A stretch of DNA of 64,000 nt, from assembly GCA_963422735.1 (NCBI GenBank), contig OY730476.1, forward strand, positions 2,368,001 to 2,432,000. Direction: 5' to 3'. The position numbers and the translations under genes are program-made. Shown here piece by piece: positions 1 to 64,000 of the stretch. The notes below the pieces were generated by a model, which worked only from the letters and a program-made list of their open reading frames with translations, did no database searches and was not told the origin of the DNA. Positions within the stretch are counted from its first letter, which is position 1. The number at the start of each line of letters is the position of its first letter. Origin of the DNA: Candidatus Latescibacterota bacterium. GTDB taxonomy: Bacteria > Latescibacterota > UBA2968 > UBA8231.

Positions 1-640
1 CGCCGTATAGCCCGCTGGGCTGGTGGCGCGCCTCTGCAATCACGTCGTAGGTGTCCGCACTATGGCCGTAGTACGCGAGGAGCATGGCAACGCTGGTCGG
101 CGAGCAGACGTGGGAAGCCAACTCGGGCCGCAGAGCCATCTGGCTTTGCGGCGGCACAGCAAGGTCCGTATCTCGGCTGGCGCAGGTCGGAGCAGGCACT
201 GCTCCCTTGCGGCGCACCGAGACTGAGAGCAAGGCCGGAGCCTTGGGGGCGATACCTTGGATGTGCAGGTGTAGGGTGGCCGTTTGCAACGGGGTGCGAA
301 TGCGTAGGAGGTCAATGTCCGCTTCGACCGCTTCGTTTGCCGCGCCCGCTTCGGCCCCGACAAACGAGCCGACCGGATCGAGGGCGGCCCGGCTGCTATG
401 TCCAGCTTGGGTTTCGCATTCCACTGCGAACTGATAGCCCCACGCGCCGTCGTGGACGACCGAGAGACATGGCAGGATTTCTAGCGCGTCTTCTAGCACT
501 GCGGATGGCAAGCTGACCGAAAGCGCGTCGCCATGCCATGCCAACGGCTCGATCTGCTTTGGCCGGATGGGCGACGGTACGGCGCGTTGCAGCGCGGCCT
601 CATCCATCTCTTGTGCAAACAATAGAAGTGCGTTGCTCAT
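1..640 (-). CDS. Peptidase C39-like family protein (runs off the window start)
   Basis: Not in the ORF track. Read manually from ATG at 640: MSNALLLFAQ...LAVPPQSQMALRPELASHVCSPTSVAMLLAYYG...GLYG. The VPxxSQ...CSPTSVAMLLxYYG pattern is typical of C39-like peptidases. Confidence 0.75.
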   Translation of the reverse strand, partial: MSNALLLFAQEMDEAALQRAVPSPIRPKQIEPLAWHGDALSVSLPSAVLEDALEILPCLSVVHDGAWGYQFAVECETQAGHSSRAALDPVGSFVGAEAGAANEAVEADIDLLRIRTPLQTATLHLHIQGIAPKAPALLSVSVRRKGAVPAPTCASRDTDLAVPPQSQMALRPELASHVCSPTSVAMLLAYYGHSADTYDVIAEARHQPSGLYG

Positions 641-723
641 CAGATTAAAATCTGCGGTTCGTTTGAGAAGAATATACTCAATTGCTACCTGCGTCCAGCA
701 AGGTTTGCGGACACGTGAGTCGC

Positions 724-1704
724 CTATCCCCAGAGTTGAGGTTGGGGCGGATGGAGGAGGCTGCCTTCGTAGCGCAGCCCGTGTTCCCGATCTTTTTGCA
801 AAAGCAGGGGGCCATCGAGATCGACGAAGCGGGCCTGTTGCGCTAGCAGGACAGCCGGTGCCATGGCCAGCGAGGTGGCGACCATGCAGCCGACCATCAG
901 GTCCAATCCATGCGCACGCGTCTTGGCTGCCAAGCGCAGGGCCTCGCTGAAACCGCCAGTCTTGTCGAGCTTGAGGTTGACGCATTCATAGCGGGAGGCC
1001 AGTTCAGCGAGATCGGCGGTGGTGTGGCAAGATTCGTCGGCGCAAAAGGGGACCGAGTGTTCAAGCCCGGCGAGCAGGGCGTCTTGGGCGGCGGGTAAAG
1101 GCTGTTCAATGAGTGCGACACCCAAGCGAGCCAGTGCGGCCGAAAGCGGCTCGACTTGGGCGGGAGACCAGCTTTCGTTAGCATCGACGATCAAAGTTGA
1201 GTCTGGGGCGTTGGCGCGGATCGCGGCGATGCGGTCGAGGTCGTCGCGCCCGGCGAGTTTGATCTTGAGCAGAGGGCGGTCGGCGTGCAGGGCAGCGGCC
1301 CGGCCCATGGCCTCTGGGTCGTCGAGCGAGAGGGTGTAGGCCGTCACCACTGGTCGCGGTGCCCCTAGGCCGGCCAGCTCATAGGCCGAGCGACCGCTGA
1401 GTTTGGCTTCCAGATCCCAGAGGGCGCAGTCCAAGGCATTGCGGGCGGCACCGGGCGGCAGAGCGCGTTGCAATGCAGCTCGGTCGAGGTCGGCTTCTAC
1501 CTGTGGGCGCAGTGATTCTAACGCATCTATGGTCCCGGCCACGCTTTCGTTGTAGCGGGGATAAGGGACACATTCGCCGCGGCCAATACAGCCGTCGCGG
1601 CTCAGCTCGACGACGACGACGACGGCGGTGGTTTTGGCACCGCGCGAGATGGTGAAGGTCTGGGCGAGGGGAAAGCTCTCACCGCGAATGGAGAATCGGA
1701 TCAC
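724..1704 (-). CDS. dgcA: L-Ala-D/L-Glu epimerase / N-acetyl-D-Glu racemase (enolase superfamily)
   Basis: FTISRGAKT, KIKL, VDANE, EQP, DES, KLDKTGG and DLDG motifs. GTG start at 1704 overlaps the upstream stop (GTGA). Confidence 0.85.
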   Translation of the reverse strand: MIRFSIRGESFPLAQTFTISRGAKTTAVVVVVELSRDGCIGRGECVPYPRYNESVAGTIDALESLRPQVEADLDRAALQRALPPGAARNALDCALWDLEAKLSGRSAYELAGLGAPRPVVTAYTLSLDDPEAMGRAAALHADRPLLKIKLAGRDDLDRIAAIRANAPDSTLIVDANESWSPAQVEPLSAALARLGVALIEQPLPAAQDALLAGLEHSVPFCADESCHTTADLAELASRYECVNLKLDKTGGFSEALRLAAKTRAHGLDLMVGCMVATSLAMAPAVLLAQQARFVDLDGPLLLQKDREHGLRYEGSLLHPPQPQLWG

Positions 1705-2699
1705 AGGGCATCGACCAAGCGCGCGGCCCCTTGGCGCAGAGGATCGACTGCGGGCAGGCCGGCTCGACGTTCTATGGCTCTGAGCAGTTTGGAGGCGCGG
1801 TTTTCCAGCAGGTGCGAGGTGTTGACCGCAATGCCAACGGTGCGGCAGGCCGGGTTGGTCAGCCGGCCACACTGCTCGTTGAGGCGAATGCAGTCGAGCA
1901 GATCGGGCAGCCGGTATTCGGGTAGGCCGCGCATGTGGGGGCGGTTGGGATCGTGGCAGAGGACGAGCGCGTCGGGCTGAGCACCGTGCATGAGGCCCAG
2001 CGACACACCGGCATAGGAGGCGTGGAACAGCGAACCTTGGCCTTCGATTAGGTCCCAGTGCTCGGGGTGGTTGGTCGGGGTCAGGACCTCGACGGCCCCA
2101 GCGAGAAAGTCGGAAACCACGGCGTCAACGGCAACGCCTGTCCCGGCGATGAAGATGCCGGTTTGGCCAGTGGCGCGGAAGGTGCAGGCCATGCCTCGCG
2201 CCTGCATCTCGCGCTCAATGGCCAGCGCGGTGAACATCTTGCCGACCGAGCAGTCGGTGCCGACGGTGAGCAGGCGTTTGCCCGGGCGTTTGACGCCGGT
2301 TGCGATGGGAAAACCGCGGTTGGAAAAGCGCACATCTACGAGGTGGGTGCCCTTTTCGCGGGCGCGGTCGGCCAAGACGGGGATGGTGCTAAGGCGCGTG
2401 TGCAGGCCACTAGCAAGGTCGTAGCCGAGGTCGATGGCCTGCAAGAGGATCTCGCGCCAAAGGTCGGAGATGGTGCCGCCGCGATTGACGACGCCGATGA
2501 TGAGGGTGCGGGCACCGGCGGCGCGGGCTTGGGCGAGGGTCTGGTCAGGTAGCCCGAGGTCGGTGCCGCAGTCGGGAAGACGAAGCTGACCAATGCACCT
2601 TTCGGGCCGCCAGTGGGCAATGCCGACGGCCGTTTTGGCGGCTAGCTGGTCGGAGGCGTCGCCGAGGAATAATAGGTATGGGTGCGCGAGCTGGATCAC
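1701..2699 (-). CDS. dgcN: DUF1611 family protein / D-Glu N-acetyltransferase
   Basis: PYLLFLGD, AAKTA, VGTDCSVGKMFT, ATGQTG, EGQGSL motifs; adjacent to dgcA. Confidence 0.85.
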   Translation of the reverse strand: MIQLAHPYLLFLGDASDQLAAKTAVGIAHWRPERCIGQLRLPDCGTDLGLPDQTLAQARAAGARTLIIGVVNRGGTISDLWREILLQAIDLGYDLASGLHTRLSTIPVLADRAREKGTHLVDVRFSNRGFPIATGVKRPGKRLLTVGTDCSVGKMFTALAIEREMQARGMACTFRATGQTGIFIAGTGVAVDAVVSDFLAGAVEVLTPTNHPEHWDLIEGQGSLFHASYAGVSLGLMHGAQPDALVLCHDPNRPHMRGLPEYRLPDLLDCIRLNEQCGRLTNPACRTVGIAVNTSHLLENRASKLLRAIERRAGLPAVDPLRQGAARLVDAL

Positions 2700-2712
2700 G
2701 GCCAGCAAAGGC

Positions 2713-3576
2713 TCATGGGGCGACCGGCATACCGAGGCGGCGCCGGCGCTGTTGCCAGTGCCACTTGTCGCTGCCGGAAATGAGCGGCTTGAGGGGTTCG
2801 GGCGTTTGGGCGATGAATTCAGCGCTCGGCTCTTGGCCGTTCCAGGCTTGGAACATCGGCGGGGTATAGCCGCCGATGACGATGACGCGCTCGCGGTCGG
2901 AGCGGGTCTGGCCGGTGGCGTGGATCAGGGCCTCGCCAAAGAGCAGGGTTGATCCAGCAGGCGCGATCACTTGGTGGATCAGCGCGGGATCCTCGTACGC
3001 CGCAGCGATGATGGCCTCGCGGTCGCTTTTGACCTTGTGGCTGCCGGCGATGACCACGGTGCCGCCATCGTCCGGATCTAGCTCCGTGAGGTTGGTCAGG
3101 GTTTTGACAAAAGTGCAGTGGTAAAGGCCATTTTCGACGTACGTGCCCACGTCTGGGGTGGTGCCGGTGTGGAAGCCGTAGCGCGGTGCCGCCGCGAGGT
3201 CAATCTCTGGGTCTCGCTCGTTGATGACGGCCTCGGATTCTTCGAGGCGCACACTGCCGCCGACCAGTTCCTCGGCCATGCCGATTAAGCGCGGATGAGT
3301 CAGGTATTCGAAGATCGCGGAGTCGGCTTCGAGGATGTGGGCAAAGTGCAGGTAGTGAGGCCGATAGGCGGAGAGACGGCAGTTGCGGACGCGGGCCTTA
3401 GCTGGGTCCGCGGCGGACAGAAGATCGCGTTTGAGCCGGAGCATGGCCTCTAGCAAGCGACCCGTCAGGTCTTGATCAAGCGCGTTTTCAATCACTACAT
3501 AGCCGTAGACTTCGAGGTGATAGCGCTGGGCAGGGGTGAGCGCGGGAAAGGGCCGGATGAATTCGCCGTCAGACAT
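2713..3576 (-). CDS. Phytanoyl-CoA dioxygenase (PhyH) family Fe/2OG dioxygenase
   Basis: GYVVIENAL, GGTVVIAGSHK, PAGSTLLFGEALIH, RER. Probable start MSDGEF at 3576; the ORF-track extension is likely spurious. Confidence 0.8.
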   Translation of the reverse strand: MSDGEFIRPFPALTPAQRYHLEVYGYVVIENALDQDLTGRLLEAMLRLKRDLLSAADPAKARVRNCRLSAYRPHYLHFAHILEADSAIFEYLTHPRLIGMAEELVGGSVRLEESEAVINERDPEIDLAAAPRYGFHTGTTPDVGTYVENGLYHCTFVKTLTNLTELDPDDGGTVVIAGSHKVKSDREAIIAAAYEDPALIHQVIAPAGSTLLFGEALIHATGQTRSDRERVIVIGGYTPPMFQAWNGQEPSAEFIAQTPEPLKPLISGSDKWHWQQRRRRLGMPVAP

Positions 3577-3660
3577 GCGCGGAAATATAAACGCGGGAAA
3601 TAGGGAATGCCAACGGTAAGTAAACGCGCTCACAGGCCGTCTAGGTATGAGATGCTGTCG

Positions 3661-3705
3661 CGCCTGCTTCATCCTGCCTTTAGACAGAACAGGCGCGGTG
3701 AAGCG
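3661..3705. repeat. 45-bp palindromic dispersed repeat, copy 1
   Basis: Reverse complement matches 40146-40190 at 40/45 positions. Confidence 0.8.
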
Positions 3706-4086
3706 TACGGCGGCCAGCGTTGGGCGAAGCCCCCCCTCTTCTCCAGCCGGGTGCGCCCCGTTTGCCGCCGCCTCAAGTCGGCGTATAGGTGCTCGCGCTC
3801 GGGGCGTCCCCGGAATGTTCAGACCGCTTATAAGTACGAATTGCGTCGGAAAAAGCGATTCGCATCGCAGCAGATCGCAGTCGGCATCTAGTCGCGTCTG
3901 ATTGAAAATTTGGCTTTGCAATAAAGTACACTTTTTCGCACTTTTAGATGTACATACAATTGAATGCCTTTTTCAAGCCTCTCAGATGCAGAGTATTATC
4001 AATAACTTACTCATTATCATTTTCCACTCTCTTGCGAATTCACGGAGAAATCCTACAACTATGGTTCGTCCAGATCATCGCTTAGA

Positions 4087-4114
4087 GTACTTAATTTAGT
4101 ACCATATTCGGTAC
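4087..4114 (+). promoter_or_regulatory. Putative TA operator: three GTAC cores spaced 12 bp apart
   Basis: GTAC at 4087, 4099 and 4111 (includes GTACC-N6-GGTAC), directly upstream of the antitoxin start. Confidence 0.55.
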
Positions 4115-4126
4115 AAGAAAGGAAAT

Positions 4127-4384
4127 ATGCTCCAATTCATGCCCATTGCCGAAACCCGCAAAATCCTGAATCAATTGCCCGATCGCTTCGCCGCCGAACC
4201 CGAAGCGAGTACTCTCGCCATAACGCGCCGCGGCCAGCCGGTGCTCGCGCTGATGCCGTGGTCGCTTTACCAAGGAATTGTCGAAACTTTAGAGGTGCTC
4301 GGCGACGAGGCCCAGTGCGCCGCGCTGCGCGAAGGCATCCGCCAGCTTGAGGCGGGCGAGCGCACCGTTTGGGAGGCGCAATGA
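4127..4384 (+). CDS. Phd/YefM family antitoxin
   Basis: 85 aa; AITRRGQPVLALMP...ETLEVL; RBS aaagga; stop overlaps the toxin start (ATGA). Confidence 0.85.
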   Translation: MLQFMPIAETRKILNQLPDRFAAEPEASTLAITRRGQPVLALMPWSLYQGIVETLEVLGDEAQCAALREGIRQLEAGERTVWEAQ

Positions 4385-4698
4385 CGTTGCGCGTCGTCTT
4401 GGCTCAGCGCACCTTAGAGTCGCTGCAAGGCGTGCTCAACCAGCGGATCGCCGAGCAAGTGGACCAATACATCACAGGGCTGGCAATTGACCCCGAGGAA
4501 CAGGGCTGGCCCTTGGTCGGCGAGTTAAAGGACTATCGCTGCCTGCGTCCGCCGGGTGGCTGGTTCCGCATCGTCTATCGGGTGGGGCTTGGGCAGGTTG
4601 AGGTGGTACTGGTGTCGGTGGGACAGGCCCATTCGGCAGGTGAGCGGGACGTGCGCGCTCTAGCGCGTACGCTGTTTAGCGAGCGGCTGCTGCGCTAA
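4381..4698 (+). CDS. RelE/ParE family toxin
   Basis: GWPLVGELKDYRCLR...FRIVYRV...VVLVSVG; coupled to the Phd antitoxin. Confidence 0.8.
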   Translation: MTLRVVLAQRTLESLQGVLNQRIAEQVDQYITGLAIDPEEQGWPLVGELKDYRCLRPPGGWFRIVYRVGLGQVEVVLVSVGQAHSAGERDVRALARTLFSERLLR

Positions 4699-5040
4699 GC
4701 GAAGGCCTCCCTCGCCCCGATATAGACGAAGCCCTGTTCTACTTTTACTGGATATATCTTGATGCTGTACTCCTCGCCCCCGAGGTTGTGCCCGTCGCTC
4801 AGCGAGAACGTCTTCTTGTGTTGGGGGCAGGCGACTTTGGGCGTACCTTCTTGATCGCCGATGTAAGCCGCGGGCGAGGACCATGTCGCGCTTGTGGGGG
4901 CACATGTTCTGGCAGGCGTACCAGTCGCGGTGCGAGACTGCGGCCTGCTCGTTTCCCCGCTTGACGCAAGCCCCAGAGTTGCTGGGAAAGTCCTCGACTC
5001 GGGCGACTCGCACCCACTGCTCTGTCATTACTTCGCTCAT
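4695..5040 (-). pseudogene. nirD: Nitrite reductase small subunit (Rieske), frameshifted
   Basis: WYACQNMCPHKRDMVLARGL, then a frame change near 4863 to IGDQEGTPKVACPQHKKTFSL...YPVKVEQGFVYI*. Confidence 0.8.
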
Positions 5041-5145
5041 ACCAATCCTCCCAGTTGGTGGGCCGCTTTTGCTGCCGCTCGTGTGTCCACTGCAAATTGT
5101 CGTCCACGTCGTCGCTGTTGTGGATGCTCCGGGTCTTCGACGTTG
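5035..5145 (-). pseudogene. nirB: 3' remnant of NADH nitrite reductase large subunit
   Basis: Fragments NVEDP and NSDDVDDNLQWTHERQQKRP resemble the NirB C-terminus and lie directly upstream of nirD. Confidence 0.5.
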
Positions 5146-5159
5146 TGCTGACGCTGGAA

Positions 5160-5703
5160 GTGCGCAACGGCGACCTTCTCATACTTGACATCACCCTGAT
5201 TGGCTTCTTCTGTTCTGTGTATTGTCCGGGCGACGCAATCCTCAAGACCTACGATCTTGCGCGGATGCTGCGCGAAACTGACGTGACGATTGTCGGCGAT
5301 TTCCAGGCACCGATGGAAAAGGAGTGCCTGGACCTGCTGTTGCGCGGCTCGGTACCCATGGTGGTCTGTCCGGCGCGGGGCTTGGCCGGATGCGAATTCC
5401 GAAAAGCTGGAAGGGACCGCTGGCTGAACGGCACTTGTGATTCTGTCCTTTTTCGACGACGGCATTCGCCGGCCCACAGCCGATCTTGCGGTCAAGCGCA
5501 ATCCCTATGTCGCCGCGCTCGCCGACCGCCTCCTCATTGCCCGTGCCGAAAAGGGCGACAAAACCGAGGCATTGTGCAAGGAAGCACTCGCCGCTGGAAA
5601 GTCGGTATTTGCCATAGACTCCCCAGATAACGTGCATCTAGTGGAACTCGGCGTTGTGCCGGTCCAGGTTGAGGACTTTACACCTTTGGTCACGAGGAAG
5701 TGA
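5160..5703 (+). pseudogene. DprA/SMF-like Rossmann-fold protein, frameshifted
   Basis: FFCSVYCPGDAILKTYDLA...PMEKECLDLLLRG..PMVVCPARGL in one frame; ILSFF...RPTADLAVKRNPYVAALADRLLIA in another. Confidence 0.65.
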
Positions 5704-5760
5704 ATTCAGTGCTTGGCGCAGTTCCCACCTTAACATTATAGCATTTAGGAAGAATCAATC

Positions 5761-6692
5761 TTGCCGATATTTGACATATTCTCGAAACGCCAGAGGAGAC
5801 TTCGAGGGGAGATGCCTGACGTCTACGTTTATGACGACCTGCCCAATCCTCTCAGAGTACAGATTGTTCACATCTGGCAGGATACTCTTCGCACTCGCTA
5901 TGCTGGCTATGATGAACATTATGAATTCATAGTCAAGACTCTATGTCGTGAATATGGTGTTTTTGCTTTGTCTGAGACTGATAGCTATAGTAGAGATTAT
6001 GAAAAAGAATTTTTCCATTTTTTCCTTCAAGCAGACGATGTTGAAAACGCTCTTGATGCAGTAGAGTTGTCATTTCAGGTTATAGACCACTATTCAAGCA
6101 ACTGTGATGACGTAATAGAAGAATTAAATAATAAGGAGCATGGCGTCGGCTATCAATTCACAAACAGGCAGATTATCCGCATCGACTCTGAGTTCGCTCA
6201 CGATGAAATTGTTAAGCCTGCGCTCAGATTGCTCGACCAACAGCACTATGCTGGAGTGCAATAGGAATTCTTAAACGCTCACGAACACTATTGAAAGGAG
6301 AACGCTAAAGAAGCTCTCAGCGAGTGCTTAAAACGTTCGAGAGCGTAATGAAATCGATTTGTGATAAGAGAGGCTGGAGTTACAGTAATGATGCGACGGC
6401 AAAGCCCTTGATCTAGGCCTGTTTTGATAGCGGACTGACTCCATCGTTTTAGCAATCGCACTATTCGGCACTGAGAAGTCTTTTGGAGAGTAGCGTCCCA
6501 ACCAGACGCAACAAATTGAGCGGTCACGGTCAAGGTACATCTCCGAAATCCGTGCCAAATTACCTTGTCGCGTACATGTTGCACATGACGGCATCGGCTA
6601 TTGTGTTCTTGGCGGAAGCTGATAAAAATGCTTCGCAATGCCAAGAGTTTATTGATCGGTCGTATCTCTGTGATCCTGAAAAATCTGAGTAG
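5761..6692 (+). pseudogene. AbiJ-NTD4/STM4504-like abortive-infection protein with C-terminal HEPN, disrupted
   Basis: IFDIFSKRQ...PDVYVYDDLPNPLRVQIVHIW. After TAG at 6262 the homology continues through several stops and a frameshift (EFLNAHEHY*, FESVMKSIC, RNKLSGHGQG = RxxxxxH). Lower GC than flanks. Confidence 0.7.
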
Positions 6693-6724
6693 TAATAAAT
6701 AGTGACATGCCATCCGAATCGGGA

Positions 6725-6960
6725 AAGCTGGAATGTACCAAGTACGCGGTTCATGCGATGGCCGAACCTCCCCATGGAGTGGATCGGACTGGTGGTAGCC
6801 GAACCGGCGTTGCCCGACCCAAACTACCCCGAGGTAGAGATTTTTTTATTCTATCCCAGAACGAGATAACCTAATACTGCGCGTCGCTGTCAACATCCGC
6901 GTTGCACCTTGGCGGGTGGTAAGCGTATTTTTTGACCGAAACATGAAAGGCAAATTATGA
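6725..6960 (+). pseudogene. DUF4258-like toxin remnant
   Basis: Broken frame MEWIGLVVAEP..PDPNYPEVE / IPERDNLILRVAVN..PWRVVSVFFDRNMKGKL*; stop overlaps the DUF2283 start. Confidence 0.55.
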
Positions 6961-7158
6961 AACTACATGTCGATAAAAATGCCGACGCGCTCTACCTGCG
7001 CCTCGATGATTCGGTCATCGTCGAGTCCGCAGAGGTCTCGCCGGGAGTAGTGCTCGATTACAACGAATCGAACGAACGTAGTGGGAGTGGAAATGCTCTA
7101 TCTGTCGAAACGCTCGTCCAATCTGAATCTCTCCACCTTGGAATTCGAGACCGCTTAG
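6957..7158 (+). pseudogene. DUF2283 family antitoxin-like protein, frameshifted
   Basis: MKLHVDKNADALYLRL...ESAEVSPGVVLDYN, then a shift near 7077 to VVGVEMLYLSKRS...FETA*. Confidence 0.75.
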
Positions 7159-7180
7159 CCCCTTCACCCCCAGACGCTTT

Positions 7181-8185
7181 ATGACCTCTCTCCTACTCGA
7201 TGTCCACAACCTGAGCGTACGCATTGACCGCGACGAGGGCGTGGTGCGGCCGCTCAACGGCGTCAGCTTCCGCATCAACACCGGCCAAGCCGTGGGCATA
7301 GTCGGCGAAAGCGGCTGCGGCAAGACCATGACTTCTAACGCCCTACTGCAGATTTTGCCAGCGGCAGCCGAGATTACCAGCGGCCACATCCGCTACCGCC
7401 GCAAGCTGGACGAGCGCGAGATCGACCTCGCCGCGCTCGCCGCGCACAGCGACGAGATGCATCAGATCAGGGGTGGCGACATTTCCATGATCTTCCAAGA
7501 GCCCATGACCGCCTTCTCGCCGGTTCACACCATTGGCAACCAAATCGCCGAGATGATCCAACTCCACGATTCGCTATCCTCAAAAGCAACGCAGCAGCGG
7601 GTCGTGGAACTGTTGCACTTAGTCGGCATCCCCGATCCGCAGGACCGCGCTGCAGACTATCCCTTCCAGCTTTCGGGCGGCATGCGCCAGCGGGCGATGA
7701 TTGCCATGGCGCTGGCGAGCAATCCGCGGCTTTTGATCGCCGACGAGCCAACCACGGCACTCGACGTGACCGTGCAGGCGCGAGTGCTCAAGCTGATCCA
7801 ACGGCTCCGGCGCGAACTGGGACTGGCGCTCATGCTGATTACTCACGATCTGGGTGTGATCGCGCACACGGTCGAATACGTCTATGTGATGTACATGGGG
7901 CGAATCGTCGAAGAGGGTCCGGTAGCCGCAATTTTCGACCGCCCGGCGCATCCTTATACGGCGGCCCTATTGCAATCCATCCCTAGTCTGACGGGCAAAC
8001 GCCGGCGCATCGAGCCGATTGAGGGCAGCGTCCCCAGCGCGTACGCCCTGCCCGAGGGGTGTCCCTTCCACACCCGCTGCGCGCAAAAGGTCGGCCCCAT
8101 CTGCCAGCAGCAAATGCCCGCGTCGGCGGAAGTGGGGCCGCACCACCGCGCCCGTTGTTTCATCCACACCCAAGAAGGGGACTAG
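7181..8185 (+). CDS. Oligopeptide/dipeptide ABC transporter ATPase (OppD/DppD type)
   Basis: GESGCGKT, LSGGMRQR, DEPTTALD, C-terminal GCPFHTRC. Confidence 0.92.
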   Translation: MTSLLLDVHNLSVRIDRDEGVVRPLNGVSFRINTGQAVGIVGESGCGKTMTSNALLQILPAAAEITSGHIRYRRKLDEREIDLAALAAHSDEMHQIRGGDISMIFQEPMTAFSPVHTIGNQIAEMIQLHDSLSSKATQQRVVELLHLVGIPDPQDRAADYPFQLSGGMRQRAMIAMALASNPRLLIADEPTTALDVTVQARVLKLIQRLRRELGLALMLITHDLGVIAHTVEYVYVMYMGRIVEEGPVAAIFDRPAHPYTAALLQSIPSLTGKRRRIEPIEGSVPSAYALPEGCPFHTRCAQKVGPICQQQMPASAEVGPHHRARCFIHTQEGD

Positions 8186-8189
8186 CCCG

Positions 8190-9203
8190 ATGACCAAAGG
8201 GGCCGAAGATGCTCTCCTGCAAGTGCGGGGGTTAAAAAAGCACTTTCCCGTACACCGGGGCCTTCTACAGCGACAGACGGGTTGGATAAAGGCCGTGGAC
8301 GGCGTGAGCTTTGCGCTCGCCCAAGGCAAAATTTTGGGGCTGGTTGGGGAGAGTGGGTGCGGCAAAACCACCGCCGGGCGGATGATTCTCCGCGCCCTAG
8401 AACCGACCGCCGGGGAGATCCTCTTTCGGCAACAGAGCGGGCAGGTCGTAGATATGGCCCAACTCGGCCGCCGCCAAGTCGTCCAAGCCCGCCGACAGAT
8501 GCAGATGATTTTCCAAGACCCGTACTCGTCCCTAAATCCGCGGATGCCAGTGCGCGACCTCATCGCCGAGCCGCTCCGGGCTTATGGCTGGTCCGCACGC
8601 GACAGCCACGAGCGCGTGGGCGAGCTGATGGAGCGAGTGGGGCTCGACCCCAGATATGCGCGCCGCTATCCGCACGCCTTCTCGGGCGGCCAGCGGCAGC
8701 GCATCGGCATCGCCCGCGCCTTGGCCTTAAGTCCGTCGCTCATCGTCGCCGACGAGCCGGTCTCCGCACTCGATGTCAGCGTACAAGCCCAGATCCTCAA
8801 CTTGCTGCGCCAATTGCAGGCCGACCTCAACCTCACCTTGCTCTTTATCGCCCACGACCTGAGCGTGGTGCGCTATCTCTGCGATGAAGTGGCCGTCATG
8901 TACCAAGGTCGGATCGTGGAACAGGCCACCACCGAAGCCCTCTTTACCCAACCGCAGCACCCCTATACGGCCATGTTGCTAGAGGCCGCGCCCGCGCCCG
9001 ACCCCCATGCCTCGTGGATGGAGGCCGACGAAGACGCCAGCGAGGCGGGGGAACCGACGCCTGCCGGCGACCAAGGGTGCGCTTTCGCGCCGCGCTGCCG
9101 CTACAAAAGCGACCTGTGCAACCAGCAGATGCCCGCCCTAGAGAGCGAGTCGCATCTGGCCGCCTGCCATCACAAAGACGAGCTGGAACTGCAGGGCGTG
9201 TAG
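8190..9203 (+). CDS. Oligopeptide/dipeptide ABC transporter ATPase (OppF/DppF type)
   Basis: GESGCGKT, FQDPYSSLNPR, FSGGQRQR, DEPVSALD; ATG at 8190. Confidence 0.92.
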   Translation: MTKGAEDALLQVRGLKKHFPVHRGLLQRQTGWIKAVDGVSFALAQGKILGLVGESGCGKTTAGRMILRALEPTAGEILFRQQSGQVVDMAQLGRRQVVQARRQMQMIFQDPYSSLNPRMPVRDLIAEPLRAYGWSARDSHERVGELMERVGLDPRYARRYPHAFSGGQRQRIGIARALALSPSLIVADEPVSALDVSVQAQILNLLRQLQADLNLTLLFIAHDLSVVRYLCDEVAVMYQGRIVEQATTEALFTQPQHPYTAMLLEAAPAPDPHASWMEADEDASEAGEPTPAGDQGCAFAPRCRYKSDLCNQQMPALESESHLAACHHKDELELQGV

Positions 9204-9215
9204 TGCAGTGAATAT

Positions 9216-9246
9216 GGTTGACCGAATAAGTAAACCAAACTAGATT
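9216..9246 (+). promoter_or_regulatory. Sigma70-like promoter with overlapping inverted repeat
   Basis: TTGACC(9218)-N17-TAGATT(9241); GGTTGAC-N7-GTAAACC overlaps the -35. Confidence 0.55.
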
Positions 9247-9289
9247 GCGATTAAGCGATTACGCAAAGATCGCGGAAGAGAACGTCTGC

Positions 9290-10542
9290 ATGGTCCAGTT
9301 TGGGGATCACCTGCGGCAAACTCGCCTCGAAAGCGGATTGACCCAAGCCGATGTGGCGAACCGCCTTAGAGTCTCGAAAGGGTACATTTCGCGCATCGAG
9401 AGCGGCAAGGCGCGACCCGCCGAAGCGACAGTCCGACAGCTAGCCCAAATCTGCGAGACCGATCCTGATCCGCTTCTCATCTTGGCCGATTACCTGCCCT
9501 CCGACCTTCGAGAAATTCTATCGCAGCATCCGACCGAGGCGTCGGCGATGCTGCGCGGCACCTTTGGGCGTACCGCTCACTCGCAAAATGCGCCCCCCAC
9601 TGTTGCCGAGTCCCAAGCCCTCTACCAGCCTAGCGAAGCCTCATATCAGCTCGTCCAAGAGGATTGCTTCGCGTGGATGGAGCACCGCCCCTCCAACAGC
9701 GTCCACGCCATCGTCACCGACCCGCCCTACGGTCTGAAGGAGTACACCGACAAAGAAAAGGACAAACTCCGGCGCGGACGGGGCGGTGTCTGGCGCATCC
9801 CGCCAGCTTTGGACGGGGCCATCCGCCAGCCCCTACCCCGGTTTACCGTCCTCATCAACGGCGACAAACAGTAGCTTACCGCATTCTTTGGGCAATGGAG
9901 TGAGCGGGCATTGCGAGTGCTCGTGCCGGGGGACACATCTTCATTGCCGCCAACCCCTTGCTGTCGCACTTGGTCTATGCGGCCCTCGTCGAAAGTGGCT
10001 TTGAGAAGCGCGGCGAGATCATACGCTTGGTACAGACGTTGCGGGGCGGCGACCGCCCCAAAAATGCACACGACGAATTCGCAGACGTCACCGTCATGCC
10101 CCGCTCCGGCTGGGAGCCTTGGGGCCTATTTCGCAAGCCGTGCGAGGGCCGCGTACAGGACAACCTGCGCGTATGGAAGACGGGTGGACTGAGGCGGATC
10201 AGTGCCGAGCGCCCTTTCGGCGATGTCATCCGCAGTGCGCCCACCCGGCCGGCGGAACGCACCATCGCGCCGCATCCCTCTCTCAAACCGCAGAGCTTTA
10301 TGCGTCAGATCGTGCCTGCGGCTCTGCCGCTGGGAGAGGGGATCGTGCTCGACCCGTTCATGGATAGGGGTTCGACTGTCGCTGCCGCATCTGCAGTGGG
10401 TTATGAGAGTATTGGCATTGAAAGCGATCCCGCGTTTTTCGAGGTCGCGAAAGCCGCAATTCCGCAATTAGCCACGCTGGAGGTCAACGGAGAGAGCAAG
10501 CCGGCACCGAGCTCCGGGGAGCAGCCAAGCCTATTCGGCTGA
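9290..10542 (+). pseudogene. XRE-HTH fused beta-class N4/N6 DNA methyltransferase, disrupted
   Basis: HTH (LTQADVA...SKGYISRIESGK), TDPPY, HPSLKP. Premature TAG at 9872, one G missing in the run at 9928-9932, and motif I reads DPFMDRGST rather than DPFMGxGST. Confidence 0.8.
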
Positions 10543-10548
10543 AGACGC

Positions 10549-11160
10549 TTATGGCTCGGCTAGGATGGCGCGATGACGACCGACGCCGACGTCGGGCAAC
10601 CGGTAGAGGAAATTGTTCCTCAGCTTCTCGACACCTGTCTTGGTTATTGATGCCGTGGGCGTCCTGCGCGAATCACCCGTGCGGCTTGAGAATGACCAAT
10701 CCGCTTCGTCGAGCTTGGCGCAGAGGATTTCGAGAAATGTCAGCGGCGCAGAAGCCCCTTTTTCCTGCTCGCCAATCGCATAGCGAAATACCATTAGCCA
10801 GCAGTCTTCCGGATTGTGCCCCTGCCAGCCGCCGCTCTGAATGGACGACTTAATTTCGATACCCTCGTCGTCCTTCAACACTAGATTTGATGCGTAATGG
10901 CCTTGCGGCAGCAGGTCGGGATGTCCTCCCGCCTTCGCATTCGTCTCCAGTGATCCAGCAGCGCGGGCGATATTCTTTACGAGAAACTCGGAAATCATGC
11001 CGGACAGCGAATTGCCCAGCAGCAACTCCTCCAATGGACGAAAACCATTGCTTTCGAGGAAGTCGTTCAATCCGTGAAAAAGTCGGTACGTCTCCGCCAC
11101 CGCCTGTTCTATTTCTTCTACTTTGAGTCCGTAGCGACGCGACGATTCACGTAGCGGGGA
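10549..11160 (-). pseudogene. Putative type II restriction endonuclease (PD-(D/E)xK), 5' end probably disrupted
   Basis: HPDLL...GIEIKSS; convergent with the MTase. The frame is open only to a TAA at 11161 with no ATG, and overlaps the end of the upstream gene. Confidence 0.6.
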
Positions 11161-11993
11161 TTAAGCGTTTCCGCATCGTCATTCCCCGCCGTGCGATAGG
11201 GGGCAGGGTCAAAGCCCGGATACCGCGTCGCCATCCCCGCGATAAATTCTTCCGTCCACAACGGGTCGCCCGGCGGCGGGAAGCCTAGCAGTTCGCGCTG
11301 GCGCGGCGTGGCTTCAGCCATGAAGCGGTGCATAGCGGTGCCTTGAGCACCGCTTTTGTACGTGAAAGTGCGACCGCCATCCCAAGGGCGGTCCTTGCGG
11401 GTGAAGCCCACCCACATGACCGGACGGTGCCCGGCTGGCGCAGTGAAATCCGAGGCCGCGTGGCGGGTGAAGACGCTGTAGAGGCACACCGAGCCGCCGG
11501 GGACGATCATCGGCATGGCTTCTGCGTCGGGGCGGCCATTAGGCACCATGCGGATCGGGGCCATGCCTTTCTCGACATCGTCGAAGCAGTAGAAACAGAC
11601 CAAGTTCATAAAGTCGTCTGGCTCGATGATCGGCCCCAGTGTGTTGTTGCCGTAGTCGATGTGAAAATTGGTCCCGTATTCCTCGCCGGCGTATTTCATC
11701 CCTAGATGGCCCTCGCAGAGACGAATCTCGCGAGTGCCTAAAACGCGCTCGGCCGCGTCAATCAGATCGGGATGGACGGTGACGTGATTGAGACCGGAGT
11801 GGTCCCAAGGGAAGAGCCTGTGCTGAGGGGTGTCGTTGCGATGGCCGTTGGCTAGGTATTGGTCGTAGGGCGGGGCGAAGGAAATGAAAAAGCCATCGAG
11901 CGCGGCTTGCTGCTCGTCTTTAGTAAGGAAGTTCTCGACGATCAGGAAGCCCTGTTCTTTGTACGCAGCGAGTTGGTCGTCGGTGATGTGCAT
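11118..11993 (-). CDS. PhyH family Fe/2OG dioxygenase
   Basis: YKEQGFLIVENFL, FHIDY (HxD), GSVCLYSVFTRHAA. Confidence 0.8.
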   Translation of the reverse strand: MHITDDQLAAYKEQGFLIVENFLTKDEQQAALDGFFISFAPPYDQYLANGHRNDTPQHRLFPWDHSGLNHVTVHPDLIDAAERVLGTREIRLCEGHLGMKYAGEEYGTNFHIDYGNNTLGPIIEPDDFMNLVCFYCFDDVEKGMAPIRMVPNGRPDAEAMPMIVPGGSVCLYSVFTRHAASDFTAPAGHRPVMWVGFTRKDRPWDGGRTFTYKSGAQGTAMHRFMAEATPRQRELLGFPPPGDPLWTEEFIAGMATRYPGFDPAPYRTAGNDDAETLNPRYVNRRVATDSK

Positions 11994-12008
11994 TTAAGGG
12001 TGCCGCTA

Positions 12009-12920
12009 TTACTTGTTGGCGTAGATCGCCACAATGCGCTGCAACAGATCTAGAGCCTGTCCGCGCGATCTCTGGAAGGCGTTGCGACCGATGATGGAGC
12101 CAAAGCCGCCGCCATCGCGGATGCCGGTGATTTCCTCGATGATTTCCTCTTCGCCCCTGGCCGGGCCGCCAGAAAAGATCACCACGCGCCGCCCGTTGAA
12201 CGCCGATTGCACCACGTGGCTCACGCGCTCGGCCAAGGTGCTGGCCGGCACATCCGCATACGCCTTGCGGGCCTCGTCTTGCTCAATGTGGGCCGTAGGC
12301 GGTTTGACCTTGATGATATGGGCCCCTAGCTGAGCGGCGATTTGGGCGGCGTACGCGGTGACGTCGAGCCCGGTCTCCCCGTCCTTGCTCAAGCCTGTGC
12401 CGCGCGGATAGGACCAGACCACCACGAGCAAACCGTGCCGCTTGGCCTCTTCGGCCAAGGCTTGCAGCTTTTCGTACATCTCCTGCCGCAGGGCCGAACC
12501 CGGATAGACCGTGTAGCCGATGCCAACGCAACCCAAGCGCAGGGCGGCGGCGATGGAGCCGGTAAGCGACTGGGTGGGGTCTGCGTCGGAGTGGAGATTT
12601 TCTCGGTTGTTGAGCTTGAGGATCAGCGGTAGATCGCCCGCGTAGTCGCGCACGCCCGCTTCGAGGAATCCGAGCGGAGCGGCGTATGCACTGAGGCCGG
12701 CGGCGATGGCCAGTTCAAAGTGATAGCGCGGATCGTACGCGGGCGGGTTGGGGGCGAAGCTGCGCCCAGGGCCGTGCTCGACGCCCTGATCTACGGGTAG
12801 GATGACTAACTTGCCCGTGCCGCCGAGCGCGCCGTGGTTGAGCAGGCGCGCCAAGTTGGTCAAGGTGCCGGGGTTATCGCTGCCATACCAGCTTAGAATT
12901 TCGCGGATGCGCTCTTGCAT
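12009..12920 (-). CDS. fbaB: Class I fructose-bisphosphate aldolase (DhnA type)
   Basis: ILPVDQGVEHGP, WSYPRG, AHIIKVKPP, IFSGG, GSIIGRNAFQR. Confidence 0.9.
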   Translation of the reverse strand: MQERIREILSWYGSDNPGTLTNLARLLNHGALGGTGKLVILPVDQGVEHGPGRSFAPNPPAYDPRYHFELAIAAGLSAYAAPLGFLEAGVRDYAGDLPLILKLNNRENLHSDADPTQSLTGSIAAALRLGCVGIGYTVYPGSALRQEMYEKLQALAEEAKRHGLLVVVWSYPRGTGLSKDGETGLDVTAYAAQIAAQLGAHIIKVKPPTAHIEQDEARKAYADVPASTLAERVSHVVQSAFNGRRVVIFSGGPARGEEEIIEEITGIRDGGGFGSIIGRNAFQRSRGQALDLLQRIVAIYANK

Positions 12921-12960
12921 CTCGTACCTTTCTCGCATGTGAGGAATAGGAATTTTTTAT

Positions 12961-13004
12961 AAAAGAAAAGCTCCTCAACCGCGCAAAGCGCGCTAAAGGA
13001 GCTT
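12961..13004 (-). terminator. Intrinsic terminator after tRNA-Asp
   Basis: AAGCTCCT...AGGAGCTT stem followed by a T-rich tail on the minus strand. Confidence 0.6.
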
Positions 13005-13010
13005 GACAAA

Positions 13011-13087
13011 TGGCGGGGACGACGAGACTCGAACTCGCGACCTTCGGCGTGACAGGCCGACGTTCTAACCAGCTGAACTACGCCCCC
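13011..13087 (-). tRNA. tRNA-Asp(GTC)
   Basis: GGGGGCGTAGTTCAGCTGGTTAGAACGTCGGCCTGTCACGCCGAAGGTCGCGAGTTCGAGTCTCGTCGTCCCCGCCA; cloverleaf, encoded CCA. Confidence 0.97.
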
Positions 13088-13099
13088 ATTTGTTCGAAT

Positions 13100-13128
13100 A
13101 AGATAAAAGCCGGACTAAGTACTGTCAA
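13100..13128 (-). promoter_or_regulatory. Promoter of tRNA-Asp
   Basis: TTGACA-N17-TATCTT on the minus strand, overlapping the def 3' end. Confidence 0.65.
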
Positions 13129-13654
13129 TGGCCAAGGCGTTAGCCTGCGCGGTACTCTCTTTTTTTAACCGCCTGAGCGCGCTGTGCATGAGCTGGCGCT
13201 TGAGAGGACTGAGGTAGTCGATGAAGAGCTTGCCATCGAGGTGGTCGATTTCGTGTTGGAGGGCGCGGGCGTAAAAGCCTTCGCCCGCGGTTTTGAAGGG
13301 CTGACCATCGAGGCCAATGGCCTCTACTTCGACCCAAGCATAGCGCTTGACGTCACCGTACAGATCGGGAAAGCTCAGACAACCCTCCTCGCCGACTTGC
13401 TCGCCCTCCTCGCCTATGATCTTGGGGTTGATTAAGGCCATGGGCTGGCAGTTGGGCTGATGGGCGGTCACATCGACGACGCAGACCCGCTTGAGGACGC
13501 CAATCTGCGGGGCGGCAAGCCCGACTCCGGCCGCGGCGTGCATGGAGTCGAAGAGGTCGGCGACGAGTGCGCGGATGGCGTCATCCACCACTGCGACCGG
13601 ACCACACGTCTGGCGGAGACACTGCGCTCCGAACAGCGCGATTTCGCGTTTCAT
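13115..13654 (-). CDS. def: Peptide deformylase
   Basis: GVGLAAPQIG, EGCLS, QHEIDHL; ATG at 13654 overlaps the larE stop. Confidence 0.95.
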   Translation of the reverse strand: MKREIALFGAQCLRQTCGPVAVVDDAIRALVADLFDSMHAAAGVGLAAPQIGVLKRVCVVDVTAHQPNCQPMALINPKIIGEEGEQVGEEGCLSFPDLYGDVKRYAWVEVEAIGLDGQPFKTAGEGFYARALQHEIDHLDGKLFIDYLSPLKRQLMHSALRRLKKESTAQANALAIDST

Positions 13655-14700
13655 GCGTCTAAGGGATCCAATTCTAGGGCGATATAGCGCAGGCCTAAGT
13701 CTGCAAGTGCGGCCACTAAGGCCGAGCGCAGATGGGACGCAGCTAGGCGGGCGATGGCTTTTGCGGGCAAGCGCAGGACGAGCATCTGGTCGCGCTGCTC
13801 GTACGCGGCTGGCAGGAGCGAATGCGCTGCGAGCAGCGGATTGACCCGCGCAAAGAGCGGCTCGTCGGCACCGGAGTCGGCGATGGTGAGCAGAGCCTCG
13901 TTCATGCTGCCGGACCGGAAGCCGCACAGATCGGCAGTAGTTTGCAAATAGCCAATTTCCCGAAAGTGCTCCACCAAAGACCGGCGCGCATCCGGGTCGC
14001 CCAGCAGTCGCGTCAAGTCCTCTGCGGGCAACTCGATGCGCGACAGCGTCTCGTGGTGGCGGGCGCGAACCTGATCAAAGCCACAGACCTCGTGCAGATA
14101 GTGCTCGGCGCGGTCTATTTGGCGCAGGCCCTCGGCAGTGACCGGCGTGCCGTAAGGGAAGCGCGACGAGAGGCAGGCCATGGCCGGGCGGTCCCACACC
14201 GCCAGCCCCCAGCGCTTCGCTAGGGCGCGCACGTCGTCCTTGGTCAGGCCCGCTTCGGCTAAGGGCGCGTGTACCCCGCGCTCGCGGGCGGCCGCGGCCC
14301 CGGGACGGAAATCGCCGATGTCGTCGGCGTTTTGGCCGTAGAGGATGTAATCGATATTGAGGGTACTCGCTAGCTGCTCCATCTGGACGAAGAGCTCCTG
14401 CTTGCAGTAGTAGCAGCGGTTGGGCGCGTTTTTGGCGTAGTCGGGGTTGTCCAGCTCGCGGGTCTTGACCACCTCGTGGCGGATGCCGAACTCGCGGGTG
14501 ATCTCGGCGGCCTTCTCCAATTCGCCGGTGGCATAGCTCTCAGAGTCCGCGGTGATGCAGATGGCCCCCTCGCCCAAGACCCGCTGGGCTGCCACCGCCA
14601 GCGTGGCGCTATCGACCCCCCCCGAATAGCCGACCAGCACCTGCCCCATGGGGCGCAGAATTTCTTCGAGGTGCGCTAGTTTTTCGTCTAGGGAAAGCAC
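13651..14700 (-). CDS. larE: ATP-dependent sulfur transferase LarE family with C-terminal extension
   Basis: PP-loop YSGGVDS, NRCYYCK, DFRPG, ACLSSRFPYG, GFRSGSMN. Confidence 0.85.
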   Translation of the reverse strand: MLSLDEKLAHLEEILRPMGQVLVGYSGGVDSATLAVAAQRVLGEGAICITADSESYATGELEKAAEITREFGIRHEVVKTRELDNPDYAKNAPNRCYYCKQELFVQMEQLASTLNIDYILYGQNADDIGDFRPGAAAARERGVHAPLAEAGLTKDDVRALAKRWGLAVWDRPAMACLSSRFPYGTPVTAEGLRQIDRAEHYLHEVCGFDQVRARHHETLSRIELPAEDLTRLLGDPDARRSLVEHFREIGYLQTTADLCGFRSGSMNEALLTIADSGADEPLFARVNPLLAAHSLLPAAYEQRDQMLVLRLPAKAIARLAASHLRSALVAALADLGLRYIALELDPLDA

Positions 14701-14705
14701 GGCGA

Positions 14706-16154
14706 TCAGAAGGAAGATTTTTCCGCGGACGCGGCGCAGGGCATGATCGCAGCGTCAACCATGCCGTGCAGAATTTTCTTGTCGGCCGGGAAAACTAGCG
14801 CTTGGATGCCGCACAGGCGCGGCGCATCGCCGATGACATAGTAATAAGGACGCAGCATCACTCGGCCCCGCATGGGCACGATCTCGTCGCGGTAGAAGTC
14901 GTAGTAGCGCACGGTGCGACGGGCGGCCTTGTGGAACTCCTGCAAGATATAGGGCTGGTGCTCAAAGCGGTCGAGGGCCTCCTGTACGCGCTTGGACCAT
15001 TCGGCTTCGGGCAGGTCGTGGCCGATGGACACGCCCTTGCTCTCATACGCTATGTTGGAAAAGCCCGAGGGCTTGAGCACGAGCTCGCGCTGCTTCTTGG
15101 TTAGCTGTTTCAACTGCTGCCAGTCGCTGACGGGTTGGCCGCCAATGTCGAGGCCGGGAATGATGGCGTGGGGCGGCAGCGGCCGCGCATCGACAATCCA
15201 AGAGCGCGGGATCAGGCTGCCCAAGGCGGCAAAAGGCTCCTTGCCCAAGGCGCGATGCCAATAGGATTTGAGCGCGGGGTGGTGGTAGAATGCCAGCCAG
15301 AGCTTTTCTTCGAGATATGCCTTCGGCGGCGGGGTCAGGCACAGGGCGTTTTTCTTGGTGAAATAGGCAAAAAGCTCGGACTTGGGGATGTTTTTGAGGT
15401 CGAATAGTTCGAAGAAGCGGTAGGCCGCGTCGATGCGCCAAGGGGCCGGCTCGTCAGCGCCTTGGAGGAAGAGTCCCTTTTCGTCAAAGCGGGCCTCGCG
15501 CGGGTGGGCACTGCGGGCCGGTTTGCCGCTCGCCTGCAAGCGCTCGACCAGCCATTCCATTTCGCGGCGATAGGCCTCGGACTCGTCCGAGACGAAGAGG
15601 GCAAAATGCGGCTCGGCCACCTCGGCGGCCGCGGCAATGGCTTCGTAGAATGGGTCGATCAGGCCGCGGGCACCGCCGATAATGTCGTAGCCAAGGTCAG
15701 CATAGACCTCCGAGACTTGGGCGGTGAATCCCATGCCGCCGGGAATGGCGTCTAGCTCGACTAGCTTGAAGCCGTCCTCGGTGAGCAGGAGATCCGGGCG
15801 AATGACCAAGGGCAACTGGGACTTGATGCGATTCCAGAGGCCCATTTCGCGCACGGCACTCGGTTTGCCCAAATCCAAGTACTCGTGAATCCAAGGCGGC
15901 TCGACACCCTTGACGCTCTGGTGGTAAAGCTGGTTAGAGGCCCTGTAAAACTGATGTAGGACGCCGCCAAGCTGGTCTAGGTAGCGGTGTTGCGCCGGCG
16001 AGAGCCAGAAAGGCTCCGGGGCAATGCGCCAAGGCAGATTACTGTCCGGGTGTAGATGGGTGCGGTCGCCTTCAAAAAGACCGCCAGCGGGACAATGGGC
16101 GTTGATGTGGAGGCAGAGTGCTTTGAGGTCGGATGCGGTACTCGGGAGGGACAT
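14706..16154 (-). CDS. Circularly permuted ATP-grasp / glutathionylspermidine synthase-like amide ligase
   Basis: IRPDLLL...LVELDAIPGGMG (RxD...ExD), YRFFELFD, LVLKPSG, YILQEF. Confidence 0.6.
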   Translation of the reverse strand: MSLPSTASDLKALCLHINAHCPAGGLFEGDRTHLHPDSNLPWRIAPEPFWLSPAQHRYLDQLGGVLHQFYRASNQLYHQSVKGVEPPWIHEYLDLGKPSAVREMGLWNRIKSQLPLVIRPDLLLTEDGFKLVELDAIPGGMGFTAQVSEVYADLGYDIIGGARGLIDPFYEAIAAAAEVAEPHFALFVSDESEAYRREMEWLVERLQASGKPARSAHPREARFDEKGLFLQGADEPAPWRIDAAYRFFELFDLKNIPKSELFAYFTKKNALCLTPPPKAYLEEKLWLAFYHHPALKSYWHRALGKEPFAALGSLIPRSWIVDARPLPPHAIIPGLDIGGQPVSDWQQLKQLTKKQRELVLKPSGFSNIAYESKGVSIGHDLPEAEWSKRVQEALDRFEHQPYILQEFHKAARRTVRYYDFYRDEIVPMRGRVMLRPYYYVIGDAPRLCGIQALVFPADKKILHGMVDAAIMPCAASAEKSSF

Positions 16155-16281
16155 CGAATAGGCTCTCTAAAATATTATGCACACCAATTTAGGATAAATG
16201 ATATGCTAGGTCAACGCCGCTTGGCCTTTGGCAAGACCAAACCCGCACCGCATATTTGCTCAAGCGACGAAGGAGCGCGAT

Positions 16282-17112
16282 ATGGAGCTGATTGGCAGGC
16301 GTTGCCTAGTGACGGGCGGGGGACGCGGCATTGGCCGGGCCATTGCCTTGGCCTTGGCGCGGGAAGGGGCGCACGTGGCGATTTTGGCCCGCACCGGATC
16401 GGAACTGGACGAGACGGCCGCGCTTTTGGCAGATCAAGGCCAAGCGGCGTTGAAATTGCGGGCGGATGTGGGGCGGCGCGGGGAAGTAGATGCGGCCATT
16501 GAGCGCGTACTCGCAGCTTGGGGTGGGGTCGATGTACTGGTCAACAACGCGGGGATTCAGGGGCCCATAGGGCGGGCGGAAGAGGTCGATCCAGAGGCTT
16601 GGATACAGGTGGTGCAGGTCAACCTCGGCGGCTGTTTTTATTGCACCCGCAAGGTCTTGCCGGCCATGATCGCCCAGCACTACGGCAAGATCATCAACCT
16701 CTCGGGCGGCGGTGCAGTGGGGCCGAGGCCCTTCTTTAGCGCGTATAGCGCCTCCAAAGCCGGAGTCGTGCGCTTTAGCGAAAACTTGGCCGGAGAAGTG
16801 GCCGAGCACGGCATTGACGTCAACGCCATGGCCCCCGGAGCGGTCAACACGCGGATGCTCGATCAACGGCTAGCGGCCGGCGCGGCCGTGAGCGGAGAGG
16901 AACGGGAGCAGGATCAGCGCCTGCTGCGCGAGGGCGACGCTACGGGCGAGCGGCCGGCTGCGCTAGCCGTCTATCTGGCCTCGGCGCGCTCAGACGGGCT
17001 GACGGGGCGGCTGTTGTCAGCGGTTTGGGACCCGTGGGAAGCCCTTGATGTCGAGGCGATTATGGCCACGGAGACCTTTGCGGTGCGGCGCGTACCACCG
17101 CAGGAGGGCTGA
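16282..17112 (+). CDS. SDR family oxidoreductase
   Basis: TGGGRGIG, NNAG, YSASK. Confidence 0.9.
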   Translation: MELIGRRCLVTGGGRGIGRAIALALAREGAHVAILARTGSELDETAALLADQGQAALKLRADVGRRGEVDAAIERVLAAWGGVDVLVNNAGIQGPIGRAEEVDPEAWIQVVQVNLGGCFYCTRKVLPAMIAQHYGKIINLSGGGAVGPRPFFSAYSASKAGVVRFSENLAGEVAEHGIDVNAMAPGAVNTRMLDQRLAAGAAVSGEEREQDQRLLREGDATGERPAALAVYLASARSDGLTGRLLSAVWDPWEALDVEAIMATETFAVRRVPPQEG

Positions 17113-17113
17113 G

Positions 17114-18133
17114 TTGTACAAGGTAGGGATCGTCGGAGCGGGGCGCATGGGGCGGCGGCGAGCGGCCACGGCCCATGCCCATCCTGCGTCCGCAGTGGCC
17201 ATGATCTACGACGAGCGCGCGGCCGCTGCGGCCGACCTAGCTGCCGAATGCGGGGCCGCGGTGGCAGCTTCGCAGGAGGAACTAGTCGCGGCCGATCTCG
17301 ATATCGCGGTGGTCGCGACGACGCACGACGCATTGGCCCCCATCAGCACCGCCGCTCTCTTGGCCGGCAAACACGTCTTGTGCGAAAAGCCGCTGGGGCG
17401 CAACCCCTATGAAGCCCGACAGGCCGTCGCTGCGGCCGAGCGGAGCGGGCGTGTGCTCAAGGTCGGATACAACCACCGCTATCACCCCGCCATCCAAAAG
17501 CTGCACGAGGTTTGCACGGCGGGCGCAATCGGCCCGATGCTGAGCATCCGGGCGCGCTATGGCCACGGCGGGCGGCCCGGCTACGACTGCGAATGGCGAA
17601 CAAATCCCGAGAAGGCGGGCGGAGGCGAGCTGTTGGACCAAGGGGCACATCTAATCGACTTGGCCAAGTGGCTCTTGGGGGACTTTGCCGAAGTCACAGG
17701 CTATGCCGAAACCCACTTCTGGGACGTGCCGGTGGAGGACAACGCCTACGGACTCTTTCGCACCGCTGCCGGGCAGATCGCCTTGCTGCATGCGAGCTGG
17801 ACGCAGTGGGAAAACCTCTTCAGCTTCGAGGTTTTCGGACGCGATGGCTATGTCTGTGCCGAGGGCTTGGGGGGGGCCTACGGGCCGGAACGCGCCGTAG
17901 TAGGGCGGCGCAATCCCCAAGGCGGCGCGCCGGACAGCGAGCACTTTGACTATCCGGGCGAGGATCGCTCGTGGGAGCTGGAATGGGCCGATTTTTTGCG
18001 CGGTCTAGCCGGCGCGGGCACTCCTCATTCGCTCGGGCGGGAGGCTTTGGAGACCATCGAGTGGATTTACCGGCTCTACCGGGCAGCTACCGAGGGGCGC
18101 TCCGTGCGGCGGGAAGAATCTCTAACCATATAG
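17114..18133 (+). CDS. Gfo/Idh/MocA family oxidoreductase
   Basis: GIVGAGRMG, HVLCEKP, GGGELLDQGAH; TTG start after AGGAGG. Confidence 0.9.
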   Translation: MYKVGIVGAGRMGRRRAATAHAHPASAVAMIYDERAAAAADLAAECGAAVAASQEELVAADLDIAVVATTHDALAPISTAALLAGKHVLCEKPLGRNPYEARQAVAAAERSGRVLKVGYNHRYHPAIQKLHEVCTAGAIGPMLSIRARYGHGGRPGYDCEWRTNPEKAGGGELLDQGAHLIDLAKWLLGDFAEVTGYAETHFWDVPVEDNAYGLFRTAAGQIALLHASWTQWENLFSFEVFGRDGYVCAEGLGGAYGPERAVVGRRNPQGGAPDSEHFDYPGEDRSWELEWADFLRGLAGAGTPHSLGREALETIEWIYRLYRAATEGRSVRREESLTI

Positions 18134-18156
18134 AAAAAAAAGAGTTGCGAATAGTA

Positions 18157-18196
18157 TAGCCGCCGCGCTACTAGGTGCTGCGGTTATTTTTTTTTC
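18157..18196 (+). terminator. Probable intrinsic terminator
   Basis: TAGCCGC...GCGGTTA stem followed by a long T run. Confidence 0.5.
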
Positions 18197-18370
18197 GAGC
18201 ACGTTATTTTTCTGAAAATTTTGCGCGAAAATTTCTTACCATATAGATAGCTAGATGGCAAACACTACTTTTTTGTCATTAGAAAGGACGGGAACCCTTT
18301 AGACGAAGTAAAGCATCCTAAACCTTTTATTTACCGCATCTCAGAGACCCTTAACCCCGCAGGAAGTGCT

Positions 18371-18622
18371 ATGAGAACAGATCAGGATATCGCCCAAGTG
18401 GAACGCATTGCGATGGCTTATCGACGCCTTGCTAATGCTATGATTCTCAGTACTTTACGCGAAATATCCAAGATGGATGAGGTCGTGGAAACGCCCGATG
18501 GTACCCCGGAGATGGCCTTTGTCGAAAGCTCTAGGATCGATCCTTGGTGCGAGTTGGCCGGCCTCGAACCCGAAATTGTGCGCAAGGCCGCTAAACGGCT
18601 GATTGAGGAACGACCTTTTTAG
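18371..18622 (+). CDS. Hypothetical 83-aa protein (monocistronic)
   Basis: RBS AGGA, AT-rich upstream region, downstream terminator, protein-like composition. Confidence 0.7.
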   Translation: MRTDQDIAQVERIAMAYRRLANAMILSTLREISKMDEVVETPDGTPEMAFVESSRIDPWCELAGLEPEIVRKAAKRLIEERPF

Positions 18623-18643
18623 TACAGCACAGCACAAACCAAC

Positions 18644-18682
18644 AAAAAAAGCTCCGGGACGAACACTCTCGGAGCTTTTTTG
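18644..18682. terminator. Bidirectional intrinsic terminator
   Basis: AAAAAAAGCTCCGGGA...TCTCGGAGCTTTTTT between convergent genes. Confidence 0.8.
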
Positions 18683-18685
18683 CGT

Positions 18686-20692
18686 TTAGTAGCCAGCGCG
18701 GAGCGTGGCGCGGGCTGCGTGGTCGAGGAGGCCGTGTACCACCTTTTCGGCATCGCGGTGGCGCAGATCCTCAAAGCGCAAGGCCCAGACGTGGTCTCGA
18801 TACGCCATGTTGCGCAGTTCGATGAGGACCTTGACGTCAGCGGGGTTGTTGCGCAAGACCCCTAGCCCCTGCCCGCGGATGCGGGCACCAGCCCCTAATG
18901 CCGGGAGTAGGGAGTGGGCGAATTGGCGCGAGACGCGATCTACGCGCCCACTCCTGCTGCTTTTGTAGTATAAAACCAGCGGTGCTTCTGGGGCCTTAGG
19001 TTCAATATCAGCGTGAAAAGAGAGAAAGATGCGCCGGCCCCGAGGCGCGTTGGCAAAGGCCTGGCGGGCAATGCGCACGCGAGTCGAAAGATTGTTGCCG
19101 CGCGGCCAAGCGCTGAGCTTGTTGGTCTGATTGTAAGCAGCCAAGTTGTACACTTCGTTCTTTTCGTTGACAAAAGTTTGGGTCGGCGGCTCGTTTTGGC
19201 GGATTAGGTGATTGGGGCTGAGGAGGGTCATGGTGGCGTGGGCCCCGTGCAAGCGCACCAAAACATAGACTCTCAGCGCGATGTCGAAGACGTACTCGTC
19301 CTCGACGACATAGAGCCTTTTGCCGTTGCCGTCGCGGGTGGAAACCACCGCCCCCGGGTCCAGACCACCGTGCCCCGGATCGAGGACGATGTGCCAGCCT
19401 TCCAATCGAGAGCTCAAGCGCCCCATGCGCCCGACCTTGCTCTCGAATTCCCGCCACAGGCGTATTGCTTGGCGATAGGTCTGGCGCGGCGAGCTTGGGT
19501 GGCCCTCGTAGTAGGTCTTGCTCGGCTGGCGAGCATTGCGGGGCCGGGAGAAGTAATAAGGGCCGTTGCCGAATGCGATTTTCGGCGCGTCTGCGCGGTG
19601 GATCTGCAGGTCGTCCCAATTAATCTCAGACAGTTCCACCCAGCGCATTGGGCGCACCTTGAGCCGGTCGCCCGGGTGGATGAAGGCGTTTCTCTTCAAT
19701 TTGTTGATGCGGGTGATTTCAGCCACGCTCATCTGGTGCAGCCGGGCGATCTGCGCCAGGTAATCGCCCCGCTGCACCACGTACGTAGCCAGCCGCGGAC
19801 CGCTCGTGGGAGCGGCACTCGGTTCGAGTTTCTGGTCTGGATAGAGCTTGAGTTCTTGGCCTGGATAGATGCGGTTTGACCTGAGGCCGTTGAGCATCTT
19901 GAGGCGATAGACGCTGATGCCGTACGCGCGGGCAATTTCCCACAGCGCGTCCCCGCGCTCCACGATGTGTACCGTGCTCTCCGCGTCTTTGAGGCGGAGC
20001 TTTTGGCCGATGAGAATCCGGTCGCCAACAAGGGCGTTGAGGCGGCGCAACTGGCCGACCGAGACTCGGTAGTGCTTGGCGATCTCTGTCAGTGTTTCGC
20101 CCTCATGCACCACGTGGACGGCTTCCTCTAACCGCGAAGAGCGCAGGCGGAGTTTTTGCCCGGGCCGAATGAGGTCGCTTTTGAGCTGGTTGAGCTGGCG
20201 CAGAAAACTCAAGGCCACGTCAAATCGCAGGGCGATTTTCGAGAGCGTGTCGCCCCGGCGAACCGTGTATTCGCGCGGCTCTTCGTCGTGGTCGTCGGCC
20301 AAGGTGCTCCGAGCGGGCGCGGTCGATTGCAAGCGGAGCTTCTGTCCGACGTGGATGACGTCCCCATCGAGGTGGTTGATCGCCTTGAGCTTATAGACCG
20401 AGACAGCGAACTGCCGAGCGATCTTAGAGAGGGTGTCACCGCGCCGGACGCGATACCAATCGCCGCTTCGCGCTGGAAGCCCAACTTTGAGGCTTTGGCC
20501 AGCGTATATCCTACTGCTGCGGAGCTTGTTCCAGCGCTTGATTTGCCTCTGCGAGACTCGGTAACGCGCAGCAATCCCAGAGAGAGTCTCCCCTCGTTTG
20601 ACCACATGGACGATTGGACTCTTGCGCTCGGCGGCGTCAATTGCAAAAGCACACAAGAGCAGCGCCACCAGGATATAGACCGGGCGCGACAT
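18686..20692 (-). CDS. N-acetylmuramoyl-L-alanine amidase (Amidase_3) with six LysM domains
   Basis: Signal peptide; six V.xGD/ETL..IA LysM repeats; IVLDPGHGG, SFHAD, VLIEL. Confidence 0.88.
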   Translation of the reverse strand: MSRPVYILVALLLCAFAIDAAERKSPIVHVVKRGETLSGIAARYRVSQRQIKRWNKLRSSRIYAGQSLKVGLPARSGDWYRVRRGDTLSKIARQFAVSVYKLKAINHLDGDVIHVGQKLRLQSTAPARSTLADDHDEEPREYTVRRGDTLSKIALRFDVALSFLRQLNQLKSDLIRPGQKLRLRSSRLEEAVHVVHEGETLTEIAKHYRVSVGQLRRLNALVGDRILIGQKLRLKDAESTVHIVERGDALWEIARAYGISVYRLKMLNGLRSNRIYPGQELKLYPDQKLEPSAAPTSGPRLATYVVQRGDYLAQIARLHQMSVAEITRINKLKRNAFIHPGDRLKVRPMRWVELSEINWDDLQIHRADAPKIAFGNGPYYFSRPRNARQPSKTYYEGHPSSPRQTYRQAIRLWREFESKVGRMGRLSSRLEGWHIVLDPGHGGLDPGAVVSTRDGNGKRLYVVEDEYVFDIALRVYVLVRLHGAHATMTLLSPNHLIRQNEPPTQTFVNEKNEVYNLAAYNQTNKLSAWPRGNNLSTRVRIARQAFANAPRGRRIFLSFHADIEPKAPEAPLVLYYKSSRSGRVDRVSRQFAHSLLPALGAGARIRGQGLGVLRNNPADVKVLIELRNMAYRDHVWALRFEDLRHRDAEKVVHGLLDHAARATLRAGY

Positions 20693-20808
20693 AGAATAAT
20701 ATTTGGAATTGGACAACAGGAGAAGGGGTGTTGTAAGTATAAGGCTATTAAGGGCATAGCGCAAAGACTACTTGCTGGCGACAGAGGGGCAACCTATACT
20801 TCGCCCCC

Positions 20809-22191
20809 ATGCACGAAGCGAGGCTGCCCTCGGTAGATCAGATGCTCAAGCAGGTCGCCGACCTCTTGCGAGAGTACGACCGCGCCTATGTCGTCGAGCA
20901 GGTGCGCCGCTGCATTGCGGACGTGCGTCGCCAAATGCGGGCGGGCACTGTGGACGAGGAGCGGGAGGCCCTAGACTTGCGGGTCGAGCGGGCCGTGCGC
21001 TGCTGCATCAAGCGGGAGGCCGTGCCCCGGCTGCACCGCGTCGTCAACGCTACCGGCGTGGTGCTACACACCGGCTTGGGCCGTGCGCCTTTACCCCAAG
21101 CGGCCCAAGCGGCCATCGCGCGGGTGGCGACCGGCTATTGCAACCTCGAATTCGAGTTGGAGTCAGGCAAACGCGGCGAGCGCGTCGCACATATAGAGGC
21201 CCTTATATGCTCGATGACCGCCGCGGAAGCAGCCGCCGTGGTCAACAACAACGCCGCGGCCGTGCTCTTGCTGCTCGACACCTTGGCGCGGGGGCGGGAA
21301 GTGGTGGTCTCGCGGGGGCAACAGGTCGAAATCGGCGGCTCATTCCGCCTGCCCGACATCATCGCGGCCAGCGGGGCCAAGCTGCGCGAGGTCGGCACGA
21401 CGAACCGCACTCACTTGCGCGACTACGAGCGCGCCGTCGGCCCGGCGACTGGTGCCATTTTAGTGGTACATCCAAGCAATTACAGGGTACAGGGTTTTAC
21501 AGCCGAGGTGGGCTTAAAGGACCTGGCCGCCCTGAGCCAGCGCGCAGAGGTGCCGTTGGTTCACGACTTAGGAAGCGGTGCCTTGGTTGATCTGAAACAG
21601 TGGGGGCTGCCGCCCGAGCCGATAGTCGCCTCTAGTCTCAAGGCCGGGGCGGCGGTGGTTAGCTTTAGCGGCGACAAGATGCTCGGCGGGCCGCAAGCCG
21701 GCCTCATCGCTGGCCAGCGTCCCTATGTGGAGCAAGTGCGCCAAAATCCGCTGATGCGCGCCCTGCGCTGCGACAAACTGATCTACGCCGCGCTCGAAGC
21801 GGTGTTGTCGCTTTATCGCCTGCCGCCAGACAAGCTAACGCAGGCCCTGCCGGCACTGGCGATGCTGCAGGCGACCGTTGAGACGCTGGAGGCGCGCGCC
21901 CAGAAGCTGTTGTCCCTTTTGCCCGAGGCGGTCTGCCGCGCCCTCTGTCTTGAAGTGATCGAATCGCTGGCCCAAGCCGGCAGCGGGTCCCTGCCCCTAG
22001 CCGAAATCCCCAGCCGGGCCGTTGCCCTCCAGCCTAGCGCGGCCCGGGTCGAGCAGTTAGGGCACCAACTCAGGAGGCAGGGCATAGTCGGTCGCATTGC
22101 TCGCGAGCGGCTCCTGCTCGACATGCGCACCGTGCACGACGACGAGATAGAATGGATCGCCCAAGCATTGACCCAGGTCGCGGCACAATAA
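20809..22191 (+). CDS. selA: L-seryl-tRNA(Sec) selenium transferase
   Basis: VNATGVVLHTGLGRA, VNNNAAA, EIGGSFRLP, EVGTTNRT, FSGDKMLGGPQAG. Confidence 0.95.
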   Translation: MHEARLPSVDQMLKQVADLLREYDRAYVVEQVRRCIADVRRQMRAGTVDEEREALDLRVERAVRCCIKREAVPRLHRVVNATGVVLHTGLGRAPLPQAAQAAIARVATGYCNLEFELESGKRGERVAHIEALICSMTAAEAAAVVNNNAAAVLLLLDTLARGREVVVSRGQQVEIGGSFRLPDIIAASGAKLREVGTTNRTHLRDYERAVGPATGAILVVHPSNYRVQGFTAEVGLKDLAALSQRAEVPLVHDLGSGALVDLKQWGLPPEPIVASSLKAGAAVVSFSGDKMLGGPQAGLIAGQRPYVEQVRQNPLMRALRCDKLIYAALEAVLSLYRLPPDKLTQALPALAMLQATVETLEARAQKLLSLLPEAVCRALCLEVIESLAQAGSGSLPLAEIPSRAVALQPSAARVEQLGHQLRRQGIVGRIARERLLLDMRTVHDDEIEWIAQALTQVAAQ

Positions 22192-22607
22192 GAGCTGCGC
22201 TGTTGCTAGCCGCTTGGCTGCTCAGCGGCTGCGGTGGCAAAGGACCCACTGCACCGCCTACACCGGCACCTGTGCCTCCCGAACCCGCCGGCCGGGCCGG
22301 GACCGTTTCGGTCGCCAACTACACAGCCTACGATCTCGAGATGGCGTACCTCAACGAAACCGATGCGGACGCGCCGCGGATTGTGCGCACCCGCGTGCCG
22401 GCTGGCCAGCGCGCGGAGGTTTCGGGCGGGGTACTGCCAGCCGGTCTAGAAGTGGAATTCGACTTGGTACTCGTGCCGCGCACGGCGGACGGGATTCGGG
22501 TGCGGCGCAAAATCGAGGTCGCAATTGACGGCGATTGGGTCTTAAGTGTGCGCTTGACGGACGAATCCGACCCCTTCAGCCTAGAGATCGCCAGCGCGTC
22601 CTCATAG
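22152..22607 (+). CDS. Hypothetical lipoprotein
   Basis: Lipobox LLSGC, Pro-rich linker, beta-rich domain; exact start uncertain. Confidence 0.65.
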   Translation: MDRPSIDPGRGTIRAALLLAAWLLSGCGGKGPTAPPTPAPVPPEPAGRAGTVSVANYTAYDLEMAYLNETDADAPRIVRTRVPAGQRAEVSGGVLPAGLEVEFDLVLVPRTADGIRVRRKIEVAIDGDWVLSVRLTDESDPFSLEIASASS

Positions 22608-22799
22608 GCTCAAAGAGAGGGCAACATTTTCGCTTGCTTTATCGCGAGGTGGGTTTTACGTTTAAGAACCCCGCAAAAATTTTAGCACCTTCCCCTTGCT
22701 TGTTTTTTCGTTTTTTCCATAGAGTAGTTTCTATTTTTGCTAATGTTTAGCTAGTTGTGCCAGCCGTTCGCTTTGGCACAGCTAAGAGGTCAAAAACCT

Positions 22800-23801
22800 A
22801 TGGTGTTGGACATCCGCGGCTTGCGCGAAGAAGCTGTGACGGTCGCCGAAACATCGCTAGACCAATTGCTCCAAGGCGAACAGGCCCAATTGCATCGGCT
22901 AGTGCCCAGCGCGGACGATTTGGAGCAACTCTTGACCATCGCCGAGGACTCGGACGACAGCCGACGACTAGCGGCCATCGACCTCTTAAGCCATCACCGC
23001 TCTTGGCTGGCTTCGCTCCGCATGCTGCACCGGATCGTGCGGTTGGCGCGCAAGGAGCACGACCCCCGCCCAGCCGCGGCCTTGGTGCAAGCGTTGCGCC
23101 AGTGCGACGAGGTCGCCCAATTCCTAACGAGCAAAGAGCGTGCGGTCTCCCGCGAGGCTGCGCTGGGCGTGCCGATCAGCCGCCAGACCCTCACGCCGAT
23201 CACCTCGGCGCTAGCGGCGGGCCTCCCAGCCGACATCGCGGCCGTACTCCTCGACAAAATTCGCCGCACCCATCCCTCTATGGTGCCCTATGCAGTCGAT
23301 TGCCTCCTCAAGTGCGACCCCAACGAGAGCCTTTTGCGCGCGTTCTTGGCACACTCGCCGCAGTTACCGCTCTTCGCGCTTTTCGTCGAGGCCGGGCTGC
23401 CACAAACCATGGTTTCGACCGCACAAGTCCGCATCTGGCAGCAGGCGGCGCGAATAGCCACTGAGGTCCTCCAAGAGGCTCCATCGGCCAAGCTGCTACG
23501 CCACCTGCTGAGCAAGATAAGCGAGGATGCAGCCTTCGCCCGGAACCACGCCCGCTTCCTGCACGGGATCGCCCAGCGAGCCGACACATCGTTGGACGCC
23601 GATTTAATCGGCCACTTCGAGCGACTCACCTCCGGTGCCTCCGAGGACGAGGTCGCCCGTCTGGCCCAGCTATTAGTCGGGTTGAGTAGGAGACTCGACG
23701 GCCAAGCAGGGAAGCAGGCGGCAGCCCTGCTAGAAAATTGGAAATCCCGCTCGGCCTCGCTAAAGCTCAAGATCTGCCATCTAGAACAAGGCATCCGCTG
23801 A
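22800..23801 (+). CDS. Hypothetical alpha-helical (HEAT-like) protein
   Basis: Long Leu/Ala-rich ORF; RBS GAGG before ATG at 22800. Confidence 0.65.
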   Translation: MVLDIRGLREEAVTVAETSLDQLLQGEQAQLHRLVPSADDLEQLLTIAEDSDDSRRLAAIDLLSHHRSWLASLRMLHRIVRLARKEHDPRPAAALVQALRQCDEVAQFLTSKERAVSREAALGVPISRQTLTPITSALAAGLPADIAAVLLDKIRRTHPSMVPYAVDCLLKCDPNESLLRAFLAHSPQLPLFALFVEAGLPQTMVSTAQVRIWQQAARIATEVLQEAPSAKLLRHLLSKISEDAAFARNHARFLHGIAQRADTSLDADLIGHFERLTSGASEDEVARLAQLLVGLSRRLDGQAGKQAAALLENWKSRSASLKLKICHLEQGIR

Positions 23802-23859
23802 GCATTTGTTCCAATACGAGTCTCCCCAAGGGCCGTTCGTCGACGGGCGAACGGCCTTA

Positions 23860-24933
23860 TTATTTGTGTGCGCGCCACAGCAACACCAAGGCCAAGGCGG
23901 CAAACAGCAGGTTGGCTATCCATGCGCCCAGCCAAGGCGCGAGTACCTGATTCCAACCGAGGGCTTGGCCGGCCTTGACGCAACTGTAATAAGCAAAGCA
24001 TAACAGAACCCCCAAGCCGAAGCTATTGGCCAAGCCAGCGCGGCGGGCGTTGGCACCGAGAGTCGCGCCGAGGGCGATGATGATGAAGCTGGTCAGGGGA
24101 AAGGATATTTTCAGGTGCAAATCGACTCGGTGGCGCGTAGCGTCCTCCCCGTTGAGCGTGGCGCGAGCGATGTAGTCGGCCAGCTCAGCGTAGTTCATTT
24201 CCTCGGGGTCCTTCTGCTGGCGGGCAAAGTCGCTGGGGAGCAACGACAAGCTCGGCAGGGATAAGGTATCGAAGGAAGAAGTCGCCACGGCTTCGCCCGC
24301 GGCAAAGCGAAAGCGGCGGCCTTCGCTGAGTACCCAAGTGCCCTCCCGCCATTCCATGCGCCGGGCCACCGCGCGCTCCAATGGGACATAGCCGTGCAGC
24401 CGCTCCCAAGACACTTCATCGGCGCGTTGCCGCCCCGCGTCGTAGCTGCGGGCGTACACGAACTGGTTGCCCGCGTCTTGGAGCAGGACTTGGCGGCGGG
24501 AGCCGTCGCTGCGGTGATAGGACTTAATCTCGTCGCTAATTTGATTGTACCGATAGGTGGCGGCCGGGACTACCCAGTCAGTAAAGAAAAAAGCCGCGAC
24601 CGCAACGGCTAGAGCACACGCCAAGACCGGGACTAGCAGGCGATATAGGCCAACGCCGGTGGCCTTCATGGCGGTGATCTCGTTTTGGCGCGCCAAGCTG
24701 GTCAGGGCAAAGAGCGCGCCGAGGAGCGCGGCGATGGGCAAGGTCAGGATGAGCCAGTACGGCACCCGATAGACGTAGTAGAGCAATATCTGCTTGGGGC
24801 GAGCCTCAAAGTCGATAAAAGTGTCGATGTTTTCGGTGAGGTCGATGATCACCGCAATGAGCAACAGGCTGACCACGGCGATCCCCAGACATAGCAGGAA
24901 GCGACGCGTCAGATAGAGATCGAGGGTGTGCAT
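23860..24933 (-). CDS. lptG: LPS export permease LptG
   Basis: LDLYL, NEITAMKATG, KISFP; multiple TM segments; paired with lptF. Confidence 0.85.
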   Translation of the reverse strand: MHTLDLYLTRRFLLCLGIAVVSLLLIAVIIDLTENIDTFIDFEARPKQILLYYVYRVPYWLILTLPIAALLGALFALTSLARQNEITAMKATGVGLYRLLVPVLACALAVAVAAFFFTDWVVPAATYRYNQISDEIKSYHRSDGSRRQVLLQDAGNQFVYARSYDAGRQRADEVSWERLHGYVPLERAVARRMEWREGTWVLSEGRRFRFAAGEAVATSSFDTLSLPSLSLLPSDFARQQKDPEEMNYAELADYIARATLNGEDATRHRVDLHLKISFPLTSFIIIALGATLGANARRAGLANSFGLGVLLCFAYYSCVKAGQALGWNQVLAPWLGAWIANLLFAALALVLLWRAHK

Positions 24934-24934
24934 C

Positions 24935-26233
24935 TCAGGTCTTTTTCGTCCCTCGGCGTCCAGCGCGGTCGTACGCGACTACCCGCAACAGCCCCCATCC
25001 GGCGAGGGCGAAAACCAGATTGGGGGCCCACATCGCTAAAGGCGGCGGGATATAGCCGCGGTCGGCCAATTCCTCGCCGCCGATGAGGAACATCCAGTAT
25101 ATCCAAAAGAAGAACAGGCTGACGCCGACGGAGACGGCTGCACCGCGCCGGCGAATTAGCCCGCCCAATGGGGCACCGACCAACGCGAAGACCAAGCAGG
25201 CGGCCGGGATGGATAGCTTCTTGTGAATCTCGACCAAGTATTCGTTGATCCGCCCCGTGCGGCGGTCTATGTGCCGCCACTGTCGGCGCAGGGCCTCGGC
25301 CGCCTGTTGCCCTTCTCGCTCTAGCTCGCCGGCCGTGGAGTCGGCGAACTGGCTTTGGTGAAGTTTGAGGTAGCGCGTGGCAATCGAATCGAGGTGGCCG
25401 TAGGCGCGCTCTTGCTCTCGGCGGTGCTCTAGCACCGAGCGGCGCATGGACGCAATGTTTAGCTCGCGGTCGCTGCGGTAGGACGAGGGGCGGTGCTCGT
25501 AGCGGCGGCGCTCGTCCTTGATGTGCAGCACTTGACGGGCAAAAGTGCCGTAGAAAAAGCGCTCCTCTAGGCCGGATTCGACGCGCTGGACATGGCTTTC
25601 CTCCAACTCCAAGCGGATGTAAGCCCCATCTCCCAGTAGCGCGAGGCGGCCCCTGGGGGCGTGGAGAATCACCGGCGGCCCGGGGCGCGAGGCGTCGTAG
25701 AGCGCGATGCCAGCCAACTCGTTAGTCGCCGGGTCAATCTGGCGGATGAGCAGGTGATAATCGCCCAAGTTGGGTATGAAGACCCCTTCCTTTTTCCGCA
25801 GCACTAAGGCCGCCTTCGTCCGTTGCAAGCTCGACGACAGGACGCGAGCTTGGTGGTTCCAGTCCGGGAGGATCTGGTCGTTAAAAAGGACCATCAGCAG
25901 GGTGAGCAGAAAAGCGGCTATAAGCACCGGCCGCAGGAGTAGCCAAAAGCTCACTCCGCAGGCTTTGGCCGCGATAATTTCCCCGTCGGCGGCGAGGCGG
26001 GCAAAGGCCATGAGCACGGCGATGAGCACGGCCATGGGCACGGCCAGAGCTACAATCCAAGCCAAGTTGAAGAGCAAAAGCTGGAGGGCGGCCAGCAGGG
26101 TCAGCCCCTTGCTCAGCACTTGGTCCATCGTCTGCAATACGACGTCGATTAGCAGGATGAAAAGGATCAGCGCAAAGCCGAGCGCAAAGGGCCAGCCATG
26201 TTCTTTAAGCACGTAGCAGGACAGGGTCGTCAT
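24935..26233 (-). CDS. lptF: LPS export permease LptF
   Basis: AVPMAVL, EIIAAKACG, EIHKKLSIP, AMWAPN. Confidence 0.85.
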   Translation of the reverse strand: MTTLSCYVLKEHGWPFALGFALILFILLIDVVLQTMDQVLSKGLTLLAALQLLLFNLAWIVALAVPMAVLIAVLMAFARLAADGEIIAAKACGVSFWLLLRPVLIAAFLLTLLMVLFNDQILPDWNHQARVLSSSLQRTKAALVLRKKEGVFIPNLGDYHLLIRQIDPATNELAGIALYDASRPGPPVILHAPRGRLALLGDGAYIRLELEESHVQRVESGLEERFFYGTFARQVLHIKDERRRYEHRPSSYRSDRELNIASMRRSVLEHRREQERAYGHLDSIATRYLKLHQSQFADSTAGELEREGQQAAEALRRQWRHIDRRTGRINEYLVEIHKKLSIPAACLVFALVGAPLGGLIRRRGAAVSVGVSLFFFWIYWMFLIGGEELADRGYIPPPLAMWAPNLVFALAGWGLLRVVAYDRAGRRGTKKT

Positions 26234-26404
26234 GGGTAGCAAGGGATACGGGGCTGTGGTGCGTGGCACTCAGGACACCTCGTCGCAAGCGGCGAGCACC
26301 CGGATGGCCACGGGCATAGTTCTCTCAAATATAACGACTTAGGCCATCGGCCAAAAAAACGCTCTCCGCGCCGTGCAATGGGAACGGTTTTTGCAAGGGT
26401 TTCC

Positions 26405-26433
26405 TTGAAATAATCGCAGCCACGTGCTATGTT
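26405..26433 (+). promoter_or_regulatory. Putative sigma70 promoter of the sprA operon
   Basis: TTGAAA-N17-TATGTT with an extended TG; about 270 nt upstream of the sprA start. Confidence 0.5.
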
Positions 26434-26706
26434 TTCAGGTGTTGTCCGCCCCGTCTGGGCAGCGTCCCCCTGTTTTTGGGTTCGGAGACAGCCTATCGCG
26501 TTTAGTTAATACAGAAGCCACTCGGCCTATGGCCGAATCACAAGTGAAGGCTTCTGGATCATTTTCGCTAAACCTCAATTGAAAGACTGCTCATTGAGAC
26601 CGCCGAGCAGCACGCCGAGAGCATTCGGCACTGGCTCGCTGTTTGACGCCCAGAACTCCCTCTCTTTAGGGCTTGGGAGCATGTCAAACGACAAACGTCG
26701 ATAGGT

Positions 26707-29700
26707 GTGAATTTAGAGGTGTTTCTCCGCTTTTCCGTCCAAGCGTTTTCCTCGTGGCTGTGTATTTGCTCGCTCGCGGCGGTGGCACACGCCGAGCCTG
26801 GCCTGCACTTTGAGCCACTATACGGCCCGCTTTCCCAACGCTTTGCGGTCCCTCGCCAAGCCGCCTTTGGGGCTGACCAACCGCTCTTGCCCGCCCCCAG
26901 CCGCGCGCTGATCTCGTACCAAGCCACAGTGGACTCCGTGGGAATGGCCCACTACAGTCGCCGCGTCAGTGGGTTCACCGAGAGACCGACGGTCGCCGTG
27001 GCTTTAGACGACTATCTCCGCATGGAATATCAAGCCAAGCACCGACAGCTTTGGCACCAGCAAATCCGCCGCGACTTTCGCAGCACGGCCTCAGAGCAGC
27101 GCCGGCGCAAGGGCAGCCGCTTCGAGTGGACTGTGCCTTTTTCCGCGCCCAAGCCCCTGCAGCGCTTTATCGGCGACGAAGGTCCCAGCCTCGTGCTCAA
27201 CGGCTCGCGCACCATCATCATTTCTGGCAAGAGCGAGTGGACCGACGGCGAGGTGCAGACCTCGTTTGGACGGAGCTCGAAGTTCCCCGCGCTGGGCATC
27301 GAACAGGAGTCCGATTTCACGGTGGAAGGCAAAGTCGGCGAATTGATCAGCGTACGCATCGACCAAGACACCCAAGACTTCGGCTCGGCCCTTGGCTCCA
27401 ATTTGGGCGATCAGCTATCCAACCAGATCAAGCTCGACTACGACGGCGAAGAAGACTCCATATTCCAAGAGGTGCAGGCCGGCAACACCACCCTAGAGCT
27501 ACCCAATACGCGCTTCGTCGGCTTCCGGCAGAAGAACAAGGGTCTCTTCGGCATCCGCGCTAAGGGACACATCGGTCCGCTGGCCTTTACGACCGTAGCC
27601 AGCCACGAAAAGAGCAAGTCCAACCGCCAGACCTTCAAAGGCGGAGCGGCCATTGACACGCTCCAACTCAAAGACTACCAATACATCCGCAACACGTATT
27701 TCTTCTTGCACGAATTCTACCGCGCCCACCTCCTCGACTTCCGCGGGCTGTTGGACGGAGCGCAGTTTGGCTCGGAAAACTTCGTCGATATCAGCCGTCT
27801 CGAAATCTATATCAATGACTTCAATACGCGGAATGACGCCGAGTTGTTCGCCAAGCCCGGCACGGCTTGGGTCGATCCGTCCGACTCCCTCGCCACTATC
27901 GAGTGTTTTGACGCGGCGGGCAATCGCCTGCGCAATAGCGGCTGTTTCGAGGAGGGGACCTGGCACCGGCTCGACCCGGACGACGACTATGCAGTCGTAG
28001 CCGAGGCGGGTTATATCATCCTCAACAGATCCGTATCCGACCCGTATGCCATGGCCGCGCATTTCAAAACTCGCGCGCCGGACTTCGACGGTACCCTCCA
28101 ACACGAGACGGCTCGGCTCAACGCCAGTGCAGAATCCGACTCCCTGCACCTGAAGCTGATCAAGGCCCGCAACGCCCGTCCGGGTTTTCCCACTTGGAAC
28201 CTAGAGTGGAAAAACGTGTACCGCATTGCCTCCGGGTATTCCACCGGTCGCCGCTTCGATCCCAAGACTTTGCAAGTCGATATCGCCAAGGAAGTGCCCG
28301 GCCAAGAGGACCAACTTTCGCAAGAGGGCCAATCCTACTTGCAGATTTTGGGCTTGGACGAGCGCGGCAAAGACCCCGGCAGCGCACCCGACCGCGTCGT
28401 CGATGCCGACTACATAGGGCTAGACGACATCCGCGGGCACTTGATTTTCCCCGACCAGCGGCCCTTTGATCCACGCTCCAACAAATATCGCGACCTGCTC
28501 GACGAACCCGTCCCCGCCATCTACGACGAGCAGCAGCAGCGCGCCCAGATCGAGGCCAGCCGCTACAAAATCCTCGTTCGCGCTGCCTCCTCGGATCAGC
28601 GCATTCGGCTGGGCGGCATCTTCGGCAATGTCCGGCCCGAGACCGTGGAGGTCCAGCTAAACGGTCGCCCACTGGCGCGAGACACCGAGTACCGAGTCGA
28701 TTTCACGGGCAGCGTGACGTTTGTCGGCGCAGTCGCTCAGGAAGTGGCCGACCCTGGTGCCGACTTGGAAATCTCCTTTGAGTCCGAGGACGTCTTCAAC
28801 ATCGGCAGCCAGCAGAAGACCCTGTTGGGCCTGCGCACCGAGTACGAATTTTGGGGGGGCGACGGGCGAGTGGGTAGCACCATGATCTACAACAACGAGC
28901 GTTCGAGCGACCGGCGGGTGCGGGTGGGCAACGAGCCGAAGCGCACGGTGATATGGAATTTCGATTTGCGCGCTCGGCGCGAGGTGCCAGCCCTTACCCG
29001 CGTCGTCGATATGCTGCCGTTGGTCAAGACGGCAGTTCCCTCAGAAGTGACCTTAGACGCCGAAGTCGCGCAAAGCCGCCCCAATCTCAACACCAAGGGA
29101 CGCGGCTACATCGACGACTTTGAAGACAGCGAGCGGCCCTCCTCACTGGTCGTCAACCGCACGCGCTGGGCACCGGCCAGCGCACCAGCCAGCGTACGCT
29201 TCGGCGCAGAGAACCGCACGCGCTTCATCTGGTACAATCCCTACGACGGGGTACTGCGCACCGACATTTGGCCCAACCAAGAAGAGCAAATCGAAGCCCA
29301 AAACCGGCGCACCGACATCCTGTCGCTAGAGCTGACGCCACTCCTCGAAGCCGCCGAGTCCTGGGGAGGAATCACCCTCGCCTTCTCAGCCGTCAACGAC
29401 TTCTCCGAGTCCAAGTTCCTAGAGATATGGGTCCGGGGACGGGAGGGCACCTTGCACCTGAACTTGGGCGACCAGATCGACGAGGACTACATCGCCAACG
29501 GCCGCCTCGATACCGAAGACATACCTTTCCCTGGGCAAGCCGCGGGCGATGGGTTGGTAGAGCGGAAGGAAGATGTGGGCATCGACGGCCGCAACGACGA
29601 GGCCGAGTTGAACTTCTACTTGCGGCTGCAAGACGCCCAGTTCGACACCACCCGCTCCCTAGCCGAGCGGAAGCAGGCATTCGCCGCGCTCTACCCAGAC

Positions 29701-32700
29701 GCCGATCCCCTGCGCCCCAACCGCTCGCCCGATGATCCCGAAGGGGACAACTGGAAATACGACTTCCAGCGCAACAAGAACGATTACAGCCATATCAACG
29801 GAACCGAGAACAACAAAAAAGACCTCGATAGCGGCGACCGCCCGGACACGGAAGATCTCAACGACAACGGCGTGCTCGACCGGCGCAACAATTACTACCA
29901 CTACGAGATCGACCTATCCTCGAGCCACTACGAGGTCGCCGGCACCCAAAACGAGGGCTGGCGCCAGCTTCGGGTGCCTCTGTTTGGCCCCCACGTCGAG
30001 CGCGTGGGCTTGCCCGACTCCACCCGCATCGAATACGCGCGCCTGATGCTTTCGAGCGGGCCGCGGCCGGGTGTAGAGGACCCCGTGCGGGCCGAGATTG
30101 CGCTCGTGGAGATCGTGGGCAACAAGTGGCAAGAAGACGACGTAGTGCGGCTCGACGAACGCTTCCCGATCAGCGACCGCGAAGCCCTCGATGTCACGGT
30201 CATCGGCACAGACAAGAGCCAGAGCTATCGGCCGCCACCCGGCGTAAAGATCCGCCGCAACGTGCAGTCGCGCACCCGCGAACGCGAGCAGTCCCTCGTG
30301 CTCGCCTACGAAAACCTAGAGCCTGGGCACCAGATGTCGGCGACTAGAATCCTGACCCGCTCGGCCAATTACACCAGCTACGAGCGGCTGCGCATGTATG
30401 TCTATGGAGATTCGACTGAGACCATTGAATACGCACACGGCGATTCGAGCGACTTGGTGCTCTTCGTGCGCTTTGGTGTGGATTCGACCAACTACTACGA
30501 AGCCATCAGCCCTATCTTCCCGGGTTGGTCAGGAGGGCGTAAGGGCTGGAAGGGCAATCAAATAGATGTAGATCTGCCAGTCATCTCCCAGCTCAAGGCC
30601 CTGCTGCAATCCGGGCGAGCCGATACCACCACCGGCGAGTTCTACTACACCTATCGGGTAATCGATCCGCGCGGGGCACCGCTAGACGGCAAGACCGAGA
30701 TCGCCCAACGCGAATTAGAGGTGCTCCACTCGGCCGGCTACGACCCCCAAGTAGAGCACTTTTCCCTAGATCAGGTCTTTGCGCGGTCGGGCCTGCGCAG
30801 CGGCGAGGAAGCCATTTACCGGGTGCGCGGCAACCCGTCGATGCAGTCGATCAAACAACTGAGCATCGGCCTGCGCAACCGGGCCGCAATTCGTGCGTAC
30901 AGTGGCCGCGTCTTCCTCGACGAGCTCCGCCTCGACGAGGCGCGCAACGATCCCGGGCTAGCCGCGTACGCCCATCTCAACACCAAGCTGGCCGACTTTG
31001 CCAACCTCGGCGGCAACGTGCTCTGGCGGCAGGAAAATTTTCGCAGCTTTACCGGCCAAGGAGGCAACAGCACGGACCGCGAAGCCGCGCTATCGGTCTC
31101 CACCAACGCGCAAAAGCTCCTGCCGAGTAGCTGGGGATTTTTGATCCCGCTCAAGGTGAACCTCAGCCGCACGACCAGCCTACCGCGCTTCGGTCCCGGG
31201 TCGGATGTGGAGCTAACCGACGAAGAGAAGCTAGAGCAACAGGCGGTTCGCTCCAAGGAATTCTACGACGTGTCCATCAGCCGACGGCAGGGCAAAAACT
31301 TCCTCTTGCGTTGGACCCTCGACCAGATGAACCTGAGGCTCTCGCATTCGCGCGAACATAGCTCGGATCCGGTGCGCCCGATCAACGAGCGCGAGGCACA
31401 GACGATGAGCTTCAACTACAGCATGCCCCTGCCCAAACCGGCACTGCGGATCATGGGCTGGCTACCGACGTTCATGCCCAAAGGCTGGACGCGGATGAAG
31501 TTCCGTCCGCTGCCTACGAGCCTGACCTACGCGGTCAACGGCAGCCGGCGGACTTCGCGGCTTTTGCGCCGCGGCGACGACGAGCCGACCGAGCAGGAGG
31601 ACTTTACGCTCGTCGAAACCTATGCCTCTAAGCTCAATCCGCTCTCCGGTCTATCGGCCAACTACAACCTCAAAATCGACCGAGACTTGCGGAAAAAATT
31701 CGTCCTCGACAAGCGGAGCTTTGGGCGCGAGGTCGGGCGCAGACAAACGGCCGACCTCGGCTTTTCGCTGCGCTTAGTCTCGTGGCTGGACCAAAACTAC
31801 ACCTTCAAAGCCAATTACGAGGAACAGAACGACCCGGCGCAGCAGCGCGGAGTAGCCCCGATCGATTCGATCAGCGGCCTGCCGTTCAAGACCCTCGAAA
31901 TCCGCAACCAAAACGACCTCTCCGCACGCCTCAATCTCAAAATCCCAACCCTGCTCAAGAACTTGGGCAAGTCCCCGAGGCAAAGCCGCAAAGCGCAGCG
32001 GCGCGACGACCTAAATCGAGACCGCAACCAAGACATAGACGAGGAGGCGCCAACCTCGGAGGGAAACCAAGCCGAGAAAAAGAAAAGCCAAGCCGAGCCG
32101 CCGCAAGGCCCCAATATCCTCCGCCGCCTCGCCGGGTGGACCGGCCGCCTCGTCGAGCCGGTCAACGCCAGTTGGCGACGCAACACCAATTCGGATCACT
32201 TCAACTTGCTGCATCGGCCTTCGCTCTCCTATCAACTCGGCCTCGAAGACACCCTGCGGGTGCGGCAAGTGACCCAAGGGCTGACCCACCAAGACAGTTG
32301 GACGCACACGGCCTCGTTTGAGACCGGCTCGGGGATGCGGTTGCCCTTTGGCATTAGCGTCAAGGTTAACTCCAAGGAGCAGACCACAAAGCGCAGCGGT
32401 GCTTCGCAGCAACGACTGCGACTGCGCAACGAGCGGACTTACCCGCGCGTGAGCCTTAGCTGGGGACGCGCCGACCGGATTCCCTTAATAAAGAGAGTGA
32501 TCAATAGCGCGCAGGTAAACGCAAGTTTTGAGACCTCGGAGGCCAGCGAGGGCGAGGGTAGCCTCACGCCCGGCTACCTGCTCTCCGAGGAGACCAAGAC
32601 CGAGTTTAGGGCGTCGTGGAACGGCCGTTGGCGCTGGGGACCAACGACGACCATCGAGCGCGTGATTTCCAACTCGGAGAGCCGAGATTTTGAACCAACC

Positions 32701-33069
32701 GCAGCGGGCGACGGCACGCAGCCCCTGCGCGGCACCCGCGACAGATCGCGCGTGACCACCACGTTCAAGATCACCCATAGCCTCAAGCCGCGGCGGCTGC
32801 CCCTGATAGGCCGGCTCAAAAGCGATGTCACTCTCAATTTGGAACAGAAATTTGAAGGAGAAACGCGCTCTATCGCCACGGGCGACGAAGAGCGCGTCCC
32901 CAACGACAAAGAGAACATTTGGCGCACGCAGTTGACCATGACCTATAACTTCAGCGCGAACTTCCGCGGCGAGGGGCGGATTCGCATCGAGAACAACAAG
33001 GACCACCTGCGAGACAAGACGCGGAAGATCCGCGAGGTGCGGCTTTCGGGCACGTTTTTCCTCCGCTGA
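26707..33069 (+). CDS. sprA: SprA/Sov-like type IX secretion outer-membrane translocon
   Basis: 2120 aa with signal peptide; NQIKLDYDGEEDSI.QEVQAGN..L.LP, GLFGI, GYIDDFE, PDTEDLNDNG, DELRL; amphipathic beta strands; ends ...TFFLR. Confidence 0.85.
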   Translation: MNLEVFLRFSVQAFSSWLCICSLAAVAHAEPGLHFEPLYGPLSQRFAVPRQAAFGADQPLLPAPSRALISYQATVDSVGMAHYSRRVSGFTERPTVAVALDDYLRMEYQAKHRQLWHQQIRRDFRSTASEQRRRKGSRFEWTVPFSAPKPLQRFIGDEGPSLVLNGSRTIIISGKSEWTDGEVQTSFGRSSKFPALGIEQESDFTVEGKVGELISVRIDQDTQDFGSALGSNLGDQLSNQIKLDYDGEEDSIFQEVQAGNTTLELPNTRFVGFRQKNKGLFGIRAKGHIGPLAFTTVASHEKSKSNRQTFKGGAAIDTLQLKDYQYIRNTYFFLHEFYRAHLLDFRGLLDGAQFGSENFVDISRLEIYINDFNTRNDAELFAKPGTAWVDPSDSLATIECFDAAGNRLRNSGCFEEGTWHRLDPDDDYAVVAEAGYIILNRSVSDPYAMAAHFKTRAPDFDGTLQHETARLNASAESDSLHLKLIKARNARPGFPTWNLEWKNVYRIASGYSTGRRFDPKTLQVDIAKEVPGQEDQLSQEGQSYLQILGLDERGKDPGSAPDRVVDADYIGLDDIRGHLIFPDQRPFDPRSNKYRDLLDEPVPAIYDEQQQRAQIEASRYKILVRAASSDQRIRLGGIFGNVRPETVEVQLNGRPLARDTEYRVDFTGSVTFVGAVAQEVADPGADLEISFESEDVFNIGSQQKTLLGLRTEYEFWGGDGRVGSTMIYNNERSSDRRVRVGNEPKRTVIWNFDLRARREVPALTRVVDMLPLVKTAVPSEVTLDAEVAQSRPNLNTKGRGYIDDFEDSERPSSLVVNRTRWAPASAPASVRFGAENRTRFIWYNPYDGVLRTDIWPNQEEQIEAQNRRTDILSLELTPLLEAAESWGGITLAFSAVNDFSESKFLEIWVRGREGTLHLNLGDQIDEDYIANGRLDTEDIPFPGQAAGDGLVERKEDVGIDGRNDEAELNFYLRLQDAQFDTTRSLAERKQAFAALYPDADPLRPNRSPDDPEGDNWKYDFQRNKNDYSHINGTENNKKDLDSGDRPDTEDLNDNGVLDRRNNYYHYEIDLSSSHYEVAGTQNEGWRQLRVPLFGPHVERVGLPDSTRIEYARLMLSSGPRPGVEDPVRAEIALVEIVGNKWQEDDVVRLDERFPISDREALDVTVIGTDKSQSYRPPPGVKIRRNVQSRTREREQSLVLAYENLEPGHQMSATRILTRSANYTSYERLRMYVYGDSTETIEYAHGDSSDLVLFVRFGVDSTNYYEAISPIFPGWSGGRKGWKGNQIDVDLPVISQLKALLQSGRADTTTGEFYYTYRVIDPRGAPLDGKTEIAQRELEVLHSAGYDPQVEHFSLDQVFARSGLRSGEEAIYRVRGNPSMQSIKQLSIGLRNRAAIRAYSGRVFLDELRLDEARNDPGLAAYAHLNTKLADFANLGGNVLWRQENFRSFTGQGGNSTDREAALSVSTNAQKLLPSSWGFLIPLKVNLSRTTSLPRFGPGSDVELTDEEKLEQQAVRSKEFYDVSISRRQGKNFLLRWTLDQMNLRLSHSREHSSDPVRPINEREAQTMSFNYSMPLPKPALRIMGWLPTFMPKGWTRMKFRPLPTSLTYAVNGSRRTSRLLRRGDDEPTEQEDFTLVETYASKLNPLSGLSANYNLKIDRDLRKKFVLDKRSFGREVGRRQTADLGFSLRLVSWLDQNYTFKANYEEQNDPAQQRGVAPIDSISGLPFKTLEIRNQNDLSARLNLKIPTLLKNLGKSPRQSRKAQRRDDLNRDRNQDIDEEAPTSEGNQAEKKKSQAEPPQGPNILRRLAGWTGRLVEPVNASWRRNTNSDHFNLLHRPSLSYQLGLEDTLRVRQVTQGLTHQDSWTHTASFETGSGMRLPFGISVKVNSKEQTTKRSGASQQRLRLRNERTYPRVSLSWGRADRIPLIKRVINSAQVNASFETSEASEGEGSLTPGYLLSEETKTEFRASWNGRWRWGPTTTIERVISNSESRDFEPTAAGDGTQPLRGTRDRSRVTTTFKITHSLKPRRLPLIGRLKSDVTLNLEQKFEGETRSIATGDEERVPNDKENIWRTQLTMTYNFSANFRGEGRIRIENNKDHLRDKTRKIREVRLSGTFFLR

Positions 33070-33101
33070 GCATATTGCTCGGCGCGGCTGTGGGAGATAT
33101 T

Positions 33102-33467
33102 TTGTTCAATCAACGCGAGCAACGCGCTCTCATTGGTCTAGCGGCGACCCTGCTCATAGGGATGCTCGTCGCCGTAAGCGACTGGTATCGCCCATCGCAT
33201 TCAGAGGAATTTAGCGTCGTGCCGCGCGCGGTCGCTCCGCCGCTACCGCTCGCAGTGGTAAAAGCTGAACAGGGGCCGCTCCCGCTCAATTCGGCTACGG
33301 TCGCCGAGCTAGTCGCGCTGCCGGCAATCGGCCCCAAGATCGCCGAGCGGATCGTCGCCTTTCGCCGCGCGCACGGTCCTTTCGAGCGGCTAGAGCAACT
33401 AATCGAAGTCCATGGCATCGGCGCGAAGACGCTAGAAAAGCTCCGTCCTTTGCTCATAGTGGAGTAG
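33102..33467 (+). CDS. comEA: ComEA family helix-hairpin-helix DNA-binding protein, N-terminal TM anchor
   Basis: LNSATVAELVALPAIGPKIAERIV...GPF...LIEVHGIGAKTLEKL; TTG after GGAGA. Confidence 0.85.
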   Translation: MFNQREQRALIGLAATLLIGMLVAVSDWYRPSHSEEFSVVPRAVAPPLPLAVVKAEQGPLPLNSATVAELVALPAIGPKIAERIVAFRRAHGPFERLEQLIEVHGIGAKTLEKLRPLLIVE

Positions 33468-33491
33468 AGGCACACTTCGCAGGAGAAGGGG

Positions 33492-34385
33492 TTGGGATTG
33501 TTTGGATTTGGCAGAACAAAGGCCACCGGGATCCACATCAGTGGCAAGACCGTGCGCGTCGCTGCCCTAGACGCTGGACGCACTGGCATCCGACCGCTGA
33601 TTTTGGCGACCGACGAATTGGAACGGCCCTTCGACCCGGTAGCCCTGAGCGACGATCAGCAGCGGCAAGAGCTAGCCGCCAAGCTAGCCGCGCTCGCGGC
33701 GACGTACGACGTTGACTACAGCAACGCCTGTTTTTCGCTAGACCGGCGCTTGGGCCTCATTCAGCGTCGGCCCCTCGTAGCGGGGACTGTGCGCGAAAAC
33801 CGCGAACAACTCCTGTGGGAATCCGAGCAGATCTTGGCCGGGGAAGCTCGGGCGTTTAGCTGCGATTTTGCGCTGACCTCGCAGTGGGGCTTTGTGGTCG
33901 CGGCTCGCCACCGCGTCCTCGAATACTACCGCACCCTAGGCAAGGAGACGGCGGTCGGTCGGCTCAATGTGGATTTGGTGCCTTTTGCCCTGTACAACGC
34001 CAGCGAATGCGCTAACCTGCTCGCCAAAGATAAGTTGTCGCTCCTGATCTACGCGGATATGGGCGAGGCTTGGCTCCTGCTAATAGAGGAAGGCGAACTA
34101 GCTGCGCTGGCCAGTTGTGTCTGGGAGGAAGAGGACGACGCGCCCGAAGCCTTAGAAGGCGCGGCGCACAAGCTGCTGAGCGAGGGCAGCAGCAGCCTCC
34201 AGCACCTTTGGGGTGCCGGTGTCCCGTATTGGAGCGAGGGCTTGGCCGCGCATTTGGGGGTGCCGCATTCAATCCTCGATCCACTCGCCGCGGTCAGTCC
34301 CAAGCTGCTCGGCGACGCCATGCCCGCGCAGCGATCCGAGTATGCCATTGCCGTCGGGCTAGCTCAGCGGGAGTTGGTGCGATGA
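33492..34385 (+). CDS. PilM-like actin-fold protein
   Basis: N-terminal GIHISGKTVRV, VDLVPFALYNA, C-terminal LDPL...YAIAVGLAQR as in PilM. Confidence 0.65.
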   Translation: MGLFGFGRTKATGIHISGKTVRVAALDAGRTGIRPLILATDELERPFDPVALSDDQQRQELAAKLAALAATYDVDYSNACFSLDRRLGLIQRRPLVAGTVRENREQLLWESEQILAGEARAFSCDFALTSQWGFVVAARHRVLEYYRTLGKETAVGRLNVDLVPFALYNASECANLLAKDKLSLLIYADMGEAWLLLIEEGELAALASCVWEEEDDAPEALEGAAHKLLSEGSSSLQHLWGAGVPYWSEGLAAHLGVPHSILDPLAAVSPKLLGDAMPAQRSEYAIAVGLAQRELVR

Positions 34386-35566
34386 TCCGCGTCGAGCTTC
34401 TCGGGCGGCGGCGGTCGCCTTGGTCAAGAGCCTTTCTTGCGGCCCTAGTCGTCTGTGGGGGACTATACGGGATTTACCAGCTTTTCCCCGCACTGGCGGG
34501 GTCGCTTTTCAACGCGGATTTCGCCCTCAGTTCCATGGCGCAGCAAGAAGCTACCCCAAGTTCCGTAGAACAAGAGATTGCTCCCAAGCCTGTGGAGCGG
34601 CAAGAGACCGACCCTAGCCCCTTGGTGCAACAAGAAGAGGTTCCCCATAGTTCCGTGGCACAGCAAGAGGCTATCCCAAGCACTGTAGTGCCGCAAGAAA
34701 TCGAGCCCAAGCCAGTGGTGGTACTGCAAGAGGCCATCCCAAGTTCTGGGATGCAGCAAGAGACTACGCCTAGCCTTTTACAAGAGATCGATCAAAAGCC
34801 CGCGGCACAGCAAGAGACCATGCCTAGCCCTGTGGCGCAGCAAGAGATCACCTCTAAACCCGTGGCACGGCAAGAGACCACCCCAAGTCCCGGGGTGGCG
34901 CAACAAGAGGCCACGCCGAGTCCTGTGCAAGAGATCGCACCAGATCCCGTCGTCCAACGAGAAGCCCCGACGACGCACCAACCCCCCTCGCCCCAGCGCA
35001 GCACGGCCTGTCATCAAGTCATGCGGATTGACAAACAGGTTCCCGCTGGGACTCGCGTGGCTTCGCTGAACTGCAATTCGACCGGGGAGTACTGGCTGGA
35101 GGGAACCAGCCCCTCGCACAAAGTACTGCGCGAGTTCAGGCTTCGCTTGCAGGCGTTGCCATCGCGGGTTTCGTTTTCGACTTGGCGGGAGGAGCGCACT
35201 CTGCGCTTTGCATTCCAAGGCCGCCTTGCCGAGCGAGACAACTCTCCACTGGCCGCCCTCTCGTCTGGCCAAGCGGAGCAATTCCTCCGCAAGGTGGCCC
35301 ACTGGGCCGACGCGAGTGGCCTAGACAGCCTGTCAATCCACAAGCCTATCCATAGGTCCTTGTCGCCGGCGCGCACCCACCAGCGGCAAAAATTGCGGGG
35401 CATTGGGTCCCTTCAGCAGATCGGCACCTTCTTGCACCAGTTTCAACAGTACGAGGCGGTCGCGACCCTCGGCGAGGTTTTGCTCATGCCCATCAAAAGC
35501 GACGAACGCGGCTGGGTCCAAGCGCGGCTCTACGCGGCCGTGGACATCTTAGTAGAAGTACCCTAA
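34382..35566 (+). CDS. PilN/PilO-like bitopic protein with Q/E/P repeat linker
   Basis: MIRVELL (PilN-like INLL), TM helix, repeat linker, then PilN-like (VPAGTRVASL..YWLEGTS) and PilO-like (ASGL...GSLQQIGTFL) segments. Confidence 0.55.
   Translation: MIRVELLGRRRSPWSRAFLAALVVCGGLYGIYQLFPALAGSLFNADFALSSMAQQEATPSSVEQEIAPKPVERQETDPSPLVQQEEVPHSSVAQQEAIPSTVVPQEIEPKPVVVLQEAIPSSGMQQETTPSLLQEIDQKPAAQQETMPSPVAQQEITSKPVARQETTPSPGVAQQEATPSPVQEIAPDPVVQREAPTTHQPPSPQRSTACHQVMRIDKQVPAGTRVASLNCNSTGEYWLEGTSPSHKVLREFRLRLQALPSRVSFSTWREERTLRFAFQGRLAERDNSPLAALSSGQAEQFLRKVAHWADASGLDSLSIHKPIHRSLSPARTHQRQKLRGIGSLQQIGTFLHQFQQYEAVATLGEVLLMPIKSDERGWVQARLYAAVDILVEVP
34535..34975 (+). repeat. Intragenic imperfect ~30-bp tandem repeat (14-15 units, VxQQE(T/A/I)xP(S/K)P)
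   Basis: CAAGAR core recurring about every 27-33 nt, in frame. Confidence 0.85.
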
Positions 35567-36057
35567 TGAACAACGCAGACGCGGCCATCTATCCCGGCAG
35601 CTTCGACCCGATCACCTTTGGCCACCTGAACATCCTAGAGCGGGCCTTGGACATCTTCTCCCAAGTCACCCTGCTGGTGGCGATCAATCCCAACAAAGAG
35701 CCGCTCTTTTCGCTGGAGGAGAGCCGGGCGATGATCTCCGAGGCCATTAGCCACTGGGCTCAAGCCAAGGTCGATTTCCACGACGGCCTGACCGTTGACT
35801 ATGCGCGACAGCACAACATACACACGGCCGTGCGGGGCCTGCGGGCGGTGACCGACTTCGAGAACGAGTTTGCCATGGCCTTGACCAACCGCTCGCTGTG
35901 GCCAGAGTTCGACACGGTCTTTCTAATGACCAAGGCAGAGTACATGTATCTCAGTTCGTCGGTCGTGCGCCAAGTGGCGCAAATGGGCGGGCAGTTAAAC
36001 CAGTTCGTGCCGCCTTGTATCGAGCGACGCCTGCGGGAAAAATTCCAAAATGCCTGA
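35566..36057 (+). CDS. coaD: Pantetheine-phosphate adenylyltransferase
   Basis: YPGSFDPITFGH, RGLRAVTDFENE, LSSSVVR. Confidence 0.96.
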   Translation: MNNADAAIYPGSFDPITFGHLNILERALDIFSQVTLLVAINPNKEPLFSLEESRAMISEAISHWAQAKVDFHDGLTVDYARQHNIHTAVRGLRAVTDFENEFAMALTNRSLWPEFDTVFLMTKAEYMYLSSSVVRQVAQMGGQLNQFVPPCIERRLREKFQNA

Positions 36058-37126
36058 GTCCCAACGCGAAGTGCAGGCCCTCCTCGCGCTGAGCCAAGCC
36101 GAGCGGCTCGGGCGCGTGCGGCGCTTGCTCTCCCACTTTGGCTCGGCGCAAGAGGCCCTCGCCGCCGCCGATTGGACTGCTGCCGTAGGGGCCAATGCAT
36201 CCGAGCGGCGTCCTACGCAGGCCGACTTCGCTTGGGCCGCCGATCAATGGCAAAGACTCTGCGCGTCCGGCGGCCGCTGCCTAGCCCCGCCGGACGCGGA
36301 TTATCCCCAACTACTGGGCCAAATCGCCGCGCCGCCCCCCGTGCTGTTTGCGCTGGGCCCAGACGACTTGACCCCTCCTACCGTGGCCATCGTCGGCTCG
36401 CGCAAAGCATCGGATAGCGGCAAACTGATCGCCGGCGAGCTGGCTCGCGGTCTAGTGGCTCAAGGCATCTGCATCGTCAGCGGCTTGGCTTTCGGCATCG
36501 ATGCGGCCGCCCACGCGGCTGCGCTCGCGGCTGGCGGGCGCACCATCGCCGTATTGGGCTGCGGGGCCGATGTGCCCTATCCTCGCGCCCACACCCAGCT
36601 CTATCGCCAAATCCGCGAGCACGGTGCCATCATCTCCGAGTTTGCTTGGGGGGCACAGCCGGAGCGGGGAGCCTTCCCCCGCCGCAACCGCATCATCAGC
36701 GGGCTAAGCTTGGGGGTGATCATCGTCGAGGCCCCGCAAAAAAGCGGCGCACTGATTACGGTCCAACACGCACTGGATCAAAACCGCGAGGTATTCGCCG
36801 TGCCCGGGGACGTGCGCTCGGGCCGCAACGCGGGCTGTCACCGGCTAATCAAAGACGGGGCGAAGCTGGTCGAGGGCGTGGAGGATGTGCTAGAGGAATT
36901 GGCCATGTGGGCGGCACCGCGCCCGCAAAGCGCGCCCGCGCCTGTTCTTCCCCCGGAAGAAGAAAGCGTCTATGCCCTGCTCTCGCGCCAACCCCGGCAC
37001 ATCGACGAACTCGCCCAAGACAGCGCCCTGCCGCCTGCGACCCTGCTCGACGTGCTGCTGAGGTTGGAACTCGAAGGGCTGGTAGATCAGCTCGCGGGCA
37101 AGCGATTTTTGCGGCGAGCGGGATAA
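36050..37126 (+). CDS. dprA: DNA-processing protein DprA
   Basis: AIVGSR, VSGLAFGIDAAAH, FPRRNRIISG, SGALIT, REVFAVPG, C-terminal wHTH. Confidence 0.95.
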   Translation: MPESQREVQALLALSQAERLGRVRRLLSHFGSAQEALAAADWTAAVGANASERRPTQADFAWAADQWQRLCASGGRCLAPPDADYPQLLGQIAAPPPVLFALGPDDLTPPTVAIVGSRKASDSGKLIAGELARGLVAQGICIVSGLAFGIDAAAHAAALAAGGRTIAVLGCGADVPYPRAHTQLYRQIREHGAIISEFAWGAQPERGAFPRRNRIISGLSLGVIIVEAPQKSGALITVQHALDQNREVFAVPGDVRSGRNAGCHRLIKDGAKLVEGVEDVLEELAMWAAPRPQSAPAPVLPPEEESVYALLSRQPRHIDELAQDSALPPATLLDVLLRLELEGLVDQLAGKRFLRRAG

Positions 37127-37192
37127 TCCCACACAGTCGCTGGCGGACATATAGCCATCCGCCATCATTATCCGCCGATGGACGCCGATGCC

Positions 37193-37284
37193 TGTCATGC
37201 TGAGGAAGCCGACAGGCTGCCCAAGCATCTTATACCTACACGGCCTTGCCGGCAGCAGATTCTTCAACTCCGCTCAGAATGAAA
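37193..37284. repeat. REP-like palindromic element (TGTCATGCTGAG...AAGCATCT / AGATTCTT...CTCAGAATGA)
   Basis: Nested inverted repeats; related to arms at 40072-40144. Confidence 0.7.
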
Positions 37285-37326
37285 GAGCAATGTTATGAAT
37301 AACGTAGGGTGGCTATATCACCGTAG

Positions 37327-37464
37327 CTAGTCGTCTGAGTGCCCTATCTGCAAAGGTTCGTCGCGGTGGGATTTGGCGCGGAAAAAAGGCCGCGTCAAAC
37401 GCCACAGCACGTACGCTGCGGCGAGCGCGGCAACGGCGACAGCCACCGGCGTTTGCCAGTCCAT
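37327..37464 (-). CDS. FeoB-associated small membrane protein
   Basis: MDWQTPVAVAVAALAAAYVLWR, 1 nt after the feoB stop. Confidence 0.7.
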   Translation of the reverse strand: MDWQTPVAVAVAALAAAYVLWRLTRPFFRAKSHRDEPLQIGHSDD

Positions 37465-37465
37465 T

Positions 37466-39598
37466 TCAAAAGCCCAAGGCCGTGCCGACTTGGTACGTCG
37501 CCAGTGCGCCGACATAAGCGAGGGTCGTCATATAGCCAAAGCTAAACAGGGACCAGCGATAGGAGCCGGTCTCTTTTTGTATGACGACTAGGGTCGAGAG
37601 GCACTGGGCGCAGAGGGCGAAGAAAACCATGATTGACAGCGCCACCGGCAGGGTGTAAATCGGGCGGCCATCCGGCCAAGTAGCGGCGGCCAAGGTCGTG
37701 TGCAGGCTCTCGGATTCTTCGTCCTCACCCGCGCCGAGGCTATAGATAGTGCCCAAGGCCGAGATGATGACTTCGCGGGCCGGAAAAGAGGCGATGACCG
37801 CCATGCCGATGCGCCAGTCCCATCCCAAAGGACGCACGGCCGGCGCGACCCAGTGCCCGGCTTGGCCGAGATAGCTGTTTTCTACCAGCTCGGCCGCTTG
37901 GTGCTTTTCCAAGGCGTCGAGGGCTTGGGGCGCGACCGCTTGGCGCTCAACTTGGTGGCGCTCGATCACGTCTGCCGAGCGCGGGAAGTACGCCAGCGCC
38001 CACATCGCAATAGTCGTCGCCAAGATGAGACTGCCGGCGCGGACGACAAAGGCCCGGCTGCTGTGGTACACGCGCAGCAGCACCGTGTGCAGGTTGGGCG
38101 TCTTGTAGGAAGGCAGTTCCAGCAGAAAGGGCGGGGGATCTCCCTCGAGCAAGGTCCGCTTGAGCAACCAAGCCATCGGGATGGCGACGAGCGCACCGAG
38201 GCAGTAGAAGGCAAACAGGGTCAGAGCCTGCAAGCCGATGATCCCCCCCCACAGCGAGCGGTCTGGGACAAAAGCCCCGATGAAGAGCACGTACACCGGT
38301 AGGCGCGCCGAACAGCTCATCAGCGGTGCGACCAAGATGGTGGCAAAGCGGTCGCGCCGGTCTTCAATGGTGCGAGTGGCCATAATGCCCGGGACGGCGC
38401 AGGCAAAGCTGGACAGCAGGGGAATGAAGGCCGTGCCGGAAAGCCCCACGCGGGTGAGCAGCCGATCCATCAACAGCGCGGCCCGAGCCATGTAGCCGCT
38501 GTCTTCGAGTAGGGCGATAAAAAAGAATAAGATGGCGATCTGAGGCAGAAAGATGAGCACGCCGCCAACGCCGGCGATGAGGCCATCGACGACAAGGCTT
38601 TGCAGGGGGCCGGGAGGGATAAGCGCCACGGCGCGGGCGCCGCAGGCGGCAAAGAGCACGTCAACTCCATCCATCAGTGGCCCGGACCAAGTGTAAATGG
38701 CTTCGAAGACCAAGACGTTGATCAGCACAAAAATCGCCGTGCCGAAGAGGCGGTGCGCGAGAATGCGGTCGGCCCGATCCGAGCGGCGACCCTCTAAGCG
38801 GTCGGGCTGGGAAATAGCACGCGAGAGCAGGCCGTCGATCCAAGCATAGCGAGCGTTGCTTTCTAACTCGGAAAGGGAATCCGCGCCAGCCGTACGCAGG
38901 CGGTCCAAGTGGTCAGCGGTGCCATCACCAGCGAACTCCAACAGGCGGCGCTCGGCATAGCCGTCTTCATCAACTAGGGCACGCAGGGCCTCTACTGAGG
39001 AGAGCGGCTCGGAGACTGCGGCTTGCAACTCGGCTGTGGCGCGCTGAAGCTGATCGGGCAGTTCCACCCGCTGCGGTCGCGTGGGTGACGGACCCGCGTT
39101 CAAAGCCGCTAAAGTACGCCGCAGGTCATCCAACCCCTGCCGGCGATGGGCGCAGATCGGCACCACCGGTACGCCGAGCGCCTCAGACAAGGCACTAGAG
39201 TCAATGCGAATGCCCCGCCGGACTGCTATATCCCCCATATTGAGGACGACAACCAAGGGCACATCTATTTCTGCGAGCTGGGAAACTAAGTAGAGGTTGC
39301 GCCGCAGGTTGCTGGCATCGACGACCGCCAAGATGCCATCTATGGGCGGCGCGTCTTGCTGTTGGCCCAAGAGCACGTCAATGGCCAGCATCTCGTCGGG
39401 AGAGTGCGCGGCAAGGCTATAGGCACCGGGCAGGTCAATCAGGTCTAGCGAGTCTTCCCCATCCAGCGTCAGGGTCCCCGCTTTGTGTTCCACGGTGACG
39501 CCCGGATAGTTACCGGCGCGCTGCGAAAGGCCGGTCAGGGCGTTGAAAAGCGTGGTCTTGCCCGTGTTGGGGTTGCCGATAAGTGCGAGGGTCCGCAC
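37466..39598 (-). CDS. feoB: Ferrous iron transporter B
   Basis: GNPNTGKT, NYPGVTVE, DLPGAYSL, LEDSGYMARAA, PLMSCSARLP. Confidence 0.96.
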   Translation of the reverse strand: MRTLALIGNPNTGKTTLFNALTGLSQRAGNYPGVTVEHKAGTLTLDGEDSLDLIDLPGAYSLAAHSPDEMLAIDVLLGQQQDAPPIDGILAVVDASNLRRNLYLVSQLAEIDVPLVVVLNMGDIAVRRGIRIDSSALSEALGVPVVPICAHRRQGLDDLRRTLAALNAGPSPTRPQRVELPDQLQRATAELQAAVSEPLSSVEALRALVDEDGYAERRLLEFAGDGTADHLDRLRTAGADSLSELESNARYAWIDGLLSRAISQPDRLEGRRSDRADRILAHRLFGTAIFVLINVLVFEAIYTWSGPLMDGVDVLFAACGARAVALIPPGPLQSLVVDGLIAGVGGVLIFLPQIAILFFFIALLEDSGYMARAALLMDRLLTRVGLSGTAFIPLLSSFACAVPGIMATRTIEDRRDRFATILVAPLMSCSARLPVYVLFIGAFVPDRSLWGGIIGLQALTLFAFYCLGALVAIPMAWLLKRTLLEGDPPPFLLELPSYKTPNLHTVLLRVYHSSRAFVVRAGSLILATTIAMWALAYFPRSADVIERHQVERQAVAPQALDALEKHQAAELVENSYLGQAGHWVAPAVRPLGWDWRIGMAVIASFPAREVIISALGTIYSLGAGEDEESESLHTTLAAATWPDGRPIYTLPVALSIMVFFALCAQCLSTLVVIQKETGSYRWSLFSFGYMTTLAYVGALATYQVGTALGF

Positions 39599-39622
39599 AG
39601 AGGGCCTGCTGAACAGGAAAAA

Positions 39623-39874
39623 CTAGGGGACTAGGCGGATGGCGGCAGCATCCCTACGCCGGAGCGCGAGGCGAGTCTGTCCTATCTGGACGATGAGCGC
39701 AGTCCCGGAGCGCAGCACGCGCAAATGTTCTCCGGGCAAAAAGCCCAATTCGCGCAGGCGGGCGGCTAAGCGCACAGGGGCCGAGACTTCGGCGACGACG
39801 GCTTCGCCGTACTGAGGCAACTGTGACAAGTCGAGCGGGGAGGCTGATGTGCAGGGCGTTTTGCGAAATTCCAT
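39623..39874 (-). CDS. feoA: Ferrous iron transport protein A
   Basis: RLRELGFLPG...RLALRRRDAAAI; upstream of feoB. Confidence 0.85.
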   Translation of the reverse strand: MEFRKTPCTSASPLDLSQLPQYGEAVVAEVSAPVRLAARLRELGFLPGEHLRVLRSGTALIVQIGQTRLALRRRDAAAIRLVP

Positions 39875-40071
39875 GCGATAGCTCCGGCTAGATTGGGCGG
39901 AAATCAGATTGGCTGCAGAAATAAGTGTTTAAGCCACCAATAAGATGTTCTGTATGCCAAACTTCTGTAAATATAGTCAATCAGAGAGCGGTACGTCAAT
40001 GTATTTTTTAAGACTATAAAAAATGTTGACGGGCTAAAACAACTGATGTTGCGCCCGCGCCTCTTAGGAAG

Positions 40072-40144
40072 AGATACTTCGACTTCGCTCAGCATGACAG
40101 GTGCTAGTGTGTTCCTTCCTAGTGTCACGCTGAGCGCAGCCGAG
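40072..40144. repeat. REP-like arms (AGATACTTCGACTTCGCTCAGCATGACA / TGTCACGCTGAGCG)
   Basis: Inverted repeat; same family as 37193-37284. Confidence 0.7.
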
Positions 40145-40145
40145 T

Positions 40146-40190
40146 CGCTTCACCTCGACTGTCCTGCCTAAAGGCAGGGTGAAGCAGGCG
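40146..40190. repeat. 45-bp palindromic dispersed repeat, copy 2
   Basis: Matches the reverse complement of 3661-3705; hairpin CCTGCC-TAAA-GGCAGG inside GCTTCACC/GGTGAAGC. Confidence 0.8.
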
Positions 40191-40470
40191 AGCTTCACCT
40201 CGCCTTTAGGAGTGAACAGCATTTATCGACCGACCAGTGCCTAACGCATAGGCCCCGACGATACACAACGCCAGTTATTCGACAAGCGATGAGACGTTAT
40301 TCATCTTAGCTGACGTTACGCAGTGCTTTGTCGCGGACGAACCAGTCCATGTAGGCGGTCCCCTCCAGCGGGGGAGGCAGGGCGAAGCTACGCCTTGGAC
40401 GGCAAACTGCGTAACATCAGTCTTAAGTTCCGATCTACGAAATGCGGTTTTTGCAGGAAGAGGGGCAGCC

Positions 40471-41349
40471 ATGACAAAATGGATTATAGGGGCGATGTTG
40501 CTCGGCGCGGCTCAAACAGGTGCGGTGGATTTTTACGCGCATTGGGCCGACGGGAAGGCCGAGATCTCTAGCTATGAAGTGATTCAGCCACGCTACGGCG
40601 AGCTGCGGCAGGGGTACGGGGTGATGATTTTCGTGACCGAGAGCCTGCACCCACAGACCTTTATCAAGGTCGATTCTCCGACGCTGGAGGCCAACCAATT
40701 CTACGCGCTCAAGCTCAACCACATCCTCAAGTTTACGACTGGGATATACGACTATTCGGTAATGACCTCGGTTTTCAGCCAAGTGGCGGGCGAGCGGCAT
40801 CCCTTTGAGTTACGGCGCATTTCATTCAGTGCGCAGGAGTGGTGCGGGCAGGTCTTTGACGAGGCCCTGTTCAGCGACGGGCAGATCAACGGGCACATCA
40901 GCAGCTATTTTGCCAGTGAAGGCCGGGGCACCTATCGGCTAAAGCACCCCGAGCACTTCGCGAGCGAGGATCATCTGCTGATCCGCATCCGAGAGTTGCA
41001 AGGGCCGTTTATGGACTTGAGTGAGGTGCGGGAGGTGGAGGTGCTGCCGAGCTTTTGGCAGCTTCGGCAGGCGCATCAGCCCCATGCGGTCGTGTCCGGG
41101 CGGATCCACAAGGTCGCCGAGGAGCAGATTGAGACGGCAGCCGGCGCGCTGGCCAGCGTACGGTGGGAGCTGCACATTGGCCAGCGGCAGCGGACCTTTT
41201 GGACGGAAAAAGCCTATCCGCATCGGATTCTGCGCTGGGACGACGACGATGGAGGGCGCGGCACATTGATGCGGACTATGCGGGTGCCTTACTGGAAATT
41301 GCAGGCGAACGCAGACGCGGTGTACCGGCGAGAGTTGGGTATTCCCTGA
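40471..41349 (+). CDS. Conserved-looking secreted hypothetical protein
   Basis: Signal peptide; WADGKAEISSY..RYGE, IFVTE, QEWCGQ, PYW. Confidence 0.75.
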   Translation: MTKWIIGAMLLGAAQTGAVDFYAHWADGKAEISSYEVIQPRYGELRQGYGVMIFVTESLHPQTFIKVDSPTLEANQFYALKLNHILKFTTGIYDYSVMTSVFSQVAGERHPFELRRISFSAQEWCGQVFDEALFSDGQINGHISSYFASEGRGTYRLKHPEHFASEDHLLIRIRELQGPFMDLSEVREVEVLPSFWQLRQAHQPHAVVSGRIHKVAEEQIETAAGALASVRWELHIGQRQRTFWTEKAYPHRILRWDDDDGGRGTLMRTMRVPYWKLQANADAVYRRELGIP

Positions 41350-41365
41350 GATTGGCGACGACCTG

Positions 41366-41551
41366 TCAGTGCATCAGGGTCAGCTTGTGGCTTTCGACCG
41401 CCCCATCGACCGACAGCACCAGCAGATACAGACCCGACGCCTGAAACCAAACCGGCCGGCGTCGCGACCGTCCCAGACATATTGGTGCGGGAGCTGGCCG
41501 CTGGGCCTTTGCGGCTAGCTCCCGCACCTGCTGCCCTAACTCGTCGTAGAT
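41366..41551 (-). pseudogene. Orphan FlgD-Ig / T9SS-type C-terminal domain remnant
   Basis: IYDELGQQVREL / HQYVWDGRD / ASGLYLLVLSVDGAVESHKLTLMH* across frameshifts. Confidence 0.65.
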
Positions 41552-41640
41552 ACGAACCGAGATTGACGACCACCCCGCTGAGGCCGGTCAGGGAGAATTT
41601 TACGAAAGTGCGGGGTGTGCCAAGCGCAGCGACCATTTTG
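41552..41640 (-). pseudogene. GtrA-family fragment
   Basis: RTFVKFSLTGLSGVVVNLGS matches a GtrA N-terminus and ends abruptly. Confidence 0.5.
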
Positions 41641-41655
41641 CGCGGGCCTTGCTGC

Positions 41656-42495
41656 TCAGGCCGAGTCGTATTCGGCCATTAAGCCGCGCAAGTAGCGCAC
41701 GGCCTTGGGCACGGCGGTCTCTTCTGCTTCCACGTCCTGCCCTTCGTACACAACCGATAGCCAGCCATTGTAGCTGACCCCTTTCAAAATCTCGAAGATG
41801 CGCGGATAGTTGAGCCACTCTTCAACGCCGCTTTGGATGCGGTAGATCTTGCAGCGAACGTGGACGGCCAACGGAGCGGTTTCCTCGATACTACCGTAAA
41901 AGTTGAGGGCGGGATCCTCGTGTCCGCGTTGGCCCGAAGCCCCGGGCGAGCCGACGTATTGACCTGTGTCGAGGATGTGCGAGAAATAGGGGTTATCAAC
42001 GCCCTCGATAATGCGGCGCACATCTTTGCCCGTGCGCGTGACGCAGCCGTGGTTGTGGTTGTGCAAGCCGACGACCACGCCCTTTTCCTCGCCGTGAGCC
42101 GCCACTTCCTCCAAGCAGGGCATCATCCGCGCCCACACATCCTCTTCGCGGTCGCCTTCGGGAATCCACGCGGCAAAGACCCGCACCAGCGGAATGCCCA
42201 TGAACGCGGCCACATCGATCCACTCCTTGGCTGTGGCGACTTCGGCGGCGAGCTCGTCTTGAGGCTTGCCGAAGTTGGAGCTGACGCCAATATAGGAGAG
42301 CGCGATCCCGCGTCTAAAGGCCTGCATGCGGATGCTGCGCAGATACGCCGGGTCAAGCGAGGCAAAGGCACGCGTGTGGATGTCGAGGCCGTCGAGGCCG
42401 AGCTGGTAGGCGCGTTCAATAAACTGCTCCAAGTCGAGCTTATTCGCGGCAAATTCGTCTTTATAACTGAGGGACATGCAGCCTAGTTTGAGCAT
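41656..42495 (-). CDS. Sugar phosphate isomerase/epimerase (xylose-isomerase-like TIM barrel)
   Basis: LVRVFA, GLHNHNH, LDTGQY, SVVYEG; ATG at 42495. Confidence 0.85.
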   Translation of the reverse strand: MLKLGCMSLSYKDEFAANKLDLEQFIERAYQLGLDGLDIHTRAFASLDPAYLRSIRMQAFRRGIALSYIGVSSNFGKPQDELAAEVATAKEWIDVAAFMGIPLVRVFAAWIPEGDREEDVWARMMPCLEEVAAHGEEKGVVVGLHNHNHGCVTRTGKDVRRIIEGVDNPYFSHILDTGQYVGSPGASGQRGHEDPALNFYGSIEETAPLAVHVRCKIYRIQSGVEEWLNYPRIFEILKGVSYNGWLSVVYEGQDVEAEETAVPKAVRYLRGLMAEYDSA

Positions 42496-42645
42496 TAGAG
42501 GTCTCCTTGAGAGTGGGATTGGGCGCAATTTGCCATTCGCATGTATTGCGCCGACAAAATAATGAACTATAGCGCGGCGGCCAATTTGTCCGCAGTCGGG
42601 GCTTGTGCTATTTTCCGCGCTCCATCTCCAACGGAAAGCAAAGCT

Positions 42646-43749
42646 GTGATCGAAGTAGGAGAATACAAAGTCGCCGAGCCGGACGGCATCGAAACACCAG
42701 CCATGCTGGTCTTTGCCGACCAACTCGAGCACAACATAAAAACAGTCGGCGAACTAGTCGGAGGCAGCGAGCATCTGTTCGTTCACGTCAAGACCCACAA
42801 GTCCATAGACATAGCGCGCAAACAGCTCGCATCCGGCGTCGCCGGGTTCAAATGTGCCACGCTCAAGGAACTAGAAATGGCCCTCGACGCCGGCGCGCAG
42901 GAAGCCATTTTGTCCTACCCGCTGGTGCAAAAAAGCAAGGTCCTGCGATTCGCCTCGTTGGCTCAAACAGAGGCGACCGTCAGCGCGATTGCCAGCGCAC
43001 CTGCACACGTGCAGCTCTTGGGCGCAATAGCCCAAGAGCTGCAGCAGATCCTGCGGGTGATGATCGACCTCAACGTAGGCATGTTCCGCACCGGCGTCCC
43101 TTTGGGCACAGCCGCCGATCTCTATCGCCAAGTCGCGCAACACCCCCACCTGTCCCTAGGCGGACTGCACTTGTACGACGGGCACGAGCACATCTCCGAG
43201 CCTAAGGCGCGCCAAGCAGCGGCCGAGCGGCACATCCGCGATGCCCAACGCCTAAAAGCGGCCCTCGAAGGCGAGGGTTTGGCCGTACCCCGGGTCGTCG
43301 GAGGCGGCTCCTTTTCCTTTCCATACTACGCCCGCGCCGAGGGGATGCACGGCTCCCCGGGCACCTGCGTGTACTGGGATGCTGGGTACGGCCGCATAAT
43401 GGCCGAGCTACCTTTCAAATGGGCGGCCCTCGTCCTGACGCAAGTGGTCGATCGCTATCCCGAGCAGCATACGATCACCACGGACTTGGGCACCAAGGCC
43501 ATTAGCGACGATGGCCCTATGCCGAGCCGGGCCAAGCTCTTGCAGAACGCAGAGGCCGAGTTGCTCAGGCAAAACGAGGAACACGGCGTCTTCTCTTGGC
43601 CCGAACCCCAACCCGAAGTCGGCACCTATCTCCTCGCCGTGCCTGGGCACGTGTGTCCGACGACGATTCGCTATCCGGGCGCACACGTTATCAACGGCCA
43701 CGGGCAGGTCGCCGATTACTACCTGCACTCGGCCCGCGACCGCTCCTAA
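42646..43749 (+). CDS. D-threonine aldolase / DSD1 family PLP-dependent enzyme
   Basis: ETPAM, HVKTHKS, KCAT, RTG, YDGH, DLGTKAI, NEEHG, HVCPT. Confidence 0.85.
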   Translation: MIEVGEYKVAEPDGIETPAMLVFADQLEHNIKTVGELVGGSEHLFVHVKTHKSIDIARKQLASGVAGFKCATLKELEMALDAGAQEAILSYPLVQKSKVLRFASLAQTEATVSAIASAPAHVQLLGAIAQELQQILRVMIDLNVGMFRTGVPLGTAADLYRQVAQHPHLSLGGLHLYDGHEHISEPKARQAAAERHIRDAQRLKAALEGEGLAVPRVVGGGSFSFPYYARAEGMHGSPGTCVYWDAGYGRIMAELPFKWAALVLTQVVDRYPEQHTITTDLGTKAISDDGPMPSRAKLLQNAEAELLRQNEEHGVFSWPEPQPEVGTYLLAVPGHVCPTTIRYPGAHVINGHGQVADYYLHSARDRS

Positions 43750-43755
43750 TTAGCA

Positions 43756-44916
43756 ATGCCTGCACAGTTGAGGCTGGCGGAGCTGGCCGCCAAACAGCGG
43801 CGGCGCGTCGTGGGCCTGATGTCCGGGACCTCGGCCGACGGGATCGATGCCGTGCTGGTCGATCTGTGGGGCAGCGGTGAATCTACGCGCTACGAAATTT
43901 TGTCCTTTAACACTACGCCGCTGCCCACTGCCTTGCGACGCGAGGTGTTCGCCCTCTTTGCCGAGGATGCTTCGCTCGACGCGTTGTGCCGAGTCAACTT
44001 TGCCCTCGGCGAGGCTTTTGCAACAGCGGCCCTAGCCGCGATCGAGCAAGCCAAGCTCGGTCCCGAGTCCATCGACCTGATCGGCTCGCACGGGCAGACC
44101 GTGCGCCATCTGCCGGGTAGCGGGGCCACCTTGCAGATTGGCGAACCAGCCGTCATTGCCGCGTGCACGGGCGCGGTGACCATTGCGGACTTTCGCGCGG
44201 CCGACATGGCCGTCGGCGGCGAGGGCGCACCGCTGGTGCCCCTAGCGGATCACCTGCTCTTTGTCCATCGGCACGAGGGGCGTCTGCTGCTCAATATCGG
44301 CGGGATAGCCAACATCACGGCCTTGCCGCCCAACGCCGATGCCAGCGCAGTACGGGCCTTTGACCTAGGGCCTGGCAACATGCTCATCGACGCGGCTGTG
44401 GCGCACGGCACCAGCGGCCGCGAGCACTTTGACCGCGGGGGCATGCGGGCGGCGCGCGGGCGCGTCGATGAAACCCTGTTGGCCGAGCTGATGCGCACCA
44501 GCTTCTTGCAGCGCGAGCCGCCCAAGTCCACCGGGCGCGAGGAATTTGGCGAGCCTTTCCTCGCGGACATTCTCCGGCGCGGCACGTGGAGCGATAACGA
44601 CCTGATCGCCACGCTGACCGCCTTTACCGTGCAATCCATCGCCGAGGGCATTCGCCGCTTCTGCCCCAGGGAGTTCGCCAAGCTCTGGGTAGGCGGCGGA
44701 GGCGTCCACAATCCGCGCATTATGGCGGGATTGCGCCACGCGCTGCCGGGCCTAGCGGTGCGGTCGCTGGCCGAACTGGGCGTCGATCCCGACGCGCGCG
44801 AAGCCCTCGCCTTTGCGGTCCTCGCCAACGAGACGCTGATGGGCCGCACCGGCAATATCCCGACCGTCACCCGCGCACAGCGCCCGGTCGTTCTCGGCAA
44901 AATCGCCTTGCCGTGA
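43756..44916 (+). CDS. anmK: Anhydro-N-acetylmuramic acid kinase
   Basis: GLMSGTSADGID, GSHGQT, GGEGAPLVP, NIGGIAN, PKSTGRE. Confidence 0.95.
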   Translation: MPAQLRLAELAAKQRRRVVGLMSGTSADGIDAVLVDLWGSGESTRYEILSFNTTPLPTALRREVFALFAEDASLDALCRVNFALGEAFATAALAAIEQAKLGPESIDLIGSHGQTVRHLPGSGATLQIGEPAVIAACTGAVTIADFRAADMAVGGEGAPLVPLADHLLFVHRHEGRLLLNIGGIANITALPPNADASAVRAFDLGPGNMLIDAAVAHGTSGREHFDRGGMRAARGRVDETLLAELMRTSFLQREPPKSTGREEFGEPFLADILRRGTWSDNDLIATLTAFTVQSIAEGIRRFCPREFAKLWVGGGGVHNPRIMAGLRHALPGLAVRSLAELGVDPDAREALAFAVLANETLMGRTGNIPTVTRAQRPVVLGKIALP

Positions 44917-44977
44917 TTCGAGTGGCCAGTGGTTAGTTTCCCACCCGACCCTTCCTTTATAGATGGAATGAGTTGGG

Positions 44978-45008
44978 ACTGATCACTGATCACTGATCAC
45001 TGATCACT
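44978..45008. repeat. Heptamer tandem repeat (ACTGATC)x4
   Basis: Seen directly; a degenerate complementary arm AGTGGCCAGTGGTTAGT lies at 44921-44937. Confidence 0.85.
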
Positions 45009-45085
45009 ATTTTTTCTTGCTGAGAATCCGCGCCGCGAATATGTTTGCCCGCTAGTTTTCCGTACCAAACCACAAAGGAGATGCA

Positions 45086-47998
45086 ATGGATCGCCGCGAT
45101 TTTGAACTGCTGCGCGACGAAGAAATTTCCGAGCTCAATACCCGAGCCTTGCTCTACCGGCACCGCGCCGGCTGCGAGATCGTCTCGCTGATCAACCAAG
45201 ACGAGAACAAGGTCTTTGGGATCAATTTCCGCACCCCGCCGGCCGATTCGACCGGCATTGCCCACATCCTCGAACACTCGGTGCTTTGCGGCTCGCGCAA
45301 GTACCCGGTCAAGGAGCCGTTTGTCGAGCTGATCAAAGGCTCGCTCAACACCTTCCTCAACGCCTTCACCTATCCAGACAAAACTTGCTACCCGGTCGCC
45401 AGCACCAACTTGCAGGATTTCTACAACCTGATCGACGTGTATCTCGACGCTGTATTTCACCCGCGACTCACGCGGGAAGTCCTGCAACAGGAAGGCTGGC
45501 ACTACGAGCTAGAAGATCCCAGCGACCCGCTGCGCTACAAAGGCGTGGTCTTCAACGAAATGAAGGGCGCGTATTCCGATCCCGAGCGGATCCTAGCCGA
45601 GCGCACCCAGCAATCCATCTTCCCCGACACCGCCTATGGCGTGGATTCCGGCGGCGATCCGCGTCACATCCCAGCCCTCAGCTTTGACCAGTTCAAGCGC
45701 TTCCACGACGACTTTTACCACCCGTCCAATGCCCGCATCTACTTCTACGGCGACGATGATCCCCAGCACCGCCTCGCGCTTTTGCACGACTATCTAAGCG
45801 ACTACGAGGCGCATCCGGTTGACTCTACCATCGGGCCCCAGCCGCGCTTTGCCGCGCCCAAGCGGCAGCAATTTCCCTATGCGGTCGATCCAGACGCGGT
45901 CGAAGAACCAAAGTGCTTTGTCGCGCTCACTTGGCTGTTGCAAGACGCGATTGACGCCGACGAGCGCCGTGCCTTGCAGGTGCTCGAACACGCGCTGCTC
46001 GGCACCCCGGGATCCCCGCTGCGCAAGGCCCTGATCGACTCCGGGCTAGGTGAGGATTTGACCGGCAGTGGGTTAGAGACCGAGTTGGCGCAAATGTTCT
46101 TCAGCGTGGGCCTGAAGGGTGTGCAGCAGGGCAATGCCGATGCGGTCGAGGCCCTGATCTTGCAGCACCTCGGCGACTTGGCGCACGGTGGGATCGACCA
46201 AGGGATGGTTGCGGCCGCACTGCACACCGCGGAGTTCCGGCTCCGGGAAAACAACACCGGGTCCTATCCGCGCGGTTTGGGGCTGATGCTGCGGCTGTTG
46301 ACCGACTGGCTCTACGACCGCGACCCCTTCGCGTCCTTGCGCTTTGCCGACTCATTCGCCGCGCTCAAGGCCAAGCTGGCAGCGGACAACCGCTACCTAG
46401 AGGGGCTAATTCAACGCCACCTCCTAGACAACGCGCACCGCACGACCGTGGTCCTCCAGCCCGATGCTGAACTGGGGACGCGGCTGGAGGAGGAAGAGAC
46501 CTCACGCCTAGCAGAGGCCCAAGCGCACATGAGCCACGCGGATTTAGAGGAGCTGGTTGCGGCGACGCAAAAGCTCAAGCACCTACAAGAGCAACCCGAC
46601 GCGCCCGAGGATCTGGCCAAATTACCCCGTCTGCAATTGAGCGACCTCGACGCAGCGATCAAGACCGTGCCTCGGCAAGAGGACCAAATCGCCGGGGTGC
46701 CGGTGCTCCACCACGACCTCTTCACCAATGGCATTGCCTATCTCGACATAGGCTGCAATCTGCGAGTGTTGCCCCAAGAGCTTTTGCCCTATACCCCGCT
46801 CTTTGGGCGCACCCTGCTGGAGATGGGCACCAAGCGCATGAGCTTCGTCGATCTGCAACAGCGGATCGGCAGCCAGACCGGCGGCCTGAGCACCCATTCG
46901 CTGATAGGGGCGCGCCTCGGCGGCGGCCCGGCCGCTGCGTACCTCTTTTTGCGCGGCAAGGCCATAGTCGAACGGGTCGCCGACCTGACGGCGATTGTGC
47001 GCGACGTACTGCTAGAGGGCCGTCTCGACGATCGCGAGCGCTTCTTGCAGATGGCCTTAGAAGAGCGAGCTAGCGCAGAGGCCGGGCTGGTGCCGGGCGG
47101 GCACCGGGTAGTGTCCACGCGGCTGCGAGCGCAATTTGACGAGACCGGCTGGCTCGCAGAGCAGATGCGCGGTTTGAGCTATCTGTTCTTCTTGCGGCAG
47201 CTCATTGACGACATCCATCGCGACTGGCCAGCAGTGCAGGCGCGGCTAGAGCAGATCCGCGCCTTGTTAGTCAACCGGTCGGGTATGCTGTGCAACGCGA
47301 CCGTGGCCGGCAGCGACCGCGCTACGTGTGACCAAAGCCTAGAAGCACTGTTGCGCGAGTTGCCCCAAGAAGCGCACTCGCCCGCGACTTGGACTCCGCA
47401 TCTAATGGCTGGCGACGAGGGCCTGACCGTCCCCGCCCAAGTCAACTACGTGGGCAAGGCGGCCAACATCTTCGCGCTCGGCTACGAATTGGACGGGTCG
47501 GCGGCCGTCATCACTCGCTACTTGGCCACGACTTGGCTCTGGGATCGGGTGCGAGTCCAAGGGGGGGCCTACGGGGCTTTTTGCTCCTTCGACCCGTTTA
47601 CCGGCGTGTTCGCGTACGCGTCTTACCGCGATCCCAACTTGCTGGAGACGCTGGAAGTATACGATCAGAGCGGATCCTTCTTGCGCGACCATCCGATCAG
47701 CAGCGACGAGCTGACCAAGGCCATTATTGGCACCATCGGCGACTTCGACGCCTACCAGCTCCCCGACGCCAAGGGCTACGCCTCGCTGATGCGCTATCTG
47801 GCCGGCATTGACGACGGCTATCGCCAGCAAATGCGCGACCAAGTCTTGGCCACCAAGGCCGAGCACTTTGCGGATTTTGCCGCTGTGCTGGACCAAGTCG
47901 GCGCAGCGGGCCGGGTTGCAGTATTGGGGTCGGCAGATGCGATTGCAGCGGCTTCGGCTGCGCGCGGAAATTGGCTGACGCCGGTCAAAGTGCTGTGA
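45086..47998 (+). CDS. Presequence protease-like M16C metallopeptidase (PreP/Cym1)
   Basis: GIAHILEHSVLCGSRKYPVKEPF (HxxEH), GVVFNEMKG, VRVQGGAYG, SYRDP. Confidence 0.93.
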   Translation: MDRRDFELLRDEEISELNTRALLYRHRAGCEIVSLINQDENKVFGINFRTPPADSTGIAHILEHSVLCGSRKYPVKEPFVELIKGSLNTFLNAFTYPDKTCYPVASTNLQDFYNLIDVYLDAVFHPRLTREVLQQEGWHYELEDPSDPLRYKGVVFNEMKGAYSDPERILAERTQQSIFPDTAYGVDSGGDPRHIPALSFDQFKRFHDDFYHPSNARIYFYGDDDPQHRLALLHDYLSDYEAHPVDSTIGPQPRFAAPKRQQFPYAVDPDAVEEPKCFVALTWLLQDAIDADERRALQVLEHALLGTPGSPLRKALIDSGLGEDLTGSGLETELAQMFFSVGLKGVQQGNADAVEALILQHLGDLAHGGIDQGMVAAALHTAEFRLRENNTGSYPRGLGLMLRLLTDWLYDRDPFASLRFADSFAALKAKLAADNRYLEGLIQRHLLDNAHRTTVVLQPDAELGTRLEEEETSRLAEAQAHMSHADLEELVAATQKLKHLQEQPDAPEDLAKLPRLQLSDLDAAIKTVPRQEDQIAGVPVLHHDLFTNGIAYLDIGCNLRVLPQELLPYTPLFGRTLLEMGTKRMSFVDLQQRIGSQTGGLSTHSLIGARLGGGPAAAYLFLRGKAIVERVADLTAIVRDVLLEGRLDDRERFLQMALEERASAEAGLVPGGHRVVSTRLRAQFDETGWLAEQMRGLSYLFFLRQLIDDIHRDWPAVQARLEQIRALLVNRSGMLCNATVAGSDRATCDQSLEALLRELPQEAHSPATWTPHLMAGDEGLTVPAQVNYVGKAANIFALGYELDGSAAVITRYLATTWLWDRVRVQGGAYGAFCSFDPFTGVFAYASYRDPNLLETLEVYDQSGSFLRDHPISSDELTKAIIGTIGDFDAYQLPDAKGYASLMRYLAGIDDGYRQQMRDQVLATKAEHFADFAAVLDQVGAAGRVAVLGSADAIAAASAARGNWLTPVKVL

Positions 47999-48045
47999 GC
48001 ATCGACTGCCAGCGGAATATTCTATGCCGCAAAAGTTGTTTGCGC

Positions 48046-48077
48046 GACCGCCTAAGCGATTAGGCGGTCTTTATTTT
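48046..48077 (+). terminator. Intrinsic terminator
   Basis: GACCGCCTAA-GCGA-TTAGGCGGTC followed by TTTATTTT. Confidence 0.85.
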
Positions 48078-48210
48078 AGCGACAGTTCACATAGTCGCGC
48101 TTGGTGGGTCATAGCGTCCCACTCGCATCCGGGCCTTCATAGGAGCGAACCTGTGTCTGTCTGTCGCGTATGCGAGTGGGAAGCCCTTAATTCCCCACAG
48201 AGCAAACATC

Positions 48211-49557
48211 ATGGCCCCTGTCCCAAACATCCTCTTCCTCTTGACCGACAACCAGCGCAACGACCTGCTCGGCTGCGCCGGCAATCCGATCATCCAAACC
48301 CCGAACATCGATCGGCTTGCCGCAAGCGGCGTCCGCTTAGCAAACGCATTCTGCACCAGTCCAATCTGCGCCGCTAGTCGGGCGAGCTATCTCACCGGCG
48401 TCTATGAAAGCCGCCACCAATTCACCTTCCTCACACCACCCCTCCAACGCGCATTCACCGACAGCTCCTATCCGGCGGCCCTCAAAAGGGCGGGGTACCA
48501 CACGGGGCTGATCGGCAAGTTCGGCATTGCCGCAAAAGGAATTGACCCTTCTCTCGAAGACGAGGACGCGATAGGAAAGATGTTTGACGCGTTCGACAAC
48601 TACGAACATTGGACCGCAGACGGGTATGAAATCAGACAGCCGAACGGCCGCGTACGCCACCTGACCGACATTACCGGGGACAAGACGATCGACTTCTTAC
48701 GCACCCATCGAAGGGATCATCCCAGCCGGCCGTTTTGTCTCTCCGTCAGCTTCAACGCACCGCACGCTCAAGACCACGACCCACGCCACTACATCTGGCC
48801 GGCGGCTGAAGAGCCGCTCTACGCGGATGTGAAAATGCCGGAGCCGATCAACGCCCATCCCGACTTCTTCTGGCGGCTGCCGAAATTTCTGCGCGAGACG
48901 GAAAGTCGCGGACGGTGGCAGGACCGCTATGCGACGCCTGCGGACTACCAGCGGAACATGCGCGGCCTGTACCGGATGGTGAGCGGCGTCGATCGCAACA
49001 TCGGCAAGATTCTCGCGGCGTTGGATCAGCTATCGTTAGCCGCCAATACGGTCGTGATCTTTGCATCGGACCACGGGATGTACTACGGCGATCGCGGGCT
49101 AAGCGACTGCTGGCAGTTGAACGAACAGTCGATCCGCATTCCCCTGATCGTATTTGATCCGCGAGTTGACGAAGGTAATCGAGGGGTCATTCGCGAAGAA
49201 ATGGCACTCAACATCGATGTGGCACCAACCATTCTCGAATTAGCCGGTTTGGACGCTGCGGATAGAATGCAGGGGGAATCCCTCGTCCCCTTGTTGCGCG
49301 GCAAAAAAGTCGAATGGCGCAAGGCGTTCTTCTGCGAGCATCGGTTCGACCGCGCCGACATCCCCAAGAGCGAAGGAGTGCGCACCCAACGCTGGAAATA
49401 CATTCGCTACTACGAGCAACAGCCCTTCTATGAGGAGCTATACGACTTTCTCAAAGACCCCCACGAGTCTTGCAATCTCGCAGGCGATCCCAAGTTCTCA
49501 GATCAACTCGCACAACTGAGACGACAGTGCGACGCACTGTGCGTTGAATGCGCTTAG
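48211..49557 (+). CDS. Sulfatase
   Basis: PNILFLLTD, TPNIDRLA, CAASRAS (CxxSR), GYHTGLIGK, SDHG. Confidence 0.92.
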   Translation: MAPVPNILFLLTDNQRNDLLGCAGNPIIQTPNIDRLAASGVRLANAFCTSPICAASRASYLTGVYESRHQFTFLTPPLQRAFTDSSYPAALKRAGYHTGLIGKFGIAAKGIDPSLEDEDAIGKMFDAFDNYEHWTADGYEIRQPNGRVRHLTDITGDKTIDFLRTHRRDHPSRPFCLSVSFNAPHAQDHDPRHYIWPAAEEPLYADVKMPEPINAHPDFFWRLPKFLRETESRGRWQDRYATPADYQRNMRGLYRMVSGVDRNIGKILAALDQLSLAANTVVIFASDHGMYYGDRGLSDCWQLNEQSIRIPLIVFDPRVDEGNRGVIREEMALNIDVAPTILELAGLDAADRMQGESLVPLLRGKKVEWRKAFFCEHRFDRADIPKSEGVRTQRWKYIRYYEQQPFYEELYDFLKDPHESCNLAGDPKFSDQLAQLRRQCDALCVECA

Positions 49558-50810
49558 TCTGTCAGGCGTTTGGCGTACTCGCCGCGCGGGATGCGGAAGT
49601 ACCCCTGAAAGCAGAGTACGCCCGCGGCCGTAATCACGGCACTGCTCAAAAACAACGCCCGATACCCTAGCGCATCGATTAGCCAGCCACCGCCGAGCGA
49701 AACGCCGGCACTGCTGATGCCGTAGGCCATGGCCAGGGCCGAACTCATAGTCACTCGCCAATGCTCGGGGACCAGCTCCTGCTGAAAGACGATATAGACC
49801 GAGCGGCGGATCGAGCTGAGAGCGACCAAGGCCATGCAGGCGGCTCCGGCCACCGCCCAATGGGCGACCAAGGCCAGAGGTATAAGGCACAGCACCATCG
49901 CCCCAGCGCCCGCAGTAATCACCGGCACCCGACCGAAACGCCGGCTGAGCGCCGGGGCGGCCAGTGCGGTACAGGCGGCCAAGAGCTGACCCCCGGCAGT
50001 CAGGCTGCCGATCAGCGCCGTAGAGGCCCCGAGGCCGTCGTCCATGTACACATTGAAGAAGATGCGGAGGCTGTTTTCTGCGGCCATCTGCAGGAAGGTG
50101 ACTAGGCTCAAGGCGAGGACGATGGCCAGAGGAAAGGGTGCCGCCTGGCCGCGTTCCCTCGCGGGGGGTTTATGCGCGGGGGAACGGGTTGCTGCGATAG
50201 CCCCGGCACTGACGAATAGCACACCGGCAGCCATCAGCAGCGGATATCGGTAGGGGGCTGGGTGGTCTTCGGGCAGGCCGAGGAGCGCGGAGAAAAGGCC
50301 GGGCAGCAGGCCACCGCATAAGCTGCCGGCAAAACCCGCCAGCGGCCACAGGGCTACTTGGGTCGAGAATACGTGGTTGCGCAGTCGCGGCGGGCAGATC
50401 AGGGTCAGGAAGGGGATCGAGCAGACGAGGAAGAGCGTATTGCCGAGGACGCCGAGGGCATACGCCCCCATGATCCAAGCTAGCTGCGCGGAGGTAGGAG
50501 CGAACTCGCCGAGGGGCAACAAGCCGAAACCGAGGGCGGCGATCACCATGCCAGCGATCATGCTCTGGCGCGCCCCCCAGCGGTTGGCCAACAAGCCCGC
50601 GGGCATGCTCAAGAGGGCAAACGACAGCGCACCAACGGCGTTGACTTGGCCGATCAATTGGGGGCCGTAGCCCAAGCGCAGGAGATAGAGATTGAGCAGA
50701 ACGGTATAGACGCCGCCGAAGATCGTGAAGCCGATCAGAGCTTGGCTAAAGAGCACTAGGCGCACGTCGCGGTTGAAAAGCGCAAGCGCCTCGCGATGAG
50801 TGGAGACCAA
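49554..50810 (-). CDS. MFS transporter
   Basis: About 12 hydrophobic segments; GLLANRWGAR motif A. Confidence 0.85.
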   Translation of the reverse strand: MVSTHREALALFNRDVRLVLFSQALIGFTIFGGVYTVLLNLYLLRLGYGPQLIGQVNAVGALSFALLSMPAGLLANRWGARQSMIAGMVIAALGFGLLPLGEFAPTSAQLAWIMGAYALGVLGNTLFLVCSIPFLTLICPPRLRNHVFSTQVALWPLAGFAGSLCGGLLPGLFSALLGLPEDHPAPYRYPLLMAAGVLFVSAGAIAATRSPAHKPPARERGQAAPFPLAIVLALSLVTFLQMAAENSLRIFFNVYMDDGLGASTALIGSLTAGGQLLAACTALAAPALSRRFGRVPVITAGAGAMVLCLIPLALVAHWAVAGAACMALVALSSIRRSVYIVFQQELVPEHWRVTMSSALAMAYGISSAGVSLGGGWLIDALGYRALFLSSAVITAAGVLCFQGYFRIPRGEYAKRLTD

Positions 50811-50901
50811 TTTCTTTTTTGCTGGAATGGGAGATGGCAGTTATGTATTAGGAAAGTAAACCAACGGCTCGCGTCGAAAAAGGCCATGTAGCGGAGGCGA
50901 C

Positions 50902-51819
50902 ATGATGCGCAACAGCACATTCTGGTGCGTCTTGATATGGGCACCAGATGTCCTGGCCCAAGAGATAGTCCAAGTGCAGACGCCAGCCAGCACCATGCAC
51001 GAGTTGGCCCGCGTCTCCGCCGGTTATTTTGCGATGGGATCGGCTGATGGACGGGCGGACGAGCAGCCCGTCCATCAGGTCTATCTCGACGACTTCTACA
51101 TCGACCGTTTTGAAGTGAACAATGGTCAGTACGCCGCCTTTTTGAACGACACAGACCGCAACGTGGATGAGGGAGAGCACCTGCTGCTCGATGTGCGCGA
51201 TGCCGACGCGCAGATCCGCTACGGTGACGCGGGATACACAGCCGTTCCCGGCACCGAGCAGCGGCCAGTCGCCGAGGTCTCGTGGTACGGTGCCCGTGCG
51301 TATTGCGCTTGGGCCGGCATGCAGTTGCCAACCGAGGCTATGTGGGAGAAGGCCGCCCGCGGCACCGACGGCCGCATCTATCCTTGGGGCGATTCCATTG
51401 ACCGCAGCCGGGCCAACTACGGCCGCGAGGGCTGCTGTCGCGGCGACGACAGCGATGGCTTTTTCGCCTCGGCTCCGGTCGGCTCTTATCAGCGTGGGAT
51501 TTCTCCCTATGGGGCCTACGATATGGGGGGCAATGTCTGGGAGTGGGTGGTGGATTGGTACGGCGAGGATTACTACGCGCAAAGCACCGAACGCGATCCG
51601 CAGGGGCCGGACGCAGGAATCAGCCGGGTGCTTCGGGGCGGGTCGCTGAGCAGCGATCCGTATCGCCTGCGCACCACCGACCGCAGTGGGCTGCCGCCTT
51701 CGGCTACCTACATCATCGTCGGATTTCGCTGCGCGGCGAGCGAACTCCCCGCCACGGCAGTGCAGTCGGCAAGTTGGGGACAGGTCAAGCGCATGACAGA
51801 AGAGGGTGATGCGCGATAA
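50902..51819 (+). CDS. Secreted FGE-sulfatase (SUMF1/EgtB/PvdO) domain protein with C-terminal WG-motif tail
   Basis: FAMGS, DEQPVH, LPTEAMWEKAARG, DMGGNVWEW, GFRCA; tail TAVQSASWGQVK. Confidence 0.85.
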   Translation: MMRNSTFWCVLIWAPDVLAQEIVQVQTPASTMHELARVSAGYFAMGSADGRADEQPVHQVYLDDFYIDRFEVNNGQYAAFLNDTDRNVDEGEHLLLDVRDADAQIRYGDAGYTAVPGTEQRPVAEVSWYGARAYCAWAGMQLPTEAMWEKAARGTDGRIYPWGDSIDRSRANYGREGCCRGDDSDGFFASAPVGSYQRGISPYGAYDMGGNVWEWVVDWYGEDYYAQSTERDPQGPDAGISRVLRGGSLSSDPYRLRTTDRSGLPPSATYIIVGFRCAASELPATAVQSASWGQVKRMTEEGDAR

Positions 51820-51887
51820 ACCCGCATAAATGCAGCCAGCCCCTCAGCTTGTGCAAGCTAAGTGGCTGTTTATATTAAAAATTAAAG

Positions 51888-51963
51888 TGGTGGCTCCTCG
51901 CGGAATCGAACCGCGGACACAGAGATTTTCAGTCTCCTGCTCTACCAACTGAGCTAAAGAGCC
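51888..51963 (-). tRNA. tRNA-Phe(GAA)
   Basis: GGCTCTTTAGCTCAGTTGGTAGAGCAGGAGACTGAAAATCTCTGTGTCCGCGGTTCGATTCCGCGAGGAGCCACCA. Confidence 0.97.
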
Positions 51964-51978
51964 ACCAGAAGAAAGATA

Positions 51979-52007
51979 AAATTAAAACCCCTCATTTCCC
52001 TTGTCAA
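51979..52007 (-). promoter_or_regulatory. Promoter of tRNA-Phe
   Basis: TTGACA-N17-TAATTT on the minus strand. Confidence 0.6.
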
Positions 52008-52016
52008 GGATGCGCC

Positions 52017-52538
52017 ATGCCCGTCTCGATCATCCCGTTCAACATGCCCGAACCCGCGGCAATTCCTCCACACATCGTCGCATCGCTTGAGACTATGTCT
52101 CCAGACGAAGCCGTAGCCCAAAGCATGGATTTGCTGCTGGGCATCGAGGCGGCAGACACCATAGTATATGAGCGCGTCGGCCAAAGGGTAGTCCACACGG
52201 CCGGCGCAGGAGCTGAGGTCCTGCAGCGGGTGCTCGAACAAGACGGCGGGTGCTCCTTCGCCGCTCAGGACGGGGTCGAGAACTCCGCGTTGTTGCTGGT
52301 GGGGCAGGCCAGTACCGACGAAGAAAGCCCCCTGCCAGCAGGAGTGATGCGCTTCCTGCTAGAGGGGGCGGAATGCGGGTCCCTCGGCTTTAGCTACGTG
52401 TTGCCTCTCAAGACCAGCGATGGCCAGCTATGGGGCGCGTTGACTCTGATTCGCCGAGCGGCGAGCGGGCCGCTCAACCACGAGCAACCCAATCTGTGCG
52501 AGGGCATGCGGCGCGTGTTGAGCCGGCTGTGCAGTTAG
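52017..52538 (+). CDS. Hypothetical protein, possibly a stand-alone GAF-like domain
   Basis: YVLPLKTSDGQLWGALTLIR resembles a GAF C-terminal hairpin. Confidence 0.55.
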   Translation: MPVSIIPFNMPEPAAIPPHIVASLETMSPDEAVAQSMDLLLGIEAADTIVYERVGQRVVHTAGAGAEVLQRVLEQDGGCSFAAQDGVENSALLLVGQASTDEESPLPAGVMRFLLEGAECGSLGFSYVLPLKTSDGQLWGALTLIRRAASGPLNHEQPNLCEGMRRVLSRLCS

Positions 52539-52804
52539 GCCGAGACCGACTCGACGACTCCGTTTTCGAGCATCCAAGCCTCGACCTCGTCGCCATCTAC
52601 GTCGGCCAACATCTGGCCGTTGATCTCGACGCAGGGCGAGAGGGGCTGGCCGCTTTTCTGTACCATCTCAGCGTAAATAGCCGGATTGTTGATAATGTCT
52701 TTATCTTCGTATGCCAAGCCGTATCTGGCGAAGGTCGTGCGCACACTATTGCTCCAGCCGCAAACCGGCTTCAAATAGGCGACGATGCGGGGGGCTTCAG
52801 CCAT
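52535..52804 (-). CDS. Monothiol glutaredoxin-like protein
   Basis: YLKPVCGWS (CxxS), MVQKSGQPLSPCVEING. Confidence 0.85.
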   Translation of the reverse strand: MAEAPRIVAYLKPVCGWSNSVRTTFARYGLAYEDKDIINNPAIYAEMVQKSGQPLSPCVEINGQMLADVDGDEVEAWMLENGVVESVSA

Positions 52805-52853
52805 GATTGGTATTCCTTTCTGGCGTATATAGAGACGATTTTGTACTAGGTGG

Positions 52854-52927
52854 AATATAGAGCCGCGCCCCTCTCTGTCAAGCAGGGCGTTAGGTGATTG
52901 ACGAACCGAGTACCTATGTGTTACATT
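52854..52927. promoter_or_regulatory. Divergent promoters for grx and murA
   Basis: Minus: TTGACA-N16-TATATT (52881-52854). Plus: TTGACG at 52898 with TG-n-TACATT at 52922. Confidence 0.5.
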
Positions 52928-52986
52928 TGAGCCATTCCCCTCCCCCTTGTATGGTTGCTCTCCTCACTTAACTATAAGGATTGGCA

Positions 52987-54258
52987 ATGAGTTCTACAGA
53001 AGTCCTTTTTGTACGTGGCGGACGCCCCTTGCAAGGAGAGGTCGAGGTCCAAGGGTCCAAAAACGCCGCTTTGCCCATGTTGGCCGCTTCACTGTTGGCC
53101 ACCGAAGGGCAAACCGTTTTGCACCGGGTACCCCCGGTCAAAGACGTATTGGTCGCCCTAGAAGTATTGCGTCGGCTCGGCGCACGCGTCGATTACGATG
53201 CAACAGAGGAAGTGGCCGTCCTAGACACCCGCGATGTCAAAGAGACTCGGCTGCCCGAGGATTTGACCAAGCGCTTTCGCGCCTCTCTGCTTTTCGTCGG
53301 ACCGCTGTTGGCCCGCTTTGGCCGCGCTTGGATCCAAGAGGTTGGCGGCTGCACGATTGGCTCGCGGCCGACCGACTATCACTATCGCGGCTTTGCCCGG
53401 CTCGGGGCCGAGATCCAAGGTGTGGACGGCGGCGGCATCGACGTGGTGGCCAAGCGGCTCTCCGGGGCCTTTATGTACTGCGATTTGCCTAGCCATACCG
53501 GGGTGGAAAATCTCGTTATGGCGGCCTGCCTAGCAGAGGGCGAGTCCGTGATCGAGAACGCAGCCTCCGACCCGGAGATCGTCGATTTCGCGGTGCTCCT
53601 GCAAAAGATGGGTGCCCAAGTCGAAGGGGCTGGTACGCGGCGGGTGCATATTAAGGGAGTCGATGAGTTGGTAGGTGCCGAGCACGCGATCATGTACGAC
53701 CGCCTCGACGCCGGCCTCCTAATGATGGCGGGCGCGATTACCGGCGGCGACATCGCCCTCAAAGGCGTGGTGCGCGATCACCTATACGTCTTTGAGGCCA
53801 AGCTACAGCAGATGGGTGTCGAGATGACAGAAGAAGAGGCTTGGATGCGGGTGCGCGGGCCGGAAACCTTGTCGCCGATCAACGTGGTAACCACCTTTTA
53901 CCCCGGCTTCCCAACAGATCTGCAGCCTGGGATGACAGCCTTGGCGTGCATGGCCAAAGGCGATAGCTACATCCGCGAGACCGTATTCGAAGATCGCCTC
54001 GGCCACGTCAAGAACTTGCGTTCCTTCGGTGCTCGCATTGCGCCGGAAAAGGACCGCTTGGTGTTGGTGCACGGGCCGGCTCAGCTCAAAGGGAACAAGG
54101 TCAAGGCCATGGACATTCGCGCCGGAGCCGCCTGTGTGCTCGCCGGCCTAGCGGCCGAGGGCTACACCGAGATCGGCAACCTCTACCAGCTCGACCGAGG
54201 GCATGCCCACATTGAGCGCCGCCTGCGGGCTTTGGGCGCCGACATCGAAAGGCACTGA
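52987..54258 (+). CDS. murA: UDP-N-acetylglucosamine 1-carboxyvinyltransferase
   Basis: GSKNAALP, RAS, GGCTIGSRP, YPGFPTDLQ, DIRAGAA, LDRG. Confidence 0.95.
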   Translation: MSSTEVLFVRGGRPLQGEVEVQGSKNAALPMLAASLLATEGQTVLHRVPPVKDVLVALEVLRRLGARVDYDATEEVAVLDTRDVKETRLPEDLTKRFRASLLFVGPLLARFGRAWIQEVGGCTIGSRPTDYHYRGFARLGAEIQGVDGGGIDVVAKRLSGAFMYCDLPSHTGVENLVMAACLAEGESVIENAASDPEIVDFAVLLQKMGAQVEGAGTRRVHIKGVDELVGAEHAIMYDRLDAGLLMMAGAITGGDIALKGVVRDHLYVFEAKLQQMGVEMTEEEAWMRVRGPETLSPINVVTTFYPGFPTDLQPGMTALACMAKGDSYIRETVFEDRLGHVKNLRSFGARIAPEKDRLVLVHGPAQLKGNKVKAMDIRAGAACVLAGLAAEGYTEIGNLYQLDRGHAHIERRLRALGADIERH

Positions 54259-54347
54259 GGCGCGTTGCGCCCCAACGCTAGTAAGCGGTCGGGAGCTTGT
54301 GGCTCTCGGCCGCTTTTGCTTGCCGATTACTACTACAGGGAGGCACC

Positions 54348-55475
54348 ATGCTTGTACACCCCGACGCAGTATATCTAGCGCGCTCGCCCATCGACCGCGC
54401 CGAGGCTCCTTTTGCGACCTACCGAGAGCTGGCCTATCGCACCTTCGCCGCCCTACAGGTGCCGCTACCTGCTGCAGGTACCGTCTTGCTCAAGCCCAAT
54501 GCCACCGTGCTCTATCCACCGGAAAAGCGCATCATCACCCACCCCGGGTTTGTCGGTGGCCTACTCGACGCCCTGCGCGACTGCGGCGTATCCGCCGAGC
54601 GCATGGTGGTTGCCGACGGCCAGTCCGGGGAAAACCCTACGGCTGGGCACACTTGGGAACTATGCGGCTATCGCGCCATGGTCGAGGCGCGGGGTGTGCG
54701 GCTCGCAGAAATGAACACCGACGAGGATGCCCGCGTCGTCGAGGTCTCCGGCGGCGTGGTGTACGAGCAGTATCCCCTGTACCGCGAAGTGACCGATTGC
54801 GCCTTCTTTTTTAACGTCCCCCTCGCCAAGTGCCACAACTTGGGCTGTACGACCTTGTCGATTAAAAACCTGATGGGCATCATCGCCAAGCCCGAGCGGC
54901 ACCTGTGCGCGATCCAAGTCGTGGACGAGCCCTGCGCCGAGGAGTTGTGGCGGCTGACCGAGAGCGGTCTCAGCCTCTTCGAAGACCGCTTCTATCACAA
55001 GCTCTGCGATCTATTGGTCGCGCTGCGCGGCTTGGAAATTCCGCGGCTTTCAGTGGTAGATGGCCTCGTCGGCCGCGACGGCACGGCGTTCAACGAAGGA
55101 GCCAATTACCCCCTCGGCTGGGCTTTGGCCGGCGTCAACGAGGTACACGTAGATGCAGTAGCTACCTACCTAATGGGCCTCGATCCGCAGGCCACCCCCT
55201 ATCTACAATTCGCCTACGCCCGCGGCCTAGGGACTATTGACCCGAGGGAAATCGAGGTCGTCGATCTCGCGAGCGGCACGGCGCTCAATGGCGCGGCTCT
55301 AGCAAAGCTGCGGCCTGCCGCGCCGCTGATGCCCATCGCCCGCCTCAACCAAGGCAACTACTACAAGCGCTTTCGCACCGACGGATCGGCCGTGCCTTGG
55401 CGCTTGGACGATGTCAATGCCCAACGCCAGCAGGACGGTCTGGCACCCGTTCCCTATGAGTCAGCCCGCGCCTGA
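54348..55475 (+). CDS. DUF362 domain protein
   Basis: VLLKPN, ITHP, NVPLAKCH, TLSIKNLMG, VDG, VDAVA. Confidence 0.85.
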   Translation: MLVHPDAVYLARSPIDRAEAPFATYRELAYRTFAALQVPLPAAGTVLLKPNATVLYPPEKRIITHPGFVGGLLDALRDCGVSAERMVVADGQSGENPTAGHTWELCGYRAMVEARGVRLAEMNTDEDARVVEVSGGVVYEQYPLYREVTDCAFFFNVPLAKCHNLGCTTLSIKNLMGIIAKPERHLCAIQVVDEPCAEELWRLTESGLSLFEDRFYHKLCDLLVALRGLEIPRLSVVDGLVGRDGTAFNEGANYPLGWALAGVNEVHVDAVATYLMGLDPQATPYLQFAYARGLGTIDPREIEVVDLASGTALNGAALAKLRPAAPLMPIARLNQGNYYKRFRTDGSAVPWRLDDVNAQRQQDGLAPVPYESARA

Positions 55476-55803
55476 GCACACCCTCCGCGCCTGCCAGCGA
55501 GCGGTGGACGAGTGGATCGCCGACGTCGGCGTGCGCTACTTCTCCGAGCTGACCAATACGGCCGTGCTGATGGAGGAAGTTGGCGAATTGGCGCGGATCA
55601 TGGCCCGCACCTTTGGGGAGCAGAGCTTTAAGGAGGGCGAAAAAGCCGACCTCGGCATGGAGATGGCCGACGTACTCTTCGTCCTCATATGCCTCGCCAA
55701 TCAGACTGGGGTTGACTTGGAGGAATCCTTCCAGCGCGCGTTGGCCAAGAAGACCCAACGCGACCGCAGGCGTCACGCGGAAAATCTCAAACTCCAATCG
55801 TGA
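55456..55803 (+). CDS. MazG-like nucleotide pyrophosphohydrolase (YpjD type)
   Basis: YFSELTN..LMEEVGELAR, EMADVLFVLICLANQTG. Confidence 0.9.
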   Translation: MSQPAPEHTLRACQRAVDEWIADVGVRYFSELTNTAVLMEEVGELARIMARTFGEQSFKEGEKADLGMEMADVLFVLICLANQTGVDLEESFQRALAKKTQRDRRRHAENLKLQS

Positions 55804-57119
55804 GGTTCTACGGCCTCTATCTCGCGGCTGTGCTGCTAGCCGGGGCCGGGTGCGAGCCACAACAGCGTCCCACCGTTCCCATCCCCATAGGTCCACTCGT
55901 CGTGGGCGCGTGGCTGCCGGCCGGGCTGGACACCTATCGGTTCAGCACCGAGGATCGGCAGCAGCTCGTCGAACTGGGCCTGAATCAAATAGAGTGGTTG
56001 CAGCGGGCCGAGGTGGAGGGAAAAACGGCCGAAGAGTGGGCCATGGCCTTTTGCAATGCACGCGGCGTACAGATGCCGGTCTTTTACGAGCCGCGCGGCT
56101 TGACGCCCTATGACAAGCTGCAACACTGGGCCACGCGCTCCCCGGTGGGCGCGGGTTTTGCCGACTCGCTATCGCTACGAGTGCAAGCACTGGCCGCGCA
56201 GTGGGAGGACGCGGCCGGGTTGCAGGGTTATCTGGTGGGGCACGAGGATTATCAGCAGAAGTACTACGACGCGCTCGCCGAGGTCGTGTCAGCACTCGGG
56301 CGCGTGGACTCTCTGCGGCCGGTCCTTACCGTGGGGCGGCTCGACCACTACGAGGACAGCCGAGCCTTTACCGACGCGTTTTTCCAAAGGAGCGGGCCAC
56401 CCAATATCTTCCAACACGAGCACTACGTATTTAGAAATAATGCGCCGAGCGCGGGCGCGGGCTTACAGCACCGGCTCAGCGCATTGCTCGCCGGATACGA
56501 CCAAGTCGCCGCGCACCTGCGCGGGCACTGGGGGCGCTGGCACGCCATCGTGCAAGTACACGGCGAGACGAGAGGCGAGAAGCCGTACTACCGCAAGCCC
56601 GCGCCCGCGGAGATTTCCGTACAGGTGGGGTTGGCACTGACGCGGGGGGCGTCTGGCATCGTTTATTTTCTCTACAGTTCGGGCATCGAAAAGGTGCATA
56701 ATGCCCGAGGCGAGCTAGTCCAAGTGCAAGAGTACGAGGGGTTGGTGGATAGGGATGGGGATCCTACGGCGAGCTATGCGGCCGTGCAAAAGATCAACGC
56801 GCAGCTACGCGCACTGAGTCCGGTGCTCGCGGGCCTGTACTTTCACGGGGCGACCAGTGCGCATCCCCTCGCTGCAAACGAACTAATCGCCATGGCGGAT
56901 GCGGACTTGGAATTCGGTTTTTTTGGCAACCGCCAGCAGCAGACGCACGTGTTGATAGCCAATCGGTGGACTTGGAAACGGCGGCGAGTGGTACTAGGCG
57001 TGAAGAAGGATGCGGCCCGCGATGCAGCGACCGGCGCGGCCTTGGTGATCGAGGATCAAACCGTGGCCGTGGAATTGGCGGCGGGCGGATTTAGGTTGTT
57101 GGCCGTGGGGGATGGCTGA
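55800..57119 (+). CDS. Lipoprotein, possible glycoside-hydrolase-like TIM barrel
   Basis: Lipobox AGAGC; GYLVGHE; ALTRGASGIVYFLY; C-terminal beta domain. Confidence 0.6.
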   Translation: MRFYGLYLAAVLLAGAGCEPQQRPTVPIPIGPLVVGAWLPAGLDTYRFSTEDRQQLVELGLNQIEWLQRAEVEGKTAEEWAMAFCNARGVQMPVFYEPRGLTPYDKLQHWATRSPVGAGFADSLSLRVQALAAQWEDAAGLQGYLVGHEDYQQKYYDALAEVVSALGRVDSLRPVLTVGRLDHYEDSRAFTDAFFQRSGPPNIFQHEHYVFRNNAPSAGAGLQHRLSALLAGYDQVAAHLRGHWGRWHAIVQVHGETRGEKPYYRKPAPAEISVQVGLALTRGASGIVYFLYSSGIEKVHNARGELVQVQEYEGLVDRDGDPTASYAAVQKINAQLRALSPVLAGLYFHGATSAHPLAANELIAMADADLEFGFFGNRQQQTHVLIANRWTWKRRRVVLGVKKDAARDAATGAALVIEDQTVAVELAAGGFRLLAVGDG

Positions 57120-57233
57120 CGAACGCGTCATGTGGCTTCTCCCCTCCAGCGAACAGCCGGCAAGTTGTGCTGCACACGGCATCCGCTTACTTTGGCGCAA
57201 ATTTCTACATCCTCTTTTGCAAAAGGTCGGCCC

Positions 57234-57896
57234 ATGAGTTCTCGCAACGGTTTTATCGAAGCGCATATTTACGATTACATCCTCGCCAACTCGCTGCGCG
57301 ACCGAGACGAACTCAAGCGGTTGCGGCAGGAGACTAGGGCCATGCCCATGGGCGGGATGCAGATCTCGCCCGATCAGGGGCAGTTCATGGGGCTGCTCGT
57401 CGAACTGATCGACGCCAAGCGGATCGTCGAGGTGGGGACCTTTACTGGCTACAGCAGCACCGTGCTGGCGCTGGCTTTGCCAGCGGACGGGCATCTAATC
57501 GCCTGCGACGTCAGCGACGAGTTTACCCGCATTGCCCGGCGTTATTGGCAAGAAGCCGGCGTGGCCGACAAGATCGAATTGCGGTTGGGACCAGCCATAG
57601 CAACCCTCGACGGAATGCTCGCGACCGGGGAAGCCGGTCGCTTCGACATGGCCTTTATAGATGCGGACAAAGAAAATTACGACGCCTATTACGAGCGCTG
57701 CCTGCGGCTCTTGCGCCCGGGCGGCTTGATCCTAATCGACAACGTGCTGTGGGGCGGGCGGCCCGCCGATGCCAACGAGCAGGCCGAGAGCACCGTGGCA
57801 ATCCGAGCACTCAACGCCAAAATCCGCACCGACGAGCGGGTGACCGCATCTCTGCTGTCGATTGGCGACGGGTTGACGCTGGCGCGGAAGCGGTGA
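57234..57896 (+). CDS. Class I SAM-dependent O-methyltransferase (CCoAOMT-like)
   Basis: MQISPDQG, EVGTFTGYS, FDMAFIDADK, DNVLWGG. Confidence 0.92.
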   Translation: MSSRNGFIEAHIYDYILANSLRDRDELKRLRQETRAMPMGGMQISPDQGQFMGLLVELIDAKRIVEVGTFTGYSSTVLALALPADGHLIACDVSDEFTRIARRYWQEAGVADKIELRLGPAIATLDGMLATGEAGRFDMAFIDADKENYDAYYERCLRLLRPGGLILIDNVLWGGRPADANEQAESTVAIRALNAKIRTDERVTASLLSIGDGLTLARKR

Positions 57897-57904
57897 TCTG
57901 TGCA

Positions 57905-58720
57905 ATGCGCTCCAGTTTTCCCACCGCAATCTACAACGTCCCCACCAGCCAATCGGTAGCCAGTACCTTCTCTTCGATTGACACCGCCGTGCCGACCCCC
58001 GGTGTCGGCTTCTTCACGCCCTCGCAGGGCTTTCGCTCCGACGGTACGCCTCGCGGCCGTTCGACACCACGCCGGCCTTCGATGTCTCCATCGGCTCGGA
58101 CTCAGAACCTGCGGTCAACTGGGGCGGCAACGACTTGTTCGAGCAAGTCATCGCCAACGTGAGTGCCAACTTCGATCCCGTCGTCCGCATCGACTTCCCG
58201 CGCCAATACATGCGCTTTTTTCGCTGGCACCGGCAAACGTTGCTGGCCGACGAGGAAGCACTCAACATCTGCGCCGACTGTGGTGGCCAAGGCAACCAAG
58301 CCATCGCGCTCAAAGGCTCAATCGGAGGATTTGAGATCTTCGGCCAAGGCATACCACAGCGCATCGTTTATCTCAGCCAAGTCGCGAATTTTGGCCGCCT
58401 GCACTGGGCGGGCACACCGCTGCGCTTAGTCAATGGTACGGTCGTCGCAGATCCCGACGCCCCAGTCTCGCTCCAGGCCAAAGTCCGCGTCGGCCACGAT
58501 GACAGCCCGGCGACCTACCACGGATACATCAACATCGGCCGCGGAGGTCTCATGCGAACACTACGAGACGCTCACAGCCCACCTTACCCGCTCGCACAGC
58601 GCAAACGTGCCGGGCGGGAGCTGGGAAGCCGGCAGCAACGCGGCCGCGGCCGGGCGAATCATGGACGGCAACCGCGAGACCTTCGGATGCACCACCCAAG
58701 GCAACCTCGGTTGACCTAGG
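57905..58720 (+). pseudogene. Collapsed relic of a paralogous copy of the downstream gene pair
   Basis: GFFTPSQGFRSDGTP, NFDPVVRIDFPRQYMRFFR and NFGRLHW match the 58841 protein; GGSWEAGSNAAAAGRIMDGNRETF matches the 60886 protein N-terminus; several frameshifts. Confidence 0.8.
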
Positions 58721-58840
58721 GGCTGACGCTGGCGACGATACGGCACTGTGCATCATTGCCGTGGAGTACTGATATTGCTCTGATAGGATAATTGCTTACG
58801 GCGCGTTATATTAGCCCATGCCCGTGGAAGGAAAGCCGTC

Positions 58841-60874
58841 ATGCGCCGTGCCATAATCATCCTATTCATCCTAATTTTAGCGCAAAGTGCCACCGCCCAG
58901 ATCGCCCACTGGCAGCTAGGCGGTAGTGGCCTGTCTTGGAGCGAAAACGACACGACCCGCCTCTTCGTCGATTTTGCAACTACCCCCGGTGCCATCCAGC
59001 CGACGCACTTCACGCTGGATGAGACGGTTTTTTCCCACATCGACAATTGGACCTTCTGGCGCGACCCCAGCGACCGCGTCTTAGATTACCTAGACGGCGA
59101 AACTCCCCGGATGTGGAAGTGGAACCACGGCGTGCCCGACCCGTCGGAAAACGGCTCTTGGCTCATTGATGGCAACTCTATCACCTATAATCCGCCCAAA
59201 GCCGACCGCATTGAAAAGGAAACCTTCACCATGGATTTGGCCGTTTTGGTGCCGGCGGTGGCCTTCGGCTTTATCCCGCCTAGCGAGGGCTTTCGCTCCG
59301 ACGGAACCCCGCTGGCAACGGACTTCGTTCCCGCCTTTCAGGTGACCGCCTCGGTCGCGCCCGAACCCCCAGTCCTCGAAGGCAATGTCAACCCGCTCTC
59401 CACTGTCATCGCCGACATCAACTCCAATTTCGAACCCAGTGTGCGCATCGACTTCGCCCGTCAGTACCTGCGCTTCTTCCGCTACCGCCGGACGCTCTCG
59501 CTACTAGACGAGGACGCCCAAGCCAAGAGCGGCAACGTAGCCATCGCCCTGATCGGCTCTATCAGCGAATTCCAGCTCTTTGCCCAAGGGGTGCCACAGC
59601 GGGCCATCTACAAGACCAAGGTAATCCACCTCGGCGAACCCGTGAACTTTGGACGGCTATTCTGGCAGGCCACGAAGTTCCGCATGGTTGATGGGATCCC
59701 GGTGGAAACTCCCGACGCGACGGCCCAAGTCAAGGTCGAGGTGCGCACCGGCCTAGACGACGACCCGGCGGTCTATCACGAGTACATGGACACCGGGCTC
59801 GAACGCGTGGTCTCGCGCGATCACTACGAAAACGCACTGCGCACTCGTTTCGTGCGCATCACCGCCGCGTCCGACCTGAGCGAACGCCAGCCCAAGCCGG
59901 GAGTTCGCGCGTCCATCGGCTACGATTCAGACCATTGGACTTTCTGGTCGGCACCCTTCGTTGAATCGGGCCAACCGATCAACCTGCGCAACGGCACCTA
60001 TTTGCAGTTCCGCGTCACCATGGAGAGCGATTCCTTCGACGACTTCGTGCGCCTCGACTCGTTGTGGATCGAGACCGCCCCGCTGTTGGCCGCCAACGTG
60101 CGCGGCGAGGTGGCCCCCCGATACGACCTGCAGCCCGTCGGCGGGATTACCCAGGTCCCCCTCGGCGAAGCAATAGAATTCGTCTATGACCTCCAAGCCG
60201 ACTTTGAGGCGGTTGATGCACCCGGCTTCGACCTGTTGCGCATTCGCACCGGGCATCAAACCGAACTCAAAAGCCTGCAACTAGGCGAGGCCCGCACGGA
60301 AACTGCGCCCGCCGCGGTCATCCAAGAGCCCGAGGGCCTGCTCATCCACCTGCCCGATCGCATCACTCGCGCCAACAACCCGCCGATCCGCATCGTCTTT
60401 GGGACGGAGATATTTGAATTCGCTACCACCTTCCAGAGCGAGGTCCTAGACAGCGAACGAGACGTTCTTCCTCAACCTGTAGTCGGTGCCGATATCGGCG
60501 AAGCCATCTCGACCAACAGCCTGCGCGTACTCGGCACCACCGAGCAAAAAACCGCCTTCATCCAGAACCTAACCTTTTCCTCTCGGGTCTTTTCGCCCAA
60601 CGGCGACGGCATCAACGACGAACTGCACGTGGCCTATTCGCTATTTCGCTTGCCCGAAGCCGTGCCCGTCGTCCTCGTCGTCTATAGCCTCAATGGCCGG
60701 CGCGTGGCCCTCGTCGAGGCCGGCTTGCAGAACGCTGGGCCGCAGAGCCTGCGCTGGGACGGCCGCGATGAAACGGGTCGGCGGCTGCCGCCCGGCCTCT
60801 ACCTGACGGCCTTAGACCTGCGCTCGGAATTTGCCACTGATCCCCAGCTCCGTCCTTTGGGCATCGCGTACTAA
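58841..60874 (+). CDS. Secreted protein with FlgD-Ig / gliding-motility-type C-terminal domain
   Basis: Signal peptide; C-terminal FSPNGDGINDEL...YSLNGRRV...WDGRDETG..LPPGLY...IAY. Confidence 0.8.
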   Translation: MRRAIIILFILILAQSATAQIAHWQLGGSGLSWSENDTTRLFVDFATTPGAIQPTHFTLDETVFSHIDNWTFWRDPSDRVLDYLDGETPRMWKWNHGVPDPSENGSWLIDGNSITYNPPKADRIEKETFTMDLAVLVPAVAFGFIPPSEGFRSDGTPLATDFVPAFQVTASVAPEPPVLEGNVNPLSTVIADINSNFEPSVRIDFARQYLRFFRYRRTLSLLDEDAQAKSGNVAIALIGSISEFQLFAQGVPQRAIYKTKVIHLGEPVNFGRLFWQATKFRMVDGIPVETPDATAQVKVEVRTGLDDDPAVYHEYMDTGLERVVSRDHYENALRTRFVRITAASDLSERQPKPGVRASIGYDSDHWTFWSAPFVESGQPINLRNGTYLQFRVTMESDSFDDFVRLDSLWIETAPLLAANVRGEVAPRYDLQPVGGITQVPLGEAIEFVYDLQADFEAVDAPGFDLLRIRTGHQTELKSLQLGEARTETAPAAVIQEPEGLLIHLPDRITRANNPPIRIVFGTEIFEFATTFQSEVLDSERDVLPQPVVGADIGEAISTNSLRVLGTTEQKTAFIQNLTFSSRVFSPNGDGINDELHVAYSLFRLPEAVPVVLVVYSLNGRRVALVEAGLQNAGPQSLRWDGRDETGRRLPPGLYLTALDLRSEFATDPQLRPLGIAY

Positions 60875-60885
60875 GTGAGGATCCA

Positions 60886-63237
60886 ATGAGACGCGCAATC
60901 ATCGCCTGTCTCGCACTGGCCGCCCCGCTCGCAGCGGATATGCTCTCCTTCGACGGTGCCGAGGAATGGGCCCAGTGGCAACAGCCCTTAGGCTTGATCC
61001 AAATCGGAGAGCAGGGCCAGCTCACGCTCGTCAAATTCCGCAAGGACATCAACCTCGTCGAGGATGCACACCGCTTCACCCACGAGACCCGTACCAGAGG
61101 CGACGCCGTCGCCGGTGGTCTCTGGCAAGCCGGCTCCAACCCGGACGACGCTCCGCTGGCCATCGACGGCGATCCAACGACCTATTGGCAACCTAGTCCG
61201 GACGACGCCCGCGAGGACTGGTTTATCACCATCGACTTAGGCCGCGCGGCCCTCGCCCGCGAGATTCGCCTGAAATTCCCCGACCAAGAGGGTGTGCGCC
61301 CATTCCGCCAATTTCGCGTCTTCACCACCTCTGGCGTACGCATCTCGGCCACTGAAGATCTCTTCCTCTACCGCCAAGTTTTCCGCACCACGCGCCCCAA
61401 CGCCGAATCCGAAATCGCCATCCCGCTCCGCTACGCCGGTCGCGACAGCGCACTCGTAATTGACCCTGACTTGGATTTAACGCCTGAAGAGCGCAATCAC
61501 TACCGGTTGATCCAGTACATCCAGATCGTTTCCGAAGAGCAAAATGAAAACGCCGCCCTCGCCGAGGTCGAGGTCTTCGGCATTGGCGACAACATTGCCA
61601 TCGGCACCAGCCAGCGCGGCAATTTTGTCGAAGGCGATGGCACCGGCTCTACCTTCAACCTATTCGACGCCAACCTCAATACCAACAATACCGTTACCGA
61701 TTGCCGCGGCGCGCTGTCGGAATGGGCCGAAGGCGGCACGTGGTTCCGCGCGGACCTAGGCGCGACATTCTTTATCGACGAGATGTTCATCTACTCCATG
61801 CAGCCAGACGAAGGCACATTGGGTTTCACCATCTCTGGCACTGGGCCGGGGCACACCCTCCTTTTTTCCGACGGCACTCCGGCCACGGGCACTGCCCCCA
61901 TCGTCGAAGTGCCCGAAAACGTCGACTACGCAGCAGTCTTCACTCACCTAGCCCCCAACGCCGACAACTTGCTTTACATGCGCTACCTGTTCGAGCCGCG
62001 CAAGGCCCGCTACCTGTTCTGGCACGGAGTTAGCTGCAGGGGATGGGGCATTGTCAAATGGGGCGAGATGCAACTGTTCTCTCCGGGTTATCCGGCCCAA
62101 GTCGAGTTGCAGTCGGCCTTTATCAACCTCGGCGAGGAAGTCGGCGATGGGCGGCCCAAAGTCATCAAGGCTCTGCACTGGGATGCCGAGCTGCCTCCGG
62201 GGACCAGAATGCAACTGCGCTCGCGCTCGGGCAACGCGCTGGCACCGGCCTATACGTTTCGCAATAAGCTCGGCGAAGAAATCACCGAAGAAAAATGGAA
62301 GAGTTCCCCCAAAGTGCTGCGCGGCGCTATCGACACTGCGCTGGTCGTCGGCGAGGATTGGGACGCTTGGAGCAATGTGTACCAGTTTTCCGGTGAGACC
62401 TTCAAATCGGCCAGCCCCCGCCGCTTCATATTGCTGGAGATGATCCTCTCCACCGAAGATCCATCTATCGCCCCGACCATCAACTCGGTCTCAGTCGAAT
62501 TCGAAAACGCCTTAGTTCAAGGCGCGCGCGGCCGTGTTACCCCCCGCGAGGCCCTTCCCAACCAAGACACGCGTTTTACCTACACTCTCTGGCCCGAGGC
62601 CGATGAACTCGACAGCGGCTTCGACCGCCTGCGCTTTACAGTACCCGAACCTGTTGACCTACAGAGCGTCTCGGTGATGGTAGGCGCAGAAAGTGTCGTT
62701 CCGGCCGCCTTGGACATGCAGGCCGACTCGCTTTTCATCGCGTTGCCGCAGGTGATCTCCGGCGACTCGCTGCAAGTGATCTTCACCACCCGCCTGCTGC
62801 AAAATGCCACCGTCTTTGCCCTCGACTTAGGATTGAGCCAATCGCCAAGCCTGTGGCAGTCGGTCGAGGCAGCCGAGCGCCGCTCCAATATCGTCATGCT
62901 GCCCGAACTAACCAGTAGCAGCCAACTCATCAACGACCTGCAACTAGCCTCTCCGACTGTAACCCCCAACGGCGACGGCATCAACGACCGGCTGGAGGTG
63001 CGATTCGTCGCCTTCAAAGTCGAGGGCACGGAGCCGAGGGTAGAAGTCTTTGACTTGGCCGGGCGCCAAGCAGCACTCCTCACCCCAAGCACCGAGGGCT
63101 CGCAACGCCTCTTCACTTGGGACGGCCGCGACGCCGACGGAGCGCGCGCCACCCCCGGCCTGTACGTCCTGCGCGTCAAACTGGGTGCCGATGCAGGCAA
63201 TGATACCGCGCTCCGCATCATCGCCATAGCCTACTAA
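60886..63237 (+). CDS. Secreted discoidin-like domain protein with FlgD-Ig / gliding-motility-type C-terminal domain
   Basis: Signal peptide; AIDGDPTTYW...ITIDLG; C-terminal TPNGDGINDRL...FDLAGR...WDGRD...PGLY...IAY. Confidence 0.8.
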   Translation: MRRAIIACLALAAPLAADMLSFDGAEEWAQWQQPLGLIQIGEQGQLTLVKFRKDINLVEDAHRFTHETRTRGDAVAGGLWQAGSNPDDAPLAIDGDPTTYWQPSPDDAREDWFITIDLGRAALAREIRLKFPDQEGVRPFRQFRVFTTSGVRISATEDLFLYRQVFRTTRPNAESEIAIPLRYAGRDSALVIDPDLDLTPEERNHYRLIQYIQIVSEEQNENAALAEVEVFGIGDNIAIGTSQRGNFVEGDGTGSTFNLFDANLNTNNTVTDCRGALSEWAEGGTWFRADLGATFFIDEMFIYSMQPDEGTLGFTISGTGPGHTLLFSDGTPATGTAPIVEVPENVDYAAVFTHLAPNADNLLYMRYLFEPRKARYLFWHGVSCRGWGIVKWGEMQLFSPGYPAQVELQSAFINLGEEVGDGRPKVIKALHWDAELPPGTRMQLRSRSGNALAPAYTFRNKLGEEITEEKWKSSPKVLRGAIDTALVVGEDWDAWSNVYQFSGETFKSASPRRFILLEMILSTEDPSIAPTINSVSVEFENALVQGARGRVTPREALPNQDTRFTYTLWPEADELDSGFDRLRFTVPEPVDLQSVSVMVGAESVVPAALDMQADSLFIALPQVISGDSLQVIFTTRLLQNATVFALDLGLSQSPSLWQSVEAAERRSNIVMLPELTSSSQLINDLQLASPTVTPNGDGINDRLEVRFVAFKVEGTEPRVEVFDLAGRQAALLTPSTEGSQRLFTWDGRDADGARATPGLYVLRVKLGADAGNDTALRIIAIAY

Positions 63238-63241
63238 CAAA

Positions 63242-64000
63242 ATGACCGAACAAGCCTACGACCTGTTGGTTCGCGCCCCGCGCCTTTTTTGCGAGGATAG
63301 CGGCCTAGATGGCCCCGGCGCAGTGGCCATTCGCGGCGACCGCATTGTCGCCTCCGGTCCCGGCGTCGAGGGACCAGCCTACACCGTGCTCGACTTTCCC
63401 GACGGGCTCCTCCTCCCCGGCCTAGTCGATCTGCACACCCATCCGGCCCGCGGCCAATCGCGCTTTGGCATAGACCCGGACATTCACTTTTTGCCGCGCG
63501 GCGTCACCACTGTCATGTCCCAAGGCGATGCCGGGGCCTTGAACATAGACGATTACCGCCGCACCGTGATCGAGGCATCGCGCACCCGCGTGCTCTTGGC
63601 CATCAATCTGTGCAAACACGGCGAGACGCATCCGGTGTGCTGCTTCAACGACTTGGCCGACGCCGATGCCCAAGCCTGCGCCGACGTCATCGCCACGGAC
63701 GACCGCAGCATTTGGGGTATTGCCGTCACCGGTGGAGCCTGCGCCGATCTCGACCCACGCCCCATTATGGCCGCCGGACTAGAGGCTGCGGAATTGAGCA
63801 GCAAACCGCTGCTGGTAGGCACTCGCCTCAAACCCGACTGGCCCCGCCGCGAACAACTCGCCCTGTTGCGCCCCGGCGATGTGGTGACTTACTCCCTCAA
63901 TGCTCTGCCCGAAAACCTGATGGACGGAGACCGCATTGCCGACGATGTATGGCAGGCCTGCCAGCGCGGTGTCCTCTTCGACTTGGGACACGGCATGAAC
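63242..64000 (+). CDS. Amidohydrolase/deacetylase family metallohydrolase (runs off the window end)
   Basis: Read manually from ATG at 63242: PGLVDLHTH, RGVTTVMSQGDAG, LRPGDVVT, GVLFDLGHG. Confidence 0.85.
   Translation, partial: MTEQAYDLLVRAPRLFCEDSGLDGPGAVAIRGDRIVASGPGVEGPAYTVLDFPDGLLLPGLVDLHTHPARGQSRFGIDPDIHFLPRGVTTVMSQGDAGALNIDDYRRTVIEASRTRVLLAINLCKHGETHPVCCFNDLADADAQACADVIATDDRSIWGIAVTGGACADLDPRPIMAAGLEAAELSSKPLLVGTRLKPDWPRREQLALLRPGDVVTYSLNALPENLMDGDRIADDVWQACQRGVLFDLGHGMN

Follow-up and report, generated by a model that had tools for sequence, protein, structure and literature searches.

Gene content and layout of the cluster

Six forward-strand genes occupy positions 26707 to 37126 of the window, a 64,000-nucleotide stretch from a Latescibacterota genome. 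They are listed here with their neighbors and with the parts of gene Y.

23860..26269, - strand: lptF/lptG-type permease pair (Pfam LptF_LptG, 296.6 and 251.9 bits)
26405..26433, + strand: weak sigma-70-like promoter match, the sole such match upstream of sprA
26707..33069, + strand: sprA, outer-membrane translocon for type IX secretion (T9SS), 2120 aa (TIGR04189 and Pfam SprA_N)
33075..33467, + strand: ComEA-like gene, 130 aa from TTG 33075 (alternative TTG 33102; HHH_3)
33492..34385, + strand: gene X, PilM paralogue with an actin-like fold, 297 aa (fold and positional orthologues)
34382..35566, + strand: gene Y, bitopic PilN-PilO fusion, 394 aa (fold and positional orthologues)
34430..34486, + strand: predicted membrane helix of Y, about residues 17-35 (hydrophobicity of the translation and alignment)
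34514..34999, + strand: periplasmic Pro/Gln/Glu-rich repeat spacer of Y (translation)
35000..35230, + strand: domain 1 of Y, ferredoxin-like, resembling the GspL periplasmic domain and PilN (AF2 and VIA-align)
35249..35563, + strand: domain 2 of Y, PilO/GspM-like (VIA-align)
35566..36057, + strand: coaD, pantetheine-phosphate adenylyltransferase, 163 aa (TIGR01510)
36050..37126, + strand: dprA, 358 aa (TIGR00732; Pfam DNA_processg_A and DprA_WH)
37466..39598, - strand: convergent feoB, where the cluster stops (Pfam FeoB_N, Gate and FeoB_C)

The cluster is real, tightly packed on one strand, and an ancient inherited gene order: divergently from lptFG, as in 17 of 20 related loci, run sprA, the ComEA-like gene, the pilM-like gene (X), the pilN/pilO fusion (Y), coaD and dprA. 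A preliminary description, made from the DNA alone, had placed six genes at these positions, and profile searches together with fold assignment bear out their identities. The short gaps and overlaps that it reported hold as well, at 5 (or 32), 24, -4, -1 and -8 nt, where its 32-nt gap corresponds to a start at TTG 33102 and a start at TTG 33075 leaves 5 nt. The start of Y is taken as ATG 34382; the longest open frame opens at 34070, yet 53 aligned homologs begin at the MIR start. No weight attaches to the single promoter then proposed, since one sigma-70-like site was found against 2.3 +/- 1.6 in shuffled sequences. A Pfam scan of the window covered 39 of the 50 greedily chosen ORFs of at least 100 aa plus four more, leaving out seven short or overlapping ORFs; as described earlier, no pilP, pilQ or porKLMN gene appeared among the 39 further ORFs.

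SprA scores 610.6 bits to TIGR04189 (cut-off 200) and 86 bits to Pfam SprA_N, and its C-terminal third shows a within-genus dN/dS of 0.14. Other parts of the genome encode partners of SprA: PorU (632.3 bits, cut-off 420), a PorV-like protein encoded next to it (152.4 bits), and 49 matches to the T9SS tail model Por_Secre_tail, 45 of them above cut-off. A canonical T9SS motor was also sought. GldK, GldL and GldM gave no match in the 4.95-Mb genome, and GldM was not detected by two models in any of 168 genomes of the phylum; because these GldK/L/M models had no positive control, no recognizable motor was found but its absence is not established. SprA is present in 163 of the 168 genomes, and X was detected in 131.

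The ComEA-like protein combines an N-terminal membrane helix with a C-terminal helix-hairpin-helix DNA-binding domain and passes HHH_3 (70.4 bits) and TIGR00426 (55.8 bits, cut-off 53.1), but it falls short of the full-length comE model TIGR01259 (57.8 against 152.35). The calls of dprA and of an embedded coaD are confirmed (TIGR00732, 247 bits against 191.15; TIGR01510, 189.6 against 103.3), and an intact comEC lies elsewhere in the genome (211.7 bits, an 826-aa open frame). The ComEA-like gene has a within-genus dN/dS of 0.29, and coaD has a dN/dS of 0.11.

Relatives of PilM, PilN and PilO without a pilus

The proteins X and Y of this genome match no Pfam or NCBIfam model, and their assignment comes from predicted structures and from positional orthologues. 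For the AF2 model of X (pLDDT 83.4), the best ten Foldseek matches are all PilM (E 3e-18 to 2e-15), and VIA-align returns PilM at Z 24-26, including 2ych at Z 26.0 with rmsd 3.1 over 281 aligned residues. The X family profile matches Myxococcus PilM at 9.8e-8, and positional orthologues of X exceed the Pfam PilM_2 cut-off. X is therefore a PilM paralogue, as proposed for the gene at 33492. The preliminary description had also raised an affinity to DUF3822, for which BT_3980 (3hrg) provides a structure; X matches it at Foldseek E 2.2e-10 (TM 0.51/0.57), but 3hrg is not among the best 50 VIA-align matches and no X family member searched matches Pfam DUF3822. PilM is nearer by both methods (Foldseek 3e-18 against 2e-10; VIA-align Z 24-26). 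Where Myxococcus PilM has GLDIGS, the X family profile has GihIsg; because the first phosphate-loop Asp of X is replaced by His, X is probably not an ATPase.

Y is a single chain in which a PilN-type N-terminus and membrane helix are followed by a variable spacer, a GspL/PilN-like head and a PilO-like head. Across 53 sequences M1, I2 and L6 show at least 90% conservation, and positional orthologues from two loci pass the Pfam PilN cut-off of 22.8 (L056, 33.5 bits; L068, 24.5 bits). Homologs range from 309 to 465 aa, differing in the spacer, which in Y contains an array of 30-nt period at 34781-34877. Residues 207-394 are modeled by AF2 with a pLDDT of 94.9. In VIA-align, domain 1 matches EpsL 2w7v best (Z 11.7, rmsd 1.6, 76 aligned), then XcpY 6ghu (Z 10.6), PulL 8a9w (Z 9.7) and PilN 4bhq (Z 7.2); domain 2 matches PilO 2rjz (Z 12.6, rmsd 2.2, 92 aligned), then 3jc8_Oa (Z 12.4), 5uvr (Z 10.7), and EpsM 1uv7 and PulM 7ze0 (both Z 7.6). 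Foldseek gives 2rjz a probability of 1.00 for domain 2, but at E 0.015. The earlier suggestion of a PilN/O-like protein at 34382 thus holds, in the form of a fusion of the two.

Comparison with other PilM proteins shows the sprA-linked X to be a paralogue in its own right, distinct from the canonical PilM that occurs alongside it. In a tree of 28 rows, one branch (support 99/96; 98% of 200 bootstrap trees) parts 19 sprA-linked sequences from nine other PilMs. Besides sprA-comEA-X-Y-rsmD-coaD, one genome (G016) has a full T2SS/T4P-like cluster that includes a PilM-PilN fusion of its own. In a second phylum, four genomes combine a short X linked to sprA with longer PilM genes that are followed by PilN-like genes.

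The rest of a pilus or type II secretion system (T2SS) was not found. Across the whole single-contig genome there was no secretin (control positive in 6 of 14 named genomes) and no match to T2SSE, the PilB/T-type ATPase, or to T2SSF, corresponding to PilC (controls positive in 13 of 14 for each); PilP gave no match with a model that was positive nowhere, controls included. Profile searches found no separate pilMNOPQ locus in this genome. Both secretin and T2SSE are lacking from 70 of the 131 X-bearing genomes. X and Y are nonetheless under purifying selection, with within-genus dN/dS of 0.34 for X and 0.37 for the Y head, the same in 18 genomes without a secretin or ATPase as in 9-10 with one. 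Since selection is maintained in genomes without other T4P/T2SS parts, X and Y act independently of a pilus.

These observations bear on whether X and Y might be leftovers of a lost pilus that are becoming pseudogenes. Such decay would fit the loss of all other pilus parts from this genome, the lost nucleotide-binding residue of X, and scores of both proteins below Pfam thresholds. It is already disfavored, and we regard it as very improbable: in 30 of 30 other genomes of the genus the best match to X lies in a stop-free open frame, full length in 29 (in G128 two contig ends each hold part of it), the dN/dS values are not near 1, whole secretin-less genera retain X (15 of 15 genomes in one, g24), and AF2 models the Y head with very high confidence.

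Gene order in relatives and readings of the cluster

The order sprA-(comEA)-X was found in 20 of 20 sampled loci from diverse families across Latescibacterota, among which SprA identity drops to about 30%, and in four of seven genomes of the second phylum, titled Zixibacteria. The gene order is thus conserved in relatives, with sprA directly upstream of X, and X apart from sprA was seen neither in the 20 loci nor in the four sprA-linked loci of the second phylum. comEA directly precedes X in 17 of the 20; in the other three (L054, L055, L060) X follows sprA without it, and in L065, L069, L095, L096 and L100 comEA adjoins sprA and X is missing. Because each adjoins sprA without the other in some loci, the linkage of comEA to X is not strict. 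In families f14 and f6 the order sprA-comEA-coaD persists with no X, and among 45 loci titled as other phyla, 42 lack X and 36 carry an M28 peptidase after sprA instead. The sprA-comEA order extends through Latescibacterota and recurs in MAGs with Zixibacteria and Ignavibacteria titles. Downstream of X or Y comes rsmD-coaD in families f2, f7, f8, f10 and f12, and X or X-Y before rsmD-coaD recurs in the second phylum; in f3 coaD comes directly after X, then obg-dprA, and in f4 X is followed by a gene for a 252-aa NYN-domain protein and by obg, with coaD not found at the f4 loci. Y is missing in f2, f3 and f4. At one locus (L056) a gene with a pilin-like N-terminus and a weak Pfam match (ComP_DUS 0.052) stands between comEA and pilM. 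The same cluster is retained in relatives that possess an orphan secretin.

We tentatively favor, somewhat short of calling it probable, a reading of X and Y, with the ComEA-like protein, ComEC and DprA, as a pilus-less remnant of competence type, in which adjacency to sprA is inherited gene order. X would clamp Y by its cytoplasmic N-terminus, in the way that PilM holds PilN, and Y would span the periplasm with a long spacer bearing an intramolecular PilN-PilO-like head, the pair forming an inner-membrane scaffold. Its likeliest partner would be the putative periplasmic DNA-binding protein encoded 24 nt upstream, which may act with ComEC and DprA, so that the module would organize DNA handling at the inner membrane. 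sprA would be a neighbor by descent, as rsmD, coaD and obg would be, with no sign of one machine. The frequent placement of comEA directly before X, the presence of dprA in the cluster, the intact comEC, the candidate pilin-like gene, the mixed functions of the block and the separate partners of SprA all point this way. On the other side, no pilus, secretin or other known outer-membrane route would bring DNA to ComEA, the linkage of comEA and X is loose, and X was beside sprA at all 20 loci and at the four of the second phylum, as a role in type IX secretion would also predict; if GldL and GldM are truly absent throughout the phylum, the T9SS would have no known inner-membrane part. Moreover, ComEA, ComEC and DprA are common among bacteria for which transformation is not known, and therefore their presence says little about competence.

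The preliminary description offered, as a candidate reading, a hybrid machine in which SprA and a PilMNO-like platform may be physically or functionally coupled. Of the three findings that it named as counting against the hybrid, none emerged: the order is conserved, neither a separate pilMNOPQ locus nor a recognizable GldK/L/M turned up (the latter with models lacking a positive control), and the PilM and PilN/O folds are present. Its own alternative, an ordinary housekeeping superoperon, fits at least as well, because rsmD, coaD, obg and dprA lie in the same block and X is missing from some SprA lineages. In one version of the coupling, which we consider improbable, X and Y would serve lineages that have no GldLM/PorLM motor as the inner-membrane, periplasm-spanning partner of SprA, the long spacer bringing the PilN/PilO-like head to SprA or its partners much as PilMNO reaches the secretin through PilP. 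The recurrent position of sprA directly upstream of X, the undetected motor components beside an otherwise recognizable T9SS, the persistence of X and Y without pili and the apparent resemblance of the spacer to a periplasm-spanning linker speak for such a variant, but the only link to SprA is adjacency, which rsmD, coaD and obg share, and the apparent absence of the motor comes from models without a positive control. SprA also occurs without X (f14, f6 and most loci titled as other phyla), Y is missing in three families, X has lost its first phosphate-loop Asp, and we know of no energy transduction by PilM/N/O. Far less credible still is a SprA barrel that stands in for a secretin and admits DNA, which ComEA, X/Y, ComEC and DprA would then import. 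A secretin-less genome that keeps comEC, a comEA-like gene and dprA, and the breadth of the sprA-comEA order, are compatible with such a gate, yet the partners and cargo of SprA here are those of ordinary protein secretion, the cluster persists in relatives with an orphan secretin, and no T9SS is known to us to move DNA.

Somewhat unlikely, though less so than either role for SprA, is that X and Y form a pilus-independent scaffold of the envelope or cytoplasmic membrane that is unconnected with SprA or ComEA and may be analogous to the actin-fold DUF3822 proteins of Bacteroidota, likewise encoded beside rsmD. The position of X or X-Y directly before rsmD-coaD in five families and the second phylum is consistent with this, as is the Foldseek match of X to BT_3980. 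DUF3822-family and RsmD-family genes are conserved neighbors in Bacteroides (bioRxiv 10.1101/2025.05.12.653583). In our control searches Bacteroides thetaiotaomicron has DUF3822, yet no SprA or T9SS-tail match. Against such a scaffold, PilM is clearly a closer match to X than 3hrg is, and Y is a genuine relative of PilN and PilO, a family known to us only from pilus and T2SS platforms.

Comparison with known systems

X and Y were compared with PilMNO of type IVa pili (Thermus 2YCH; Pseudomonas 5EOU, 2RJZ and 5UVR; Myxococcus 3JC8) and with GspL-GspM (EpsL 2W7V and 1YF5; XcpY 6GHU; PulL 8A9W; EpsM 1UV7; PulM 7ZE0). With type IVa pili, X shares the PilM fold and the aligned stretches WEAEQ and, C-terminally, AVGLA.R; Y shares the conserved MIR..L N-terminus, the single membrane helix and both heads; and X-Y repeats the pilM, then pilN/O order of pil operons. 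Unlike the pilus proteins, PilN and PilO are here fused in one chain, X has His for the first phosphate-loop Asp, the two genes lie behind sprA, flanked by comEA and coaD, and the genome lacks PilQ, PilB/T and PilC. PilN and PilO carry a coiled coil, in place of which Y has its Pro/Gln/Glu-rich repeat spacer. Likeness to the T2SS lies in domain 1 of Y, which matches the GspL periplasmic domain best (Z 9.7-11.7), in the GspM match of domain 2 (Z 7.6), and in the match of X to the EpsL cytoplasmic domain (Foldseek 1.9e-8). In the T2SS, however, one protein joins the actin-like domain to the membrane and periplasmic part, and GspM stands apart; here the split is reversed, X being separate and the PilO/GspM-like part being fused into Y, and GspD, GspE and GspF are lacking.

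The T9SS of Bacteroidota is matched by a SprA that passes the equivalog model, a passing PorU, the adjoining PorV-like protein and the many tail matches, but the host belongs to Latescibacterota and GldK/L/M were not found with models lacking a positive control. To our knowledge no PilM/N/O-like part of that system has been described, and we found no link between SprA and PilM in type IX secretion among titles and the opening parts of abstracts. BT_3980/DUF3822, a Bacteroidota actin-fold protein of unknown function, shares the fold of X and, in Bacteroides, an rsmD neighborhood, found for X in several lineages; X differs in having no sequence-profile match to it and in being much closer to PilM. 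We know of no PilN/O-like partner of DUF3822. The locus thus holds true relatives of PilM and of PilN and PilO, orphaned, beside sprA in a genome without pilus machinery.

The gene cluster behind sprA

The window occupies G000:C1:2368001-2432000 in its own genome (handle G000, contig C1), a single contig of 4.95 Mb with a completeness of 95% and a contamination of 5.3%. The six plus-strand reading frames named in the preliminary description are all present at the coordinates listed here, and the gene identities it proposed proved correct. Curated models give names to four of the six genes; the unnamed middle pair, called X and Y below, were identified by fold and by positional orthologues.

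26707-33069, plus strand: sprA; 610.6 bits to the equivalog model TIGR04189, above its cut-off of 200
33075-33467, plus strand: ComEA-like gene; 70.4 bits to HHH_3, 55.8 bits to TIGR00426 (cut-off 53.1), 57.8 bits to TIGR01259 (cut-off 152.35)
33492-34385, plus strand: X, 297 aa; no Pfam or NCBIfam match
34382-35566, plus strand: Y, 394 aa; no Pfam or NCBIfam match
35566-36057, plus strand: coaD; 189.6 bits to the CoaD model (cut-off 103.3)
36050-37126, plus strand: dprA; 247 bits to the DprA model (cut-off 191.15)

The second protein falls below the full-length comE subfamily model TIGR01259 and matches only models of the helix-hairpin-helix region, and is therefore designated ComEA-like. Distances along the six genes are 5, 24, -4, -1, and -8 nt; an alternative TTG start of the second gene at 33102 makes the first gap 32 nt. 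The longest open reading frame for the fourth gene begins at 34070, and 53 aligned homologues start at the residues MIR, at 34382. A divergent lptF/lptG pair lies upstream of the cluster and a convergent feoB downstream. The single promoter predicted for the six genes did not survive comparison with shuffled sequence, as the scan found one promoter-like site against 2.3 +/- 1.6 in shuffles, which is chance level. Terminator-like sites were not above shuffles either (17 vs 12.0 +/- 3.4), and Rfam models matched two tRNAs only, both outside the cluster region. From sequencing run X1, 31 short contigs at least 99% alike mapped to 26 of 30 bins, one piece (33377-33659) crossing the junction of comEA and X; the kind of this run is not on record and was guessed, and we therefore draw nothing from it about transcription. 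The DNA-type run X2 covered 30 of 30 bins, and nothing mapped from runs X7 and X8.

Two other regions of the window deserve mention. Positions 4000-10600 have a lower G+C content (0.53-0.56 vs about 0.61) and contain a protein with an AbiJ N-terminal domain (5761-6264), an HTH regulator (9245-9874), and a fragment-sized DNA methylase reading frame (9958-10542); this stretch may be a small defence or mobile islet. A selA gene for L-seryl-tRNA selenium transferase (20809-22191, 478.8 bits) makes selenoprotein synthesis by the organism probable.

X is a PilM paralogue and Y a PilN-PilO homologue

A word-indexed search with X returned only 71 relatives, two of them bearing a precomputed PilM_2 label. 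The AlphaFold2 (AF2) model, built from 18 relatives, reached pLDDT 83.4 and pTM 0.85, the other four models ranging from 68.8 to 45.4. With this model as the Foldseek query, PilM structures took the first ten places (E 3e-18 to 2e-15), and FtsA came next; BT_3980/DUF3822 (3hrg) scored 2.2e-10 and the cytoplasmic domain of EpsL 1.9e-8. VIA-align superimposed X on Thermus PilM 2ych with a Z score of 26.0 (rmsd 3.1, 281 of 297 residues), on Myxococcus PilM 3jc8 with 25.4, and on the Pseudomonas PilM:PilN structure 5eou with 24.1, while the best FtsA, at 20.7, ranked below all three; 3hrg was not among the best 50 matches listed. The fold, taken from the one confident AF2 model of five, is thus actin-like, of the PilM/FtsA type, and nearest to solved PilM structures.

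By sequence, X itself stays below the gathering score of 27 bits for Pfam model PilM_2 (PF11104), and three of 18 close family members match that model weakly (best E 8.5e-6), but orthologues at the X position in four loci of deeper lineages exceed the cut-off: L054 (51.7 bits), L056 (49.4), L068 (43.4), and L104 (98.2). The X-family profile finds Myxococcus PilM among PDB sequences at 9.8e-8, and a language-model atlas places X among PilM clusters (0.95). In the HMMER alignment, the stretches "WEAEQ" and, C-terminally, "AVGLA.R" are shared with PilM. At the first phosphate loop, PilM "GLDIGS" is aligned to "GihIsg" in X, a replacement of Asp by His; from this substitution, X may neither bind nor hydrolyze ATP. 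These results show X to be a PilM paralogue.

Y opens with MIRVELLGRRRS. A single hydrophobic helix comes next, then a repeat region of about 160 residues rich in Pro, Gln, and Glu, and finally a C-terminal part of 188 residues (the head, residues 207-394). Residues M1, I2, and L6 are kept in at least 90% of 53 sequences, and this conserved N-terminus appears to resemble the PilM-binding N-terminus of PilN. A complex prediction for X with Y residues 1-45 gave a score of 0.00, run without controls, and counts neither for nor against binding. Homologues of Y range from 309 to 465 aa and differ in the repeat part, which holds an array of 30-nt period. This spacer (window 34514-34999) consists of imperfect "QQE-x-x-PSPV"-like repeats, and its length varies widely among close relatives, which suggests repeat expansion and contraction. 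The family of the C-terminal part is small: an exhaustive HMMER search of 1.84 billion cluster representatives brought up no more than 65.

The AF2 model of the Y head has pLDDT 94.9 and pTM 0.88, with all five models at 93.7 or above. Foldseek against the pdb set returned no match for it at E <= 1e-3; PilO 2rjz (probability 1.00) stood at E 0.015. A VIA-align comparison with 48,161 chains resolved the head into two ferredoxin-like domains. Residues 207-283 match the periplasmic domains of EpsL (Z 11.7, rmsd 1.6, 76 aligned), XcpY (10.6), and PulL (9.7), as well as PilN 4bhq (7.2), and residues 290-394 match PilO 2rjz (12.6), 3jc8_Oa (12.4), 5uvr (10.7), and EpsM/PulM (7.6). Y has the layout of PilN (PF05137), with a short cytoplasmic N-terminus, a membrane helix, and a ferredoxin-like periplasmic domain of the PilN/GspL kind. 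Proteins at the Y position of deeper lineages pass the Pfam PilN cut-off of 22.8 in loci L056 (33.5) and L068 (24.5), while L057, at 20.0, falls below. The PilO likeness is one of fold, the best Y-position sequence match to PF04350 being 17.8 bits (L041) against a cut-off of 22, and the PilO-like part is the C-terminal portion of a PilN-like chain rather than a separate, self-anchored polypeptide. Y is shown by these comparisons to be a PilN/PilO homologue, and the PilM-like and PilN/PilO-like folds anticipated for the 33492 and 34382 proteins were thus both found. By analogy with solved PilM:PilN complexes, X would hold the cytoplasmic N-terminus of Y; the fused heads would form an intramolecular PilN-PilO pair, presumably carried over the periplasm on the Pro-rich spacer.

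Gene order in relatives and maintenance without a pilus

Phylum names here are those in record titles and are unreliable, one phylum being titled Latescibacterota in some records and Gemmatimonadota or Gemmatimonadetes in others. Among 20 loci around X, drawn from 10 of the 14 families of this phylum, sprA lies directly upstream in 20, a divergent lptFG pair is found in 17, comEA stands between sprA and X in 17, and coaD and dprA follow downstream in 15 and 11. A Y-like gene comes after X in 11 of the 20 (L041-43, L045, L046, L054-58, and L060) and is absent from that place in families f2, f3, and f4. The genes after X are rsmD-coaD in f2; coaD, then a gene for an NYN-domain protein, obg, and dprA in f3; and the NYN-domain gene and obg in f4. 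The NYN-domain protein (L047:7855-8793, L052:8682-9437), which has a coiled-coil-like N-terminal part, is encoded between X or coaD and obg, a place that Y or rsmD occupies in other lineages.

Thirteen further loci come from genomes in which the X profile failed. Two of them (L064, L068) nonetheless have the order sprA-comEA-X-Y-rsmD-coaD, three (L061, L062, L073) have an unassigned gene of 277-278 aa at the X position, two (L065, L069) read sprA-(M28)-comEA-coaD without X, and the remainder show other arrangements. At L056, from the deep lineage G007, a 141-aa protein with a prepilin-like N-terminus is encoded on the minus strand (10611-11033) between comEA and the PilM-like gene; its only family hint is a weak one, to ComP_DUS (E 0.052).

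Outside the phylum, 63 of 80 loci were analyzed, the rest being very short pieces or close copies of loci from the own genus; 45 of the 63 carried neither a Latescibacterota nor a Gemmatimonadota title and did not repeat a locus treated above. In these 45 loci of other FCB-group phyla, the commonest gene after sprA encodes an M28 peptidase (36 loci); comEA follows in six and coaD and/or rsmD in five. An X-like gene occurs in three, L104, L153, and L124 (2e-4). L104 and L153 served as seeds for the searching HMM, but L104 independently reaches 98.2 bits on PilM_2, and the atlas places L153 among MshI/HofM/PilM clusters. The M28 peptidase (for example L095:15975-16886, L064:2237-3145, and L056:11442-12341), about 300 aa long and scoring 116-122 bits to Peptidase_M28 in the three examples scanned, also occurs in some deep Latescibacterota lineages and is absent directly after sprA in the window; it may be the enzyme of the glutaminyl-cyclase type that is linked to the N-termini of type IX secretion system (T9SS) cargo. 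In a second phylum, Zixibacteria-titled, the order sprA-comEA-X-rsmD-coaD appears in four of seven genomes. The gene order on which the preliminary description depended is therefore conserved in Latescibacterota and beyond.

A maximum-likelihood tree of 28 rows, unrooted and with L153 and three other rows as long branches, contains one branch that splits 19 sprA-linked X sequences from nine other PilMs, with support of 99/96 and presence in 98% of 200 bootstrap trees.

X is not encoded with pilNOPQ and a pilus motor. The preliminary description had noted no secretin in the window, and the profile search extends this to the whole own genome: secretin, T2SSE, and T2SSF each gave no match, the same models matching in 6, 13, and 13 of 14 named control genomes. 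PilM_2 gave one sub-threshold match elsewhere in the genome (25.7 bits). The PilP model (PF04351) matched none of 168 genomes, but it matched in no control genome either. comEC is present as an open frame of 826 aa (211.7 bits). Of the phylum's 168 genomes, 163 have SprA, 131 have X (37 of the 52 high-quality genomes), 72 have secretin, and 52 have T2SSE. Seventy of the 131 genomes with X are without either secretin or T2SSE; secretin alone occurs in 28, T2SSE alone in nine, and the two together in 24. Whole genera keep X without secretin, such as g24 (15 of 15 genomes), and in the genus of the window X is present in 30 of 30 genomes and secretin in six of 30.

Secretins in the family of the window are solitary and far from X (genomes G099, G106, G110), with glutamate synthase on one flank and, on the opposite flank, citrate synthase in G099 and G110 and a transhydrogenase gene in G106, so that their position does not support them as partners of X and Y. 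These lone genes (L154:9446-11464, L155:9088-11346, L159:8887-11262) encode 673-792 aa and have no adjoining pilus or type II secretion genes; the lone secretin is lost from the genome of the window. Genome G016 carries a full T2SS/T4P-like cluster with its own PilM-PilN fusion besides the sprA-linked X and Y, and the four genomes of the second phylum with X have, elsewhere, longer PilM genes with PilN-like genes after them. X and Y are thus shown to be maintained without a pilus. The solid new point is that X is a distinct, conserved, pilus-independent PilM paralogue, accompanied in several lineages by a PilN-PilO fusion, and is fixed behind sprA between comEA and rsmD/coaD in at least two phyla.

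Type IX secretion genes and candidate partners of X and Y

The own genome has 49 matches to Por_Secre_tail, 45 of them over the cut-off, and a porU gene:

C1:2053531-2056707, minus strand: porU; 632.3 bits against a cut-off of 420

Directly beside porU is a PorV-like gene scoring 152.4 bits, short of the equivalog cut-off of 250, in a match that spans positions 23-364 of the 367-position model. The two genes (G000:C1:2052354-2056707, minus strand, loci L160 and L165) stand side by side as in Bacteroidota, and four more, weaker PorV-like matches occur elsewhere in the genome. A PorU sortase, a PorV-like shuttle, and tail-bearing cargo, components of the Bacteroidota-type T9SS, are accordingly all represented. 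FlgD_ig-type Ig domains often mark T9SS tails; a 677-aa protein in the window (58841-60874) ends in such a domain (residues 604-654) and is not in the Por_Secre_tail list.

The inner-membrane motor was not detected. In the own genome GldL (TIGR03513) and GldM (TIGR03517) gave no matches, and neither model matched in any genome searched; GldK scored at best 65.3 bits against 350, and its model matched elsewhere only below the cut-off, in three named control genomes. Phylum-wide, no genome of 168 exceeded the GldM cut-off by TIGR03517 or by PF12081, both models being without a positive control. The control intended was the class of genome G168, genomes of 1-3 Mb that are probably not Bacteroidota despite the title "Winogradskyella", as their SprA resembles that of Marinimicrobia-titled loci, and GldM was found in none of its 31 genomes. 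With no valid match to the motor models in any genome searched, "no motor" means non-detection rather than demonstrated absence. The hybrid envelope machine of the preliminary description is not refuted by these results and stays a conjecture. According to PMC11285876, T9SS may exist in other FCB phyla; no paper in the library searched mentions Latescibacter* alongside T9SS or "type IX secretion".

We tentatively favor the ComEA-like neighbor as the working partner of X and Y, a reading that we hold to be plausible without calling it probable. It is favored because ComEA and PilM/N/O are known from a shared functional context, because comEA adjoins X in 17 of 20 loci, because a pilin-like gene lies between the two in one deep lineage, and because comEC and dprA are also present. 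X and Y might instead be a scaffold unrelated to SprA or ComEA, comparable to DUF3822 next to rsmD, which we consider unlikely, if worth keeping in mind. DUF3822 and RsmD genes are listed as conserved neighbors in Bacteroides in bioRxiv 10.1101/2025.05.12.653583. The DUF3822 model (PF12864) matched none of 18 family members, none of 11 X-position proteins, none of five genomes, and none of the 31 genomes in the class of G168. That X and Y are partners of the T9SS seems rather improbable. This reading is kept in play because X has never been found away from sprA and because no motor was detected by models that lack a positive control; against it, its basis is adjacency, in which housekeeping genes also share, and several SprA-bearing lineages are without X.

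Two further readings carry very little weight. SprA itself could serve as a DNA gate, which we regard as highly improbable, and it is scarcely credible that X and Y are a decaying remnant. Pairwise dN/dS values against the window, taken inside the genus, came to 0.34 (X, n = 28), 0.37 (Y head, 27), 0.29 (ComEA, 28), 0.14 (SprA C-terminus, 27), and 0.11 (CoaD, 22); the pairs all share the window as reference and hence are not independent. For X and Y the ratio does not differ between genomes with secretin or ATPase and genomes without. Taken as one proposition, it is doubtful that in Latescibacterota and the Zixibacteria-titled phylum a dedicated PilM paralogue, joined in several lineages by a PilN-PilO fusion, was recruited as the inner-membrane, periplasm-spanning partner of SprA, giving a T9SS without the GldLM/PorLM motor or else coupling SprA to ComEA-dependent DNA traffic.

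Nearly the whole phylum has the SprA pore (163 of 168 genomes), with the sortase, PorV-like carrier, and dozens of tagged cargo proteins checked only in the own genome. No recognizable motor was found, and these orphan relatives of the pilus platform are the only conserved envelope-spanning candidates adjoining the pore. Whichever partner they serve, X and Y form a conserved and well-delimited pair that lends itself to testing, both being small proteins with confident models. Should the ComEA-like protein be that partner, as we tentatively prefer, the pair would show that scaffolds of the PilM/N/O type are able to persist and function after the pilus is gone, which would also be new for the family. 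Nearly all that has been established about the T9SS comes from Bacteroidota, in which the inner-membrane GldLM/PorLM motor drives secretion; should X and Y serve the pore, they would represent a second way of connecting a T9SS to the inner membrane.
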